DNA of 52,335 nt from Anaerolineales bacterium. Its GTDB lineage: Bacteria; Chloroflexota; Anaerolineae; Anaerolineales; E44-bin32. Numbering within the stretch: the first letter of the stretch is position 1; each line of letters starts with the position of its first letter. The translations under genes and the position numbers were made by a program. Below, piece by piece: positions 1 to 52,335 of this stretch. Location of the stretch: positions 1-52,335 of the forward strand of contig SOJU01000252.1 in assembly GCA_004376465.1 (NCBI GenBank). The letters are read 5' to 3'. A model generated the notes under the pieces. That model did not search any database. It had not been told where the DNA came from and saw only the letters and a list, made by a program, of their open reading frames with translations.

Positions 1-1836
1 GTGGGTGACCGGGTTGCTTGCGCGGGCGGCGGTTATGCAGTGCATGCCGAATATGCCGTTGTTCCCCAGAATCTGATCACAAAACTCCCCTCGGGCGTGG
101 ACTTTGAATCGGGCGCCTTCGCCACACTAGGAGCCATCGCCCTTCACGGGTTCAGGCTGGGAGAACCTCAATTAGGTGATCGTGTAGCGATAATCGGTCT
201 CGGGTTATTAGGGCTTTTAGCTGCAAAAATCGCTCAAGCGGCGGGTTGCGCTGTTTTTGGCATCGACACAGATCCCGAGCGGGTGAAAATAGCCGAAGAA
301 CTGGGCATTGAAGCTGTAAACAGAGATGCTGCCGAAACCGAAGGACCGGCGTTCACGGGCGGGGCAGGATTTGACCTGATACAAATTTGCGCCGACACGA
401 CTTCGCATGACACCGTCCAGCTCGCCGGTGTTCTGGCTAGAGATCGGGGAATTGTGGTGGCAACCGGCGCAGTTGGAACCGAGCTGCCGCGAAAACCCTA
501 TTATATGAAGGAGCTACGCTTTGTTATTTCGCGCTCCTATGGCCCTGGTCGCTATGACCCTCTCTACGAAGAGGCCGGCGTGGACTACCCACGCGGGTAT
601 GTGCGTTGGACCGAAGGCCGCAACTTAGAAGCGTTTTTAGAACTCCTCGAAGAAAGCAAAATTGAAACCCAACGGCTGCTCACACACCGCTTCCCTATTG
701 AGCGCGCCATCGAAGCTTACGATTTAATTTCGGACAGTAAGGGAGAGCCGGTTCTCGGAGTCCTGCTGACCTACCCCCAAGAGCAGGCCGAGGTCGTGTC
801 AACGCAGCGTAAGGTGGAATTCAGAGAGCCGGCAATTGAGGCGCAGGATAGCGTTCGCTTGGGCGCAATCGGCGCGGGAAACTTCGCCACCGCCACCATG
901 TTCCCAGCAATGAAAGGTGTGGACGGATTAGAATGGGTCGGGTTGGCGACGGCAACCGGGATGAAAGCAGCGCACGTTGGAAAACGTTTTGGGTTTGCTT
1001 ACGCCACGACGGATGTGGAAGAATTACTGAATGATCAGCGCATCAACACAATCGCCATCCTCACCCGGCACCATCTTCACGCCTCACAAGTAGCGGCCGC
1101 ACTTGAAGCTGATAAGCATGTGTTCTGCGAAAAACCACTCGCGCTCACGAGCAAGGAACTGGAACGGATTGCAGCTGCGTTGCAAACGAAGGACAAGCTG
1201 CTAAGCGTCGGGTTCAATCGCCGATTTGCCCCATTAGCCCTCAAGATGAAGAACTTCTTGGATAAAGCCCGCGAACCACTGGTGATGCACTACCGGGTAA
1301 ACGCCGGGCCTCTACCCTTGGATCATTGGCTTCATGATCCTGCCATGGGTGGAGGGCGTCTTATCGGTGAGGCCTGTCACTTTATCGACTTCTTGACGTT
1401 CCTGACGAATTCCCTCCCGGTGCGAGTGTTCACGCTGGGCCTTCCTGATGACGGAAGATATCGTGAAGATAACTTCGTCATTACGCTCGAGTTCGCGGAT
1501 GGTTCTGTCGGCAGTGTGAGCTACCTGGCGAACGGTGACCGGACACTCCCTAAAGAGCGAATCGAGGTCTTTGGAGGCGGGAGGGTAGCGGTTCTGGATG
1601 ACTTCCAGCAATTGGAGCTGACCCTATCCGGACGCACGAAGACCCACAAATCCCAACTTCGTCAGGATAAAGGTCATCGTGCTGAATGGCATGCCTTCCA
1701 GCAGACGATCACGCAAGGCGGTTCTCCGCCAATCCCCTATGAGCAGATCTTCGCGGTCTCGCTTGCTTCATTTACTGCACTCGATTCGTTGCGTTCCGGT
1801 GAACCACGAGATGTGGGACGGATTGCAGAGCAGTAA
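1..1836 (+). CDS. Bi-domain oxidoreductase (MDR/Zn-alcohol-dehydrogenase-like N-half fused to a Gfo/Idh/MocA C-half); 5' end lies outside the window
   Basis: The ORF is open to the window edge. It has a Rossmann motif AIIGLGLLGLLAAKIA in the N-half. A second NAD(P) fold (LGAIGAGNFA ... VFCEKPLAL) typical of Gfo/Idh/MocA sits in the C-half. This fusion is common in polysaccharide loci. Confidence 0.8.
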   Translation: MGDRVACAGGGYAVHAEYAVVPQNLITKLPSGVDFESGAFATLGAIALHGFRLGEPQLGDRVAIIGLGLLGLLAAKIAQAAGCAVFGIDTDPERVKIAEELGIEAVNRDAAETEGPAFTGGAGFDLIQICADTTSHDTVQLAGVLARDRGIVVATGAVGTELPRKPYYMKELRFVISRSYGPGRYDPLYEEAGVDYPRGYVRWTEGRNLEAFLELLEESKIETQRLLTHRFPIERAIEAYDLISDSKGEPVLGVLLTYPQEQAEVVSTQRKVEFREPAIEAQDSVRLGAIGAGNFATATMFPAMKGVDGLEWVGLATATGMKAAHVGKRFGFAYATTDVEELLNDQRINTIAILTRHHLHASQVAAALEADKHVFCEKPLALTSKELERIAAALQTKDKLLSVGFNRRFAPLALKMKNFLDKAREPLVMHYRVNAGPLPLDHWLHDPAMGGGRLIGEACHFIDFLTFLTNSLPVRVFTLGLPDDGRYREDNFVITLEFADGSVGSVSYLANGDRTLPKERIEVFGGGRVAVLDDFQQLELTLSGRTKTHKSQLRQDKGHRAEWHAFQQTITQGGSPPIPYEQIFAVSLASFTALDSLRSGEPRDVGRIAEQ

Positions 1837-1843
1837 AACATCC

Positions 1844-4039
1844 ATGCATTTCAAGCCGTTCTATGCGCTACGCGAACTTGGTCTGGTACCGCTGGCGCGC
1901 TACGCTGTGTATCAATTCGTGCAGCGAAGCGGCTGGCTTCGTTGGCGTACACCCACCTTCGCCTGGGAGGAGAGGCCGCTTGAGATGTGGCTGCGAAGTC
2001 ACGTCCCCTCAGATCCTGAAGGATATGCCCGGTACAGCGAGACGCGCACACAACCATTCTTCTTTCAAGATGTAGGGCGCCTAGGTGTTTCTCTGAAAGC
2101 CATTCTGGGTGAAGACGTTGGGGCGCCGGTGGAAGAAGCCGACTCGGCCCTCGACGGACGATATCGTCTGTTTGGGCAGCCCGAGATCGCGCTTGGTAAT
2201 CCGCCGAATTGGGGCGCCTTCGCATTAACCCCATCCGGAAGCGAGAAGACGACGGTTGGTCTTGAGCGCCACTGGACCGCGTACGACCTGAATGAACTTC
2301 CTCAAGACGTCAAACTCATCTGGGAAAATTCCCGCTTTGGCTGGGCGTATTCATTGGCTCGAGCCTATGCGCTGACGGGAGACGAGCATTACGTCGATGG
2401 TTTCTTTGCCCTGCTGCATTCCTGGCGCGAGGCAAATGCCCCAAACAAAGGCTTGAACTGGCACTCGGGTCAGGAGATCGCCATCCGTTTGCTCGCGCTG
2501 GTGTTTTCGTTTTACGCCTTCAATCAGGCACTCCGGGAGCGAGGCGATGATCTGGCGGAACTAGCAATGATGATTGCCATACACGCGGATCGCATCCCGG
2601 TGACGCTTCTCTATGCCCGTGCACAGGATAACAACCACCTGCTTGTCGAAGCGCTCGCGCTTTATACGACTGGTGTGCTTTTCCAGGAATTCAAAGATTC
2701 CGCAAAATGGAAACGCCTTGGACGGCAATTTATTGTGCAGGCGCTCGAGGGGCAGGTGTTTCTTGACGGAGGGTATATCCAGCAATCGATGAATTATCAC
2801 CGGCTTGCTCTGCAAGCGGGGACCTGGGCTGTGCGTCTGGCTGAGCTTGAGGGCGACCCCTTGCCCGAGACATCCGTAGATGCTGTGCGCAGAATGACGC
2901 TTTGGCTTGCTGCGGTTGTGGATCCGGTGACGGGAAATGCTCCCAATTGGGGACCCAACGACGGTGCAACCCTGCTCCCTCTGAGCGTTTGTCCGTTCGG
3001 AGATTTTCGGCCCACGTTGCAAGCCGCGGCATTGACGGCGCTGGGTGATCCAATATTCCCTCCGGGTAAGTGGGATGAACTGGCTCTCTGGCTTGGGGTG
3101 GAGGTCGCTAGAGACGACACTTCGATGGATGATGCAGGGCAGCGCAGAGAGAGCCATCATCGGCACGAGGCTGCTGGAGATCAGGTGGGTGTGCGCCCTG
3201 GTGATTTCCGTCAATCAGGGATCTATTTAATGAGCGGCCAGAAATCCCGGGGGATATTGCGCGCGGCACAATTCCACAGCCGCCCCGGGCATAGTGACCA
3301 GCTCCACTTCGATTTGTGGTGGGAAGGGATTAACCTGGCACGCGATCCAGGGACGTATCTTTATAACGCCGATCACCCCTGGAATAATGCATTTATGGGC
3401 GCCTGGTGTCACAACACAGCCCTGATCGATGGGTGTGATCCGATGCTGCGGGCGGGTCGATTCCTTTGGCTGAGATGGAGTAATGCCAAACTCCTTGGGC
3501 GTTGGCGCTCAAAAGACGGAGGCCTGGAAATCCTTTCAGCGATGCATCAATACCGGAGTCGCGAGCATACGGTCCACCAACGGACGATTTTGCGCGTTGA
3601 AGATCGATTGTGGATGGTGATTGATGATATTCTGGGGGTCGGGGAGGCAGGAGTTAGGATTGGCTGGAATCTCCCGGATGCCCCCTTTGATATGGATGAG
3701 CGCACGCTTTCCGTGTATTTACAGGGGTCAAGGGTGAGTATTCGAGCGGAGGGGATACAGGATAGAACCGCGCTATACAGAGCAGGCGAATTAATGGCTG
3801 GGGAAGAGTTTGTGCCGGATTCGAGACCTTACGGCTGGTATTCTCCGACTTATGCGCTGAAGCAGCCGGCGCTGCTCTGGTTGAGAAGCGCCCATGCTCA
3901 ATTGCCAATGCGGGGGGTTACCAAATGGGTGTTTGATAAGACGGTCATGGAGGACATCGACATCGGCTGGCTGGATCCAGAGATGGGGCGGCCGGCGCTT
4001 TCCCGTGTTGAATATCGTGGGATGAGAGCGGAAACGTAG
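1844..4039 (+). CDS. Heparinase II/III-like (alginate-lyase-fold) family protein
   Basis: I trimmed the 786-aa ORF to the ATG at 1844, 8 nt after the upstream stop; the ATG at 1811 is an alternative. The C-terminal GHSDQLHFDLWWEG matches the G-H-x-D-x-L-s-F signature of the heparinase II/III C-terminal domain. The central region is alpha-helical. Confidence 0.7.
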   Translation: MHFKPFYALRELGLVPLARYAVYQFVQRSGWLRWRTPTFAWEERPLEMWLRSHVPSDPEGYARYSETRTQPFFFQDVGRLGVSLKAILGEDVGAPVEEADSALDGRYRLFGQPEIALGNPPNWGAFALTPSGSEKTTVGLERHWTAYDLNELPQDVKLIWENSRFGWAYSLARAYALTGDEHYVDGFFALLHSWREANAPNKGLNWHSGQEIAIRLLALVFSFYAFNQALRERGDDLAELAMMIAIHADRIPVTLLYARAQDNNHLLVEALALYTTGVLFQEFKDSAKWKRLGRQFIVQALEGQVFLDGGYIQQSMNYHRLALQAGTWAVRLAELEGDPLPETSVDAVRRMTLWLAAVVDPVTGNAPNWGPNDGATLLPLSVCPFGDFRPTLQAAALTALGDPIFPPGKWDELALWLGVEVARDDTSMDDAGQRRESHHRHEAAGDQVGVRPGDFRQSGIYLMSGQKSRGILRAAQFHSRPGHSDQLHFDLWWEGINLARDPGTYLYNADHPWNNAFMGAWCHNTALIDGCDPMLRAGRFLWLRWSNAKLLGRWRSKDGGLEILSAMHQYRSREHTVHQRTILRVEDRLWMVIDDILGVGEAGVRIGWNLPDAPFDMDERTLSVYLQGSRVSIRAEGIQDRTALYRAGELMAGEEFVPDSRPYGWYSPTYALKQPALLWLRSAHAQLPMRGVTKWVFDKTVMEDIDIGWLDPEMGRPALSRVEYRGMRAET

Positions 4040-4040
4040 C

Positions 4041-5318
4041 GTGCACATCCTATTAATCCATCAGGCCTTTGCCGCAATTAACGAGCCGGGCGGAACCCGT
4101 CATCATGAGTTCGCCCGCCAGCTTGTGCGCCGCGGCCACCGCGTGACCATCATCGCCAGCCAGGTGAGCTACCTAACGGGTCGAACTGTGGCTAATGGGG
4201 GCTGGCTTGCGCGTGAGGTGGACGATGTCGGTGTGGAGATCCTTCGCTGCCGGAGTTATTCCGGATGGCATCGCTCCTTTCTGCACCGTATGCTGAGTTT
4301 CCTCAGTTTCATGGCGGTCTCATTCTGGACAGGATTGCGCGTGGCGGATGTCGATCTGGTGTGGGGAACGACCCCGCCGATTTTCCAGGCTGTGACTGCC
4401 CGATGGATTGCGGGGCTTAAGCGTAAGCCTTTTCTGCTTGAAGTCCGCGATCTCTGGCCTTCCTTCGCTGTTGCCGTCGGCGTGTTGAAAGACCCGTTCC
4501 TAATTCGTCTCTCGGAGTGGCTGGAGCGGAAGCTCTATCGTCGTGCGGATCGAGTTGTCGTCAATTCTCCGGGGTTTATCGAGCACGTGCGTTCACGGGG
4601 CGCTCAGCAGGTGGAAGTGGTCCCGAACGGGGTTGATCTGGCCATGTTTGAACGAAAAGCGAAAGATCAAACCTCGAGGCGCGAATTAGGTTTACCGATT
4701 GGATTTCTCGTCATCTATGCGGGAGCTCATGGGATGTCGAACGACCTGGAAACGGCGCTGAAAGCCGCTGAGCTTCTGCAGAACGAAGACGACATCCATT
4801 TTGTATTCCTCGGGGATGGTAAAGAGAAGGCCAATCTGATGGCGCTTGTGGAGCGTATGAAACTGCGCAACCTTCACTTCCTGCCGTCAATACCCAAAGA
4901 CAAAATTGCTTCGACGCTTATTCAGGCGGATGCAGGGCTGGCGATTCTTCTTGCGGTAGATGCGTATAAGACGACGTATCCCAATAAAGTGTTCGACTAT
5001 ATGGCCGCTGGCCTTCCCGTCGTCCTGGCCATTGATGGGGTTATCCGCCGGGTGGTTGAGGAGGCTGAGGCAGGGCTGTTCGCGCAGCCTGGAGACCCCG
5101 AGGCTATCGCCGAAGCAGTGAGGCGGCTTGCGGCGGACCCCGCCCTCGCAGACAAACTGGGACAGGCCGGCAGGCGCTGCGTCGAAGGTGATTTCGATCG
5201 CCAGCAGCTCGCCGCGAAGATGGCAGGTATCATGGAAAAGATAGTCGCAAACGGGAACGGACGCTCCTCAGATGGTGCGGCCGCGGACATCGCGTCAGGA
5301 GGGGTAAATGACGGCTAA
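4041..5318 (+). CDS. Glycosyltransferase family 4 (WbuB-like)
   Basis: The GTG start lies 1 nt after the upstream stop. The N-terminal INEPGGTRHHEFA and the C-terminal GDGKEK ... PNKVFDYMAAGLPVV (EX7E-type Rossmann) are typical of GT4/GT-B enzymes. Confidence 0.85.
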   Translation: MHILLIHQAFAAINEPGGTRHHEFARQLVRRGHRVTIIASQVSYLTGRTVANGGWLAREVDDVGVEILRCRSYSGWHRSFLHRMLSFLSFMAVSFWTGLRVADVDLVWGTTPPIFQAVTARWIAGLKRKPFLLEVRDLWPSFAVAVGVLKDPFLIRLSEWLERKLYRRADRVVVNSPGFIEHVRSRGAQQVEVVPNGVDLAMFERKAKDQTSRRELGLPIGFLVIYAGAHGMSNDLETALKAAELLQNEDDIHFVFLGDGKEKANLMALVERMKLRNLHFLPSIPKDKIASTLIQADAGLAILLAVDAYKTTYPNKVFDYMAAGLPVVLAIDGVIRRVVEEAEAGLFAQPGDPEAIAEAVRRLAADPALADKLGQAGRRCVEGDFDRQQLAAKMAGIMEKIVANGNGRSSDGAAADIASGGVNDG

Positions 5319-5946
5319 ACTCCTTCCCCCTGGCGTTCCGCTGAGCAAGCGATTATTTGATTTGACGCTGACACTTCCTGGTCTCGTTCTAATCAGCCCC
5401 CTATTGGGGCTCATTGGGGTGCTTGTGCGCATTTTTCTGGGATCCCCGGTGCTTTTTCGTCAGATGCGGCCAGGCAAGAGCGGCGAGCCCTTCAATGTTT
5501 ATAAATTCCGCACGATGACCGATGAGCGGGGTACTGGAGAACAATTGCTATCCGACGCAGAACGGATGACGGGCCTGGGTAGATTTCTGCGCAGCCTCAG
5601 CCTAGATGAACTCCCCGAGCTGTTCAACGTGCTGCGTGGTGAAATGAGTCTGGTTGGTCCGCGGCCGCTGCTGATGCAGTATCTCGAGCGATACTCATTG
5701 GAGCAAGCACGCCGCCACGAGGTTCTCCCGGGAATAAGCGGGTGGGCACAGGTCAACGGCCGTAACGCAATCACCTGGGAGGATAAGTTCCGCTATGATG
5801 TCTGGTATGTCGATAATTGGTCCCTGTGGCTGGATATTAAAATTATACTGACCACAGGCTGGAAGGTGGTCACGCGTGAGGGGATAAGCCAAATCGGGCA
5901 CACAACGGCCGAGGAGTTCATGGGCAGCGATAAACAGGACCTATAG
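5308..5946 (+). CDS. Small monotopic phosphoglycosyl transferase (bacterial sugar transferase, PglC/WbaP-C-terminal type)
   Basis: It has a single N-terminal hydrophobic helix. Motifs PGKSGEPFNVYKFRTM and DELPELFNVLRGEMSLVGPRP are present. It overlaps the GT4 gene by 11 nt. Confidence 0.9.
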   Translation: MTAKLLPPGVPLSKRLFDLTLTLPGLVLISPLLGLIGVLVRIFLGSPVLFRQMRPGKSGEPFNVYKFRTMTDERGTGEQLLSDAERMTGLGRFLRSLSLDELPELFNVLRGEMSLVGPRPLLMQYLERYSLEQARRHEVLPGISGWAQVNGRNAITWEDKFRYDVWYVDNWSLWLDIKIILTTGWKVVTREGISQIGHTTAEEFMGSDKQDL

Positions 5947-6065
5947 CGCTAGTTATGTCAAGAAAAAGGCGCACTTTGTGCCCTTTCACTCCTTGCGGAA
6001 AAAACAAATCACGGGTACGATGATGCAAGAATATTGGGTATAAAACAAAGCTGAGGAGGAACAAA

Positions 6066-6251
6066 ATGAAGGAATCTTTGGAATTCTACGATGTGAAGTC
6101 GAAGGCGAAGTTCTCGGCAACAGAATGGCGGATTGAAACCAAAGTCTCAGACGATGGTAGGACCCGCTACTTTGCAGTGACGAAGGCCCCGGCCGGCACG
6201 CACGAAGCCTGGCGAATCGTGGGCAAAGACTTCGCCCTTAAAAATATGTAA
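6066..6251 (+). CDS. Small (61 aa) basic beta-rich hypothetical protein
   Basis: A strong SD (GAGGAGGA) lies 5 nt upstream of the ATG, and a hairpin follows the stop. The sequence is FYDVKSKAKF...KVSDDGRTRY...GTHEAWRIVGK. There are no cysteines. Confidence 0.55.
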   Translation: MKESLEFYDVKSKAKFSATEWRIETKVSDDGRTRYFAVTKAPAGTHEAWRIVGKDFALKNM

Positions 6252-6280
6252 GATTTTTGTTCCTGAATATGGGGTTAGGT

Positions 6281-6309
6281 AGCTCTGCTGGCGTATTGCA
6301 GCAGAGCTT
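6281..6309 (+). terminator. Hairpin downstream of the small ORF (possible intrinsic terminator)
   Basis: AGCTCTGCTG-(9 nt)-CAGCAGAGCT forms a perfect 10-bp stem. The downstream T-tract is weak. Confidence 0.45.
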
Positions 6310-6438
6310 GCTTACTCCGTATTTCGAAATGGAGTCGCGAGCCGCCTTTACATAGGGCGGCTCGTGTTTCGTCTGCAGGCAGTGGTATCATTGCGGCGAA
6401 ATACTGGTACTTTTAGTTGCCGGAGGTCCGAGCGCACG

Positions 6439-7362
6439 ATGAGCCGTCCAGATAATGCCGCGTTCTATCGTCGAATGCTGCGAATACGACGTTTTGAAGA
6501 AACCGTACTCGACCTCTTCCCGCGCGGGTTGTTCTACGGCACCACGCATACATATATAGGACAAGAGGCGAATGCGGTTGGAGTGCTCGCCTGGTTGCGC
6601 GAGGGCGATATCGTGGTCAGCAACCATCGCTGTCATGGGCATTTTCTTGCTTATGGCGGTTCGATGCGCTCGTTAGCAGCGGAACTCATGGGGCGCAGCA
6701 CAGGGGTTTGCGGCGGGCGTGGTGGGAGTCAGCACATACAATGGCGGGATTTCTATGCAAATGGGATCCTGGGTGGCACGGTTCCCATGGCGGCAGGGAT
6801 GGCTTCCACGGAAAAACTCAAAGAGGGAGACAAGATGGTTTTCTCCTTCATGGGGGATGGAACGCTGGGTGAAGGTGTCGTTTATGAGACCCTGAATATT
6901 GCCGCACTCGGGGCGTTCCCAATTCTCTTCATTGTTGAAAACAACCGCTATGCTCAAAGCACACCCACTCGATTGAACCTGGCGGGCGAGATCCCCGATC
7001 GCTTCAAGGCTTTCGGTATTCCGGTTGAATCGATTGATTCGACGGATGTGGTTGAGATCCACGAAGCCATTGAGCCCATGCTTAAGTATGTACGTGAGAA
7101 GAATGGCCCTGCGGCATTTGTGGTGCACACGTACCGTTTTGCACCTCACTCCAAAGGCGACGATAGTCGAGATCCAGAGGAGATCGCCCGTTATCGGACA
7201 AAAGACCCACTTCCAATTCAGGCCGAACGATTGGAAGAAGCGAACCAAAGAGAGATTCAGGAATCGGTTGAGATGGAGGTCGCGGACGCCTTCGAACAAG
7301 CCGAATCCGATCCCGCTGCCGAGCCTGCATCACTCACATCTCCGTTGGGAAAAAGCCAATGA
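6439..7362 (+). CDS. Thiamine-diphosphate-dependent 2-oxoacid dehydrogenase E1 component, alpha subunit
   Basis: I trimmed the start to the ATG at 6439, with GGAGG about 11 nt upstream. The ThDP motif GDGTLGEGVVYETLNIAALGAFPILFIVENNRYA (GDG-X-NN) is present. YRFAPHSKGDD corresponds to the YR-x-GHS-x-SD loop. Confidence 0.85.
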   Translation: MSRPDNAAFYRRMLRIRRFEETVLDLFPRGLFYGTTHTYIGQEANAVGVLAWLREGDIVVSNHRCHGHFLAYGGSMRSLAAELMGRSTGVCGGRGGSQHIQWRDFYANGILGGTVPMAAGMASTEKLKEGDKMVFSFMGDGTLGEGVVYETLNIAALGAFPILFIVENNRYAQSTPTRLNLAGEIPDRFKAFGIPVESIDSTDVVEIHEAIEPMLKYVREKNGPAAFVVHTYRFAPHSKGDDSRDPEEIARYRTKDPLPIQAERLEEANQREIQESVEMEVADAFEQAESDPAAEPASLTSPLGKSQ

Positions 7363-8363
7363 CGACCATCCTCGAATCGCTCAATCGGGGCTTGCGAACA
7401 TGCCTGGAGGAATCAGATCGGGTCTATGTGATCGGGGAGGACGTGCTCGATCCGTATGGTGGTGCGTTCAAGGTGACCAGGGGGTTATCCACGGATTACC
7501 CTGAACACGTGATCACCACACCCGTGTCGGAGGCCGGCATCGTTGGTGTTGGGGTTGGTATGGCGCTGCGCGGCCTGTTTCCAGTGATCGAGATCATGTT
7601 CGGCGATTTCATCAGTTTAACGGTTGACCAATTGATTAATCACGCCGCAAAATTCCGGTGGATGAGCAATGACCAGGTGCGGGTGCCACTCGTCGTGCGT
7701 ACGCCTATGGGCGGGCGGCGCGGGTACGGACCAACGCACAGCCAGTCCCTCGAGAAGCACTTGCTCGGCGCACCTGGCTTACGTGTCGTTGCGGCGACAG
7801 CGCTGGGCGATGCGGGAGAATTGCTGCGCAAGGCGGTCTTAGAGGATGAAGACCCTGTATTGTTCCTTGAGCACAAAGTTCTCTATGCAAAACCGATCAT
7901 CGCCCATGATGAACTGTCAGATTTCGAAGTCGATGTAAGCGATGATCCCTATCCAACCTACCGTCTGCGCATTGCCGGTGCCCCGACGCCAGTGATTACG
8001 CTGACAGCCTATGGATATTCAGCAGAACTGGCGCGTGAAGCCGTGAAGCGTCTGGCTTACGAGCATGAGATCTTCAGCGATCTCATCGTCCCTACACATT
8101 TATCCCCCTTTGAACTGAGTGACCTATTCAGTGCGGTGAGACAAACGAAGCGCCTGCTGACCGTTGAGGAGGGTACGATGACGCTTGGTTGGGGTGCGGA
8201 AGTCATCGCCCGAGCCCTCGAAGAACTTGGCGCCGGGCTCCATGCGCAGCGTGTCGCCGCAGGCGACATGCCGATACCCGCTGCCGGGCTGCTGGAAACA
8301 GCCGTACTCCCGCAGGTTGAGGACATTATTGAGGCGGCAGTTGCACTTTCTGAAGCGAACTGA
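7359..8363 (+). CDS. 2-oxoacid dehydrogenase E1 component, beta subunit (transketolase-like Pyr and C-terminal domains)
   Basis: An ATGA overlap joins it to the alpha-subunit gene. Motifs GEDVLDPYGGAFKVTRGL, TPVSEAGIVGVGVGMA and RTPMGGRRGYGPTHSQS are typical of E1 beta. Confidence 0.9.
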   Translation: MTTILESLNRGLRTCLEESDRVYVIGEDVLDPYGGAFKVTRGLSTDYPEHVITTPVSEAGIVGVGVGMALRGLFPVIEIMFGDFISLTVDQLINHAAKFRWMSNDQVRVPLVVRTPMGGRRGYGPTHSQSLEKHLLGAPGLRVVAATALGDAGELLRKAVLEDEDPVLFLEHKVLYAKPIIAHDELSDFEVDVSDDPYPTYRLRIAGAPTPVITLTAYGYSAELAREAVKRLAYEHEIFSDLIVPTHLSPFELSDLFSAVRQTKRLLTVEEGTMTLGWGAEVIARALEELGAGLHAQRVAAGDMPIPAAGLLETAVLPQVEDIIEAAVALSEAN

Positions 8364-8510
8364 AGCATTAATTCAGCAGAGGCTTCTCTATTGGTAAGCG
8401 AGGGATTTCTCGATTAGACTCATTCATGGTTAGCGTTCATAATCTCATGGCTCGATTTTTATTGACGATCGCTCTTTGCCCAACTGTAATCTCACAGAAT
8501 TAGGAGAAGT

Positions 8511-9626
8511 ATGCCCGATCCTATTGAGGTCCTCGTACCGCTCTTGAACCCTAACGAACCTGAAGTTCAGGTGGCCAGGGTAAATGTTATTGAGGGGCAA
8601 AAGGTACAGGAGGGCGATCCGCTTTGCACGCTTGAGAGCACGAAGTCGGTCACAGAAGTGACCGCAGTTCGCGCGGGCTTTATCGTTGGCCTTGAATTTG
8701 CGGAAAGTGATCTACTAAGAGCGGGCGACAGATTGTGCTGGTTGGCGGATGATTCGAAATGGACGCCGCCCGAGATGAAGCCTTCACCGGCAGACGTCGA
8801 TGAAGGCGCGATACCCGACGGATTACGGATCACGAAACCCGGTTTACGCCTGGCGCGTGATCACGGGTTAGATCCTACTCGTTTGCCGAGAGAGACGCTG
8901 ATAACAGAATCTGTAGTGCGCCGGATACTGGCGCTGGAAGGCGGCGGAGAGATGGAATTACCAGAAGCGGATTTTAATGCTGGCGCGATCGTCGTTTACG
9001 GAGGCGGTGGTCATGGAAAATCGGTCATCGACCTGATCCGTGCTCTCGGCCAGTATCAAGTTGTGGGTGTGATTGACGACGGACTTAAGCGGGGGACCGA
9101 TGTAATGGGGGTTCCCGTAATCGGTGGAGGAGATCAACTCCCCCGGCTGGCAAAAGATGGAGTGAGGCTTGCCGTAAACGCTGTTGGTGGAATAGGGGAC
9201 ATCACCAGCCGGATCCAGATATTTCAAAGGTTGCTGGAAGCAGGGTTCGGCTTTCCGACCCTCATCCACCCCACCGCTTTTATCGAACCTACGGTGCAGC
9301 TTGGCCAGGGCGTGCAGGTCTTCCCGCATGCTTACATAGGAAGTGACACCGACGTTGGGTTTGGCACCATCATTAATACGGCAGCCATCGTTTCGCATGA
9401 TTGCCGCCTGGGAGCCTATGTCAACGTCGCTCCTGGAGCGCTGTTGGCGGGAGCGGTAACACTCGATGAAGGTGTGCTGATCGGGATGGGTGTGACGCTA
9501 AACCTGAATGTAACCGTCGGGTCAAAGGCACGCATCGGCAACAGCGCGGTCATAAAAGAGGATGTCCCCTCTGGAAAGATGATCCGGGCGGGGGATATCT
9601 GGCCTCAAGACTCAGAAGAATCATGA
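8511..9626 (+). CDS. Chimeric protein: lipoyl/biotinyl-attachment-like domain + peripheral-subunit (E3/E1)-binding domain + NeuD/PglD-family left-handed-beta-helix sugar acyltransferase
   Basis: Residues 1-80 look like a lipoyl barrel, with GDPLCTLESTKSVTEV (Lys45, codon 8643-8645) in the place of E-T-D-K-A. Residues 104-140 (LRITKPGLRLARDHGLDPTRL) match PSBD. Residues 158-371 match NeuD/PglD (IVVYGGGGHGKSVIDL, hexapeptide repeats, SHDCRLG catalytic His). Confidence 0.85.
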   Translation: MPDPIEVLVPLLNPNEPEVQVARVNVIEGQKVQEGDPLCTLESTKSVTEVTAVRAGFIVGLEFAESDLLRAGDRLCWLADDSKWTPPEMKPSPADVDEGAIPDGLRITKPGLRLARDHGLDPTRLPRETLITESVVRRILALEGGGEMELPEADFNAGAIVVYGGGGHGKSVIDLIRALGQYQVVGVIDDGLKRGTDVMGVPVIGGGDQLPRLAKDGVRLAVNAVGGIGDITSRIQIFQRLLEAGFGFPTLIHPTAFIEPTVQLGQGVQVFPHAYIGSDTDVGFGTIINTAAIVSHDCRLGAYVNVAPGALLAGAVTLDEGVLIGMGVTLNLNVTVGSKARIGNSAVIKEDVPSGKMIRAGDIWPQDSEES

Positions 9627-10855
9627 AATCCGAAAAAACTAATCAAACTAAGGGACAGGGAAACGCACCGTACCCTGTGGGGGAGAACATCCCGATGTCA
9701 TCCCCCGATATAACAAATCTAGAGCGCGAGGCGGTCGCGAAAGTGATGCAGACCCCGCGTCTGAGTATGGGGCCGGAAGTCGCGGCATTTGAAAAGGCTG
9801 TCTCTCGCTATGTGGGTGTGGAACACGCCATTGCAGTGAGTTCGGGCACGGCGGGGCTGCACCTCGCCGTCCGTGCGCTGGGGATCACTGACGGCGATTG
9901 GGTGATCACGACACCGTTTTCTTTTGTTGCCTCGACAAATGTTCTTCTTTATGAACGCGCCGTTCCCGTATTTGTTGATGTGGATCCTGAAACGGGCAAC
10001 ATCAACACGGACCTCATGGCCGAGGCGGCCGCGGATTTAATCGCCGGCGGAAAGAAGGCTTCACGCTGGCTGCCGCTCAAAGGAGCCGAACCTTCAGGTA
10101 GGCTGCGAGCCCTGTTGCCCGTCGATGTCTTCGGGCAACCGGCTGACTACGACCCGGTCCAAGCGATCTCCGACGAGCATAACTTGAGGGTTATTGAGGA
10201 TTCTTGCGAGGCGCTCGGTGCGCAATATAAGGGTCGTCAGACAGGGACGCTGGGGGATATCGGTGTGTTTGCGTTCTATCCCAATAAACAGATCACCACG
10301 GCCGAGGGCGCCATGGTCGTCACCGACAGGGTTGACGCCGCAGACCTCATTCGTGCGCTCAGGAATCAGGGTCGCGCACCCGGCGATAAGTGGCTGGATC
10401 ACACTCACCTTGGTTATAACTATCGCCTCGATGAGATGAGCGCTGCACTGGGACGCGTGCAAATGAGCCGTTTGGATGAGCTGTTGGAGAAGCGTGAGCG
10501 AGTTGCGGCGTGGTATCAAGCTCGACTGGCCGAGATGCCGGGGGTTGAACTGCTGCAAATTTCTCCTTCAACATCGAGGATGAGTTGGTTTGTGTATGTA
10601 GTACGCCTCGATGAGGGAATTGATCGCAAGAGAGTCACAGAGCAACTGGATGCGCAGGGTGTACCCACCCGCCCTTACTTCACACCGATTCATCTTCAAC
10701 GCTATATGACGGATCGTTTCGGTTACAAACCTGGGGATTACCCGGTGACAGAAGACCTCAGTCGGAGAAGCCTCGCATTACCCTTTTCTGGCACCTTGAG
10801 TGAAGCACAGGTGGAACGCGTCTGCGACTGTCTTGTGCAAGCGTTAAAATCCTAA
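9623..10855 (+). CDS. DegT/DnrJ/EryC1/StrS-family PLP-dependent sugar aminotransferase (PglE/WbpE-like)
   Basis: An ATGA overlap joins it to the upstream gene; the ATG at 9695 is an alternative start. Motifs AIAVSSGTAGLHLA, DVFGQPADYD and FYPNKQITTAEGAMV (PLP lysine) are present. Confidence 0.9.
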   Translation: MKSEKTNQTKGQGNAPYPVGENIPMSSPDITNLEREAVAKVMQTPRLSMGPEVAAFEKAVSRYVGVEHAIAVSSGTAGLHLAVRALGITDGDWVITTPFSFVASTNVLLYERAVPVFVDVDPETGNINTDLMAEAAADLIAGGKKASRWLPLKGAEPSGRLRALLPVDVFGQPADYDPVQAISDEHNLRVIEDSCEALGAQYKGRQTGTLGDIGVFAFYPNKQITTAEGAMVVTDRVDAADLIRALRNQGRAPGDKWLDHTHLGYNYRLDEMSAALGRVQMSRLDELLEKRERVAAWYQARLAEMPGVELLQISPSTSRMSWFVYVVRLDEGIDRKRVTEQLDAQGVPTRPYFTPIHLQRYMTDRFGYKPGDYPVTEDLSRRSLALPFSGTLSEAQVERVCDCLVQALKS

Positions 10856-10894
10856 AGCACGGCAAAGTGCAGGTAGGTAGGTTAATAAAAATGC

Positions 10895-10933
10895 TAAAGA
10901 GCTGTCTAATGACCTTGTTGGACAGCTCTTTAG
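10895..10933. terminator. Bidirectional intrinsic terminator between convergent genes
   Basis: CTAAAGAGCTGTC-(13 nt)-GACAGCTCTTTAG forms a perfect 13-bp stem. T-rich runs flank it on both strands. Confidence 0.6.
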
Positions 10934-11017
10934 TTTAAATCAGGTTTTCAAGTTCAAGCGGGATTAGATGCGTCTGATCTATCTCCAATCGTAGTTTATT
11001 CCTGACTCAGCCGCAAC

Positions 11018-11914
11018 TTAATCCTGCTCAACAACCAACATGGCTTTGGCGTAACGTCCGTGCAAATCGCCAACCCATTTGACAAGGTGCATGGTCGCCG
11101 TCCAAAGGAGGAGCCCTGCCAACACCACCAGAGGGTAACCCCATTGTGGTAGATAGTAGTATGTACTGCCAGTATCTATAACGGATATATTGAAAGCCTC
11201 TTGCAAGATAGGTATGGCAATGCCAGAAAGAGAAAAAGCGAAGAGTGTCACCAATACCACAAAGTAAATAGTGCCCAATACCAATTGCACAACCATGTAG
11301 AGGAAGGATAGCCAGGTATGCTTATCGATCACCAGCAACTTAATCCGCTCCAGCCATTTGATATTTTGTGGCGCAAATAGTGGACGCCGTGGCATCCGCA
11401 CGCCCAACAACGCCTCGACCAAACGCCCTTCTAGCCATGCCACGCCCCGGACTGATAAAAGGAATAGCAACATCATTGGCAGACCAATAATGAACAAGGC
11501 AAATGAAAGCGAGACAGATATCCCGGTCACTGCCCAAGTGAAGTAGATCACACCAGTCACAAAGGCGATCAACATATACAGCAACGCGCCCCAAGCCTTC
11601 GGGTCTGCGTAGACACCGAAGAAACGTCCCAGCCCAGTTCGCTGTTTTTTATTCACCGACCGAGCTAAACTAGGGGATGTGCGCCGCTCTACTTCCGCAT
11701 AAGCAGCGGCGGTCTCTTCGGGAGAACCATACTGCTCAATGATGGCAGGTAACGTGCTGGCGGCATCCATTTCAGGCTGACTTTCGCGTGCGGTCTCCAA
11801 GGCAGTGCGCAAGTGCTCTTCCGCATCAGTCAGGGCATCTTGCATGGTGGCACTATCAAAACCTTGCATTTCATTTTTAAGTGCATCGAGATATTCTTCA
11901 ACGGATCTATACAT
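11018..11914 (-). CDS. Membrane protein: N-terminal DUF1700/HAAS-like helical domain + multi-TM 'putative sensor' domain
   Basis: The N-terminal EEYLDALKNEM...DALTDAEEHL is typical of PadR-associated DUF1700. The C-terminal part has two repeated TM-hairpin units followed by EGRLVEALLG, as seen in actinobacterial sensor N-termini. It overlaps padR by 8 nt. Confidence 0.7.
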   Translation of the reverse strand: MYRSVEEYLDALKNEMQGFDSATMQDALTDAEEHLRTALETARESQPEMDAASTLPAIIEQYGSPEETAAAYAEVERRTSPSLARSVNKKQRTGLGRFFGVYADPKAWGALLYMLIAFVTGVIYFTWAVTGISVSLSFALFIIGLPMMLLFLLSVRGVAWLEGRLVEALLGVRMPRRPLFAPQNIKWLERIKLLVIDKHTWLSFLYMVVQLVLGTIYFVVLVTLFAFSLSGIAIPILQEAFNISVIDTGSTYYYLPQWGYPLVVLAGLLLWTATMHLVKWVGDLHGRYAKAMLVVEQD

Positions 11915-12275
11915 CGCTCTCTCCTTCTAGGATATTATCTACAAAACTTTTCATCTGACTCCAAATCTCGGTCCAGCGAGTGAGCGTTTCGCGGCCATCA
12001 CCAGTAATGGTGTAATAGCGGCGCGGCGGCCCAGAGACCGAAGGTTCAACATTGCTGGAAAGAAGACCGTTCTTTTCCAGCGAACGCAGCACAGGATATA
12101 AGGCTCCCTGCTTCATCGCCAGGGCATCCTGCCGGTTTTCGTCCAGCAATTTGGCGATTTGATACCCATACATCGGACCTTCGCTCTGAGACAGCACACT
12201 TAATAAAACCAGAGAAGCCGTGCCCGAGTTCATCTCTTTTTGGAATTTTTTGGTTGGCATATGTTGATCAACCAC
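11907..12275 (-). CDS. PadR-family winged-helix transcriptional regulator
   Basis: LVLLSVLSQSEGPMYGYQIAKLL...GALYPVLRSLEKNGLL...RRYYTITGDG is the canonical PadR signature. The GTG start has GGAG 5 nt upstream. Confidence 0.9.
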   Translation of the reverse strand: MVDQHMPTKKFQKEMNSGTASLVLLSVLSQSEGPMYGYQIAKLLDENRQDALAMKQGALYPVLRSLEKNGLLSSNVEPSVSGPPRRYYTITGDGRETLTRWTEIWSQMKSFVDNILEGESDV

Positions 12276-12350
12276 GAGAGCTCCTTTCTTTTATAAGCAT
12301 CATCAAGTAACGGATATAACACACTGCGCAGTATTATTAACTACATAATA

Positions 12351-12365
12351 CTAGTAATTTACTAG
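12351..12365. promoter_or_regulatory. Perfect 7-1-7 palindrome, candidate PadR operator
   Basis: CTAGTAA-T-TTACTAG lies about 76-90 nt upstream of the padR start, in an AT-rich stretch. Confidence 0.35.
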
Positions 12366-12730
12366 GTTGTCAAGCCCTTTTAAACTAAGGCCCCCCGTTC
12401 TGGGGGACTTGGTGAAGATCATCAAGCTGTGCAAGGAATCGATCTCTTATATGACAAGGAGACTGATCATGTCGGACTGCACCTGTCCCACTACATGTGC
12501 AGGTCGCCTTCCCGCAGTGATAGCGTGAAATTGCACGTGGTTTGTTAAGGTCACTTGGCGTAAAAATACCCTCAATGGTGGTGACAATAAGTTTCGCCGT
12601 CTTGAACGCCAGAGGCAGGCTGGGGTCATCCTTCCCTGTCTCGATAGCAGCGATCGTTGGAGCGAGACAACCAGTTCTTCAGCCAATTAGGACTGGGACC
12701 AGTTCCGTTCTGCAAGCAAGATTATTAATT

Positions 12731-12765
12731 AAAACAAAAGAGACTGACTTTTTGGGCCAGTCCCT
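12731..12765 (-). terminator. Intrinsic terminator after the Pro/Thr-linker protein gene
   Basis: On the minus strand, AGGGACTGGC-(7 nt)-GTCAGTCTCT forms a 10-bp stem with two G-U pairs. It is followed by TTTGTTTT and sits 27 nt after the stop. Confidence 0.6.
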
Positions 12766-12791
12766 TATGTTTTATCAATATCTCTTGAGGA

Positions 12792-13517
12792 TTATTGTTC
12801 CCGTACTTGACGCCAGTTCACCATTACGAAGTTCTCGTTACATTCTGTGGATGTGCTGAAGAATACCTGGTCTGAGAGAGGAGAACCGCTCCCGTCGTGA
12901 ACGTAGACCCAGATGGTGTCGACGCTGCCAATTGGGTGATCTCCCAGATTGAATACGTAACCTGAAGGTCCGATGTCCGGCGCGCTTCCGGTGATTGTGT
13001 CAAGATCGAGTGGGTTGCCTTCCAATTCGCCCTCAAGATGGATGCCAAGATTTACAATCGGTTGGTTCTCCATGTTAAACACCTGCCCGCCAACGCCCAT
13101 CCAGTCGCAACCATCGTCATTGGCAATGTTAGGAATTTGAACGGGATTTCCAGGTTGCAGCGCGAACGGTGGAGGTAGCTGCGTTCCAGTTGGAACTGGG
13201 GTAGGGGTATCCGTAGGCACCGGAGTCGGTGTGTTTGTCGGCTCGGGAGTGGTTGACGGTGTCGGCGTCCAGATATCTGGAAGTGGCACAGCAGGTGTAT
13301 GTGTCGCCGTGGGCTGGCCGAGACGCGCCGGCACAGTCGGTGGTGGAAACGGATTGTAGAAGAAACCAACATCGATGTAGGGGTTCACGAAAAGGGCTGC
13401 CGCAGCCGCACCAGCACCGAGAATCGCGATCAACACCATGAAGGTCAATAGATTAAAAAAGATACTCCCGATCCTACTGGGGCGTTTCCGGCGTACTGTT
13501 TGGAAATTCTCATCCAT
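12792..13517 (-). CDS. Membrane-anchored hypothetical protein with Pro/Thr-rich linker and small C-terminal extracytoplasmic domain
   Basis: It has an N-terminal basic tail and a single TM (IFFNLLTFMVLIAILGAGAAAAALF). A PT-rich linker (TPTPSTTPEPTNTPTPVPTDTPTPVPT) follows. The 120-aa C-terminal domain contains two Cys. Confidence 0.7.
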   Translation of the reverse strand: MDENFQTVRRKRPSRIGSIFFNLLTFMVLIAILGAGAAAAALFVNPYIDVGFFYNPFPPPTVPARLGQPTATHTPAVPLPDIWTPTPSTTPEPTNTPTPVPTDTPTPVPTGTQLPPPFALQPGNPVQIPNIANDDGCDWMGVGGQVFNMENQPIVNLGIHLEGELEGNPLDLDTITGSAPDIGPSGYVFNLGDHPIGSVDTIWVYVHDGSGSPLSDQVFFSTSTECNENFVMVNWRQVREQ

Positions 13518-13540
13518 GGTCTTCTTCTCCTGCCTAACCC

Positions 13541-14470
13541 TTATTGCGTTATGAAGGTTTGAATATCAGCGGACACGCGCTCCGTCGATAGCCAACTCTC
13601 AACTGAGCGCTCACCAAGTGCTTGTCTAACGCTGTACGCTAACAGCCGGTCTTCACGTTCTATGATTTCTAGGATGTGGTATCCAATTTCGCTCTTGACA
13701 ACCGTGCTGATCTCTCCTGGTTGAAGGGAGAAAGCAGCCGTTTCCACCTCGGGCCACAACAAGAAGCCCTTGGGAAACCATCCCAGGTCGCCGCCTGCAG
13801 GTCTTGTGCTGGAATCGATGGAGTATTGTCGAGCAAGGGTGTCAAAGTCAGCTCCGTCTTGAAGGTCTGCTCGCAATCCATCTGCCTCAGCCTCGGAGGC
13901 GACCAGGATATGCCGGGCGTGCACCTGATCGGTGATATCGGGCACCTGACCTGCAAGATAAGCCACCATCCAGGCGGCTTCGATCTCCTCGGCCAATGCT
14001 GTCCGCAGAGTCTCCTGGGTGTAGCCGTTTAGCTCCATCCACAACTTGAATTCCCCCCCATCCTCGGCGCTTTCGATCATTAGATTCAACCTATCATCGA
14101 TCTCGGTTTGTTCGACATTAAAACCGTTCGCCTTTGCACCCTGCGCGAGAAGCACTAAATCGATCATGCTGTCGAGCAGTTCGCTTTGGTATGCGCCCAA
14201 GGTTGCAAGGTCTATGCCAGAATCGGTTTTCGAATATTCAAAGCGAATAATTTCGAGATCGAAGCGCTCAAGCAGAATTCCTTCGCCATTCACGCTCGCA
14301 GCGAGAGGTTCGGGCGTTGGCGTCGGGGGCGCTGGAGTAACTGTGGGAGGGTCCGGGGAAGGATTGAGTATGGGTAGGGCGATTCGCCCGCACCCTGCTG
14401 CACCCAGCAGACCTATGGAGAGTGCGACGAGCGCTTTGCGGTGAACCATGACGAAAGGCATTATACCCAC
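13541..14470 (-). CDS. Peptidyl-prolyl cis-trans isomerase, PpiC/parvulin type with SurA-like N-domain (lipoprotein)
   Basis: A lipobox-like LLGAAGCG is present. The parvulin motifs are HARHILV ... GGDLGWFPKG ... GYHILEI. Confidence 0.85.
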   Translation of the reverse strand: MGIMPFVMVHRKALVALSIGLLGAAGCGRIALPILNPSPDPPTVTPAPPTPTPEPLAASVNGEGILLERFDLEIIRFEYSKTDSGIDLATLGAYQSELLDSMIDLVLLAQGAKANGFNVEQTEIDDRLNLMIESAEDGGEFKLWMELNGYTQETLRTALAEEIEAAWMVAYLAGQVPDITDQVHARHILVASEAEADGLRADLQDGADFDTLARQYSIDSSTRPAGGDLGWFPKGFLLWPEVETAAFSLQPGEISTVVKSEIGYHILEIIEREDRLLAYSVRQALGERSVESWLSTERVSADIQTFITQ

Positions 14471-14507
14471 CCATCAATCCCGTGCAATGGACGAGTCTAT
14501 GTTTTTC

Positions 14508-16151
14508 TCACCCGTTTCTTGATATGAAGGCGAAGACCATCGGTTTGCGCTTGGTTTCCGTGAAGAAGAAGCGGGAAAGCTCATTTTCAATACGGTCTTC
14601 CAGGCCTTCACCAGGATCTTTCTTGGTGACTTTTAATACAAGTTCGCGCGCTTCGTCGAAAAGGTCCACTGCCTCGCGCACGAAAACGAATCCCTTTGAG
14701 ACAATCTCCGGCTCGCCAACAACGCGATTCCGGTCACTGTCTAGATTGACATGGATGATAACGAGACCTTCGCGTGCCAATGCCTCGCGCTCGCGCATGA
14801 CTTTCGGACCGATGTCACCCACACCACTCCCGTCGACGAAGATATACCCGCCCGGAACGCGTTCACCGATCTTCATTTCTCCGTCAGAGAATTCGATCAC
14901 GGTTCCATTCTGCACTACCGCGATCCGCTCCTTAGGGATGCCGATCTCGCGGGCTAGAGCGGCGTGTTGTTTTAGATGCCGCAGCTCGCCGTGGATGGGA
15001 ATGAGGTGCTTGGGTTTAACCAACTGCATGAGGAGCTTCATCTCATCCTGGTTGGCGTGACCCGATACGTGCACGGGCAGGATTGGATCATAGATCACTT
15101 CCGCGCCGCGGTCGAAGAGGCGATTGATTGTCCGATGAACCCCTTCCTCGTTCCCTGGTATCGGCGTTGAAGAGAGAACGATCGTATCCCCTGGGATGAG
15201 ATCGAATTGACGATTGCTCCCGTTTGAGAGACGACCCAAGATGGAGGATGGCTCGCCCTGTGTACCTGTACACATGAGAGCGACCTTCGAAGGTTTCATC
15301 TTTAGGGCTTGATCCAGGGGGACGACAAGACCGTCCGGAAGATCAAGATATCCCAGCTCGCGAGCCATTTTTGAGTTGTCGACCATGCTCCTTCCGACGA
15401 ATGCGAGTGACCGGCCATGCCTATGTGCGGCGTTTGCAACTTGCTGCATTCGCGAGATCAGGGAGGCGAATGAGCCAATTAATATTCGTCCTTTCGCCTG
15501 GAGGAATACCTGATCGAAAGCCGGGTCAATTACGGTTTCGGAGGGGGTCCAGCCTGGTTCGTCGGCATTGGTGGAATCGGCCATCAGGGCGAGGACGCCC
15601 CGTGCGCCTAATTCCGCTAGTTTACCGAAGTCCGGGGGCCAGCCATCTACCGGCGTATGATCGAATTTGTAATCACCCGAATGAACGATCAAACCCGCGG
15701 GCGTCGTAATCCCCAGTCCGACCCCATCGGGGATGGAATGGCAGACGTGAAAAAACTCAATTTTAAAGGGGCCAAGCTGCAATTCATCTCCGGCCGAGAT
15801 GGTGTTAAGCTGTGCTTTCTCGAGCAACCCGCTCCGGCGGAGCTTCACCTCTAACAAGCCGCGGGTGAGTTTTGTGGCGTAAATCGGAACGTTGAATTCT
15901 TCGATAACGTGCCGAATTGCTCCGGTGTGATCTTCGTGACCATGTGTAATGATGATCCCGCGTATTTTGCTCTTCTTGTCTTCCAAATATTTGAAATCTG
16001 GGATGATGTAATCGATCCCTAACATGTCGTTCTCTGGAAACATGATGCCCGAATCGATGATGAGGATATTATCCCCATATTCAATCGACATCATGTTCTT
16101 ACCTACTTCCCCTAATCCTCCCAGGGGAACAATTCTCAATAACTTACTCAT
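14508..16151 (-). CDS. rnj: Ribonuclease J
   Basis: The N-terminal LRIVPLGGLGEVGKNM and the MBL motif ITHGHEDHTGA are present. The beta-CASP and C-terminal domains give the right length (547 aa). Confidence 0.95.
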   Translation of the reverse strand: MSKLLRIVPLGGLGEVGKNMMSIEYGDNILIIDSGIMFPENDMLGIDYIIPDFKYLEDKKSKIRGIIITHGHEDHTGAIRHVIEEFNVPIYATKLTRGLLEVKLRRSGLLEKAQLNTISAGDELQLGPFKIEFFHVCHSIPDGVGLGITTPAGLIVHSGDYKFDHTPVDGWPPDFGKLAELGARGVLALMADSTNADEPGWTPSETVIDPAFDQVFLQAKGRILIGSFASLISRMQQVANAAHRHGRSLAFVGRSMVDNSKMARELGYLDLPDGLVVPLDQALKMKPSKVALMCTGTQGEPSSILGRLSNGSNRQFDLIPGDTIVLSSTPIPGNEEGVHRTINRLFDRGAEVIYDPILPVHVSGHANQDEMKLLMQLVKPKHLIPIHGELRHLKQHAALAREIGIPKERIAVVQNGTVIEFSDGEMKIGERVPGGYIFVDGSGVGDIGPKVMREREALAREGLVIIHVNLDSDRNRVVGEPEIVSKGFVFVREAVDLFDEARELVLKVTKKDPGEGLEDRIENELSRFFFTETKRKPMVFAFISRNG

Positions 16152-16256
16152 ACGTATTACATCCTTTTCACTTTGATAAGTGGTTGTTTAATAAAATAAA
16201 TCCCGTCGGGCATCGAGCCTGGCGGGGTGTGAGCCATAACCAAGCATATTGGGGGG

Positions 16257-16475
16257 TCAATTCAAGCGAGTGACATCGGTGGCTTGGAAGCCGCGAACCG
16301 TGTTCTCGAGATAGAAAGCGACCTTCTCGCCCTTGTTTAGTAATTGAAATCCCTCACCGGCGATGTCGCGATAGTATACGAAAACATCTTCCCCATCACG
16401 GGCATCGATATACCCGTACCCCTTGGATCCGTCAAAAGACCGTACGATTCCGGTTGTCCGTTTTGTCACGTACAT
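16257..16475 (-). CDS. Cold-shock domain protein
   Basis: I trimmed the start to the ATG at 16475. GIVRSFDGSKGYGYI (RNP1-like) and DVFVYY (RNP2-like) are present. The SD GGAGG directly abuts the ATG, so the start is slightly uncertain. Confidence 0.8.
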   Translation of the reverse strand: MYVTKRTTGIVRSFDGSKGYGYIDARDGEDVFVYYRDIAGEGFQLLNKGEKVAFYLENTVRGFQATDVTRLN

Positions 16476-16711
16476 CCTCCAAGCAAGCGTGAATTCTATC
16501 ATACAGGCTATCCACTGGTCAATCAGTCTCGTAATTAATAGGGTACCAGAACAAACCTCTGGCGATTGCACGAAAACGGCCTGTCTCCCTGTAGAGATTT
16601 GCAATAATCCATCAATGAAGCCTATTTAAGAGGGAAAGCGGACCGAACAATCCTGAGCCCGACCCGCTTCGCTTGACCGGGTCTCCTCACAGGGATATAC
16701 TGCGTGCTAAC

Positions 16712-16961
16712 AATCGATTATGGGCGAAGGTGGTCTGTTGCCCGGAAGCACAGACCGCCAAGGGGAAGCCGGTGACCGAAGATTGAAACTCGGAAGTCCG
16801 GCGCTGTCCCGCAACTGTAAGAATGGGTTCATCCCATTCAAGCCAGGATACCCGCCTTCGCCCGATGTTCTCAGCTCCTTCGCGGAAAGGATGGGTTGCT
16901 TATGACTGCTCCAACTTGAGGCCTTCCCGATAATCTCGCAGGGGAAGGTCGATTTCTTTTC
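16712..16961 (+). promoter_or_regulatory. Cobalamin (B12) riboswitch with terminator-type expression platform
   Basis: The core is AAGGGGAAGCCGGTGA...TCCGGCGCTGTCCCGCAACTGTAAG. The B12 box is AAGCCAGGATACCCGCC (16840-16856). A hairpin GCCTTCCC-(13 nt)-GGGAAGGTC followed by GATTTCTTTT sits at 16921-16961, upstream of a BtuF-like gene. Confidence 0.85.
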
Positions 16962-17026
16962 ATTAAACGTCATCCATATACTGAAACAGGTGCCGTGCAC
17001 CGGCGCGACCGAGAGAGGAAATTAAG

Positions 17027-18064
17027 ATGTTTCTAAACACATCAAATCCATGTCCCAAAAAGGCGCTTGCTCGTTTGATTATCACGATTATTGCGGTAAT
17101 GATCATGGGGCTCGTGGTTGCGGCTTGTGGTGGTCCTTCTGCACCAGCAGATGGTCCAGTCGAAAGTTCATCCCCAACTCCCGCACCGACGGAGATGCAA
17201 GAACCCATCGTCGAGCCGACAAAGGATGTTTACCCGCTTACGAGTGTTGACGGCATGGACCGCGAGGTGGTTCTTGTTAGCCCAGCGCAGCGAATTGTGT
17301 CCATTGCGCCATCCAACACTGAGATACTCTTCGCTATCGGGGCGGGAGATCAAGTTGTCGGTCGGGACGAGGTCTCGGATTACCCTCCTGAAGCGCTCGA
17401 GGTCGCCAGCATTGGCAGCACCTATGGAGAACTCAACACCGAGGCCATTTTAGCGTTGGAGCCCGATCTTGTGCTTGCAGCGACAATCACCAGCCCGGAG
17501 CAGGTACAAACCCTCGATGTTCTTGGTATTCCTGTCTTCCTGCTCGCAAACCCGGAGGATTTCTCGGGCTTGCTTGAAAACATTAGGGTAGTAGGCATTC
17601 TGACCGGGCATGATGCCGAGGCTGAAGCGCTCGCGGTGGGACTTGAGGCGAGGATTGAAGTGGTGACTCAGAAAGCAGCAGACGCGGGGCTCGTGAGCGT
17701 GTTTTATGAAGTTGACGGCACGGATCCGACCGCGCCCTGGACAACGGGAGCCGGAACTTTCCAGGACGTACTCATCGGTCTCGTCGGTGGTGAGAACATC
17801 GCCGCCGACATCGCCGGGTGGGGGCAAATGAGTTTGGAGGAGATCGTCACCCGCAATCCCCAGGTCGTCATTTTCGGTGAGGGACCGTGGGTCCCGACGA
17901 CGGTCGAATCCTATTCAGATCGTTCCGGTTGGGGGGAGATCGCCGCTGTCGTTGATGGCCGTGTCTATGGAATTGACACGAATTGGGTCGATCGTCCCGG
18001 GCCGCGGCTTGTGGACGCGCTTGAAGAAATGGCGTTGATGATCCACCCGGAGCTCTTTGAATAA
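17027..18064 (+). CDS. ABC transporter periplasmic binding protein, cobalamin/siderophore (BtuF/class 8) type, lipoprotein
   Basis: It has a signal peptide with lipobox VVAACGG and an acidic/Pro linker. RIVSIAPSNTEILFAIGAGDQVVG and EPDLVLA are typical of BtuF-like PBPs. Confidence 0.85.
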   Translation: MFLNTSNPCPKKALARLIITIIAVMIMGLVVAACGGPSAPADGPVESSSPTPAPTEMQEPIVEPTKDVYPLTSVDGMDREVVLVSPAQRIVSIAPSNTEILFAIGAGDQVVGRDEVSDYPPEALEVASIGSTYGELNTEAILALEPDLVLAATITSPEQVQTLDVLGIPVFLLANPEDFSGLLENIRVVGILTGHDAEAEALAVGLEARIEVVTQKAADAGLVSVFYEVDGTDPTAPWTTGAGTFQDVLIGLVGGENIAADIAGWGQMSLEEIVTRNPQVVIFGEGPWVPTTVESYSDRSGWGEIAAVVDGRVYGIDTNWVDRPGPRLVDALEEMALMIHPELFE

Positions 18065-18066
18065 AC

Positions 18067-19146
18067 ATGGGAGGCTCTAGAACGAACGCATCACTGGAAC
18101 CAGTGAAACCGCAGGGCGTCAGGCGATATTTGCCTTGGATATGGTCGGGATCGGCATTGATCGTTATGCTGTTCGTAAGCGTGGCGGTTGGTCCGGTCAA
18201 GATCCCCTTGCCGGATCTCGGGAGGATGCTGTTCGATCTATTACCCGGACTACAACTAGAGGCGGACTGGTCGCGGACGTTTGCGACGATCGTATACCAG
18301 ATCCGCCTGCCGAACACAGCCTTGATGGCCTTAGCTGGCATGGCTCTTGGTGGAAGCGGAGCCGCATATCAGGGATTATTCCGGAACCCACTGGCCGATC
18401 CGTATATCATCGGCGTGGCCTCCGGAGCGGGTCTTGGGGCGGTGTTAGCCATGGCTGCAAACTGGCCGGTCAGCCTGTTAGGGATGGCAACGGTTCCGCT
18501 TGCTGCTTTCATCGCCGCGCTGATCACGGTTGCCATTGTATACGCTATCGCCCGCGTGGGCCGCTCCACGCCGGTGACTACCCTGATTCTAGCCGGAGTA
18601 GCGGTCAGCTCCTTCGCAACTGCGATGACGAGCTTAATCATGCTGCTGTCGACCGACGAACTTCATCGAGCGGTGAATTGGATGGTTGGCGGTTTTGCGT
18701 TGGGCGGTTGGGAGCCCGTTTTGGTATCTTTGCCCTACCTTCTCATTGGATTGGCCGTACTAGCGCTCCTCGGACGACAGCTTAACGTACTCCAATTTGG
18801 CGATGAACAGGCGCGCCAAATGGGCTTGGATGTCGAACGCTCCAAGCTGATTATCGTAGTGGCGGCATCCTTGGTCGCCGCGACCGCGGTGGCTTTCTCA
18901 GGCATTATTGCATTTGTGGGGTTGATAGTGCCTCATGTTGTGCGCCTGCTCTGGGGACCGGATTACCGACGCACCCTCCCACTGGCAATCTTGGTGGGCG
19001 GCAGTTTCTTGTTGGCGGCTGATGTTGTGGCGAGGGTGATACTTGCCCCTCGAGAGCTGCCGGTGGGGGTTATTACTGCCGTGGTTGGGGCGCCATTCTT
19101 CCTTTGGCTCCTGTACCAAACAAAAGGGATGGGGCGGGTCTGGTGA
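18067..19146 (+). CDS. FecCD/BtuC-family ABC transporter permease
   Basis: The protein is multi-TM. RLPNTALMALAGMALGGSGAAYQGLFRNPLADPYIIGVASGA is the FecCD signature. Confidence 0.9.
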   Translation: MGGSRTNASLEPVKPQGVRRYLPWIWSGSALIVMLFVSVAVGPVKIPLPDLGRMLFDLLPGLQLEADWSRTFATIVYQIRLPNTALMALAGMALGGSGAAYQGLFRNPLADPYIIGVASGAGLGAVLAMAANWPVSLLGMATVPLAAFIAALITVAIVYAIARVGRSTPVTTLILAGVAVSSFATAMTSLIMLLSTDELHRAVNWMVGGFALGGWEPVLVSLPYLLIGLAVLALLGRQLNVLQFGDEQARQMGLDVERSKLIIVVAASLVAATAVAFSGIIAFVGLIVPHVVRLLWGPDYRRTLPLAILVGGSFLLAADVVARVILAPRELPVGVITAVVGAPFFLWLLYQTKGMGRVW

Positions 19147-19919
19147 GATACGAACTACGCCTCGAACGGGCAGCCCTGGGTTACGGAATGGAACCTGTCC
19201 TACAGGATGTTACTCTATCGGTGCAACCGGGCGAAATACTTGCCATTGTAGGACCCAATGGGGTTGGTAAATCGACGTTGGTCAAAGGCGCATGTGGGAG
19301 CTTGCCGTTAATGGACGGTGAAGTCTTGATCGGGGGCCAAAACCTGAGAGAACTCAAGCCAGACCGGCGGGCACGGATGGTCTCGGTCGTATCACAGGCT
19401 GTGAATCTCCCACCCTCATTCTGTGCCTTAGATGTTGTGTTGATGGGCCGGACACCCTATCTCGGCTGGCTAGAGCAAGAAAGCGATCGCGATCGCCAGA
19501 TCGCGATGGAGGCAATGGCACGGACCGAGACGATCGACCTCGCCGAGCGTCCCATCGGTGAGTTGTCCGGGGGTGAACAGCAGAGGGTTCTCATCGCCAG
19601 GGCGCTGGCACAGTCGACACCTGTAATGTTGTTAGATGAGCCAACAGCACATCTCGACTTGAGACACCAGGATAATTTACTCAAACTCGTGCGTGATCTG
19701 GCGTTCGTCGATAACCTGGCGGTAATGATCACGCTCCATGACCTGAATCTTGTAGCGCGATTCGCGGATCGAGTGGCTTTGCTATCGGATGGTCGGGTGC
19801 GTAAAATTGGCACCCCGGCCGAAATTCTAACTCCCGATGAACTGGCCGAGGTGTATGGGATCCGCATTCATGTGATCCCCCATCCATTGGATGGGAAACC
19901 ACTCGTTCTATCCGGTTAA
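19143..19919 (+). CDS. ABC transporter ATP-binding protein (BtuD/FepC-like)
   Basis: The GTG start overlaps the permease stop (GTGA). Walker A is GPNGVGKST, the signature is LSGGEQQR, and Walker B is MLLDEPTAHLD. Confidence 0.9.
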   Translation: MRYELRLERAALGYGMEPVLQDVTLSVQPGEILAIVGPNGVGKSTLVKGACGSLPLMDGEVLIGGQNLRELKPDRRARMVSVVSQAVNLPPSFCALDVVLMGRTPYLGWLEQESDRDRQIAMEAMARTETIDLAERPIGELSGGEQQRVLIARALAQSTPVMLLDEPTAHLDLRHQDNLLKLVRDLAFVDNLAVMITLHDLNLVARFADRVALLSDGRVRKIGTPAEILTPDELAEVYGIRIHVIPHPLDGKPLVLSG

Positions 19920-19948
19920 TTCAAAACTTTAATTGTAAGGAGTCGAAA

Positions 19949-20584
19949 ATGCCGACAATCGACCAGGCCAGAGATTGGTATGACGCCAACGACCCGGTCC
20001 ATGGGTTGGGCCACATCCTGAGAGTTCTGGCTCTGACGGAAAGGATGGGCGATGAACTGGGCGCCGACCTTGAAGTGCTGCGGGCGGCGGCTCTTCTTCA
20101 CGATGCCTCTGGAGCGCACCCAGGTGAGGGTGATGATCGCCAATCTCACGAGCAGACGTCGGCGCTTTTTGCCGGAGAGGTATTAAAAAAAGAGGGCTGG
20201 AAACAAACACGAATAGACGCCGTCCAGCATTGTATTTGCGCTCACCGTTTCCGCGGCAACGAATCACCAGAGACTTTGGAGGCGAAGATCTTATTCGATG
20301 CTGATAAGCTGGATGTAATGGGGGCATTCGGAGCAGCGCGCACGCTCGGCTATGCCTTGCAGGCTGGGCAACCTTTCTTCGCTGAGCCATCGGAACATTT
20401 TCTGCGCACCGGTGAGACCGAGGAGGGTGAGGCTCACAGCGCTTATCATGAGTACCTCTTTAAATTATGTAAGGTGAAGGACCAGCTTCACACCGGACCA
20501 GCACGGCGCATGGCCGAAGAACGGCATGCTGTGCTGACGGCATTTTTTAACCAAATGGCCGTCGAAGCTCGTGTGGCGAGTTGA
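19949..20584 (+). CDS. HD-domain metal-dependent phosphohydrolase
   Basis: The H...HD...D pattern is present: GLGHILRV, AALLHDAS, LFDADKLD. It starts 29 nt after the ABC ATPase gene. Confidence 0.8.
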   Translation: MPTIDQARDWYDANDPVHGLGHILRVLALTERMGDELGADLEVLRAAALLHDASGAHPGEGDDRQSHEQTSALFAGEVLKKEGWKQTRIDAVQHCICAHRFRGNESPETLEAKILFDADKLDVMGAFGAARTLGYALQAGQPFFAEPSEHFLRTGETEEGEAHSAYHEYLFKLCKVKDQLHTGPARRMAEERHAVLTAFFNQMAVEARVAS

Positions 20585-20655
20585 TTTGTCCGTAATCTGT
20601 ATGGGTACGATGCCGCGAATTGACCTGCTAACATTCACCTGTTATTATCCGCGCC

Positions 20656-21486
20656 GTGATGACAGATAACGAGCGCCCCCTAATCCTGCTAACCAATGAC
20701 GATGGAATCCAGTCACCCGCTTTGTGGGCGGCAGCTGAGGCGCTTTCAGCGATCGGGTTTGTCACCGTTGCAGCTCCTCGGGAGCAGTCATCGGGCGCGG
20801 GGCGCAGTATGCCCGTCACCTCGGACGGTAAATTAGTTGAAGAACAGGTTAATGTCCGGGGAAAGAATTGGAAAGTCTATGCCGTTGGCGGTTCACCTGC
20901 GCAAGCCGTGCAGCACGGCATCCTGGAATTGATGCCGCGGCGACCGGATCTTGTGGTCGCAGGAATTAATTACGGCGAGAATCTCACGACCGGCATCACC
21001 GTCTCCGGGACGGTAGGAGCAGCGCTCGAAGGGGCATCCTTCGGTGTGCCTGCGCTCGCAGTATCACTTGAGGTGCCTGCTGAGTTTTACTTATCACATT
21101 CAGACACAATCGACTTCCGCGTCGCAAAGCATTTCACAGCATATTTTGCCAGAGTTCTCATAGGGATGAAACCCATGACGGACGTTGATGTGTTGAAAGT
21201 GGATATCCCATCTGATGCGTCGGAGACTACTGAGTGGCGCATGACAAGACTCTCGCGCCAGAAATATTATGTCCCGGTGGTATCGCCAAGGGAGCGGCTC
21301 GAAGATCCGGCCCATATCCAGTTCGAGATTAAGTTAGATAGGGATAAAATTGAGCTAGATTCAGACGTCTATGCGCTGCGCATTGATCGCAAAGTATCCG
21401 TAACCCCAATAAGCCTCGACACAACATCGCGCGTGGATTTCGTTGAATTGGAAAATCACCTAAAATCTAAGGGATCGCAGGGTTAA
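20656..21486 (+). CDS. surE: 5'/3'-nucleotidase SurE
   Basis: The N-terminal ILLTNDDGIQSPAL and GINYGENLTTGITVSGTVGAA are canonical SurE motifs. Confidence 0.9.
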   Translation: MMTDNERPLILLTNDDGIQSPALWAAAEALSAIGFVTVAAPREQSSGAGRSMPVTSDGKLVEEQVNVRGKNWKVYAVGGSPAQAVQHGILELMPRRPDLVVAGINYGENLTTGITVSGTVGAALEGASFGVPALAVSLEVPAEFYLSHSDTIDFRVAKHFTAYFARVLIGMKPMTDVDVLKVDIPSDASETTEWRMTRLSRQKYYVPVVSPRERLEDPAHIQFEIKLDRDKIELDSDVYALRIDRKVSVTPISLDTTSRVDFVELENHLKSKGSQG

Positions 21487-21564
21487 ATAAACAACCCCTG
21501 TTCACATCCTGGTTCCCCAAAAATATTTTGTGTGTGACCTAGTGGATTTGCGCTACGTTTCTCT

Positions 21565-21586
21565 GCCCGGAGTTGAACCTCCGGGC
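21565..21586. terminator. GC-rich hairpin between convergent surE and the response-regulator gene
   Basis: GCCCGGAG-TTGAAC-CTCCGGGC forms a perfect 8-bp stem. The flanking T-runs are only modest. Confidence 0.45.
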
Positions 21587-21667
21587 TCAGTTCTTAGATA
21601 ACATCCCGCAAGTTTTGGAGGAGAAACCACATCAACTATTCTTCGCTGTTCGGGATCTGTCGGGGGA

Positions 21668-22291
21668 TTACTTCTCGTGCTGAGACATAAGCGCTTCCAA
21701 TGTGCGCAGTTCGTCCTCTATCTGATCGCGCTGGAATTTTGTTTGTGCTAGCAACGCCTCAAAAGCGGGGCGTTGTTCAGTGGGCACTGTCTCCACAAGG
21801 CGCTGGGCACGACGGATCTGATTCTCTTTATGGAGCAGCTTCTCTTGAAGGCGATCGGAATAGCCTTTTTGGAAGGCTTGATCGGGGAGAGGTTTAGGCT
21901 GCACAAAGGGTTCGCCGGTAAGAACTTCCGCTACGGATAGAAGCAACTCGGAAGCCTCAATGGGTTTTTCCAAAAAGCGAACTGCCCCTAAGCTCATGGC
22001 GAATTCTTTATCTTCAGGGGTAATGAAGGTTGCAGACAGGAATATGATCGGAATGTCGCGCGTCTCTGGGTTGCTGCGCACTTCCTGGGCGAGTGCATAC
22101 CCATCGAGTCTTGGCATGAGGATGTCTGTAAGAATTAATGCGGGCTTTTCAGTTAGGAGAGCATTAAGAGCCTCATCGCCGTTACGAGCCGTGATTACAT
22201 CATAGCCTTTAAACTTCAGCGTAACTTCGAGCAATTCGAGGATGTGGGGGATGTCTTCTACGATGAGGATTGGACCCTGCTGTTGGCTCAT
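21668..22291 (-). CDS. Response regulator: receiver domain + C-terminal coiled-coil, no recognisable output domain
   Basis: ILIVEDIPH...ALILTDILMPRLDGY...PIIFLSA is the REC signature. The C-terminal 80 aa are helical and charged. Confidence 0.85.
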   Translation of the reverse strand: MSQQQGPILIVEDIPHILELLEVTLKFKGYDVITARNGDEALNALLTEKPALILTDILMPRLDGYALAQEVRSNPETRDIPIIFLSATFITPEDKEFAMSLGAVRFLEKPIEASELLLSVAEVLTGEPFVQPKPLPDQAFQKGYSDRLQEKLLHKENQIRRAQRLVETVPTEQRPAFEALLAQTKFQRDQIEDELRTLEALMSQHEK

Positions 22292-22388
22292 ATCGTTGAT
22301 TGTAACCCGAGATCTGCGGAAGGCAATCCCCAGAGAGAGGGCATGCCGAAAACTGAACGTCTAGAAACAGGATGGCGGCAAGCCTCGC

Positions 22389-23615
22389 CTAGATGGTCCA
22401 AAGGGATATGGTTTCGATGTGGAATGTCTGGGGGAACAAGTCGATCGGGGTAATGCTCTCCAGTGAATATCCGCCTGCTCGCAAACGCTTCCCATCACGG
22501 CTGAGCGTGGCGGGATCACACGAGATATAGACGATGCGAGAGGGGGAGCGCTCTAGGAGTGCATCGAGCGCTGCTCTTGACAAGCCGGCGCGCGGTGGGT
22601 CGATGAGCACGGCGTCGGGTTGGGGCTTGATCTGAGGCAGGGCCATGCCGACAGCCCCTTCGTAAAGATCGATTTGTGTGAAATGATCAAGGTTGAAGCT
22701 GAAATCACGACAAGCGTGGGGAGACTCCTCGACTGCCACAACATGGACATCGGATTCTGCAATAGCAGCGCTGAACAAACCTACACCTGAATAAAGGTCG
22801 AAGACGGTTTGTCCGGGTTGGATGGACAGCAGTGTTGTCGCCTGTTGAACGAGTTCCGGGATTGTTTTCGTGTTCACCTGGAAGAACGAAAGAGCGGAGA
22901 CGCGGAATTGATGGTGATCTATTTCAAAATAAAGATGATCTTGACCGGCGAGGATAAAATCCCCGCGGGGGCTGGTCCACACTACGGATGTGGGGGTTTC
23001 GATCGAGATCTCGAGATCCGGAGCATCCGTCCCGTGAATAATGACCATCTGCTCCCCCTCGCCTCCGTTGCGCAGGGAGATGTTTTCCATTGCTCTGGTG
23101 GGGTTGAGGTCAAACTGAGCCCAGAGATCGGTTAGTTCCTGCTCGGGAAGGTGGCACTCCTTGACATGGAACACCCGTTGCTTATCGAAGGTGACGAAGC
23201 CAAGGTCGCCATCCTCGGTGAGGTGGAAACGCATGTTATTCCGGTAATTCCATGGCTCAAGCGAAGCGATGGGTGATCGCAAAGGAGGATCCTCGAACCC
23301 ACCGATCCGTACAAGTTGATCGCGCACGACATCCGCCTTGATCTCCAGTTGAAGCGCATAGGGAATGTGCTGGTAATGGCACCCACCGCAGGTTTGAAAG
23401 TGTGGGCAGCGCGGCTCGATTCGTTGATCTGAGGTTTCGATCCATTTTTCGGGCAACGCTCTAGCCCAATGCTTGTGTTCTTCGACCAGGTGAACGCGCA
23501 CCACTTCCCCGGGGATGGTGAAGGGGACGAAGACCATGCGCCCATCGACATCGCGGCCGAAGGATTCGCCCCCGTATGCGTTGCCGGTTAGTGTGAGTTC
23601 AAGAGTTTCTGACAT
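22389..23615 (-). CDS. 23S rRNA (uracil-C5)-methyltransferase, RumA/RlmD family (TRAM + 4Fe-4S + SAM-MTase)
   Basis: I trimmed the start to the ATG at 23615. It has a TRAM-like N-terminus, the Cys cluster CPHFQTCGGCHYQH, DLYSGVGLFS (SAM motif I), and the C-terminal VYISCDPATLSRD. Confidence 0.85.
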   Translation of the reverse strand: MSETLELTLTGNAYGGESFGRDVDGRMVFVPFTIPGEVVRVHLVEEHKHWARALPEKWIETSDQRIEPRCPHFQTCGGCHYQHIPYALQLEIKADVVRDQLVRIGGFEDPPLRSPIASLEPWNYRNNMRFHLTEDGDLGFVTFDKQRVFHVKECHLPEQELTDLWAQFDLNPTRAMENISLRNGGEGEQMVIIHGTDAPDLEISIETPTSVVWTSPRGDFILAGQDHLYFEIDHHQFRVSALSFFQVNTKTIPELVQQATTLLSIQPGQTVFDLYSGVGLFSAAIAESDVHVVAVEESPHACRDFSFNLDHFTQIDLYEGAVGMALPQIKPQPDAVLIDPPRAGLSRAALDALLERSPSRIVYISCDPATLSRDGKRLRAGGYSLESITPIDLFPQTFHIETISLWTI

Positions 23616-23869
23616 AAGTGCACGTTGGAAGTGTAGCTTGTTCTGGTGGATTCGCGCCAGTATCTCACAAATATCCATGTCGCAATTGACGTCCTTTCAC
23701 AAGGCGCGATGTGGTCATGCCCTAACGAGTGATTGATCGCCCAGGGCCTCGATTCTATGTTTGCAATATGCAAGCGATCCCTGCCCGCAGCGGAACGAAG
23801 GGTTTTATCCCCCTTTTGACGCTAAATTCAATAAAACGTATATAAACCTCAATAATATTAATATAACAC

Positions 23870-23897
23870 TTGACAATTATTAAAAACGTGCTATTTT
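23870..23897 (+). promoter_or_regulatory. Sigma-70-like promoter for the 24.2-28.2 kb operon
   Basis: The sequence is TTGACA-16 nt-TATTTT. About 60 nt of very AT-rich, UP-element-like sequence (AATAATATTAATATAAC) precedes it. Confidence 0.45.
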
Positions 23898-23948
23898 GAA
23901 GCGAGATAATTGAGGATCATTGCTAAAAAATTAAAATGGAGTCCCAAA

Positions 23949-24209
23949 ATGGACAACACATTTTATTTGAAGCTACTCGCTGAAGTGCATCAGAGTTGCT
24001 TATTAGAGGATGGGGGGCAAACGCATCTCCACCCCGGGCAACCGCGCATAGCCTCCCCTGCATTACGAAAAGCGATCGTGACGGGTGGTAGCTTCTTGAT
24101 TCGGACTGGCGAGGCGTTAAAAGGAATTGGAGTGCCCGGTGAAATGTCCCCGTTCTCTTCAAATGGCCCGAGGGCATCGATGGGGAATAACCCATCTGTT
24201 GAAGCCTAG
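23949..24209 (+). CDS. Possible small leader ORF (86 aa), no recognisable family
   Basis: An ATG has GGAG 7 nt upstream. The composition is not obviously protein-like (Gly/Pro/Ser-rich C-terminus). This stretch could instead be a long 5' UTR. Confidence 0.25.
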   Translation: MDNTFYLKLLAEVHQSCLLEDGGQTHLHPGQPRIASPALRKAIVTGGSFLIRTGEALKGIGVPGEMSPFSSNGPRASMGNNPSVEA

Positions 24210-24247
24210 TGGACGGCGAAGGATTTCCACGAAGGAAGTGGTGAGAA

Positions 24248-24622
24248 ATGAATCAAATGCTTACGACCTGCCCGGTCTGTGAGGAACGCCTCTCGATTAC
24301 ACGCTTTCACTGTCGCAACTGCGACACCACGATCGATGGACATTTCGATATTGGCCGCTTCGGGAGATTGAGTGCTGAGCAGATTAACTTTCTTGAAGTC
24401 TTCGTACGCTGCGAGGGAAAGCTAAGTCGAATGGAACCCGAATTGGAGTTGTCGTATCCTACACTCAGGGCACGGTTGACAGAGATCATTCGTTCGTTGG
24501 GCTTCCCGGTAGGACCTGAGACGAAACTGATTAATGATGAGGAGCGGCACAAGATCCTCGACGACCTGGCAAGCGGGAAATTGACTTCTGAGGAGGCCAT
24601 GCAGCTTCTGGAAGTTGACTGA
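24248..24622 (+). CDS. DUF2089-type regulator: N-terminal Zn-ribbon + HTH + C-terminal SHOCT-like bihelix
   Basis: The Zn-ribbon is CPVCEERL...CRNCDTTI. The HTH region is LSAEQINFLEVFVRCEGKLSRMEPELELSYPTLRARL. The C-terminus is ERHKILDDLASGKLTSEEAMQLL. Confidence 0.85.
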   Translation: MNQMLTTCPVCEERLSITRFHCRNCDTTIDGHFDIGRFGRLSAEQINFLEVFVRCEGKLSRMEPELELSYPTLRARLTEIIRSLGFPVGPETKLINDEERHKILDDLASGKLTSEEAMQLLEVD

Positions 24623-24663
24623 ATAGTTGAGGTAGACCTGGTAAGCGGGAGGAGGTTGGCACT

Positions 24664-25779
24664 GTGGAAAAAGTGACACTTGAGATTGGCGAAAGCCCTC
24701 TGGTGAAAATCACGACAATCGGCGGGGATCTGCGTCTTTCGGGGCGGGATGAGCCCATCCTAGAGGCACAGGCGCCGGATAAGGGGAAGCTGCAAGTAGA
24801 TGAGATCGAAGAGGGAGTAGAAATCACTGCGAACTCAGGCTGCATCCTTTTCTTACCGAAAGACGCGCGTCTCGAGGTCGGCGAGGTTGGTGGGGACTGT
24901 AGGGTCACCGATTTGGGAAACGAGTTCATGATTCGTACGATTGGAGGAGATTTGAGCTTACGCAGGGTTGGGGCGGCGACCTTTGAAACGATCGGCGGGG
25001 ATTTTCAGAGCAGGCATATTGAGGGGAATTTAACCGTCGACCGTATTGGCGGGGACGCCGTGATTCACAAAGTCAAGGGTGATATCCATCTGCGAGGAGT
25101 GGGGGGGGACCTGATGCTTAACGATAGCTCTGGCCAGGTGAACGCATTTGTTGGCGGAGATGCTTTAGTCACTCTGGCGACCCCTGAAGGCTCTCACTCA
25201 AAAGTGCAGGCTGGCAGCGACCTTTCCTGCCGGATAGCTCCTGAGTCATCGGTGAACGTGTCCTTATCCGCAGGTGGCGATCTGGATTATCCATTAGTAG
25301 TGGAGTCCAAAGAGCAGGGTGAAGGTGTCGCTTTTCAGCTTGGTGACGGCGAAGCGGAACTAGAGCTTACAGCTGGTGGAGATCTCTGCCTTCAAACGGG
25401 ATTGAGGCAGGATGATTACGAAGACGATTGGGTCGGAGAGATACTAACCGAGGTAGACGCGAAGCTGGCAGAAGTGGAGGCGCGCTTCAATGTTATGGGC
25501 ACGGGGATGTACGGCTTCGATGCAGATCGAATTGGTGAGCGCGTCCGCCGTGCGGTTCGACGTGCAGAGCGCAGGGCAAGCGGAAAGGCAAAACGCAAAG
25601 CGGCGAAGGAAAAGAGGAAGACGGGCTCGTCTTTCTCATGGAAAGCGCCTGGATTCGGTGACGCCGTAGAACCTGCGACCGATGAGGAACGTTTAACGAT
25701 CCTGCGCATGGTTGAAGAAGGCAAGGTTTCGGTCTCAGAAGCCGAAGCTTTACTCAAGGTCCTGGAGGGAGAATCTTGA
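24664..25779 (+). CDS. DUF4097 'toastrack' beta-helix repeat protein (LiaX/YvlB-like) with basic linker and C-terminal SHOCT-like bihelix
   Basis: The GTG start has GGGAGGAGG 8 nt upstream. About 11 repeats of the x-GGD-x type (TIGGDLRLSG, VGGDCRV, TIGGDLSL, RIGGDAVI, VGGDLML, AGGDLDY...) are present. A K/R-rich stretch spans residues 292-320. The C-terminus is ERLTILRMVEEGKVSVSEAEALLKVL. Confidence 0.85.
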   Translation: MEKVTLEIGESPLVKITTIGGDLRLSGRDEPILEAQAPDKGKLQVDEIEEGVEITANSGCILFLPKDARLEVGEVGGDCRVTDLGNEFMIRTIGGDLSLRRVGAATFETIGGDFQSRHIEGNLTVDRIGGDAVIHKVKGDIHLRGVGGDLMLNDSSGQVNAFVGGDALVTLATPEGSHSKVQAGSDLSCRIAPESSVNVSLSAGGDLDYPLVVESKEQGEGVAFQLGDGEAELELTAGGDLCLQTGLRQDDYEDDWVGEILTEVDAKLAEVEARFNVMGTGMYGFDADRIGERVRRAVRRAERRASGKAKRKAAKEKRKTGSSFSWKAPGFGDAVEPATDEERLTILRMVEEGKVSVSEAEALLKVLEGES

Positions 25780-26759
25780 CCGCTGCCGTCGCCTCGGCCA
25801 AACCGTTTGCACACTGTGGCATCCGACCCGTAGAACCGCGCCACGATATGGCCGCACTAGCCGGGTTGATCGAACAAGCATTTTCAGAGCGATTAGATGC
25901 CTCCGGGCGGCGGATGATCTTGGGTATGAAGATGTTTGCACGGGCGGGGAGCCTCGGCTGGTTTTTGGGCCGTTGGTTTTTACCCCCAGCTGCCTACCCT
26001 CAGGGATATGTTTGGGAAGAGGATGGCGAGGTGGTAGGTAATGCAAGCCTGCTTCCCGTGAGTGGATACCAGCAACGCTGGGTAATGGCTAACGTCGTGG
26101 TCAAGCCGGAATATCAGCGCCAGGGCATTGCGCGGGAACTGATCCTGGCTTCGATCGAGCATGCACGACGCAGTGGGGGCAAGCGGATCATATTGCAGGT
26201 TGATCGTGATAATCAGGGAGCAAGGACTCTGTATGAGAACCTCAAGTTTAAGACTCTCTCAACGCGAACTACGTGGTTAAGAAAAGAGAACGGAGAATGG
26301 CCGCACGCTGATACTCAGGATCAGGTTCGACCTCGGACAAGCGGCGAATGGCGCGGGCATTGGGCGTTGGCAAAACGGCTGCACCCTGAAGGGTTATTAT
26401 GGCCTTTCCCTGCAGTTGCGAGCCTGTTTCGACCATCAGGATTTGAGAATCTGTTCGGATTGGGGAAACCCAAGCACTGGGTATGGCAAGAAGCCGGGAG
26501 ACTCGCCGGTGCGGTAAGCATCAGGTCTGAGTTAGAGCGCCGTCTATTGCGCTTGATGATGGTTGTGGAACCTGAATGGCGCGAAGATATCGAAAGCGGT
26601 CTTCTTTGTGAAGCGATGCAGGAATCGGCGGCGTTAGCTGACAACTTCATCCTGGATTATCCGTCTGACGTCGCCCGGGAAAAAATTGAAAGACTGGGCT
26701 TTAAGGCCATTCGCGAGCTCACATGGATGGGAATGAACCTCGAGGAAAACGAAACTTGA
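25776..26759 (+). CDS. GNAT-family N-acetyltransferase, two-lobed (GNAT + second degenerate GNAT-like half)
   Basis: The TTG start overlaps the upstream TGA (CTTGA), with GGAGGGAG upstream. The first half has motif A (VVVKPEYQRQGIARELILASIEHARRSG) and then TLYENLKFK. The second 150 aa ends in ERLGFKAIRE, which is typical of a GNAT beta-strand/helix terminus. Confidence 0.85.
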   Translation: MTAAVASAKPFAHCGIRPVEPRHDMAALAGLIEQAFSERLDASGRRMILGMKMFARAGSLGWFLGRWFLPPAAYPQGYVWEEDGEVVGNASLLPVSGYQQRWVMANVVVKPEYQRQGIARELILASIEHARRSGGKRIILQVDRDNQGARTLYENLKFKTLSTRTTWLRKENGEWPHADTQDQVRPRTSGEWRGHWALAKRLHPEGLLWPFPAVASLFRPSGFENLFGLGKPKHWVWQEAGRLAGAVSIRSELERRLLRLMMVVEPEWREDIESGLLCEAMQESAALADNFILDYPSDVAREKIERLGFKAIRELTWMGMNLEENET

Positions 26760-26792
26760 AGGATCCATGAGCTTTAATGGTGGAGATTCGCA

Positions 26793-27344
26793 ATGAATGA
26801 CGATCAAAACAGTATGGAGATACTCGATCAGCTTGATGCTGGTCAGATTGATGCCAGTGAAGCCGTCCGCCGGCTTTCAGAGAAGGGCGTACAACCCAAG
26901 CAGCAGGCTGAAGTTCCCAGCCTTCCCAACCGCTGGCGATATTGGTGGACGATCCCACTCTCCATTGGGTTCGCAATGTGTGTTACGGGGTGGGGCCTGA
27001 GCCAGCTAGGTGGCTGGTGGTGGATCTGCGCAGGACCTTTACTGGTGCTTGGAGCCGTCGTTATGATCTTGTCCGCAGCCACGTATAAGTCTCCCTGGGT
27101 CCATGTACGAGTAAAAACTGGAGAAGATAAATGGCCACGCACGATTGCGATCAGCTTGCCGCTTCCTCTTGGTCTCACCGCACGCATTCTAAGATGGCGA
27201 GGTTTGTCCTTTGGCGGGTTAGACGCAACCACGATCGACGATCTGATACTTGCGCTCCAAGCAAATCTGTCAGCCGGCGAACCGATTTATATTGAAGTTG
27301 ATGAGGGTGAGTCGGGAGAACAAGTAAAAATTATCTTGGGTTAG
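26793..27344 (+). CDS. Membrane protein: N-terminal SHOCT-like bihelix, two TM helices, C-terminal domain paralogous to the next ORF
   Basis: The SD is GGTGGAG. The N-terminus is MEILDQLDAGQIDASEAVRRLSEKG. The TM segments are WWTIPLSIGFAMCVTGWGL and WWWICAGPLLVLGAVVMILSAA. The C-terminus runs WVHVRVK...IAISLPLPLGL...IYIEVDEGESGEQVKIIL. Confidence 0.75.
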   Translation: MNDDQNSMEILDQLDAGQIDASEAVRRLSEKGVQPKQQAEVPSLPNRWRYWWTIPLSIGFAMCVTGWGLSQLGGWWWICAGPLLVLGAVVMILSAATYKSPWVHVRVKTGEDKWPRTIAISLPLPLGLTARILRWRGLSFGGLDATTIDDLILALQANLSAGEPIYIEVDEGESGEQVKIILG

Positions 27345-27361
27345 ACAAGGAGACATATGAG

Positions 27362-27733
27362 ATGTCATCAAAAGAGCGATTAAAAATTCTAAAGATGATC
27401 GACGAAGGAAAGATTACGGCAGAAGAAGGCACGCAATTACTTGGGGCCTTAAAGAAACAGGAGAAGCACAGGAGCGGTTCCACTGAAGGTGGAGCGCAGT
27501 GGTTGCGAATTCGAGTCAGTGACCTGAACTCTGGGAAAGAAACAGTTCGGGTTAGCCTCCCGATAGGTCTGGTTAATATCGGTATGAAGATGGGGGCTCG
27601 CTTTGTCCCGGAAATTGAGGAAGAGGCCGTTATGGAGGATCTGGCCGAAGCGCTATCTCAGGGGATGGCTGGAAAAATCATCGATATCGTGGATGAAGAA
27701 GATGGTGAACGTGTCGAGATATTTATCGAGTAA
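27362..27733 (+). CDS. Soluble protein: N-terminal SHOCT-like bihelix (YvlB/LiaX N-terminal type) + domain paralogous to the C-terminus of the previous ORF
   Basis: The SD AAGGAGA lies 8 nt upstream. The N-terminus is ERLKILKMIDEGKITAEEGTQLLGAL. The C-terminus runs WLRIRVS...VRVSLPIGLVNIG...IIDIVDEEDGERVEIFI. Confidence 0.8.
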   Translation: MSSKERLKILKMIDEGKITAEEGTQLLGALKKQEKHRSGSTEGGAQWLRIRVSDLNSGKETVRVSLPIGLVNIGMKMGARFVPEIEEEAVMEDLAEALSQGMAGKIIDIVDEEDGERVEIFIE

Positions 27734-27834
27734 GCAACATCATCTCGACCCAACCTCCTTTGCCTTCGAGATGAATCCGAGCTCAGATCAGCGGGGGAAG
27801 GCAGTCATGGTAAGATTCCCATGAGAGGGTAGTA

Positions 27835-28221
27835 GTGAAAAACTTTGGATTGCGTCTGGCGATTAACGCCCTTGCACTTTACCTCGCTGTGGGCACCGGC
27901 TGGATCCCTTACATACACGCAGAGAACACACAGTGGTGGGCATATTTCGTCATGGCCTTGATCTTCGCAGTTGTCAACGCGGTGCTTGGGCCTCTGCTGA
28001 AGCTGTTGACCTGTCCGTTGATATTTCTTACGCTGGGATTATTCACGCTGGTCATCAACACATTGCTTTTCTACGTGACGGGATGGCTTGGAAGCTTAAT
28101 CGGCAGTGGCTTCGGCTTCGAAATCGAAAAAGTCTGGGCGGGTTTTCTGGGCGCGTTGCTGGTCGGGATCGTCAATACTGTCCTCACGCTGGTTTTCCGG
28201 AGGGAGCTCAAAACAGCGTAA
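27835..28221 (+). CDS. DUF360 / phage-holin-superfamily-IV-like small membrane protein (YvlD-like)
   Basis: It is 128 aa with four TM segments. The N-terminal LRLAINALALYLAV is typical of DUF360. It has a GTG start. Confidence 0.8.
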   Translation: MKNFGLRLAINALALYLAVGTGWIPYIHAENTQWWAYFVMALIFAVVNAVLGPLLKLLTCPLIFLTLGLFTLVINTLLFYVTGWLGSLIGSGFGFEIEKVWAGFLGALLVGIVNTVLTLVFRRELKTA

Positions 28222-28258
28222 CCCCAAATTCGTCAATCAAGAACAAATCATTTATTGC

Positions 28259-28284
28259 ACGCAGCCTTGATGGCGCGTTTTTTA
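28259..28284 (+). terminator. Intrinsic terminator closing the 24.2-28.2 kb operon
   Basis: ACGCAGCC-TTGAT-GGCGCGT forms a 7-bp stem with one bulged A. It runs into a tract of 7 T. Confidence 0.6.
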
Positions 28285-28413
28285 TATAAATGACTGCACA
28301 CTCATGCGATTAAATCGCTCGGTATGGCTTGAATAGAATTTGCCCTCATCACGCTTTGACAGTTCCACTGTGGTAATCGGAACTTATGTAATGTAGTTTC
28401 AAGCCAGAATGCT

Positions 28414-29595
28414 ATGCTATACTCAAAAAACATGAGTGACCTGACGAGTTTGGAATGCCCTGAATGCGGGGAGCTTTTTAATCATGAGCAGCTTCAAACC
28501 ATATGTACCAAATGTGATTCGCCGCTGCTCTGCCACTACGATTTGGCGGATTACGCCGATAGCTTAGACAAAGAGCAGATCTCAAGCCGTCCTCGAGGCC
28601 TGTGGCGCTGGCATGAACTGCTTCCGGTACATAACCATGATTTTTGTCTAACGCTGGGGGAAGGCGATACAGCCCTTATACCTGTGCCTCGGATCGCAGC
28701 TGAATTGGGAATCGAATCGGTCTTCGTTAAAGACGAAGGGGGCAACCCCACCGGCACTTTTAAAGCTCGAGGGCTTGCAGTTGCAGTCTCGCGAGCCAAA
28801 GAACTCGGAGCTAAAACGCTCTCGATCCCGACCGCTGGCAACGCAGGAGGCGCTTTGGCTGCGTATGCCGCACGCGCTGAGATGGAAGCGCATGTCTTTA
28901 TGCCCGCGGATGCGCCTCTTGTGTATCAGATCGAGGTTGCTGTGCACGGCGGAGAATTGGTCCTTGTTGATGGTTTGATCGATGAAGCGGGTAGGCAGGC
29001 AGCACTGCAAACCGAGGCGAACGGTTGGTTTGGTATCTCGACTTTCAAGGAACCCTACCGCGTTGAGGGTAAAAAAACGATGGGGTTTGAGTTGGCGGAA
29101 GCCTTCAATTGGGAACTACCTGAAGTCATTATTTATCCCACAGGCGGTGGTACGGGGTTGGTTGGGATGTGGAAGGCATTTTCTGAGATGGAGGCGATGG
29201 GCTGGATCGGTGCGGATAGACCACGGATGGTGTGTGTCCAACCTGAAGGCTGCGCACCTGTCGTGAAATCGCTCGAGAAAGGAGAGCCGCGTATCACACC
29301 ATGGGAAAATGCAGCGACGACAGCCCATGGGATACGGGTTCCTCAAGTCTACGCCGATCGATTGGTTCTGAGCGCAATTCGTGAAAGCGGCGGCACAGGA
29401 ATTGCTGTAACTGATGATGAATTCATTCAAGCTCAAGCCGAATTGGCTCAGAAGGAAGGTATTCATACCTGCTTAGAAGGGGCAGCTACACTGGCTGGTT
29501 TACGCCGGATGGCCGCCGCCGGGGAAGTGGATCCTGGCGATCAGGTTGTCCTTTTCAATACCGGCACCGGATTGAAACAAATGAGTGTGATGTGA
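28414..29595 (+). CDS. thrC: Threonine synthase (short form with N-terminal Zn-ribbon)
   Basis: The Zn-ribbon is CPECGELF...CTKCDSPL. The PLP lysine motif is NPTGTFKARG. A glycine loop YPTGGGTGLVG is present. Confidence 0.9.
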   Translation: MLYSKNMSDLTSLECPECGELFNHEQLQTICTKCDSPLLCHYDLADYADSLDKEQISSRPRGLWRWHELLPVHNHDFCLTLGEGDTALIPVPRIAAELGIESVFVKDEGGNPTGTFKARGLAVAVSRAKELGAKTLSIPTAGNAGGALAAYAARAEMEAHVFMPADAPLVYQIEVAVHGGELVLVDGLIDEAGRQAALQTEANGWFGISTFKEPYRVEGKKTMGFELAEAFNWELPEVIIYPTGGGTGLVGMWKAFSEMEAMGWIGADRPRMVCVQPEGCAPVVKSLEKGEPRITPWENAATTAHGIRVPQVYADRLVLSAIRESGGTGIAVTDDEFIQAQAELAQKEGIHTCLEGAATLAGLRRMAAAGEVDPGDQVVLFNTGTGLKQMSVM

Positions 29596-29598
29596 TCT

Positions 29599-32160
29599 GT
29601 GACTGAGCGTACGAAAGCTTCGCTTGACCTCTTATACTCGATCAGCCGAGAGCTCACCGAACAGCTTGACCTGCGTGAGCTGTTGCAGCGCGTATTACAG
29701 CTTACACTCGAAGCTGTTGGGGCACCCGCGGGAAGTATTCTTGTGCTCGATGAGCATGGAGAGGTGACAGAAGGGGCTATCGCCTATGGGGGGAAAGTCC
29801 ATGACCATTCAGCCGAACAATTACGAGATACCTATGAACAGGGCCTGGCCGGGTGGGTGGTGGAGAACCGCCAGGCGGTGCTCATACAAGACACATCCAA
29901 GGACAAACGGTGGCTGCAAAAACCTGATGATAAGACAGATGGGGCCTCGCGTTCCGTGATAAGCGTGCCCTTGCTTGCAAGGGAGAATATTGTTGGTGCA
30001 TTAACGCTGGCGCGGCGCAAGCCGAATGGATTCTCTGAAGAAGACCTTGCCTTAGCAACGGCTATAGCGGATCAGGCAGGGGTCGCTGTGAGCAATGCGC
30101 ATCTGTTTCGAGCGGAGCAAGAACGAAGGCGGTTTGCCTCTACGCTTCAAGAGATCGCGCGAACGATAAGTTCAACTTTAGATCCCACCAGCGTCTTCGA
30201 GCAAGTCCTCGAGCAACTGCGCCGCGTCATTGAGTACGATAGCGCCAGTGTATTTTTGGTTAATGACGACCATTTAAAACCGGTTGCCGCGTTCGGATTT
30301 GCTGATATTAAGGAAGTGCTTAACCATTCGCTGCCGATTGATGAAGGTGGGCTGGGGGTCGAAGTATTTAAGGCTGGCAAGATTATGGTCGTCACGGATG
30401 TCCAACAAGAGTCGGCATGGGTGGAGCGCGGACGCCTTCAGGAATCAGGATTGATCAGAGGATGGATTGGCGCTCCGCTGATTGTGCGAGACCGAGTTGT
30501 GGGTGTGTTGAACGTGGACAGCCACCGTGTCGGTGCATATGGCCTTAAGGATGCCGAATTGGTTTCTGCATTCGCGGATCAAGCGGCAACGGCCGTTGCG
30601 AATGCCCAGCTCTATGGCGAGATTCAGAGACGTGTCCAATCCATGACGGCGCTAACTGAGACGGCACGCTCGGTAACTGCCAGCCTGGATCTTGACGAGG
30701 TTCTGCAGCGGATAACCGAGCGCACCATGGACAGTCTTGAAGTCGAGGCTGCGTCATTGGCTTTGATCGATGAAAAGACCGGTGAGCTTGAATTCCGGGT
30801 AGCTAGCGGAAGGGGCGCTGAACAGGTTGTTGGCCTTCGCCTGATGAAGGGCCAGGGTCTGGCGGGCTGGGTTGTTGACCATAAGGAAGCTGTGTTTGTA
30901 TCCGATGTGCAATCCGACCCACGGTTCCATTCAAAAGTAGATGAACTTATCGGGTATACAACTCGGGTTATGGCAAGCGTACCGATACAGGTTCAGGATA
31001 AAATAATCGGTGTGATCGAAGCGATCAACCCCCGCGGGGACGACCTTGCGCCTGAACAAGTCGAGTTATTGAGGGGGATCGCTGACCTGGCAGGTACGGC
31101 GATCGTTCGAGCACAACTTTTCAAGGAGACTCAAGCTGCCCGTCAGCGCTACGCAAGCCTGTTTGAAGACAGTATTGACACCATCCTAATCACGGACCTT
31201 GCCGGTGAAATAACAGATGCAAATAACCGCGCCGAGACAATGTTGGGCTTACCGCGTACCGAGTTGCTCGGATTGGATATCTCCAATCTCCACGTGATGG
31301 ATAAGGATTTCTTATCTGCTGATTTAAGTGAACTCTCTCTTGGAGAAACGATCTCCTACGATAGTCAAGTTACAAATGAACAAGAGGGATACTTGCCCGT
31401 TGAGGTGCACGTTAAAAAGATTGATATAGGGGCGGTTTCCTTCCTTCAGTGGATCCTGCGTGATATTTCAGAACGCCTGGAGCTTGCGAAGTTGCGCTCT
31501 GATCTGACTTCGATGATTTTTCACGATTTACGCTCGCCGCTGGGGAATATCATTTCGAGTCTTGAATTACTAAAAGAATCTCTAATTGGGGACGACGAGA
31601 CGGTTCAATCGGTCCTCTCGATTGCTTCGCGCTCCAGCCGCCGCGCTTCACGACTGGTCGAATCGTTGCTTGATCTTGATCGCCTGGAGACAGATCAAGC
31701 TGTCCTGAACAAATCTGAGACCTCAATAGGAGCGTTGGTTGCAGAAGCCGTAGAAGAGGTACATCCGACGGCAGAAGCGAAGGGCCAGTTGCTGCGAATG
31801 GAATTAGCCCCCGGGTTGCCCAAGGTCCTTATGGATGTGGACATGGTCCGCCGCGTGTTAATTAATCTGTTGGAAAATGCGATTAAATTCTCCCGGGGAG
31901 GCGATTTGGTCCAAATTTCAGTGAGGCAAGAAGGAGATCATCTGCAAATAGCAGTTAAGGACAGCGGGGTGGGTATATCGCCGAGAGATCAGGAACGCAT
32001 CTTTGAGAAGTTCACCCGCCTCGGGGGGCAGGAACGCCCCAAGGGTCTTGGACTTGGCTTGGCTTTCTGCCGCTTAGCGGTAGAGGCACACGAAGGTAAG
32101 ATCTGGGTTGAGAGCGAAGAGGGGAAGGGTTCGACATTTACCTTTACGCTCCCGGTATAA
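29599..32160 (+). CDS. Sensor histidine kinase: three GAF domains + PAS + HisKA + HATPase_c (soluble)
   Basis: The GTG start lies 3 nt after the thrC stop. Repeated GAF-type segments (SVISVPL.., GWIGAPLIVRDRVVGVLNVD, MASVPIQVQDKIIGVIEAIN) are present. The H-box is FHDLRSPL, the N-box is LLENAIKFS, and G1/G2 are DSGVGI and GLGLGLAF. Confidence 0.9.
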   Translation: MTERTKASLDLLYSISRELTEQLDLRELLQRVLQLTLEAVGAPAGSILVLDEHGEVTEGAIAYGGKVHDHSAEQLRDTYEQGLAGWVVENRQAVLIQDTSKDKRWLQKPDDKTDGASRSVISVPLLARENIVGALTLARRKPNGFSEEDLALATAIADQAGVAVSNAHLFRAEQERRRFASTLQEIARTISSTLDPTSVFEQVLEQLRRVIEYDSASVFLVNDDHLKPVAAFGFADIKEVLNHSLPIDEGGLGVEVFKAGKIMVVTDVQQESAWVERGRLQESGLIRGWIGAPLIVRDRVVGVLNVDSHRVGAYGLKDAELVSAFADQAATAVANAQLYGEIQRRVQSMTALTETARSVTASLDLDEVLQRITERTMDSLEVEAASLALIDEKTGELEFRVASGRGAEQVVGLRLMKGQGLAGWVVDHKEAVFVSDVQSDPRFHSKVDELIGYTTRVMASVPIQVQDKIIGVIEAINPRGDDLAPEQVELLRGIADLAGTAIVRAQLFKETQAARQRYASLFEDSIDTILITDLAGEITDANNRAETMLGLPRTELLGLDISNLHVMDKDFLSADLSELSLGETISYDSQVTNEQEGYLPVEVHVKKIDIGAVSFLQWILRDISERLELAKLRSDLTSMIFHDLRSPLGNIISSLELLKESLIGDDETVQSVLSIASRSSRRASRLVESLLDLDRLETDQAVLNKSETSIGALVAEAVEEVHPTAEAKGQLLRMELAPGLPKVLMDVDMVRRVLINLLENAIKFSRGGDLVQISVRQEGDHLQIAVKDSGVGISPRDQERIFEKFTRLGGQERPKGLGLGLAFCRLAVEAHEGKIWVESEEGKGSTFTFTLPV

Positions 32161-32192
32161 TGATCCCCGCAACCGAAGATTAGGGAGCCTGC

Positions 32193-33029
32193 ATGCAAAA
32201 GATAGTCCCAAATGTTTATCTTGAAAACAAGTATATCGGCGTGGACCTGGGCTTGGTGGTCATCGGGAAAGAGCTCTTGATCGTCGATTCACCTCTTCAT
32301 ACTGAAGATGTGAAAGAATGGTTTAAGGTTATAAGCGGGCGTGGACGACCCAAATTTCTAGTCTTGCTTGATTCTCACCCTGACCGTGTGTTGGGTTCGC
32401 GATCCTTGTCATTACCAGCTATTGCTCAAGACCACACCCTAACAACCATCCGCGAATGGGCAGATACCTTCAAAGGCAATGCTCATCCGATTGGGGCTGA
32501 AGCGGATCATTTGAAAAGAATCACTGGGGTGAACAACGCCATTCCGGAGATAACCTTCTCCGAGAGAATGGTTATCCATATGGGAGGAAAGGAAATTGTT
32601 TTTCTGCACCGACCCGGACCTCGCCCTGGTTCCATGTGGATGGTAATCCCCGATTTATCCGTTGTTTTTGTTGGGGATACTGTAACTATGGATGAACCCC
32701 CCTATGTTGGAGTCTCCGTTATCGAAGCGTGGCTGAACAACTTGGATGAACTGCGCGGTCCGGATATGAAATCTTATACTCTGATCTCGTCTTACGGGGG
32801 GCGAATCGATCGCAAGGATATCAACCATACGGCTCGTTTTCTGAGGAAGGTGCAGAATCGAGTCGAGAAGCTGGAGAATGACAAGAACCGCGACGAGGAG
32901 ATAGAGCGCTTGGCGATAGATCTCATGGGAGATTTCAGTATTCGGCCTATACAAGAAGATTTGATGCTCAAGCGTTTGAAAACTGGACTACTGGACCAAA
33001 CTTTGCTGCAGTACCCAGATGGCGCTTAG
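32193..33029 (+). CDS. MBL-fold metallo-hydrolase-like protein (degenerate metal motif)
   Basis: LIVDSPLH ... LLDSHPDRVLG replaces the canonical HxHxDH. The overall length and pattern fit the beta-lactamase fold. Confidence 0.65.
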   Translation: MQKIVPNVYLENKYIGVDLGLVVIGKELLIVDSPLHTEDVKEWFKVISGRGRPKFLVLLDSHPDRVLGSRSLSLPAIAQDHTLTTIREWADTFKGNAHPIGAEADHLKRITGVNNAIPEITFSERMVIHMGGKEIVFLHRPGPRPGSMWMVIPDLSVVFVGDTVTMDEPPYVGVSVIEAWLNNLDELRGPDMKSYTLISSYGGRIDRKDINHTARFLRKVQNRVEKLENDKNRDEEIERLAIDLMGDFSIRPIQEDLMLKRLKTGLLDQTLLQYPDGA

Positions 33030-33087
33030 ATGGATGAAGCTTTCCACTTAATTTACGTAGGCAAAATACTCGGAAGCACTGCAATCG

Positions 33088-34143
33088 ATGAGTGATAAGC
33101 CGATGGTGGACATCCTACGGGGCGGTATCGTTGAGTCATCCCACCAGTTTGTTGCAACCGTGGCGAATGTTCACGGTGAAGTTCTGGCTGCGTGGGGAAA
33201 CGCAGATCTCGTTACCTTTCTCCGCTCAAGCGCCAAGCCATTTCAGGGAATGCCCCTCGTTGAGAGTGGGGCTGCGGCTCACTTTGGGCTCAGCGAACAG
33301 GAATTGGCGATTGCGTGTGCTTCGCATGCCGGCACCGATGACCACATCGAAGTTGTCCACTCGATCCTCCGAAAAATTGGACTCAGCGAGGCGGACCTGC
33401 GCTGCGGCACCCATACCCCATACGACACTAAGACTTCAAAGAAGTTGATAATGGCGGGTGAAAAGCCCTCACCCATTCGCCACAATTGCTCCGGGAAGCA
33501 TGCAGGGATGCTGGTCGTGACCCGCTATCTGGATGCGTCGACGTCAACTTACCTGGAACCGGATCATCCTGTCCAGAAACAGATATTGCATAACTTTGCA
33601 GATATGGTCGCGATGGCTGCTGATGACATAATTGTTGGCATCGACGGCTGCTCAGCGCCGAATTTTGCCATACCCATCCGGAATGCTGCAGCTGCTTATG
33701 CCCGCTTGATGGATCCAGGGCAGTTCTCAACAGAGAAAGCGGATAGTTGCAGGACGATCGTGAGGGCGATGACTGCGTATCCCGAGATGATCTCGGGCGA
33801 AGGCCGTTTTGATACGCTTCTCATGCAAATGACTGCCGCTCAAGTGCTCTCGAAAGGCGGGGCGGAGGGTTTTCAGGGGATAGGGATTCCGCCCAATTCT
33901 CTTGGCTCCGGATCTCCCGCGTTGGGCGTTGCACTTAAAGTATTGGATGGAGACCTAGGAAGTCGTGCGCTGTCGGTCGCCACAATTGGTGTACTCGAGG
34001 CATTGGGTGTTCTATCAGCTGGAGAGCGTCAGCAGCTTAAGCAATTTGACTCCCGATCGATATTTAACCAGAGCGATCTGCGTGTAGGGGAGATCCGATC
34101 GCCCCAAGCAGTTCGGGATGTTTTTAATCTGGCCAATGAATGA
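33088..34143 (+). CDS. Asparaginase (asparaginase_II / PF06089-type family)
   Basis: RSSAKPFQ, ACASHAGTDDH, CSGKHAGML and GAEG are characteristic of this family. Confidence 0.8.
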   Translation: MSDKPMVDILRGGIVESSHQFVATVANVHGEVLAAWGNADLVTFLRSSAKPFQGMPLVESGAAAHFGLSEQELAIACASHAGTDDHIEVVHSILRKIGLSEADLRCGTHTPYDTKTSKKLIMAGEKPSPIRHNCSGKHAGMLVVTRYLDASTSTYLEPDHPVQKQILHNFADMVAMAADDIIVGIDGCSAPNFAIPIRNAAAAYARLMDPGQFSTEKADSCRTIVRAMTAYPEMISGEGRFDTLLMQMTAAQVLSKGGAEGFQGIGIPPNSLGSGSPALGVALKVLDGDLGSRALSVATIGVLEALGVLSAGERQQLKQFDSRSIFNQSDLRVGEIRSPQAVRDVFNLANE

Positions 34144-34858
34144 GTCCGATGCGTTGTACCGAACTGCTAGCGATCTATTGGGGGTAAACCTATCTCTCCA
34201 CCAGATCGAGGCTTTTCAATGGTATGCGAATGAACTACGCAGTTGGAACCAACGCTACAATCTAACCGCTATTACAGATCCTGACGAAATCTATATCAAA
34301 CACTTTATTGATTCGTTATCATGTCTTCAAGTTGAGCAATTCCGTCCACCGGGGAACGTCATCGATGTCGGGACCGGCGCTGGTTTCCCGGGCATTCCAC
34401 TCAAGATTGTTTATCCTCAATTCAAGATGACGCTTGTAGAATCTATCGGTAAAAAGATGGAGTTCTGCCGCCACGTGATCCAGTCGCTCGGTTTGGATGG
34501 CGTCGATATTGTCCAGGCCCGGGCGGAAAACTTAGGAAAGAATGTGCAACACCGCGAGCGATACGATTGGGCAATTGCTAGGGCCGTAGCGATCCTGCCA
34601 GTCTTATTGGAATATCTCCTTCCTTTTATTAAATTGGGAGGTGGCGCTATCGTGCAGAAGGGGGAAACAGGTCCCGCTGAAGCTCATTCGGCGGAGAAGG
34701 CGCTGAGCGTCCTTGGGGGAGAGATCAAGCAGGTTCTACCCGTAGAGCTACCGCGAGTTACGGAACCCCGCTATTTGATTGTGGTCGATAAGGTCGCAGG
34801 CACTCCGGAGAAGTACCCCCGCAAACCGGGGATCCCCGCGAAGCGGCCGCTCAAGTAG
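34136..34858 (+). CDS. rsmG: 16S rRNA (guanine527-N7)-methyltransferase RsmG
   Basis: I trimmed the start to the ATG at 34136, which overlaps the upstream stop. WNQRYNLTAI, DVGTGAGFPGIPLKI and ARAVA are canonical GidB/RsmG motifs. Confidence 0.9.
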   Translation: MNESDALYRTASDLLGVNLSLHQIEAFQWYANELRSWNQRYNLTAITDPDEIYIKHFIDSLSCLQVEQFRPPGNVIDVGTGAGFPGIPLKIVYPQFKMTLVESIGKKMEFCRHVIQSLGLDGVDIVQARAENLGKNVQHRERYDWAIARAVAILPVLLEYLLPFIKLGGGAIVQKGETGPAEAHSAEKALSVLGGEIKQVLPVELPRVTEPRYLIVVDKVAGTPEKYPRKPGIPAKRPLK

Positions 34859-34882
34859 TCCCCACTCTATTCGAAAGAGATC

Positions 34883-35034
34883 GCTTTTTCTTATCTTCCC
34901 CCTAAATCCCCCAATGCCCCCTCCGCGCTGGTTCGGGGGTGCACGCGAGGTGATTGTGGGGGACTTATCATCCCGAGCTTGTCGAGGGACCACTCCCCTG
35001 GCAAAGCGCTCAGAGCGAAGCGTGGAGCACACCC
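34883..35034 (+). repeat. Intergenic dispersed repeat, copy A (forward on + strand)
   Basis: Hand alignment against the reverse complement of 49289-49440 gives 11 substitutions and 2 single-nt indels over about 152 nt. A 45-nt core is identical (34955-34999). Confidence 0.85.
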
Positions 35035-35319
35035 TCTGACAACGATCGATTCGGCTTGACGTTTCAAAAGGGCGTCTCTAAGGAATATTTGGCAGTGCTC
35101 AGGGGATATGCATTGTGATTGGTCCCACATTAGTTAGGGGAGTCGGTTGCATAATGGCGGTGGACTGACACACTGGCAGGCTCACACCGTACCGCGCTGG
35201 TTACTGTGCGGTGTAACCTGAAGGTCCTCAGTTTCCCACGCGGAGTTTATCCTGCGAAGTCACCGACCAACGAGAGTGGGGAGTTTATCGAAGGGCTCTG
35301 GACATGCGAATCCGTAAGG

Positions 35320-36618
35320 CTAGGGAGATAGAGCAGACAACAGCCATTCATAAAGCGGCACAACTTCCACCGTAGTGCCCTCTATGGTAATGGTTTCTTT
35401 GTCCGCCAGATTGACAATTTGAAGCCGGTTTTGTTCTTTCTTTTCTTCGGAGAGTTCTACTAAAGAGCGAAGCTCTCGCAGCCTGGTTTTCTCATTGCTT
35501 AGGTCCTGACTGACCTGGATTGCGAGTTGTTCAGATGGAACGAAAAAGTCGACCTCATGATTTTGTTTTGTTTTGTAATAGAAGATATCCTGGTGATGTC
35601 TCCGTAACTGAAGAAAAACAAGATTTTCCATTAATTTCCCAATATTCTTTGAAAATGAGAATCCAACTGAGTTCAGCATGCCTGTATCAATGCCAAATAT
35701 TTTTTTTGCTGCTATTTGTTGTTCTTTGACTGAATAGGCATACTTGTTGATTGTAAAGAACAGCCAGGCATTTTCCAAGTAACTGATATATTTCTTGACT
35801 GTGTTGACGCTGCCCAGTTTGAGGTTGGTCTTTAGTTTGTTAAAAGAGATTTCAGAAGCGGGGTTGCTGATTAGATAGAAGGCCAGTTCCTGGAGGCTTT
35901 TTACATTGTCAATTCTGTAAAGGGCTGCGATATCCCTGTAGAGCACATCGTCATACAGGGTTTTGAGAATATCCAATTGAGGATACTTTAACGCATCAGG
36001 TATGCCTCCATTAACTAGATACTCTCTGGAATGCTTCAGTAAGGCCCCTCTTTCGCTGGTGGTTAGGGTTGGTGTTTTTGGCAATTCAACTCTATGAAAC
36101 TTAATATATTCTGTGAATGAGAAAGGAAATAGCTCATAGCGGAGAGATCTACCGGTTAGCTTTGTACCCAGTTCCTGACTTAAGAAAGATGAGTTGGATC
36201 CTGTGATGATGAACTGGTATCCGTGATCGTGTAGCCGGCGGACAAATCGTTCCCATTCTGGTACATTTTGAATCTCATCAAACAGAAATATTTTTCTTTC
36301 ACCAAACAGACCGATTAAAGCTTCGTGAAGATGGTCAAACTGATCTGCTGTAAAACTCAGGAGGCGTTCATCCTCAAAGTTCACGAAATAAAAGTTATCA
36401 GACAGTTGAGTTTGGGCGATTTGGGCCAGCAGGGTAGATTTGCCGACTCTCCGGAGACCGGTGATGACTATTATTTTGGGTGTTGCCAAGCCCGTAGTAA
36501 TCTCTGGGAGGATTTCCCGCGGAGTTCCTAAATCAACATTGGAAAAGGTTTCGTATTGTTGCCTGAGAACGGAACTTAATCGTTCTAACGGGAGATTGTG
36601 GGGTGGTTGATTGCTCAT
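35320..36618 (-). CDS. AAA+ ATPase with C-terminal DUF4143 domain (AAA_14 family)
   Basis: Walker A is ITGLRRVGKSTLL and Walker B is IFLFDEIQ. The C-terminal HEVDFFV resembles the DUF4143 nuclease-fold-like region. By eye the gene is clearly more AT-rich than its neighbours. Confidence 0.85.
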   Translation of the reverse strand: MSNQPPHNLPLERLSSVLRQQYETFSNVDLGTPREILPEITTGLATPKIIVITGLRRVGKSTLLAQIAQTQLSDNFYFVNFEDERLLSFTADQFDHLHEALIGLFGERKIFLFDEIQNVPEWERFVRRLHDHGYQFIITGSNSSFLSQELGTKLTGRSLRYELFPFSFTEYIKFHRVELPKTPTLTTSERGALLKHSREYLVNGGIPDALKYPQLDILKTLYDDVLYRDIAALYRIDNVKSLQELAFYLISNPASEISFNKLKTNLKLGSVNTVKKYISYLENAWLFFTINKYAYSVKEQQIAAKKIFGIDTGMLNSVGFSFSKNIGKLMENLVFLQLRRHHQDIFYYKTKQNHEVDFFVPSEQLAIQVSQDLSNEKTRLRELRSLVELSEEKKEQNRLQIVNLADKETITIEGTTVEVVPLYEWLLSALSP

Positions 36619-36642
36619 GATACTTGAATTCTAGCCGAAAAA

Positions 36643-36699
36643 GTTTTCACTGTCAATGAAAACATTTAGACAATAGTTTTCACTGGGAGTGAAAACTAT
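36643..36699. promoter_or_regulatory. Two palindromes sharing the half-site GTTTTCA(C), upstream of the AAA/DUF4143 gene
   Basis: The first is GTTTTCA-7 nt-TGAAAAC (36643-36663). The second is ATAGTTTTCAC-5 nt-GTGAAAACTAT (36673-36699, a perfect 11-bp arm). Their centres are about 33 bp apart, 25-80 bp upstream of the ATG at 36618. Confidence 0.4.
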
Positions 36700-37097
36700 C
36701 TGTTCGGAGTCAGTTATAAAAATTAGTGTAAGGTGTAAAAACTATATCCGTACTGAATTCATGTGCACCCTCACTTTCCAATCTGATCTCCTCTACGCCT
36801 TGTCTATTCACTACTTTTACATTCAACTCGCAAGCATAATACATAATGATGAAGGCGAGGTTAGTAGCGTTCCTGACCTATACCCAGACTGCACATGCCA
36901 GGTCTACTCTCCGCGTGTAGGATAATTGAAACCTAATGCTCGCTGGGTTCCGAGCAGTTGAAAATCGCAAGGCTACCCTTGGGACACCAGCCTAACGGTC
37001 CAAGATCCCCCTTTCAGGGTTCCAACTCATAATATTAACTAGAGCGTCTACTGTATTGCCGATTACCTTATTTGGTGAAGGGTCTCACTGCTGGGGT

Positions 37098-38309
37098 TTA
37101 CTCGGGTCGAGGAGCGATTGTTCCTGCATCGATTTGCCATAGCGTGGCCTGGTCTTGGAATGGTTCGGTGAACATCGAAAGGTCTGCGGTTGTCAATATG
37201 GATTGCGTTACGGAAGATATGTGCGAGAGTAAATCTTCTCGCCGTTCGAGATCCAGTTCCGCTAATACCTCGTCCAACAATAAAATTGGCCAATCGCCGG
37301 TTCGCTGCTTGAGCCATTCAATTTCCGCAAGTTTCATCGCCAACATCGCCGTGCGATTCTGGCCTCGGGAACCATACAAACGAAGATCGATGCCATTCGA
37401 CCGGGGCCGGAAATCGTCCCGGTGAGGTCCTTGGAGTGTTACCCCTCGAGCTATTTCGTCACCCCGATTGCGCTCAAGAGCCTCCAGCATTCCCTTTCGT
37501 ATCTCCTCTCTACTGATCCCTGTGCGACCCAGAGCCGCATCGATCGGCAATTCTAGCTGCCCATCCGGCTGAGGTGCGGGGTCAAAGGACGGTTGGTAAT
37601 CCAGCCGCAAAGTTTCTTTATTCCTGGTGAGCTTTGAGTAAATTGGCGCAGCGAGTTGATCCAACTCGCGCAGTGCGAGTGCCCGGCCGCGAATAAGGGA
37701 TGCAGCCAAATCACATAACTGCTCATCCCAGAAAGTCAACTGATCCAACGGGCTGCGCCCTTCCTGAGATTTTTTAAGCAGCGCATTCCGCTGGGTGAGC
37801 ACTTTTTGGTATTCAGAGAGAGCGGCCGCGTAGGTCGGATCCGCCTGTGCAAGGCTGGAATCAAGGAAGCGGCGGCGATTGCCGGGTGCGCCCTCGATGA
37901 TCTTTAAATCTTGCGGGAGAAATAAAACAGCTGTAAAGGAGCTGGCCAGCTCGCGCATTCGGCGCTTGAGCCCGTTGACCAGCACTTCCTTGCGCACGCG
38001 GCCTTCGCTGGATTGAGAATTGCTTTCGATTACGATGCGAATTTCGATGCGCTGGATGCGCTCCTGTGATTCGATCTCGGCGACAAGACGAGCGAAGGGG
38101 CTTGGTTCCTCAAGGGCGAGGAAGTTGATCAGGTGGCGATCGCTTGCGGTGTGGAAAGAAGCTGCGCCGGTGAGGTAGTGAATCGCCTCAAGCAAACTGG
38201 TCTTCCCTTGTCCGTTACCGCCAACCAAAATCGTAGAACCCGCCGCAAAATCCGTCTCAAGGCGGATAAAGTTTCGAAAATTTGTGAGGGATAAGTGTTT
38301 CAAATGCAT
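37098..38309 (-). CDS. recF: DNA replication and repair protein RecF
   Basis: I trimmed the start to the ATG at 38309. The N-terminus is MHLKHLSLTNFRNF, Walker A is GGNGQGKTSLLEAI, the signature is SRGQNRT, and Walker B is ILLLDEVLAELD. Confidence 0.9.
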   Translation of the reverse strand: MHLKHLSLTNFRNFIRLETDFAAGSTILVGGNGQGKTSLLEAIHYLTGAASFHTASDRHLINFLALEEPSPFARLVAEIESQERIQRIEIRIVIESNSQSSEGRVRKEVLVNGLKRRMRELASSFTAVLFLPQDLKIIEGAPGNRRRFLDSSLAQADPTYAAALSEYQKVLTQRNALLKKSQEGRSPLDQLTFWDEQLCDLAASLIRGRALALRELDQLAAPIYSKLTRNKETLRLDYQPSFDPAPQPDGQLELPIDAALGRTGISREEIRKGMLEALERNRGDEIARGVTLQGPHRDDFRPRSNGIDLRLYGSRGQNRTAMLAMKLAEIEWLKQRTGDWPILLLDEVLAELDLERREDLLSHISSVTQSILTTADLSMFTEPFQDQATLWQIDAGTIAPRPE

Positions 38310-38638
38310 GGCTGCCGAGATTGTAGCATAGCTCGCAGGATGGAACTCGAGACAGCGATAATCCAAACCCCTCCAAATTGAGGGAGTGATAAAGCAGATT
38401 GGACAGCCCCCCATATCAATAGACGGTAAGGATCGGCCCACGTGTTGGCCCGCGGAAGCAAATCTCCCTTACTTAAAAATTGGGGTCACTCAAAATGGAG
38501 TCGTAGTCACTAGTGATGTTGGTTTCATCCAGCGGTATTTGGAGGAGATCAGGAAACATCCGATCGCTGTCTATGTGTGCCAACGGTAGCGTGTGGGGGG
38601 GGCGATGGATAAGAACTGAAAGTGAGGCGGGCAGCAGA

Positions 38639-39166
38639 TTACACTGGTGTGGGAAGCTCTTCATCCTCCTGTTCTTCAACCCGCCAAACCTGAGTAGCGC
38701 GGTCGATGTAGAGGATGCCTTCAATATGGTCGATCTCATGTTGGAAGATGCGCGCCAGCCATCCCTTGGCTTTTAGCTTAAAATCCTGGCCGTGTCGGTT
38801 CAAACCCTTTACGGTGACTCGCTCGTACCGCTCGACTTCGCCAAAATACCCCGGTAGAGAGAGGCAGGCTTCGTTACCAAGTACCCTGTCCTTTGATGTA
38901 CGCGTGATCTCAGGATTGATTACCGCATAGAGTTTTGGAGGTTTTTCCGGCGCGTCCTCATCTTCGCTGCCTTCAGCATACTCGACGACAATCACTCGCA
39001 AACCGACATCTATCTGGGGTGCGGCTAGGCCGACTCCCGGAGCGACTCGCATCGTCTCAACTAAATCATCGATGAGTTGTGTAATCTCGGGTGTTATTCG
39101 GTGGACCTTCTGAGCGCGTTGGCGCAGGGTCGGGTTAGGTGGGGTAACGATCTCGCGAATTGCCAT
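38639..39166 (-). CDS. def: Peptide deformylase
   Basis: The three canonical motifs are present: GVGLAAPQI, EACLSLPG and QHEIDHIEG. Confidence 0.95.
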   Translation of the reverse strand: MAIREIVTPPNPTLRQRAQKVHRITPEITQLIDDLVETMRVAPGVGLAAPQIDVGLRVIVVEYAEGSEDEDAPEKPPKLYAVINPEITRTSKDRVLGNEACLSLPGYFGEVERYERVTVKGLNRHGQDFKLKAKGWLARIFQHEIDHIEGILYIDRATQVWRVEEQEDEELPTPV

Positions 39167-40814
39167 AGTGCTGCGAATCTCCGTCTTCGTCTTCGGAGTC
39201 TCCTTGGGTGTATTTGTCGTGATAAATATCGAACAATTCTACCATTTCACTCTGTCGCTTGAAGCGCTCTTGCTCTGCTTTACGAAGCATCAGGGCTTCC
39301 TGCGCGTGAACGATGTCCTGTTGAACTGTGACCGGGTCGTAAACGCCCCGAAATACGAACTGGGCTATGCCAACATTCGCAACCACATCACCAAAGTTAA
39401 ACAGGATGCCAAACACGCCTTTGCGATCGACCTCCGTGCCAAGGATGTTCTCAATTGGAGCCACTTTGCGTTCCTCCCGGGCGAGAGGCTTTTTATTAAT
39501 ATCGATGATGTGCTGAGCGGTGATTTGGTAGATGTCATTCGCCCAGTCTGCATATCGGTATATCCACCAAACACAAAGCGCCACAATCGCAGCGGTGCTT
39601 ATGGGCAGGAAAATATTGGGAGAGGGAAAGGATACCAAACCACCAAGACGCGCTCCGACAAACCCGATTACAACAATAAACAACAATGAGGGAATACTGA
39701 TCTCGCGCAGCAAAGCGGCCCAGTGTTTTCGGTAGGTGATTGTGCCTTCATCCTCAAAACGGAGTTTAAACCCCCAACGGTTCGTCCCGCGAATATCAGG
39801 GGACTCGGTTTGATCGGCTAGCGGTGTAAGGCTCTCTTCAACGATCTGCGGTTCTTCATCCTGCAGACGCTGATCAAGCGCTTCGACCAGTGATGTGCGG
39901 TCCGTTAGGTCCTGTTTTGCGCGCTGACGCTGCCAGTTCGCTCCGATCAAGGCGGCGATAGTTTGGGCTTCGCCGACATTGCGGAAAACGACTTTGCCGG
40001 TATAGGTACGAATCACGACGTCCCCGAATCCCATCATGCGCCCCGTGACGTCTGTCCCGACGCTGATGGAGAGGATTGTATGCAGCGGCGCCTCGCGGCG
40101 ACTGTCGTAGATGCCAATCACCTTCTCTAACCAGACAGCGCGGCGATCGGTCACGATATAGTAATCATTGGTCCAATCTAACCACTGCCAAATTCCGAAG
40201 AGGATTCCGGCTAATGCAAGACCAAATCCGCCCCACATGGCGATGGTGACATCGCCTAGAAGGGCCCAAAGGATGAGTGCAGAAGCGCCGCCGATCATGA
40301 GCACAGGAATGGTTAACCGTTGAAAGAGTACGAAAGAATGTTTGCGGGAAAGAGCGTAGATCACCTCGCCCTCCCTGAGCCAGGAGAAGCGAAGCTTTTT
40401 TGCGAGCTTGTGGCTTTGGGCGACGAATTGCAGGCCTTTCAGCGCCACCGGCTGAGTCTTCATGAATTGTGTAAGGAGAAGGCGATCCCAACGTAGAACG
40501 ACGGTGGCCTCAACTGACCGGACTGTAGCCGGGCGCGGCTGACGGTAGATCATCTCGAGCGCGCCGATTGTGTCTCCCGGAACGAGGTGTCCAAGGGAAA
40601 TCCACTCACCGTCTTCGTCGCCATGGAGAAGTTCAACCTCACCCTCCAGGATGATGTACAAGGAATCTGGAGGCCCCCCTTGTGCTACGATGGTTTCACC
40701 CACTGCATACTTCTCGCGCGGCAGAACTTCTGCAAGCTCGATACGCTCTTCGGGCGTCAGGTGGCGAAGGAAGTGGACATGATTAAGAAGATCAGTTGGC
40801 TCGGAGTGCACCAT
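39135..40814 (-). CDS. Cyclic-nucleotide-binding domain protein fused to a membrane-embedded bacterial PH (bPH_2/YdbT-like) repeat region
   Basis: The N-terminal CAP/cNMP fold shows GGPPDSLYIILEGEV and GDTIGALEM. Two TM-hairpin + PH-like units follow (DYYIVTDRRAVW; DIYQITAQHIIDI). The 3' end overlaps def by 32 nt. Confidence 0.8.
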   Translation of the reverse strand: MVHSEPTDLLNHVHFLRHLTPEERIELAEVLPREKYAVGETIVAQGGPPDSLYIILEGEVELLHGDEDGEWISLGHLVPGDTIGALEMIYRQPRPATVRSVEATVVLRWDRLLLTQFMKTQPVALKGLQFVAQSHKLAKKLRFSWLREGEVIYALSRKHSFVLFQRLTIPVLMIGGASALILWALLGDVTIAMWGGFGLALAGILFGIWQWLDWTNDYYIVTDRRAVWLEKVIGIYDSRREAPLHTILSISVGTDVTGRMMGFGDVVIRTYTGKVVFRNVGEAQTIAALIGANWQRQRAKQDLTDRTSLVEALDQRLQDEEPQIVEESLTPLADQTESPDIRGTNRWGFKLRFEDEGTITYRKHWAALLREISIPSLLFIVVIGFVGARLGGLVSFPSPNIFLPISTAAIVALCVWWIYRYADWANDIYQITAQHIIDINKKPLAREERKVAPIENILGTEVDRKGVFGILFNFGDVVANVGIAQFVFRGVYDPVTVQQDIVHAQEALMLRKAEQERFKRQSEMVELFDIYHDKYTQGDSEDEDGDSQHYGNSRDRYPT

Positions 40815-40873
40815 GGTTAGATTTTAGCATGGTGCGCGAACATTTGCGGGCCGCTATGCTATAATCGCCACGC

Positions 40874-43216
40874 TTGGAGACGGAAGTGGCGAAAAAAACA
40901 TCCACTCGAAGTCAACGAAAGAGTACCTCGAGGTCAACGAGCCGTAAAAAAACGGCGAAGAGGCGCACCTCGGGAAATTTCATTACCTCGTTTCGCAGTT
41001 CACTTGGCGATTTATTTTCACTCCAGGGCATCCTCACACGTGAACGGAAAACTAACCTGCTCGGGCTCTTTCTGCTCGTAGTCGGCTTATTGACGATTCT
41101 GAGTCTACTCACCACAGAGCAGGGTTTGATCGGAAACGTGTGGGTTAATTTGCTTCAACAGACCTTTGGCTGGGGGATGTTCATCGTACCTCTAGCGCTG
41201 ATCCTTGGTGGAGCAGGGATTCTATTAAGGAAACTTCGTGGTCGCTTACCGGGGCTTGAGCCAGAAAAGATTGTTGGAGTGGCCTCATTGTTCCTGCTCA
41301 TCTTGGTTCTCATGCATGCGCTGCTCGGGGCGACGACCTTTCCGATAGGAAAAGCTATCGCTCAAGAAGGACGCGGCGGAGGGATCATCGGCGCTGCGAT
41401 CTACGCTCTTATGATTAGCAGCCTGGGTGTTGGCGGAGCGATTGTTGTTATCGCGGCATGGCTGCTTGTTTCCATCACTTTCATAATCGGGATTTCACTT
41501 CCTGAATTGGTAGATTACGCACTAAGGAGTTGGAGCTGGGTTCTCCAGCAATTCACGAGTATTCCATCATTATCTCAATCCAAGACGGATGCGCGAACTA
41601 CAGTCACCCCTCCGCAACCCCTGGATACCGCCCCATCGATCCAGCCGGAAGCGGTTCAACCTCAGCAGGGACTGGACCTGCCAGCATCTCTCCAGACTGA
41701 AGCGGCGGGGGTTAGTCCACAGCGGCAGTGGATGCTGCCGGAGGTGGCAGAGATACTCGAGCCGGGAGCGGTAAGCCGGGCGGATGAGACATTCGACCGA
41801 GAGCGCGCCCGGCTGATCGAAGAAACGCTGCGAGTATTTGGTGCGCCCGCGCGAGTTGTTGAGATCAATCGCGGCCCAGTGATTACTCAATTTGGAGTTG
41901 AACCGGATTTTATTGAAGGACGTGGAGGGCGGCGCACGAAGGTTAAAGTGAGCAAGATTTCATCTTTGGCGGATGATCTTGCTCTAGCGCTTGCTGCACC
42001 CTCGATTAGGATTGAAGCGCCCGTACCGAGCAAGGGTTACGTTGGCATCGAGGTCCCCAACACTGATGTTTCGTTAGTTGCGCTGCGTGATGTGATCGAA
42101 GCGCAGAATTTTCAGAAGATGCGCACCAGGCTGAAGCTTGGGTTAGGAATCGATGTGTCGGGCGGGTCAGTTATTGCGGATCTCGCGGCCATGCCGCATC
42201 TGCTTATCGCCGGCACGACGGGCTCAGGCAAATCCGTATGCGTGAATGCCATCATCTCCTGCCTGCTGCTTCAGAACACACCCGATGAACTTAAGTTTGT
42301 CATGGTCGACCCGAAGAGGGTTGAATTGACAAACTATAACGGCATCCCTCATCTTATGGCTCCCGTCGTTGTTGAATTGGAGCGTGTTGTGTCAGCGCTG
42401 CAATGGGTCTCGCGCGAGATGGATCGTCGCTATCATTTGTTCGCCCAAGTAGGTGTACGAAATATCGGTGACTACAAACGGCGAGTGAATCAATCGGGGG
42501 GGCGGTCGATGCATTACATCGTCGTCGTGATCGACGAGCTAGCGGACCTTATGATGCTGGCGCCTCATGAGACTGAGATGGTGATCACTCGCCTGGCGCA
42601 GCTCGCGCGCGCGACGGGAATTCATCTGGTCATTGCCACCCAGCGTCCTTCCGTTGATGTAGTCACCGGCTTGATTAAAGCTAACTTCCCGGCGCGCATT
42701 GCCTTCGCCGTGGCATCCTCCGTCGACAGCCGGGTCATCCTGGATCAACCGGGCGCTGAACGACTTCTAGGGCGAGGGGATATGCTCTTTCAGGCACCCG
42801 ACGCGTCAGCACCCATCCGTATGCAGGGAGCGTATGTCTCCGAGGAGGAGTTAAACCGATTAATCCAATATTGGAAGATCGCCAACCTGGGAGAAGAGAT
42901 CGAGGAACAGCCCGTGACACCTATTGAAAGTATTCCGCCGGGCGTCGATCTTAAGCAGGCACCGCTATGGGACGAGATGGCCGAAGATGATGAGGACCTC
43001 GACCTACTGTTTAACGAGGCTGTTTCGGTCATTCGCGGGGTGCGGCGCGCGTCGATCTCGCTGCTGCAGCGCCACCTGCGGATCGGATACACACGCTCCG
43101 CACGGCTCGTGGATCAACTCGAAGAGCGCGGTATTATCGGTCCTGCGAAAAGCGGCTCGCAACCGCGAGAGGTCCTTGACTACGGCGATCTCGCACCGCC
43201 AGATGAGCAGGGGTGA
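40874..43216 (+). CDS. ftsK: DNA translocase FtsK/SpoIIIE
   Basis: It has a basic N-terminal tail, 4-5 TM segments and a Pro/Gln linker. Walker A is LLIAGTTGSGKSV and Walker B is IVVVIDELADL. A C-terminal gamma wHTH (SISLLQRHLRIGYTRSARLVDQLE) is present. It has a TTG start. Confidence 0.9.
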   Translation: METEVAKKTSTRSQRKSTSRSTSRKKTAKRRTSGNFITSFRSSLGDLFSLQGILTRERKTNLLGLFLLVVGLLTILSLLTTEQGLIGNVWVNLLQQTFGWGMFIVPLALILGGAGILLRKLRGRLPGLEPEKIVGVASLFLLILVLMHALLGATTFPIGKAIAQEGRGGGIIGAAIYALMISSLGVGGAIVVIAAWLLVSITFIIGISLPELVDYALRSWSWVLQQFTSIPSLSQSKTDARTTVTPPQPLDTAPSIQPEAVQPQQGLDLPASLQTEAAGVSPQRQWMLPEVAEILEPGAVSRADETFDRERARLIEETLRVFGAPARVVEINRGPVITQFGVEPDFIEGRGGRRTKVKVSKISSLADDLALALAAPSIRIEAPVPSKGYVGIEVPNTDVSLVALRDVIEAQNFQKMRTRLKLGLGIDVSGGSVIADLAAMPHLLIAGTTGSGKSVCVNAIISCLLLQNTPDELKFVMVDPKRVELTNYNGIPHLMAPVVVELERVVSALQWVSREMDRRYHLFAQVGVRNIGDYKRRVNQSGGRSMHYIVVVIDELADLMMLAPHETEMVITRLAQLARATGIHLVIATQRPSVDVVTGLIKANFPARIAFAVASSVDSRVILDQPGAERLLGRGDMLFQAPDASAPIRMQGAYVSEEELNRLIQYWKIANLGEEIEEQPVTPIESIPPGVDLKQAPLWDEMAEDDEDLDLLFNEAVSVIRGVRRASISLLQRHLRIGYTRSARLVDQLEERGIIGPAKSGSQPREVLDYGDLAPPDEQG

Positions 43217-43426
43217 TCACCGTTCATCATCACGGCAACAGCCCAAGTAGTCATTGTGAGCGTGAGTGGTGATTCATTGCAACTAGCGATGTCTCATGCT
43301 ATCATTGCATGGATCACAAACCCCTTTACCAAGCATAATTGCGGCAATGTTTGTGTTTGTGAGAGGGGTGGTTTGGGAGAAGAATATATTGTCCGCGCCG
43401 CAACATTCAAAATGGAGGAATGTAAC

Positions 43427-44464
43427 ATGCAGAAGAAGTTATTCGCTATTCTGTCGCTTCTCATCATCGCAGCATTTGTACTCGTTGCGTGTGCTCCAGC
43501 AGCGACACCTGAACCGGAGACGAAGATAAAGGCTTGCCAGGTAACGGATACTGGCGGTATCGACGATAAGTCCTTCAATGCTACAGCTTGGAAGGGTGTC
43601 GAAGATGCAGTGGCTGAATTAGGGGTTGAGGGCAAGTTCCTCGAGTCACAGCAGCAGTCCGATTACGAGAAGAACCTCAACGCCTTCATCGAAGAGGGCT
43701 GTGACCTGATCATCCCGGTCGGGTTCCTGCTGGCCGACGCCACTGTAGCTGCAGCAGAGGCCAATCCGGATATGCTCTTCTCAATTATAGATGTTGGCTG
43801 GTTGGAGGCCCCGAATATTCAGGGGCAGGCTTTCCAGACTGATGGCGCCGCATTCATGGCGGGCTATCTGGCGGCCGGCGTGAGCAAGACCGGCAAGCTG
43901 GGAACCTTCGGCGGGATACAGATACCGACCGTCACTATTTTCATGGACGGCTTTGCCTTGGGCGCAGCTCATTACAATGAAATCCATGGGACGAGCGTGG
44001 AAGTACTGGGCTGGGATATTGGGACGCAGACGGGTCTCTTCACCAACAACTTCGAGAGCCTCGAAGATGGACGGCTCATGGGTGAGCAGCTCATGGATGA
44101 GGGCGTGGATATCATCATGCCCGTCGCCGGACCGGTTGGCTTGGGCACGGCTGCCGCTGTGCAGGAGCGCGGTGATGCTTACATCGTCGGTGTCGACAAC
44201 GACTGGGCGGTAGTGAATGAGGCGTACGCCGACATCACGCTGACCTCGGTCATGAAGTTCATGGATGTGACGACCTTCAACGCCATCAAGTCGGTCGTCG
44301 ACGGCACCTTCGAAGCAGGCCTGATCATGGGCACGCTTGAGAACGGTGGCGTGGGACTCGCCGACTACCACGAGCTGGCAGGCATGGTCTCGGCAGACCT
44401 CCAGGCGGAGATCGACGGCCTGGCGGCCCAGATCATCGCGGGTGAAATCGCGACATCCCCTTAA
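43427..44464 (+). CDS. BMP-family (PnrA/Med-like) ABC transporter substrate-binding lipoprotein
   Basis: I trimmed the start to the ATG at 43427, with GGAGGA 7 nt upstream. The lipobox is LVACAP. DTGGIDDKSFNATAWKG is the BMP signature. Confidence 0.85.
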   Translation: MQKKLFAILSLLIIAAFVLVACAPAATPEPETKIKACQVTDTGGIDDKSFNATAWKGVEDAVAELGVEGKFLESQQQSDYEKNLNAFIEEGCDLIIPVGFLLADATVAAAEANPDMLFSIIDVGWLEAPNIQGQAFQTDGAAFMAGYLAAGVSKTGKLGTFGGIQIPTVTIFMDGFALGAAHYNEIHGTSVEVLGWDIGTQTGLFTNNFESLEDGRLMGEQLMDEGVDIIMPVAGPVGLGTAAAVQERGDAYIVGVDNDWAVVNEAYADITLTSVMKFMDVTTFNAIKSVVDGTFEAGLIMGTLENGGVGLADYHELAGMVSADLQAEIDGLAAQIIAGEIATSP

Positions 44465-44713
44465 CCGGCGGAGTAATTCGCACGAGAAGTCACGATTACT
44501 ACGAATCGCTGGGGCAGGCATAGGTCTGCCCCAGCAATTTTCATGCGGTAGTCGAAGGTCTCGAATCTCGGGTACTCCGAGATTGGGACGACAGACGTAG
44601 AAGTTTACACATTACCTGCGAGCGGAAGAGGGGAGACTACCGGTTTGTGCATCTGGGTAAGAATGGTAGAATCACACCTCGATTGCCCCTCCTAATTATA
44701 GCGTTATGGTGAA

Positions 44714-46234
44714 GTGATCATGGAGCCTGTCCTCGAACTTCGCGGCATTACGAAAAGATTCCCTGGTGTCCTTGCAAACGATACTATCAATCTGACCCTT
44801 GAAGAAGGAGAAATTCACGCCTTGCTGGGAGAGAACGGCGCCGGCAAGACGACGTTGATGAACATCCTTTATGGTTTGTATCAACCGGATGAGGGTGATG
44901 TGATTGTTCGTGGCAAGAAGGTTGAGATTCGCGATCCAGGAGATGCCATCGCCGAAGGCATCGGAATGGTCCATCAGCATTTCATGCTCATCCCTGTATT
45001 CACAGTAACAGAAAATGTGATGTTGGGCGAGGAGTCGCTTCGTTATGGTGATTTTCTAGATCGTGACTCCGCTACACATCGCATCCGTGAGATCTCAGAA
45101 CAGCACCATCTAGAAGTTGATCCTGATGTCTATGTGCGGGATATCGCCGTCGGTGTCCAGCAGCGTGTTGAGATTATTAAGCTCCTCTATCGCAACGCAG
45201 ACATCTTGATTTTTGATGAGCCTACGGCTGTGTTGACGCCGCAGGAGGCAGATGAGCTTTTTAAGATTATGCATTCGCTGACTGAGCTGGGTAAATCGAT
45301 CATTTTTATCACCCATAAATTACGCGAGGTGCTAGAAGTTGCCGATCGCATTTCCGTCCTTCGCCGGGGGAAAATGGTGGGCACGACGACTCCGAAGAAA
45401 GCGAGCAAAAGCGAGTTGGCGGAGATGATGGTGGGGCGTGAGGTTCAACTCGGCGTTGAGAAAAATCCGCCAAAGGTTGGCGATGCGGTATTGAAAGTCA
45501 ACGATTTAGTCGTACTTAATGACCGGAATCAGGTTGCAGTGGACGGAATCAGCATCGAGGTCCATGCAGGCGAGATTCTTGGCATCGCCGGTGTTCAAGG
45601 CAATGGGCAAACCGAGCTTGTGGAAGCCATCACTGGATTGCGCCCACCGCAGGAGGGAACGATTCATTTTTTGGAAGATGAGATATCACAAGCCACTCCG
45701 CGTGAAATCACTGAATTAGGCGCCGCCCATGTCCCCGAGGATCGCCAGCGAGATGGTTTGATCCTTCCTTTCCCTGTGGCCGACAACCTTGTGCTGAACA
45801 CTTATTACCTCCCGCCATTCACGCAAGGTGTCATCATGCAGCCAGAGGCGATTGTTGAATCGGCGGTGGAGCGAATTAATGAATTCGACATCCGCACGCC
45901 CAGTCCACAAACACCCGCTGGCTCTCTCTCTGGAGGGAACCAGCAGAAATTAATTGTGGCCCGTGAGTTCTCGCGCCCGATTAAACTATTAATTGCCTCC
46001 CAGCCCACACGAGGGTTGGATGTAGGCTCGATCGAATTTATCCATGGGCGTATTCTTGAGAAGCGCGACGAAGGAGTGGCAGTTTTGCTCGTCTCACCCG
46101 AACTGGATGAGATCATGGCCCTTTCCGACCGTATCGCGGTCATGTATAGGGGGAAAATTGCGGATACACTGCCTACAGACAAGGCCACCAAGGAGCAAAT
46201 CGGATTGCTCATGGCGGGTATTGAACAGGATTAA
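44714..46234 (+). CDS. ABC transporter ATP-binding protein with duplicated NBD (nucleoside/sugar type)
   Basis: Two ATP-binding cassettes are present. The first has GENGAGKTT, VGVQQRVEI and LIFDEPT. The second has GVQGNGQTE, LSGGNQQK and a Walker B. Confidence 0.9.
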   Translation: MIMEPVLELRGITKRFPGVLANDTINLTLEEGEIHALLGENGAGKTTLMNILYGLYQPDEGDVIVRGKKVEIRDPGDAIAEGIGMVHQHFMLIPVFTVTENVMLGEESLRYGDFLDRDSATHRIREISEQHHLEVDPDVYVRDIAVGVQQRVEIIKLLYRNADILIFDEPTAVLTPQEADELFKIMHSLTELGKSIIFITHKLREVLEVADRISVLRRGKMVGTTTPKKASKSELAEMMVGREVQLGVEKNPPKVGDAVLKVNDLVVLNDRNQVAVDGISIEVHAGEILGIAGVQGNGQTELVEAITGLRPPQEGTIHFLEDEISQATPREITELGAAHVPEDRQRDGLILPFPVADNLVLNTYYLPPFTQGVIMQPEAIVESAVERINEFDIRTPSPQTPAGSLSGGNQQKLIVAREFSRPIKLLIASQPTRGLDVGSIEFIHGRILEKRDEGVAVLLVSPELDEIMALSDRIAVMYRGKIADTLPTDKATKEQIGLLMAGIEQD

Positions 46235-46291
46235 GAAGCAGCTCCCAAAAAATAATCGGCTGAGAAACCTAGTTCGCAGCGAGGTCCACAC

Positions 46292-47569
46292 TTGAGCGAG
46301 AAACAAAAACCCAAGAAAAAAGGCGTGGGCGAGATCCTGTTAGAGGAGATCAACGGCAAACCCTCCGGGGGGTCATCTCGGCGTAAACTTGGGCAAACCC
46401 TTGCTATACCCATGCTGGCTATCTTCAGCGGCCTGGTGTTGGGGGCGATAATAATCGCAGTGACCTCCGAGAGCGTCTACACTGCCTGGGCGCAATCGCC
46501 GCTTGCGGCTTTTGGAGCCGCGTGGGAGGAAGTCCGGATAGCCTACACTGCACTCTTTACAGGATCGATTGGATCTCCTGCTCGGATAATAGCTGCTTTC
46601 CAGAGCGGGGATAGTCTTGAAATCCGACGGGCGTTCAACCCCTTCCTCGAGAGTCTCGTCGCTAGCACCCCATATATCTTTGGAAGCCTGGCAGTTGCAC
46701 TTGGTTTCCGCGCTGGTTTGTTCAATATCGGAGTAGAGGGACAGCTCTTTATTGGCGCGATATTTGCGGCCTTCGTGGGGTATTCGATCACAGGATTGCC
46801 CCCGATCATCCACATTCCTCTGGCAATACTCGCGGGAGCATTAGGCGGAGCTATCTGGGGTTTCATCCCCGGCTGGCTGAAGGTGAAGACCGGCGGGCAT
46901 GAAGTGATTAATACGATCATGCTGAATTTCATCGCTTTCCGCATAAGTGACTGGCTGTTGAGCGGTCCGATGCAGCGCCCTGATTCGTTCAACCCCGTCA
47001 GTCCGACGATTCAGGAAAGTGCCATGCTCCCTCGTTTCTTCGAATCACCTATCCGGTTTCATTTAGGTTTTTTCTTAGCGCTCGTTGCGGCATGGCTGGT
47101 GTACTGGCTCCTTTTTAAGACAAAATGGGGCTTTGACCTACGCTCGGTGGGAGCAAATCCGAGGGCTGCCCGCTATGCGGGGATGAGCATCATGGGAACA
47201 ACAGTTCTCGCCATGTCCCTTTCTGGAGCATTGGCAGGATTGGCTGGCACGAACGAGGTCCTGGGGCTCAACCACAACTTAGCGATGGCCTTCTCCGCGG
47301 GCTATGGTTTTGACAGCATCGCTCTTGCCCTGCTCGGAAAGAGCCACCCTCTGGGAGTAGTCCTTGCGTCATTATTGTTTGGAACGCTGCGTAATGGTGC
47401 AACACGAATGCAAGTTGTCGCTCAAGTCCCGATCGACATTATCACCGTGTTGCAGGCCCTGATACTTGTCTTTATCGCCGCGCCGGCGATCATCCGTACA
47501 ATCTACCGTTTGCGAGAGCCAAAAGATGAGGAAGAAGGCGTAACGATTCGCGGCTGGGGAGGCGACTGA
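46292..47569 (+). CDS. ABC transporter permease (BMP/nucleoside uptake family)
   Basis: The TTG start has GAGG 7 nt upstream. The protein is multi-TM, with FNIGVEGQLFIGA typical of the branched-chain/ribose-type permease fold. Confidence 0.85.
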   Translation: MSEKQKPKKKGVGEILLEEINGKPSGGSSRRKLGQTLAIPMLAIFSGLVLGAIIIAVTSESVYTAWAQSPLAAFGAAWEEVRIAYTALFTGSIGSPARIIAAFQSGDSLEIRRAFNPFLESLVASTPYIFGSLAVALGFRAGLFNIGVEGQLFIGAIFAAFVGYSITGLPPIIHIPLAILAGALGGAIWGFIPGWLKVKTGGHEVINTIMLNFIAFRISDWLLSGPMQRPDSFNPVSPTIQESAMLPRFFESPIRFHLGFFLALVAAWLVYWLLFKTKWGFDLRSVGANPRAARYAGMSIMGTTVLAMSLSGALAGLAGTNEVLGLNHNLAMAFSAGYGFDSIALALLGKSHPLGVVLASLLFGTLRNGATRMQVVAQVPIDIITVLQALILVFIAAPAIIRTIYRLREPKDEEEGVTIRGWGGD

Positions 47570-47571
47570 GA

Positions 47572-48837
47572 ATGGCATCAACAGCTGTGCAACGTGAGAT
47601 AAAGCTTGTGAAACCGACTCGGCAGCGTGTGATGGGCATTATATTTCTGGGGCTCGCGGCGGCGATATGGCTGATCTTCAGTCGGTCTACCGATGCGGGT
47701 TTAATCACCACCTTCAAACTCGTTCCCGGAGGCGTTGAGTCGAATCTTCCCGACTGGCAAATGCCGACGCTGATGACCCTCAACCTTCTGGCGATCGCCT
47801 GCGCGTTTCTAGGTGGCGTACAACTTTTCCGCGGTTTTGGGAGACGCACAAATCTGGTGCTTTCGATCGTCTCCGCCTTGTTCATCTTCGGCTTTCTAGT
47901 TTGGGCGGCAGCCGACAAATCGATGAACTTGACGGGTTTGCTCAACACGGCGCTTAGCATGGCTGTGCCAATTACGCTTGGAGCGTTCTCTGGTATTCTG
48001 TGTGAGCGAGCAGGTGTAGTGAACATCGCCATTGAGGGTATGATGCTTGCGGCGGCGATGGTCGGAGCGCTTGTCGGAAGTATCTCGGGGAGTTTGTGGG
48101 TGGGTTTATTCTCCGCCGTTCTTACGGGAGCCTTGCTCGGTCTTGTTCATGCCATTCTCTCGATCAAGTATCTGACCGATCAGATTATCTCCGGCACTGT
48201 AATCAACATCTTCGCCGGAGGCATGACCGCCTTCGTCTCGGCAAAATTCATGCAGATCAATCAGTCCTTAAATGATCCAGGGATCTTCAAACCCATAGAA
48301 ATCCCGCTCCTTTCGGAGATTCCAATCTTTGGACCCATCCTGTTTGACAACAACATTTTCGTATACGCCATGTTCATTTTTATGGTCGTGCTCCATATTG
48401 GGCTTTTTTACACTCGTTGGGGGCTGCGAATGCGTTCGGTAGGTGAGTACCCAAAGGCGGCGGACACGCTCGGGATCAACGTCTTCCGCACGCGCTATAT
48501 GGCGGTCATCCTGGGTGGGATGATGGCGGGATTCGCGGGTGCCTATTTCACGTTAGGCTCGGTTGGACGTTTTGATGAGTTTATGACTGCCGGGCGCGGT
48601 TTCATCGCTCTGGCGGCAATGATCTTCGGCAACTGGACTCCCTTCGGTTCTTTCGGCGCCGGTTTGTTATTTGGGTTTTCTGACTCGCTGGCCTCCAAAG
48701 TGGCGATCCTCGGGGTCCAAATCCCCTCTCAACTCTTAGGGATGGCGCCCTATGTAGTGACGATGATCGTCCTCGCGGGCGTGGTCGGGCGAGGCCAAAT
48801 GCCAGCGGCGGATGGACAGCCTTACGTGAAGGAGTAA
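47572..48837 (+). CDS. ABC transporter permease (second subunit)
   Basis: It starts 2 nt after the upstream stop. The protein is multi-TM, with GVVNIAIEGMMLAAAM as the equivalent motif. Confidence 0.9.
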   Translation: MASTAVQREIKLVKPTRQRVMGIIFLGLAAAIWLIFSRSTDAGLITTFKLVPGGVESNLPDWQMPTLMTLNLLAIACAFLGGVQLFRGFGRRTNLVLSIVSALFIFGFLVWAAADKSMNLTGLLNTALSMAVPITLGAFSGILCERAGVVNIAIEGMMLAAAMVGALVGSISGSLWVGLFSAVLTGALLGLVHAILSIKYLTDQIISGTVINIFAGGMTAFVSAKFMQINQSLNDPGIFKPIEIPLLSEIPIFGPILFDNNIFVYAMFIFMVVLHIGLFYTRWGLRMRSVGEYPKAADTLGINVFRTRYMAVILGGMMAGFAGAYFTLGSVGRFDEFMTAGRGFIALAAMIFGNWTPFGSFGAGLLFGFSDSLASKVAILGVQIPSQLLGMAPYVVTMIVLAGVVGRGQMPAADGQPYVKE

Positions 48838-49288
48838 AAGACCTAATCTGCGGGGGCGTGGGTCTGCTACGCATAAGCGACACTTCCTGAAACTTCTATC
48901 GCTGAGTGTGATCTGATGGTGTGTTCATCAGAGCCCCTCGGCGCTTTTTTTATTAAATAAATTCTCCTCCAAATTGTGTGGGTGACCAAACAGATTGTAG
49001 CTGCTCAACTCCAAGCCATTATTAATACGTTGGGGCCGAGAGTTGCTGTAATTATTCTCTCCCCCCCGTTCGCCCCTCATAGGGGATGCAGGGGACCATT
49101 TCATCGTCCCCCGCACCCCCTTCCGAATGGCTACCATCGCAATCCATATACGCCCAAGTTCCAAAGCCGGGCTCTGCCCAATCTACTCCGAATTGCGTTT
49201 CAATGTGAAAAAGAGATTAAGATAACGATATTTCCACATCTTCGGATTTGCATAGTTGGTTTAAGCTGAGAGCTTGATGTTTGATCCG

Positions 49289-49440
49289 GGGGGTGTGCTC
49301 CACGCTGCGCTCTGAGTGCTTCGCGAGGGGAGTGGTCCCTCGACAAGCTCGGGATGATAAGTCCCCCACAGTCCCCTCGCGTGCATCCCCGAAGCAGAGC
49401 GGAGGGGGCATTGGGAGATTTGGGGGAAGAAAAGAAAAAC
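49289..49440 (-). repeat. Intergenic dispersed repeat, copy B (forward on - strand)
   Basis: Its reverse complement aligns with 34883-35034 (see copy A). It lies 236 nt downstream of the murJ stop on the same strand. Confidence 0.85.
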
Positions 49441-49675
49441 AAGCCATCACCTACGCAAAGGTCGTCCTATTCGTTCATGCACGCAATCCTCAAGGTGCAG
49501 GCTGTGCCTGCGGCCGGAAGCAGAGCGTCCTGATCGCTAAGTAATAAGAAGACCACTAATTTGTTATGGTTATGAAGATTAACAGGATGGACGCCTCTGC
49601 CCGTCATTATGGATGAGAAACAGACGTTGCAGGATTTGTCCGGTGTTGCTGAGGGGATCAGGTTGCAGGGGCATC

Positions 49676-51268
49676 TTAGGTGCGACGCAGGAATTGGATC
49701 AAAGCCAGAGGCAATGTGCGAATCTCTTTAATACCGAGCAAAAGAGCCGTTCCAAAATAAACTACCGCCCCGAGCAATCCGCCACCCAGGAGCATAAGCA
49801 AGGGTCCCGGGTTAAGAAAGCGATCGAGAAGTAAAATGGTGGCGCCCATCGCCAGCGCTGCGATGGTAGCTTTTCCTGCATCGATGAGGATACGGCGGGC
49901 ATCTATAATGCGCCAGCGGCGATGAAGGATCGTTAGCCCGATTAGCGCCTCGATGCCAACGGCGATGCCGTTCGCAAGCGCCAGACCGCCATGTTCGAGA
50001 CCACCCTGCATAAGGGGCCGCGAGAGGGTGATCGCCAAACCGATATTAAGTGCGGTCGTGAAGAATGAGACCAGAAGCGGCGTGAGCGTATCCTTCTGGG
50101 CGGCAAAAGCACGGACGACGACTTCGAGCATGGATTGGCTGATGAGTGCCAGCGCGTAGAACTGCAGAGCGAAGAAAACCAGGTTTGTGCTTTCGGCTGT
50201 GAATTCACCCCCCTCGAACAGAACCTGGATTACCGGACGACCAAGGACGATCAGGGCGACAGCTGCAGGAATGGCGAGCGTGAGAATGGCACGTAACGCT
50301 CCGCTGATAGCTGCTCGCTGAGCCTTGAATTCCCCTCTCGCAGCGAGGACGGCGAGCGTGGGGAAAACGGCTATGCCGATCGCCGTACCGATGAGAGTCC
50401 ATGGTGTGTTCATCAACTGAAAGGCGTAGCGCAGGGAGGAAACCCGTCCTTCGCCAAGGCCTGACCCCAGGTTGGAATTGATCCAATCGATGCTGGCACG
50501 GGCCATGAGCAAGTCAATCACGCGCGGCGCCATGAGAATGGCAACGCGTCGCAGCGCTGGGTTGTTCCATCCGAGCATCAACCGCGGCTGTATTCGATTG
50601 CGGACAAGACCAGGAATTTGGATGAGCAGGTGGAGTGTGGCGCCGATCACTGCTCCCCACGCCAGCCCGAAGATTCCCAGACTAGGTTCCAGAACCAGCG
50701 CTCCAAAGATGATGCCCAGGCTGTACATCGACGGTGCCAGCGCGGGCAGTAAGAAGTGTTGATGGGCGTGCAGCGCCCCGGTGAGGATGCTGCTGACTGC
50801 GAAGATGATTGTCGAAATGAGTAGGATGCGCATGATCTGCGCAGTTAACAGTTGGACCTCGGCGGGAAAGTGGGGTCCAATCCCCCAGGGGGCGGATACG
50901 AGGGTTGGTGCAAAGAACGCAAGCAGAACTGCTGCTATCCCTGTCAGGAGGAGAATCGTAGTAATAACCTGACCTACCAGGCTATTCGCCTCATCAGACC
51001 GCTCTTTGCCGAGTAGTTCGGTGTAAATTGGGATGAAGGCGAAGGCGAGCGCCCCGCCGGCGAGCATGGTGAAGAGCAGTTCAGGAATGCCATTCGCGGC
51101 CGAATATGCGTCGAGAGCCGCGGAAGTGCCAAATTTACCGGCGACAATGCGCTGGCGGATAAGTCCAATCACGATCGAGGCAGACAGCCCTGCCATCACA
51201 ACCAGGGTAGAACGGGCGATGCGCGTCGAGCGTGAGTTCGCTTCGGGTGCAGCTGCTTGGGTCATCAT
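49676..51268 (-). CDS. murJ: Lipid II flippase MurJ (MviN family)
   Basis: It is 530 aa with about 14 TM segments. The N-terminal SRIxGLIRQRIVAGKFGTSAALDAYSAA pattern is typical of MurJ. Confidence 0.9.
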   Translation of the reverse strand: MMTQAAAPEANSRSTRIARSTLVVMAGLSASIVIGLIRQRIVAGKFGTSAALDAYSAANGIPELLFTMLAGGALAFAFIPIYTELLGKERSDEANSLVGQVITTILLLTGIAAVLLAFFAPTLVSAPWGIGPHFPAEVQLLTAQIMRILLISTIIFAVSSILTGALHAHQHFLLPALAPSMYSLGIIFGALVLEPSLGIFGLAWGAVIGATLHLLIQIPGLVRNRIQPRLMLGWNNPALRRVAILMAPRVIDLLMARASIDWINSNLGSGLGEGRVSSLRYAFQLMNTPWTLIGTAIGIAVFPTLAVLAARGEFKAQRAAISGALRAILTLAIPAAVALIVLGRPVIQVLFEGGEFTAESTNLVFFALQFYALALISQSMLEVVVRAFAAQKDTLTPLLVSFFTTALNIGLAITLSRPLMQGGLEHGGLALANGIAVGIEALIGLTILHRRWRIIDARRILIDAGKATIAALAMGATILLLDRFLNPGPLLMLLGGGLLGAVVYFGTALLLGIKEIRTLPLALIQFLRRT

Positions 51269-51279
51269 AGGGTTTTGTT

Positions 51280-52332
51280 TTAGGAGATTACACCGAGACG
51301 CCTGAGCTGTGCAAGCGCCGGCTCCCAGTCAGGATGCCATTTCAAAGCTCTTTCGAAATCTTCGATCGCACCGGCTACATCCCCCAGAGCCTCTCGCGCC
51401 AGAGCACGCCAATAGAAGCTCTCTTCGACTGATGGCTCGCTCATGTTGTAAATGGTGAAGTCCGCCAAGCTGACTACATCATAGTAGCGACCGCTGTAAT
51501 AGTATGCAAAGTATGGACCGGTCTGGTACCAAAGCATTCGCCACGCTCGGTATTCCGGGTCGCTGAAGGCTAATTCAGCATCGATTTGGAAGGCTTCATC
51601 ATAGGCCGCGGCGGCTCCGGCATAGTCCTGCAGGGCTTTTAAATTTGTGCCCCGGTTGAACCACGCGAAAAACAGTGGGCGCCCGCTGAGCAGGAAAATC
51701 TCGTCGGAGGCAAGTTGGGCAGCGTACTGGAAATTGTAGGTCTCATCCACGTGCGGTCCGAGCAATGCAAAAACATCTACCTCTCGGTCGGGTGGATAGA
51801 TGACCATGTAGGTGTTATTAAAATGGCGCCAATAGAGCTCGAGTTTGTCGTAGTCGACGGGAAGATCGGACATTATGTAGGAATCTTGGGCAGTGAAAAG
51901 CCGTTTTTCATCATCGTAGCCAGTGAGGACCTCATAATGTCCCATCCAGCCATCGAAACCAGGTCCTTCAAAACCTTTCTCGACAAGCACAGGAAAGCCG
52001 GCGGCGATGAATTTCTTCAGCAGTTCGATATCTCCGCCAACCCGAGTGATCACCTTTAGCCCCGTCTCATCCTCGACGAAGTTCGCCAACTCATAAGGCA
52101 TGACATTCTTATCGCGCGGATTGGGTTTGACGAACTCTGCGATGGGTCGTTGATCGCCATCCCAGCCCCAGAAGGAAAGCGCCATAGAGAGGTTGGCCGG
52201 GCCGCAATTATTCCACTTCTGGTATTCGTGGCGGACACCGGTGAGCTGCACGCTTCCGGGGATTGTGGTTGGAACGGGGCTCGGCGTTGGAGTGAGTGTC
52301 GCTGTCGCGGCAGCGTTTGGCGTGACCGTCAC
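51280..52332 (-). CDS. Peptidase C39-like domain protein with C-terminal TPR repeats; N-terminus lies outside the window
   Basis: The ORF is open to the window edge. After a Pro/Thr linker comes QKWNNCGPANLSMALSFWGW (C39-like catalytic Cys context). TPR-like repeats follow (AAAAYDEAF..., YWRALAREALGDVAGAIEDFERAL). Confidence 0.7.
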   Translation of the reverse strand: MTVTPNAAATATLTPTPSPVPTTIPGSVQLTGVRHEYQKWNNCGPANLSMALSFWGWDGDQRPIAEFVKPNPRDKNVMPYELANFVEDETGLKVITRVGGDIELLKKFIAAGFPVLVEKGFEGPGFDGWMGHYEVLTGYDDEKRLFTAQDSYIMSDLPVDYDKLELYWRHFNNTYMVIYPPDREVDVFALLGPHVDETYNFQYAAQLASDEIFLLSGRPLFFAWFNRGTNLKALQDYAGAAAAYDEAFQIDAELAFSDPEYRAWRMLWYQTGPYFAYYYSGRYYDVVSLADFTIYNMSEPSVEESFYWRALAREALGDVAGAIEDFERALKWHPDWEPALAQLRRLGVIS

Positions 52333-52335
52333 CGT

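Follow-up and report, generated by a model that had tools for sequence, protein, structure and literature searches.

Genes of the locus

The forward strand of the window (the whole stretch of DNA analysed, 52 335 nucleotides) carries the genes and features listed below, among them a chimeric protein that joins a lipoyl domain, a peripheral-subunit-binding domain (PSBD) and a sugar N-acyltransferase.

5308..5946, +, polyprenyl-phosphate glycosyl-1-phosphate transferase of the PglC/EpsL type, 212 aa (Pfam Bac_transf, 1.2e-63)
6066..6251, +, conserved 61-aa ORF between the transferase and E1 alpha, with its own ribosome-binding site
6252..6438, +, structured leader or terminator region 5' of E1 alpha, with two long hairpins
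6439..7362, +, E1 alpha, ThDP-dependent 2-oxoacid dehydrogenase subunit, 307 aa (Pfam E1_dh, 2.1e-55)
7359..8363, +, E1 beta, 334 aa (Pfam Transket_pyr, 4.5e-30; Transketolase_C, 7.7e-13)
8511..9626, +, chimera (lipoyl-PSBD-N-acyltransferase), 371 aa
8511..8750, +, lipoyl domain, chimera residues 1-80, with the presumed lipoyl-lysine Lys45 (codon 8643-8645)
8823..8939, +, divergent PSBD, chimera residues 105-143, assigned by family-profile matches to E2 PSBDs
8985..9581, +, NeuD/PglD-type N-acyltransferase, chimera residues 159-357 (PglD_N nucleotide-sugar-binding domain and left-handed beta-helix)
9623..10855, +, sugar aminotransferase of the DegT/PseC/PglE type (Pfam DegT_DnrJ_EryC1, 1.2e-111)

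The first-pass annotation had described the two E1 genes and two ATGA couplings, and its coordinates and overlaps proved exact: the junction between E1 alpha and E1 beta, read directly, is gccaATGAcg (7359-7362) and that between the chimera and the aminotransferase gene is atcATGAaa (9623-9626). The same genes were called independently on two public contigs encoding an identical chimera. The aminotransferase scores 298 bits with the PseC model and 280 bits with the LegC-family model, both under the cutoffs. The acylated nucleotide sugar is probably used by the PglC/EpsL-type transferase, whose gene precedes E1 in 47 of the 58 loci having sufficient upstream sequence. According to Pfam, the cassette contains no N-acyltransferase other than the chimera.

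There is no gene for E3, lipoate ligase or an E2 core within the 52-kb window. The lack of E3, already remarked upon for the window, extends to the surroundings of all 89 loci that were fetched (1.17 Mb in all), and lipoylation genes are likewise absent from the window and from these loci. E3 and lipoylation genes are therefore assumed to lie elsewhere in the genomes.

Two smaller features precede E1 alpha. The 61-aa ORF is found at the same position in 32 loci, with 55-98% identity; it is confined to Chloroflexota and has no match in Pfam or the PDB. The structured region that follows it has a minimum free energy of -85.7 kcal/mol (z = -6.6 against shuffles) and matches no Rfam family at threshold. 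Its second hairpin (6336-6366) is followed by a T-run, forming a terminator-like site.

Architecture of the chimera

Pfam Biotin_lipoyl matches residues 18-76 of the chimera (1.9e-9), and the AlphaFold model shows an N-terminal beta-barrel with a pLDDT of 80-93, in agreement with the lipoyl barrel proposed earlier; the motif LESTK45S lies where it had been placed. In Foldseek comparisons, this domain resembles the human E2 lipoyl domain L2 (3crk_C, TM 0.79), and BCCP domains match equally or better (TM 0.9). The PDB sequence matches, on the other hand, are exclusively lipoyl domains of E2 and E3BP, with no BCCP. The N-terminus also has a weak match (24 bits) to NCBIfam PRK14875 (AcoC). Lys45 is conserved in 345 of 346 family members, exactly as many as the catalytic His296, within a motif E-T/S-T/S-K-S/A that differs from the A/V-M-K-M of biotinyl domains. 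Lys45 is presumed to be lipoylated.

Flexible linkers lie on either side of the PSBD (residues 81-104 and 144-158; linker pLDDT below 50), and AlphaFold places helices at residues 109-117 and 133-143. The Pfam E3_binding model does not match residues 85-160, even at E<=10, and within the family it gives sub-threshold matches only, in two distant members only. A profile of the segment from 29 relatives, compared with all PDB sequences, has the PSBD of a Thermus E2 as its best match (2eq8_C, E=0.0037). With a broader profile of 71 family sequences, the PSBD 1w4i_A is found at 8.6e-6, a PSBD-carrying alpha/beta-hydrolase (7qjm_A) comes second and 13 of the 16 top matches are E2 PSBDs. These matches indicate that the PSBD is real, with a loop about three residues shorter; judged by the profiles, residues 105-143 are a genuine, divergent PSBD. 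The domain claimed by the first-pass annotation is thus upheld by the family profiles, with its L105-L125 motif in place, whereas the suggested confirmation with the E3_binding HMM did not succeed. E1 would dock on this domain. Several residues with E1 or E3 contacts in the Geobacillus complex show no obvious conservation in it, which counts against the mechanism that we favour below.

The C-terminal part has no 2-oxoacid-dehydrogenase E2 core. It matches PglD_N (residues 160-241, 8.5e-14) and Hexapep (2.7e-12) in Pfam, and it exceeds the cutoff of NCBIfam TIGR03570 (NeuD/PglB/VioB; 177 bits against 160.8), so that HMM searches recognize both outer domains of the chimera. The catalytic histidine is retained in the sequence S295-H296-D-C (His296 codon, 9396-9398), and the proposal that a NeuD/PglD-type beta-helix has taken the place of the E2 core is borne out. 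The domain is 35% identical to PerB (4ea7, 2e-33), with His296 aligned to the catalytic His141 of PerB. The AlphaFold model shows the PglD fold, and the Foldseek matches include PerB, PglB-ATD, VioB and PglD; LpxA and LpxD match the domain in sequence-based searches. Conservation among the 346 family members is high both for the catalytic residues (H296 in 345, N289 in 342) and in PglD_N (H168 in 321, D189 in 323). Public annotations name these proteins 'acetyltransferase EpsM' or 'NeuD/PglB/VioB family sugar acetyltransferase'.

Comparison with unfused relatives detected neither a fusion-specific change nor a lost feature in the C-terminal domain. It is an ordinary member of a family that uses acetyl-CoA, so CoA could still take part in the reaction. 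An AGxxWP tail was considered as a fusion-specific mark and rejected, since it occurs too in an unfused relative whose contig shows no E1 gene over the available 0.9 kb of upstream sequence.

The E1 subunits

The closest solved structure to E1 alpha is human PDH E1 alpha (1e-46; BCKDH, 1e-20), and E1 beta matches PDH E1 beta structures at about 1e-45. In the alignment, E1 alpha retains the GDG...ENN ThDP/Mg motif and the histidine of 'APHS' (equivalent to human His263); E1 beta retains the ThDP-activating glutamate ('PVSEAG') and the catalytic histidine ('THSQS'). Both histidines for the reductive acylation of lipoamide are thus present. The E1 proteins of the family are 40-47% identical to those of the window, compared with 34-35% for human PDH, which suggests that E1 and the chimera were co-inherited.

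Distribution and gene neighbourhoods

Close relatives of the chimera are present in about 400 species genomes (Anaerolineae), and the deeper family, with identities down to 29-35%, extends to Bacteroidota. In the loci of close relatives, E1 beta lies directly upstream of the chimera in 73 of 76 cases and E1 alpha is present in 61 of 66; a DegT aminotransferase follows in 55 of 73. For distant relatives (29-38% identity), E1 is directly upstream in all four loci with a readable upstream gene, and these are unrelated neighbourhoods: a legionaminic-acid-type cluster, an O-antigen-like cluster, a NeuB/CMP-transferase cluster and a site beside a Bac_transf gene. E1 was not found beside the chimera in three loci, for which the upstream sequence covered 7 kb (L059), 2.4 kb (L076) and 1.2 kb (L034). 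The first-pass annotation had made its proposal depend on the co-conservation of E1 with the chimera, and these counts confirm it strongly. All the computationally checkable parts of its reading hold, and it rightly offered the mechanism as a hypothesis. E1 and the fusion are inherited together, tightly and anciently; conservation in hundreds of genomes puts the arrangement well outside what chance would give. The literature searched holds no description of E1 combined with a lipoyl-PSBD-sugar N-acyltransferase, as the annotation had supposed.

The surroundings of this unit vary across the family, from bacillosamine-like cassettes to legionaminic-acid or O-antigen clusters, an NRPS cluster and the triad alone. 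Locus L002 carries this five-gene cassette in a wholly different chromosomal setting. In L085, the chimera fills the slot of the LegH N-acetyltransferase in a legionaminic-acid pathway that is complete and lacks any further N-acyltransferase. In L062, the E1 alpha-E1 beta-chimera triad stands alone among housekeeping genes, and three loci are without sugar genes. An NRPS cluster ends with a member of the Bacteroidota branch, again with E1 upstream. The O-antigen-like, NeuB/CMP-transferase and NRPS loci encode E1 as a single alpha-beta fusion (641-672 aa) with an end that overlaps the chimera start.

Proposed mechanism and alternatives

We propose, with a probability of about 0.62, that the lipoyl arm loaded by E1 hands its acyl group to a sugar amine within the chimera, making the system a small PDH-like machine for the decoration of amino sugars. 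E1, as an alpha2beta2 assembly, would use ThDP to decarboxylate a 2-oxoacid, with pyruvate as the first guess since E1 alpha is nearest to PDH-type E1. Held via the PSBD, E1 would then transfer the acyl group reductively onto the lipoyl-lysine Lys45. The acyl-dihydrolipoyl arm would swing into the C-terminal active site of the same chimera, in a domain expected to form a trimer like that of PglD, where His296 would take a proton from the amine of a nucleotide-linked amino sugar and acyl transfer would yield an N-acyl sugar with no passage through free acyl-CoA. In the window, the amine would come from the translationally coupled DegT enzyme, probably as a UDP-4-amino-4,6-dideoxy-HexNAc of the bacillosamine type; the identities of the acyl group and of the sugar are putative. 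The neighbouring PglC-like phosphoglycosyl transferase would start a glycan with the N-acyl sugar, and the reduced arm would be re-oxidized by a housekeeping E3 (dihydrolipoamide dehydrogenase) encoded elsewhere. The module probably acylates cell-surface sugars straight from a 2-oxoacid. The pepteridine modules and LpxA/LpxD, described below, provide precedents. If the acyl group is plain acetyl, the gain over acetyl-CoA is not evident, which counts against this proposal, as do the ordinary C-terminal domain, the three loci without a neighbouring E1 gene and the lack of E3 and lipoylation genes in the loci.

A relay through CoA, in which E1 loads the arm and the beta-helix, in the role of a non-homologous E2, passes the acyl group first to CoA bound in its usual pantetheine tunnel and then from acyl-CoA to the sugar amine, appears unlikely but deserves serious attention. 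The CoA would act as a shuttle and be recycled locally, and free acyl-CoA would be bypassed spatially, not chemically. Such a relay fits a C-terminal domain that belongs, without modification, to the acetyl-CoA-dependent NeuD/PglD family, passes the TIGR03570 cutoff, has lost no detectable feature relative to unfused relatives and is 35% identical to PerB, which was crystallized with CoA. However, it demands two successive thioester transfers in one site, unprecedented in the beta-helix fold, and it leaves unexplained the covalent fusion of arm and transferase, the conservation of which is expected for direct delivery. In the pepteridine and naphthyridinomycin systems described below, it is also a tethered thiol that is loaded, not CoA.

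The chimera might instead be an ordinary acetyl-CoA-dependent PglD/EpsM enzyme, as its public annotations imply, with the lipoyl-PSBD part as a docking or regulatory appendage and E1 serving, for example, to add a two-carbon branch to a keto-sugar. E1-like alpha/beta pairs without E2 do form C-C bonds on sugars, for example in the avilamycin pathway. We consider this very unlikely, as a chemically idle appendage is not expected to retain the lysine in its ETxK context (345 of 346 members, at a divergence to about 30% identity), or E1 the histidines specific to the reductive acylation of lipoamide.

The solitary triad of L062, the three loci without sugar genes and the member in an NRPS cluster would suit a non-homologous E2 of central metabolism, in which the beta-helix only makes acyl-CoA, in the manner of AcoC, and nearby sugar genes are incidental. 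This is scarcely probable in view of the conserved nucleotide-sugar-binding residues of PglD_N (H168, 321/346; D189, 323/346), the aminotransferase downstream in 55 of 73 loci and the LegH slot filled in L085, in a pathway without another N-acyltransferase.

Biotinylation of the N-terminal domain, with the protein belonging to a carboxylase or decarboxylase, is suggested by the span of Pfam Biotin_lipoyl over both domain types and by the BCCP matches in Foldseek, and can practically be dismissed given the lysine motif, the PDB sequence matches to E2/E3BP lipoyl domains only, the lack of any carboxylase or carboxyltransferase gene in the loci inspected, the PSBD that follows the domain and the E1 that precedes the chimera in 73 of 76 loci.

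Comparison with known systems

The chimera has the same order of lipoyl domain, linker, PSBD, linker and catalytic domain as the E2 of PDH/BCKDH complexes (e.g. of Geobacillus stearothermophilus), the partner E1 alpha/beta of which has the same catalytic residues as that of the window. Trimers are the building blocks of E2 cores and the form of PglD-type enzymes, so the catalytic module of the chimera is presumably trimeric as well. Unlike E2, the chimera has a non-homologous beta-helix N-acyltransferase in place of the CAT-like 2-oxoacid_dh core (DHRxxDG); its predicted acceptor is a sugar amine and not CoA, it is not expected to form a 24-mer or 60-mer core, it has no E3 gene nearby and its PSBD loop is shorter.

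With respect to PglD, PerB, PglB-ATD, VioB, LegH and EpsM, the 200 C-terminal residues qualify as a genuine family member that retains the catalytic His and Asn, and the gene context (an aminotransferase and a PglC-like transferase, or the LegH slot) is shared with PglD/LegH-type enzymes. Characterized NeuD-family members, however, are free-standing or otherwise fused and take acetyl from acetyl-CoA, whereas the chimera, genetically locked to E1, bears a lipoyl-PSBD arm about 158 residues long.

In AcoC, the E2 of acetoin dehydrogenase, a lipoyl (plus PSBD) arm is carried on an alpha/beta-hydrolase fold. As in the chimera, the arm is attached to a non-canonical catalytic domain that works with an E1 alpha/beta pair; AcoC still makes acetyl-CoA, unlike what is predicted here, and the catalytic fold and the acceptor differ.

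PDH-like enzymes that feed a non-CoA acceptor are known from pepteridine biosynthesis, with the E2-T-C fusion plu2796 of Photorhabdus; the cluster has no E3, which is supplied by primary metabolism, and the acyl group tracks 2-oxoacid availability (PMC5384830). The glycolicacyl unit of naphthyridinomycin and quinocarcin is attributed to a PDH-like E1 plus E2-fusion module (Peng et al. 2012, as cited in PMC5384830). As proposed for the chimera system, these modules use an E1 of their own together with a lipoyl arm, and a 2-oxoacid- or ketose-derived acyl group goes to an acceptor other than free CoA. They pass it to a phosphopantetheinyl carrier protein, whereas the predicted product of the chimera is an N-acyl nucleotide sugar. 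These modules retain a canonical E2-like subunit. As a further resemblance, one member of the chimera family sits in an NRPS cluster.

LpxA and LpxD are left-handed beta-helix acyltransferases that accept acyl groups from a protein-tethered thiol arm. They share the fold of the C-terminal domain and, as proposed for the chimera, use an acyl thioester on a tethered arm in place of free CoA. The arm that serves them is a phosphopantetheine carried on a separate ACP, whereas that of the chimera would be a lipoyl-lysine fused in cis, and their acyl groups come from fatty-acid synthesis, whereas E1 is the proposed source for the chimera.

Gene organization of the module

The module is encoded on the forward strand of the window, downstream of genes for cell-surface polysaccharides. 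E1 alpha, E1 beta and the chimera form a triad, and a PglC-like transferase on the 5' side and a DegT aminotransferase on the 3' side complete a cassette of five genes.

Genes of the cassette and of its 5' flank in the window
1-1836, +: oxidoreductase, truncated by the window edge (cell-surface-polysaccharide gene set)
+: heparinase II/III-like protein (cell-surface-polysaccharide gene set)
+: GT4 glycosyltransferase (cell-surface-polysaccharide gene set)
5308-5946, +: PglC/EpsL-type phosphoglycosyl transferase, 212 aa
6439-7362, +: E1 alpha
7359-8363, +: E1 beta
8511-9626, +: chimera, 371 aa
9623-10855, +: DegT-family aminotransferase

Gene calls from two public contigs encoding the identical protein give the same coordinates. 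Both ATGA overlaps quoted in the first-pass annotation, between E1 alpha and E1 beta and between the chimera and the DegT gene, are present.

The window encodes no E3 (dihydrolipoamide dehydrogenase, Lpd), no lipoate-attachment enzyme and no canonical E2. The lack of an E3 gene had already been pointed out, and a tblastn search with Escherichia coli Lpd (query identical to PDB 4jdr_A) finds no match in the window or in 89 further loci (1.17 Mb). In this the module is like the pepteridine pathway, where no E3 is encoded alongside either; its PDH-like E1, together with an E2-T-C fusion, takes acyl groups from pyruvate or 2-oxobutyrate, not from acyl-CoA, and the host E3 is thought to be borrowed (PMC5384830).

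E1 subunits

E1 alpha contains the domain E1_dh and E1 beta the domains Transket_pyr and Transketolase_C, the composition of a heterotetrameric ThDP-dependent E1. The ThDP/Mg motif of E1 alpha (GDGTLGEG...ENNRY) aligns with that of the human enzyme (GDGAANQG...ENNRY), and the ThDP-activating Glu of E1 beta is kept (PVSEAG, human PISEMG). The histidines for reductive acylation of lipoamide, alpha-His263 and beta-His128 in human numbering, are also kept (alpha APHS, human HGHS; beta THSQS, human QHSQC). Judged from these motifs, the E1 genes look fully functional.

Among solved structures, E1 alpha matches human PDH at 1e-46, BCKDH at 1e-20 and a Geobacillus enzyme at 1e-17; for E1 beta, structures of PDH E1 beta give matches of about 1e-45. 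E1 alpha is clearly closer to the PDH type than to the BCKDH type of E1, and E1 beta less clearly so. Both subunits score well below the cutoffs of the PDH E1 equivalogs TIGR03182 and PRK09212 (alpha, 257 bits against 394; beta, 199 against 321), so the substrate cannot be read from the sequence. The enzyme is best described as a PDH-like E1 that is no orthologue of the housekeeping PDH E1.

Domain architecture of the chimera

The AlphaFold model of the chimera (mean pLDDT 73) consists, in order, of a beta-barrel, a disordered Pro/Glu-rich linker, two short helices, a disordered linker and a PglD fold. The N-terminal barrel is modelled with a pLDDT of 80-93, and residues 18-76 match Biotin_lipoyl of Pfam at 1.9e-9. 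In Foldseek the barrel matches both the L2 lipoyl domain of human E2 and biotinyl domains; by sequence, its PDB matches are lipoyl domains of E2 and E3BP only. The lysine motif E-T/S-T/S-K is that of lipoyl domains rather than the biotinyl M-K-M, and the modifiable lysine (Lys45) sits at the tip of a beta-hairpin, as in the lipoyl domain of an E2.

In the C-terminal part, Pfam identifies PglD_N at residues 160-241, followed by hexapeptide repeats, and residues 160-357 match TIGR03570 (NeuD/PglB/VioB) with 177 bits, above the cutoff of 160.8. The best structural matches of this half in Foldseek are PerB (35% identity), PglB-ATD, VioB and PglD. The 2-oxoacid-dehydrogenase core (PF00198, DHRxxDG) finds no match in the chimera, residues 159-357 being occupied by PglD_N and Hexapep/TIGR03570. 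The proposal that a NeuD/PglD acyltransferase has replaced the E2 core is therefore borne out, and without PF00198 the chimera is not a member of the E2 family in the strict sense. The catalytic histidine of the acyltransferase is retained, as had been noted: His296 aligns with His141 of PerB, the residue mutated in structures 4eaa and 4eab. Its counterpart in PglD is His125.

Among 346 full-length family members, His296 is found in 345 and Asn289 in 342; in the lipoyl domain, Lys45 is found in 345/346 and Glu42 in 343/346. Lys45 is kept as often as His296, and the constraint on the lipoyl lysine therefore equals that on the catalytic base of the transferase.

The middle segment, GLRITKPGLRLARDHGLDPTRLPRETLITESVVRRIL, is more divergent. 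A search of residues 85-160 with Pfam E3_binding gives no match even at E<=10, and among seven distant members the same model gives only two matches, both sub-threshold (0.013 and 0.044). The PSBD assignment therefore rests on searches of the PDB with family profiles. A profile of the segment built from 29 relatives, compared with 177,635 PDB sequences, has the PSBD of a Thermus E2 as best match (E = 0.0037). With a profile of the wider family, the PSBD of a Pyrobaculum E2 is matched at 8.6e-6; E2 PSBDs account for 13 of the best 16 matches. Comparison by hhalign with PSBD sequences gives a weak match (P = 1e-4, probability 58%), to which no weight is given. The profile alignments place a three-residue deletion in the inter-helix loop, and the segment is a divergent PSBD with a shorter loop. 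Of the three domains expected from the first-pass annotation, two are thus recognized by their standard HMMs, Biotin_lipoyl and the NeuD/PglD TIGRFAM; Pfam E3_binding fails on the third, which is recovered by the family profiles. Separately, PDB entry 7qjm_A, a metagenomic 'alpha/beta-hydrolase (202)', has a clear PSBD at residues 39-75 and looks like an E2 surrogate of the AcoC type deposited merely as a hydrolase.

Nothing in the sequence sets the fused acyltransferase domains apart from unfused ones, and CoA may still take part. The invariant C-terminal tail AGxxWP, which replaces the usual GxPAK, was considered as an adaptation to a lipoyl donor and rejected, because unfused relatives keep it. 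One of these is P0170: its gene lies behind an FtsX gene, and the 0.9 kb of upstream contig contains no E1 gene. A close relative that is apparently unfused, P0142, lies 138 bp from a contig end and therefore has no bearing on the question. Two further proteins, P0152 (865 aa) and P0233 (638 aa), lack the lipoyl arm and consist of four and three complete PglD-like units in tandem, respectively, each with an N-domain and a beta-helix, ending in GNPARP/GVPARP. They may be covalently linked pseudo-oligomers of a normally trimeric enzyme.

Conservation in Anaerolineae

A protein search finds at least 120 clusters of full-length relatives with 54-93% identity and identical domains throughout. A scan of one genome per species finds 401 stretches that encode a relative. 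Each of the best 80 of these 401 is full length, and Chloroflexota/Anaerolineae MAGs are the source of all but one, a contig binned as a Methanosarcinales archaeon. In this contig (L005, JAIWHF010000009.1) the cassette has 93-95% protein identity to that of the Anaerolineales window, and the contig has almost certainly entered the archaeal MAG as contamination during binning. Gene neighbours were counted in the best 80 loci and two earlier ones, restricted to loci with sufficient flanking sequence.

Neighbours of the chimera gene in Anaerolineae loci
E1 beta, immediately upstream: 73/76 loci
E1 alpha, upstream: 61/66 loci
PglC-like transferase, upstream: 47/58 loci
DegT aminotransferase, downstream: 55/73 loci

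The co-occurrence of E1 genes with the chimera, put forward as a check on the original proposal, is confirmed by these counts and extends to the distant relatives described below. The unit is found in other surroundings as well. In one locus (L002) the five-gene cassette lies in a wholly different chromosomal neighbourhood, and in another (L062) only the triad is present, flanked by plsY and crcB. In three loci no E1 gene accompanies the chimera in the available sequence, which upstream spans 7 kb (L059), 2.4 kb (L076) and only 1.2 kb (L034). Among 39 matching plasmid records, none covers the N-terminal arm of the fusion.

Distant members of the family

An exhaustive search of 1.84 billion representatives yields 503 proteins at E <= 1e-30. 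Among the best 150 of these, more than 100 are proteins of 345-390 aa that align end to end with 29-49% identity. In four distant members, with identities of 29-38%, E1 is the next gene upstream, and a fifth (P0255, locus L088) is preceded by a 367-aa ORF truncated at the contig end.

The gene content of the distant loci varies. L085 encodes a complete pathway of the legionaminic-acid type, in the order dehydratase, DegT, CBS-nucleotidyltransferase, E1 alpha, E1 beta, chimera, NeuB, 2-epimerase and CMP-transferase, with the chimera at the position of the N-acetyltransferase LegH. The gene of P0206 lies in an O-antigen-like cluster with Wzy and glycosyltransferases, L086 is a cluster with NeuB and CMP-transferase, and in L087 the chimera adjoins a Bac_transf gene. 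E1 beta of L085 is present as two ORFs of 127 and 201 aa (L085:6999-8004), the result of either a frameshift, an assembly error or a truly split subunit.

A Bacteroidota-type branch, whose named relatives include Dokdonia, Polaribacter, Chitinophagaceae and Bacteroidales, has E1 alpha and beta as one polypeptide, whereas in Anaerolineae they are two ATGA-coupled genes. The fused E1 (641-672 aa) occurs in the P0206 locus, in L086 (6062-8008) and in L089 (7990-10008), and its stop codon overlaps the start of the chimera. L089, which encodes P0283 (a Bacteroidota-branch member found with P0259) with E1 directly upstream, belongs to a 3.9-Mb Bacteroidota genome (ctg127083). Here (L089:1-11113) the fused E1 of 672 aa and the lipoyl-PSBD-PglD chimera end an NRPS cluster that encodes condensation, adenylation, PCP and thioesterase domains together with a methyltransferase and a phosphopantetheinyl transferase. 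Sugar genes are absent near this chimera, and this module may N-acylate a peptide or amine instead of a sugar.

The E1s of the distant loci have 40-47% identity to that of the window, compared with 34-35% for human PDH; as a comparison of identities rather than a phylogeny, this is consistent with E1 and the fusion having been inherited together.

Proposed mechanism and acyl group

The most economical reading of the module is a scheme of five steps. E1, docked on the PSBD, would decarboxylate a 2-oxoacid and reductively acylate the lipoyl group on Lys45. The arm would bring the thioester to the active site of the beta-helix, at the interface between subunits of a putative trimer, where His296 would activate the amine of the sugar and the amide would be formed. 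The arm would finally be re-oxidised by a housekeeping E3. The chimera would have the same topology as a classical E2, in which an arm and a PSBD are joined to a catalytic module that forms trimers. LpxA and LpxD, which share the beta-helix fold, use acyl-thiol donors tethered to a protein.

The acceptor in the window is most likely UDP-2-acetamido-4-amino-2,4,6-trideoxyhexose, because the gene set is like EpsL-EpsM-EpsN and PglC-PglD-PglE; no 4,6-dehydratase gene is found in the window. The module is kept in organisms in which the presence of acetyl-CoA is sure, and in pathways that an ordinary LegH or PglD could serve, and this argues, if weakly, for a non-acetyl group or for an advantage in supply or regulation. 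Glycolyl, propionyl and malonyl are possible candidates. In the most far-reaching reading, the beta-helix would take the acyl group directly from the acyl-dihydrolipoyl-lysine in cis, without CoA, and the dedicated E1 would have evolved for a 2-oxoacid or ketol other than pyruvate; taken together, these two proposals are tentative, and we give them a probability of roughly 0.3.

The unexplained N-glycolyl legionaminic acid of Tannerella forsythia UB4 might be tied to the module, as a lead only; the paper describing it makes no mention of E1 or lipoyl genes (PMC5378307).

Novelty and significance

Literature searches turned up no account of a NeuD/PglD acyltransferase that carries a lipoyl-PSBD arm, nor any of pathways for amino sugars or nonulosonic acids that include E1 genes; one match on 'lipoyl' was irrelevant, the term there meaning lipid. 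The components and their chemistry are already known, and the catalytic end of E2 has been replaced or extended before, in the AcoC, pepteridine and naphthyridinomycin systems. The present module is a widespread and cleanly defined variant that is amenable to experiment. Its relatives are publicly annotated as 'NeuD/PglB/VioB family sugar acetyltransferase' or 'acetyltransferase EpsM', and several hundred such plain sugar-acetyltransferase annotations are corrected by its recognition.

If the mechanism holds, central 2-oxoacid metabolism is tied directly to the chemistry of cell-surface glycans through a swinging arm, which to our knowledge is otherwise found only in the dehydrogenase systems for 2-oxoacids and acetoin, in glycine cleavage and in a handful of pathways to natural products. 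The E2 core could then be swapped for an acyltransferase of an entirely different fold with a different acceptor. If true, this would also provide a compact tool of three proteins for putting chosen N-acyl groups on nucleotide sugars, with cheap 2-oxoacids as the source. The module offers a biosynthetic hypothesis for the non-standard N-acyl groups of bacterial amino sugars and nonulosonic acids, the enzymology of which has been described as scarce (PMC5378307).

Should the CoA-free, non-pyruvate reading be true, the chimera would be without precedent both as a lipoyl-dependent glycan-tailoring enzyme and as a lipoyl-fed beta-helix acyltransferase. It could install N-acyl groups that lack an acyl-CoA pool (glycolyl, propionyl, malonyl, hydroxyacyl) and would explain odd N-acyl decorations on sugars of the bacillosamine and legionaminic-acid types in Chloroflexota and Bacteroidota. 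The module would be a portable 'acyl-from-ketoacid' cassette, with reuse extending to an NRPS pathway.

Other features of the window

On the 5' side of the cassette, a fusion of a zinc-type alcohol dehydrogenase (ADH_N/ADH_zinc_N) with an oxidoreductase of the Gfo/Idh/MocA type (723 aa) is followed by the heparinase II/III-like protein (window 1-4039, +; 1155-5529 in locus L083). This pair is co-conserved with the cassette across many Anaerolineae loci. A run of small genes at 24248-28221 (+), encoding DUF2089 (zinc ribbon and HTH), repeated SHOCT-like domains, a GNAT acetyltransferase and a holin-superfamily-IV protein, has no relation to the module.

Between the phosphoglycosyl transferase and E1 alpha there is a small ORF of 61 aa (6066-6251, +) with a strong ribosome-binding site. 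Its conservation exceeds that of the surrounding enzymes, with 55-98% identity and a constant position in 32 loci, and it is confined to Chloroflexota, where it forms 78 clusters, all annotated 'hypothetical protein'. Pfam and PDB give no match to it, and its single-sequence AlphaFold model is all-beta with low confidence.

The 189 nt between this ORF and E1 alpha (6252-6438, +) can form two long hairpins (-85.7 kcal/mol, z = -6.6), and a T-run follows the second. An Rfam scan of this leader and of the gap ahead of the chimera finds no family at threshold; the sole match, to a miRNA hairpin, is sub-threshold and due to chance. The hairpin region may be a terminator of the small gene or an attenuator ahead of the E1 operon.

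Follow-up and report, generated by a model that had tools for sequence, protein, structure and literature searches.

A conserved, probably membrane-sensing operon of Chloroflexota built around a DUF2089-family regulator

Introduction

The window analysed here, a 52,335-nucleotide stretch of DNA from an uncultured Anaerolineales bacterium (Chloroflexota), contains a block of same-strand genes that raises two questions: whether the block forms a single unit, and what such a unit might do. We find that it is a genuine conserved operon that probably comprises seven genes, g0 to g6, rather than the six of the initial annotation, and that its probable role is to monitor the condition of the membrane. 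Our literature search found no experimental description of this operon or its parts, consistent with the initial view of the gene combination as undescribed. The comparative genomics study of Ravi et al. 2024 (mSystems, PMC11237479), which contains no other type of data, had nevertheless described DUF2089 proteins as zinc ribbon, HTH and SHOCT-like domains linked to Toastrack contexts, listed a dyad of DUF2089 and SHOCT-like+X genes in Bacillus, and predicted a role for SHOCT-like domains and Toastrack in assembling signalling complexes beneath the membrane.

Results

Operon layout and regulatory signals

Each of the six plus-strand ORFs g1 to g6 is preceded by a purine-rich Shine-Dalgarno (SD) sequence, the junctions between them measure 41, −4, 33, 17 and 101 nt in order, and the block is bracketed by a promoter and an intrinsic terminator that are both conserved in related species (Table 1). 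These short or overlapping junctions, the SD sequence of each gene, the 4-nt g2/g3 overlap (retained among relatives) and the two conserved signals argue for one unit. The six same-strand ORFs, their SD sequences and junctions agree with the initial annotation; its single unit stands, and its six-gene set proves to be a lineage-specific version that overlooked g0.

Table 1. Features of the operon and its flanking signals in the window.
Feature	Position	Strand	Evidence
Tract of 84% A+T preceding the −35 hexamer, with the candidate operator inside	23826..23868	+	sequence, composition
Candidate operator, palindrome TCAATA-A-TATTAA	23849..23861	.	motif search, cross-locus comparison
σ70-type promoter, TTGACA-16-TATTTT, TG extended −10	23870..23897	+	consensus scan, conservation
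g0, 86 aa, no named family, motif G..LI..GEAL, SD GGAG (probable gene)	23949..24209	+	gene callers, conservation
g1, DUF2089-family regulator	24248..24622	+	Pfam PF22747 48.4 bits, PF09862 67.5 bits, PF22746 28.8 bits
g2, soluble Toastrack protein	24664..25779	+	SHOCT-like Pfam match, orthologue profile
g3, tandem GNAT acetyltransferase, 327 aa	25776..26759	+	Pfam Acetyltransf_1, AF2 model, Foldseek
g4, membrane protein	26793..27344	+	locus-derived SHOCT-like profile, hydrophobic segments, X5 profile
g5, soluble SHOCT-like + X protein	27362..27733	+	Pfam SHOCT-like E 2.8e-9; AF2 model
g6, DUF360 / YvlD-type four-helix membrane protein	27835..28221	+	PF04020, 84.2 bits
Intrinsic terminator, stem CGC(A)GCC / GGCGCG, loop TTGAT, T6	28259..28284	+	MFE structure, conservation

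The promoter behind its A+T-rich tract, as first annotated, was seen in our scan. Its −35 and −10 hexamers are invariant and its spacer is variable in four related species (L003, L012, L014, L015), and a TTGAC[AT]-16..18-TAnnnT site lies upstream of the operon in 44/64 loci. The stem and T-run of the terminator, also in the initial annotation, are kept in six relatives (L003, L004, L012–L015), the stem by compensatory changes. Taken alone, the promoter consensus scan is not significant (4 promoter-like sites versus 4.8 expected); the terminator escaped its consensus scan and has a fold z-score of only −1.1. It is conservation that marks both signals as more than chance.

The candidate operator is the sole TYAATANTATTRA match (≤1 mismatch) in the window, and in L003, L012, L014, L019, L030 and L044 the element likewise sits at this position of the promoter. 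In 41 non-redundant loci a position-specific consensus, TtAATAATATTAAT, is located at −21 to −7 from the −35 hexamer. The promoter regions contain 68 copies of the pentamer ATTGA/TCAAT, compared with 18.2 ± 4.2 in shuffles, and in many diverged loci the promoter is flanked by the palindrome and by ATTGA half-sites. The element may bind the DUF2089 HTH protein; being A+T-rich, it could instead act as an UP element or be bound by some other factor.

The g0 ORF fills the 350-nt gap between the promoter and g1 and is probably the first gene of the operon. It was called by gene callers in L001–L003, and comparison with three other species shows an ORF length free of indels and an excess at the third codon position (34 versus 20 and 20). 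Similar small ORFs take the first position in many loci, Roseiflexus included; hhalign between two small-ORF groups gave only P = 8.8e-5 at 60% probability, and the ORF is lost in L015.

Four proteins with a shared handle

Pfam matches were counted above curated cut-offs. All three models (Zn_ribbon_DUF2089, DUF2089-HTH and SHOCT-like) pass in g1, which comprises a CxxC...CxxC zinc ribbon, an HTH and a C-terminal SHOCT-like handle, as expected of the DUF2089 regulator initially annotated. The profile searches suggested at that stage also place Acetyltransf_1 and DUF360 above their cut-offs, but g2 itself falls below the Pfam DUF4097 (Toastrack) threshold. The Toastrack assignment holds at the family level, as PF13349 (DUF4097) is matched by 12/25 g2 orthologues and a profile built from g2 orthologues matches Pfam-verified DUF4097 proteins (E = 9.5e-9 and 6.9e-5). 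In g2, ten G[GSA]D motif matches span residues 20–238, the middle region is helical and basic, no TM segment was detected, and a C-terminal SHOCT-like handle covers residues 341–370 (Pfam, E = 1.8e-7). Within the window the SHOCT-like profile matches exactly g1, g2, g4 and g5, whose SHOCT-like segments align gap-free, giving substance to the shared bihelical handles proposed earlier. As for a role of SHOCT in oligomerisation, an early experiment gave it no support (PMC3581485).

In g4, a weak N-terminal SHOCT-like handle (E = 8.2e-6 with a locus-derived profile; Pfam only 0.053) is followed by a two-helix hydrophobic hairpin (~residues 51–96), also present in orthologues, and a C-terminal domain, X, that matches the X5 profile (E = 1.6e-23). 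The X domain of g5 is modelled as beta-beta-alpha-alpha-beta-beta (AF2, pLDDT 74), and a Foldseek search of the g5 model against the PDB returned no match below E = 0.1. Among 54 diverse members of the g5 family (1438 clusters at 50% identity) no domain was found besides SHOCT-like, and X has no Pfam counterpart. BLASTP alone barely relates g4 to g5 (E = 0.59); hhalign of disjoint family alignments (99.3% probability, E = 2.7e-20) confirms at the profile level that they are paralogues sharing the X domain, the membrane/soluble pair of the initial annotation. X is a previously undescribed domain carried by two proteins of the operon.

A conserved core with variable cargo

We surveyed species loci anchored on g5, ~70 of which had enough upstream DNA. 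The order DUF2089, Toastrack+SHOCT-like, membrane X, soluble SHOCT-like+X recurs in 68 other Chloroflexota species. DUF2089 is found in 68 of the ~70 loci, with a Toastrack gene also upstream in 66 of those 68, and both are absent from L072 and L089. As the loci are all from Chloroflexota and many are syntenic, this conservation is partly inherited rather than selected. The linkage spans Anaerolineales, Promineifilaceae, Ardenticatenaceae, Thermoflexales, Herpetosiphon and Roseiflexus, where flanking genes are unrelated. Bacillota plasmids also carry DUF2089 followed by SHOCT-like+X and X genes, and Niallia and Paraclostridium carry the DUF2089 and SHOCT-like+X dyad, with an X domain homologous to that of the operon. 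The gene order suggested at first is therefore kept in its core and not fixed as a set of six; the core comprises DUF2089, Toastrack+SHOCT-like and the two X-domain proteins, probably led by g0.

The remaining genes are variable cargo. The GNAT gene is present in 38/69 loci, MFS genes in 35/69, and DUF360 in 23/69, only among loci that also have GNAT; ABC-2 exporter genes occur in Promineifilaceae-type loci. This operon has neither ABC-2 exporter nor MFS genes, the latter being present in most relatives. In the closest relatives (L003, L004, L012, L013) a ~400 bp deletion cleanly removes the DUF360 gene. Given this loss and its limited distribution, DUF360 is unlikely to be an essential output, contrary to the initial suggestion. 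That g6 closes the operon as a DUF360 gene is borne out by its above-cut-off PF04020 match, while its "holin-like" label is nominal, as g6 has no PHROG match and no phage context.

The two-lobed GNAT initially annotated is confirmed at the fold level for g3. Acetyltransf_1 matches residues 76–158 (E = 3e-21), the acetyl-CoA motif Q114-R-Q-G-I-A119 lies in the N lobe and the C lobe is degenerate. The AF2 model (pLDDT 87, pTM 0.84) matches the tandem GNATs VipF, MAB_4324, 2wpw and MshD over ~330 columns (Foldseek, E = 1e-16 to 1e-11).

Discussion

Our best reading, with a probability of about 0.55, is an autoregulated, membrane-associated, one-component-like signalling module with cargo, related to Psp/Lia-type envelope-stress systems. 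Its core consists of the DUF2089 transcription factor, the soluble Toastrack scaffold with its terminal handle, the membrane-hairpin protein, with handle and X domain both predicted on the cytoplasmic face, and the soluble paralogue of the latter. Through putative protein contacts and membrane docking, the SHOCT-like handles of all four, together with the surfaces of Toastrack, would assemble these proteins beneath the membrane. In a purely conjectural step, whether the transcription factor is held or free would depend on membrane state or on that of a membrane-active compound, and the freed factor would bind the palindromic operator at the promoter of its own operon. The response genes borne by the operon would be those for DUF360 and the tandem GNAT acetyltransferase, joined in relatives by MFS/ABC-2 exporters. 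The link to envelope stress is drawn by analogy, since no PspA, PspC, LiaF or LiaS partner lies nearby; the initial annotation had noted the lack of the last three, and we find none within ~10 kb in either direction.

The Toastrack, SHOCT-like and X proteins might instead be effectors rather than sensors, a membrane-protective machinery that forms a PspA/LiaH-like scaffold at damaged membrane, with DUF2089 as an ordinary autoregulator answering an unrelated cue. The core proteins have no enzymatic motifs, and the Toastrack protein YvlB of B. subtilis interacts with PspA, LiaH and Yvl membrane proteins and is proposed to act at damage sites (PMC9239133). We nonetheless consider this unlikely, because the transcription factor bears the same handle as the other three proteins, which argues that it is part of the complex, and because its association with an X protein persists in Bacillota without any Toastrack gene. 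It is rather improbable that the operon is a resistance or detoxification cassette in which GNAT and an exporter acetylate and export a toxic compound or metabolite under ligand-specific regulators: 31/69 loci that keep the core lack GNAT, the window has no exporter, and the Bacillota and Roseiflexus versions have no adjacent GNAT or exporter gene. Such a pathway would fit the closest sequence relatives of g3 (RimI/N-alpha-acetyltransferases and MshD), the MFS genes after GNAT in most Anaerolineales relatives, the ABC-2 exporter genes before GNAT in Promineifilaceae-type loci, and L092, where the core has decayed and the GNAT and DUF360 genes alone are intact.

GNAT toxins and HTH antitoxins exist and PF04020 is named a phage holin family, yet a toxin-antitoxin or anti-phage defence cassette or a phage lysis remnant, with GNAT as toxin, the HTH protein as antitoxin and DUF360 as holin, is scarcely credible. 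The seven proteins have no significant PADLOC match (the sole one listed is g1 to LmuB, E = 0.0068, 12.8 bits), the six tested (g0, g1, g2, g4, g5, g6) have no PHROG match, the chromosomal neighbourhood is conserved, the GNAT is a tandem enzyme of 327 aa, and the operon can dispense with both the GNAT and the DUF360 gene. Equally remote is the notion of no functional unit at all, with gene order as synteny inherited among close relatives and promoter and terminator as chance matches. It agrees with the chance-level consensus scans and with flanking genes (among them TRAM methyltransferase, PALP and GAF kinase) common to many Anaerolineales loci, but it is already largely refuted by several tests: the core is retained where flanks wholly differ and, in part, in a second phylum, there are overlapping stop and start codons, compensatory changes preserve the terminator stem, and promoter hexamers are conserved while the spacer varies.

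Read as a signalling module, the operon shares with the contexts of Ravi et al. 2024 its transcription-factor architecture, the Toastrack association and the fact that several of the partners bear SHOCT-like domains. In the four genes of their context, a sigma factor and a zf-HC2 anti-sigma receptor accompany Toastrack proteins anchored in the membrane. Here no sigma/anti-sigma pair lies within ~10 kb on either side and Toastrack is soluble; the operon has instead X-domain proteins as a membrane/soluble pair, a small gene at its head, the tandem GNAT and DUF360. Toastrack with SHOCT-like domain(s) and DUF360 (YvlD) also share one operon in B. subtilis yvlABCD and Listeria lmo2487-2484, which are induced by envelope stress or bacteriocin (PMC12791056, PMC9239133), in agreement with the co-occurrence noted initially. 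Unlike these, our operon has no PspC-domain protein, would be regulated by the DUF2089 factor that it encodes and not by sigma-W, and carries its SHOCT-like domain C-terminal rather than N-terminal to Toastrack; DUF360 is dispensable in its lineage. Enterococcal LiaX, which modulates a stress regulator, likewise combines an N-terminal helical domain (YvlB/LiaX N-terminal, SHOCT-like) with a C-terminal Toastrack-type domain (PMC6936494), and a Roseiflexus castenholzii member of the g5 family (~38% identical to g5) is named "YvlB/LiaX N-terminal domain-containing protein" in UniRef. The operon lacks LiaF and LiaS/LiaR, and LiaX acts partly outside the cell, whereas the operon proteins are all predicted to lie in the cytoplasm or on the cytoplasmic side of the membrane. 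The Psp system of E. coli (PspA-PspF with PspBC) follows a similar logic, a partner holding the regulator and releasing it when membrane proteins sense damage, by analogy only, as no protein is homologous.

For g3, the two-lobed fold of VipF, MshD, MAB_4324 and the clavulanic-acid tandem GNAT extends over the full protein, at sequence identities of only 10–16%. The catalytic lobe of MshD is C-terminal, and the acetyl-CoA motif of g3 is in the N lobe.

Operon layout and regulatory signals

The initial annotation had proposed a six-gene operon at 23870-28284, and its six plus-strand ORFs (g1 to g6) were found exactly where it placed them, with successive junctions of 41, −4, 33, 17 and 101 nt. 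That operon is confirmed with three amendments: a probable seventh gene, g0, lies in the leader, the Toastrack gene is identified at family level only, and the GNAT and DUF360 genes are separable cargo.

Features of the operon on the contig, part of a metagenome-assembled genome of Anaerolineales (Chloroflexota) (nt positions in the window)
Feature	Position	Strand	Description
Promoter	23870-23897	+	TTGACA-16-TATTTT, TG extended −10; upstream tract 84% A+T
g0 (small ORF)	23949-24209	+	86-aa ORF, SD GGAG, fills leader
g1 (DUF2089)	24248-24622	+	ORF, 124 aa, purine-rich SD
g2 (Toastrack, family level)	24664-25779	+	ORF, 371 aa, purine-rich SD
g3 (GNAT)	25776-26759	+	ORF, 327 aa, purine-rich SD
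g4 (membrane X)	26793-27344	+	ORF, 183 aa, purine-rich SD
g5 (soluble SHOCT-like+X)	27362-27733	+	ORF, 123 aa, purine-rich SD
g6 (DUF360)	27835-28221	+	ORF, 128 aa, purine-rich SD
Terminator	28259-28284	+	bulged hairpin CGC(A)GCC-TTGAT-GGCGCG, then T6, at 28260-28283; from sequence and fold

Taken alone, the promoter and terminator signals are at chance level: a consensus scan of the window returned 4 promoter-like sites against 4.8 expected, the same scan did not call the terminator, and the terminator fold has a z-score of only −1.1. Comparison with relatives supports both. The two promoter hexamers are invariant in an alignment of four related species in which the spacer varies, and a TTGAC[AT]-16..18-TAnnnT site is positioned upstream of the operon in 44 of 64 surveyed loci. 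In six relatives, compensatory substitutions preserve the terminator stem, and the T-run is kept with it. The 101-nt spacer between g5 and g6 also contains an 8-bp inverted repeat with a 17-nt loop (CATCTCGA, 27741-27748; TCGAGATG, 27766-27773) and no T-run after it. Partly kept in close relatives, including those in which DUF360 is deleted, this repeat may be an RNA processing or stability element.

The promoter is separated from g1 by 350 nt. A search of 23600-28450 against Rfam (E ≤ 1) gave no match, so this stretch is no known riboswitch or leader RNA, and an inverted-repeat search of the leader found one weak pair only. The leader is better explained by g0, which gene callers predict in near-identical contigs. 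Across three other species, at nucleotide divergence of up to ~28%, its length is free of indels and its substitutions are in excess at third codon positions (34, versus 20 and 20 at the other two). In many diverged loci, as in Roseiflexus, the first position of the operon is taken by a small ORF of similar layout that has a G..LI..GEAL / WLG motif. Against this conservation, hhalign supports homology between the distant groups only modestly (P 8.8e-5, 60% probability), the g0 of the window was not recovered by an iterative HMM that started from L019, and the ORF is lost in one close relative (L015). We therefore denote g0 as a probable, dispensable first gene. The direct repeat AAAATGGA (23933-23940 and 23946-23953, 13 nt apart) spans the g0 SD and start codon; it is kept in three related loci (L003, L012 and L014) and degenerate in L015.

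A motif comparison of 41 non-redundant promoters, aligned on their hexamers, revealed the consensus TtAATAATATTAAT (a TYAATA-N-TATTRA palindrome) directly 5′ of the −35 hexamer and a second consensus, AgAt.aTTaAA, 7-17 nt past the −10 hexamer. These regions contain 68 copies of the pentamer ATTGA/TCAAT, compared with 18.2 ± 4.2 in shuffles. The palindrome of the window, TCAATAATATTAA (23849-23861), is the sole match in 52 kb. Because the operons have no DNA-binding protein in common other than DUF2089, the simplest reading of the aligned promoters is that the palindrome is a candidate operator for DUF2089 autoregulation; alternatively, it may be a UP element or the site of another factor.

Domain composition of the operon proteins

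In agreement with the call of g1 as a DUF2089 regulator, a Pfam profile search matched all three models of the family above their gathering scores (PF22747, 48.4 bits versus 27.6; PF09862, 67.5 versus 33.4; PF22746, 28.8 versus 27). The protein contains a four-Cys zinc ribbon (CPVC...CRNC visible), an HTH and a C-terminal SHOCT-like domain.

The call of g2 as a toastrack (DUF4097) protein held in part. The protein itself does not match PF13349 (DUF4097) at E ≤ 0.1; its only Toastrack-related match, to NCBIfam LiaG, scores 18.6 bits where the cut-off is 285, and its only Pfam match is SHOCT-like (residues 341-370). However, PF13349 matches 12 of 25 full-length g2 orthologues (best E 3.6e-9), and a profile of orthologues over g2 residues 1-250 matches Pfam-verified DUF4097 proteins (9.5e-9 and 6.9e-5). 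Ten G[GSA]D matches, consistent with G-G-D beta-helix turns, lie over residues 20-238, those in residues 76-204 being spaced 17-20 residues, and no hydrophobic segment was found. As the orthologues and their profile match DUF4097 while g2 itself does not, sequence homology confirms g2 as Toastrack at the family level only.

A SHOCT-like profile run across the whole window matches exactly g1, g2, g4 and g5, whose SHOCT-like segments (here called handles) align without gaps. An early test gave no support for SHOCT oligomerisation (PMC3581485).

Both g4 and g5 contain an N-terminal handle and a C-terminal domain of ~80 aa, denoted X. The two had been described as a membrane/soluble paralogue pair, which BLASTP does not detect (E 0.59), so that profile-profile comparison was needed; hhalign of their disjoint family alignments establishes the relationship (99.3% probability, E 2.7e-20, 79 columns). 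In g4 and its orthologues, two hydrophobic segments ~30 residues apart, with basic residues at both flanks, fit a predicted hairpin that would leave handle and X in the cytoplasm. The X domain is predicted to be beta-beta-alpha-alpha-beta-beta (g5 model, pLDDT 74), and Foldseek of this model against the PDB found no fold match (best E 0.17). No Pfam family was found for g4, and Pfam searches of 54 diverse members of the g5 family, which comprises 1438 clusters at 50% identity, matched SHOCT-like only. Run against sequences from the PDB, the g5-family profile matched nothing but de novo designed TIM barrels, none of them over a passing stretch, and we take these as compositional noise. Two proteins of the representative library (P0241 and P0362) are composite, one joining a g4-like and a g5-like segment (273 aa) and the other a GNAT C-terminus and a g5-like segment (200 aa). 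As fusions or read-throughs these fit the gene adjacency, and they may be gene-calling artefacts.

The N lobe of g3 is a canonical GNAT with the acetyl-CoA motif Q114-R-Q-G117-I-A119, in which G117 is invariant. Its AF2 model (pLDDT 87, pTM 0.84) aligns by Foldseek over the full length (~330 columns) with VipF, MAB_4324, the clavulanic-acid tandem GNAT and MshD (E 1e-16 to 1e-11). The model thus predicts two GNAT folds in one chain, consistent with the two-lobed GNAT of the initial annotation. The DUF360 assignment of g6 is likewise upheld (PF04020, 84.2 bits).

Conservation of a core with variable cargo

We surveyed one genome per species, anchoring on g5 (query, the close g5 alignment A2) and annotating with window-derived profiles, and obtained 80 loci, all in Chloroflexota. 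As the A2 search returned this phylum only, the survey is silent on other phyla, which were partly covered by tblastn of plasmids. Where the upstream DNA sufficed (~70 loci), DUF2089 is present in 68, and in 66 of these a Toastrack gene lies upstream as well; two (L072, L089) have neither. Within the 69 DUF2089 loci, window included, we count Toastrack in 67, an X-domain protein in 64, a tandem GNAT in 38, MFS in 35 and DUF360 in 23. The order DUF2089, Toastrack+SHOCT-like, membrane X, SHOCT-like+X recurs in taxonomic orders with unrelated flanks, and hence is not mere synteny. Neighbourhood conservation across Chloroflexota, the check proposed for the six-gene order, therefore holds for this core; the idea of a fixed six-gene set is contradicted by the frequencies of GNAT (38/69) and DUF360 (23/69).

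In most Anaerolineales relatives, GNAT and g4 are separated by one or two MFS genes that the window lacks, and Promineifilaceae/Ardenticatenaceae loci have an extra Toastrack gene, an extra SHOCT-like+X gene right after DUF2089 and an ABC-2 exporter before GNAT. In five loci (L055, L069, L073, L078 and L079; e.g. L055 2206-10378) the upstream Toastrack gene encodes 240 aa, and an ABC_tran gene, two ABC2_membrane genes and a 140-aa ORF precede GNAT. Roseiflexus castenholzii has a minimal form consisting of a small ORF, DUF2089, SHOCT-like+X and a 667-aa Toastrack+SHOCT-like protein. DUF360 is confined to GNAT loci (23/38 versus 0/31; Fisher 1.4e-8, uncorrected for phylogeny); 46 of 69 related loci lack it, and in the closest relatives a ~400-bp deletion removes it. 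In L092, a frameshifted DUF2089 pseudogene (5511-5874) accompanies an intact tandem GNAT and DUF360 (6001-7483), and g2, g4 and g5 are lacking. Based on this variable presence, the DUF360 deletion and the loss of the core in L092, GNAT, exporters and DUF360 behave as separable cargo. L092 is also a natural "core-less" variant in the same chromosomal slot.

Plasmids of two Bacillota, Paraclostridium bifermentans and Niallia taxi, encode DUF2089 followed by SHOCT-like+X and a short ORF, which in Paraclostridium matches the X profile of g5; no Toastrack gene stands alongside either triad. In Legionella, a DUF2089 gene was found with other partners, so that DUF2089 genes also occur outside this system. 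We considered as partners the GAF-HisKA kinase and the response regulator that flank the operon and rejected them, since they are syntenic in Anaerolineales only and not kept outside that order.

The Paraclostridium plasmid (L095) also encodes a 280-aa GNAT (2619-3461) in which two stretches match Acetyltransf_1 and which the window-derived g3 profile matches too (E 2.1e-14). This gene shares the strand of the triad and lies ~1.5 kb upstream of it, with two small opposite-strand and two same-strand genes between. Its placement may be fortuitous or a distant reflection of the link with GNAT.

Relation to known systems and interpretation

Toastrack and DUF360 co-occur in yvlABCD and lmo2487-84, with envelope-stress and bacteriocin responses (PMC12791056, PMC9239133). 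The operon resembles the yvlABCD-type Psp-like operon in its Toastrack+SHOCT-like protein, although the SHOCT-like domain of g2 is C-terminal, and in its DUF360 (YvlD) protein, g6; it differs in having no PspC-domain membrane protein, none being found among precomputed Pfam matches of genes within ~10 kb either side. LiaX-LiaFSR has LiaF (DUF2154) and the LiaS/LiaR pair, whereas none of these three lies within ~10 kb either side of our operon, nor is a PspA partner nearby. In the proposal of Ravi et al. (2024), sub-membrane signalling complexes are built from Toastrack and SHOCT-like domains (PMC11237479). Their four-gene context has a sigma factor, a zf-HC2 anti-sigma receptor and a membrane-anchored Toastrack; here no sigma or zf-HC2 gene is found in the neighbourhood, and g2 lacks a hydrophobic segment. 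On gene content, the locus falls outside the yvlABCD, LiaX-LiaFSR and sigma/anti-sigma/Toastrack/DUF2089 types. It does resemble the dyad of DUF2089 and SHOCT-like+X listed by Ravi et al. (Table S4), as g1 and g5 share one operon; the dyad is directly adjacent in L009, L041, L045, L055, Roseiflexus (L093), Niallia and Paraclostridium. Our literature search found no experimental work on the mechanism of any DUF2089 protein, such genes being listed in bacteriocin clusters and one transcriptome. To this computationally predicted kind the locus adds X, which defines a partner family spanning two phyla, together with a membrane/soluble pair of paralogues, a small gene in the leader, a candidate operator and the division into core and cargo.

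The locus is a real, conserved, uncharacterised module within known categories. The sequence comparisons establish its parts, their conservation and the regulatory signals; by analogy with Psp/Lia-type systems, these most likely belong to a sub-membrane sensing module. The four handle-bearing proteins would form an assembly beneath the membrane, for which Toastrack would be the platform and g4 the anchor, and the state of the membrane or a membrane-active compound would decide whether the DUF2089 factor is free. Once freed, the factor would act on its own promoter, and the operon would supply response genes that differ between lineages (acetyltransferase, exporters, DUF360). From the initial annotation, which had suggested a membrane-integrity sensing circuit, the conserved unit and the domain calls are retained and the fixed gene set is not; membrane sensing is carried by analogy.

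Rival readings weigh the same parts differently. That there is no unit at all would suit the signals of the window by themselves, and the recurring core argues against it. Less probably than the sensing module, the core proteins are effectors, or the locus is a small-molecule acetylation/export cassette, for which GNAT and exporters speak and to which their patchy occurrence is set opposite. A toxin-antitoxin, defence or lysis role draws on g6 as a phage holin (superfamily IV), which the Pfam family name alone suggests: g6 has no PHROG match and no phage genes among those within ~10 kb either side. PADLOC, run on all seven proteins, and PHROGs, run on g0, g1, g2, g4, g5 and g6, gave no meaningful match, and the GNAT is a 327-aa tandem enzyme absent from many loci; we reject these readings.

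A bolder form of the sensing module seems unlikely to us: that X is a new cross-phylum family of dedicated DUF2089 co-regulators and the operon a new type of partner switch, whose transcription factor would partition between membrane and DNA by the physical state of the membrane, the four proteins docking through identical handles on the inner leaflet or on Toastrack with no kinase, sigma factor or PspA. Within it, we speculate that the tandem GNAT might tune the device by acetylating the handles at the Lys conserved in their G-K-(I/V/L) turn.

Toastrack, SHOCT-like and DUF2089 domains occur widely in the envelope-stress loci of bacteria, and a mechanism has been demonstrated for none. This operon is a compact, kinase-free and sigma-free version in which one small handle is common to the regulator and all of its presumed partners, and its X domain travels with the DUF2089 regulator across two phyla. 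Parts suited to experiment are the candidate operator, the paralogue pair, the three- to four-gene form in cultured R. castenholzii and the two- to three-gene form on the Niallia and Paraclostridium plasmids. If correct, the sensing model would explain the working of SHOCT-like handles and reveal how membrane state can be read directly by a transcription factor; if wrong, an uncharacterised but conserved operon has still been documented in a major lineage of uncultured bacteria.

Additional observations on the contigs

One locus deposited as "Methanosarcinales archaeon" (L012, JAIWHF010000009.1) encodes a g5 homologue 98% identical to that of the window, in the same gene order and with the same flanks. 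As every other relative belongs to Chloroflexota, it is most likely a mis-binned Anaerolineales contig. In the window, G+C falls to 0.43-0.45 over 35001-37000, compared with ~0.53 elsewhere. Based on Pfam matches on an identical contig (L001), this dip covers a minus-strand AAA_14/DUF4143 ATPase gene (~35320-36618), adjoined by a minus-strand AAA_15/AAA_23 (SMC_N-like) ATPase gene from ~37098, and it may mark an acquired island.
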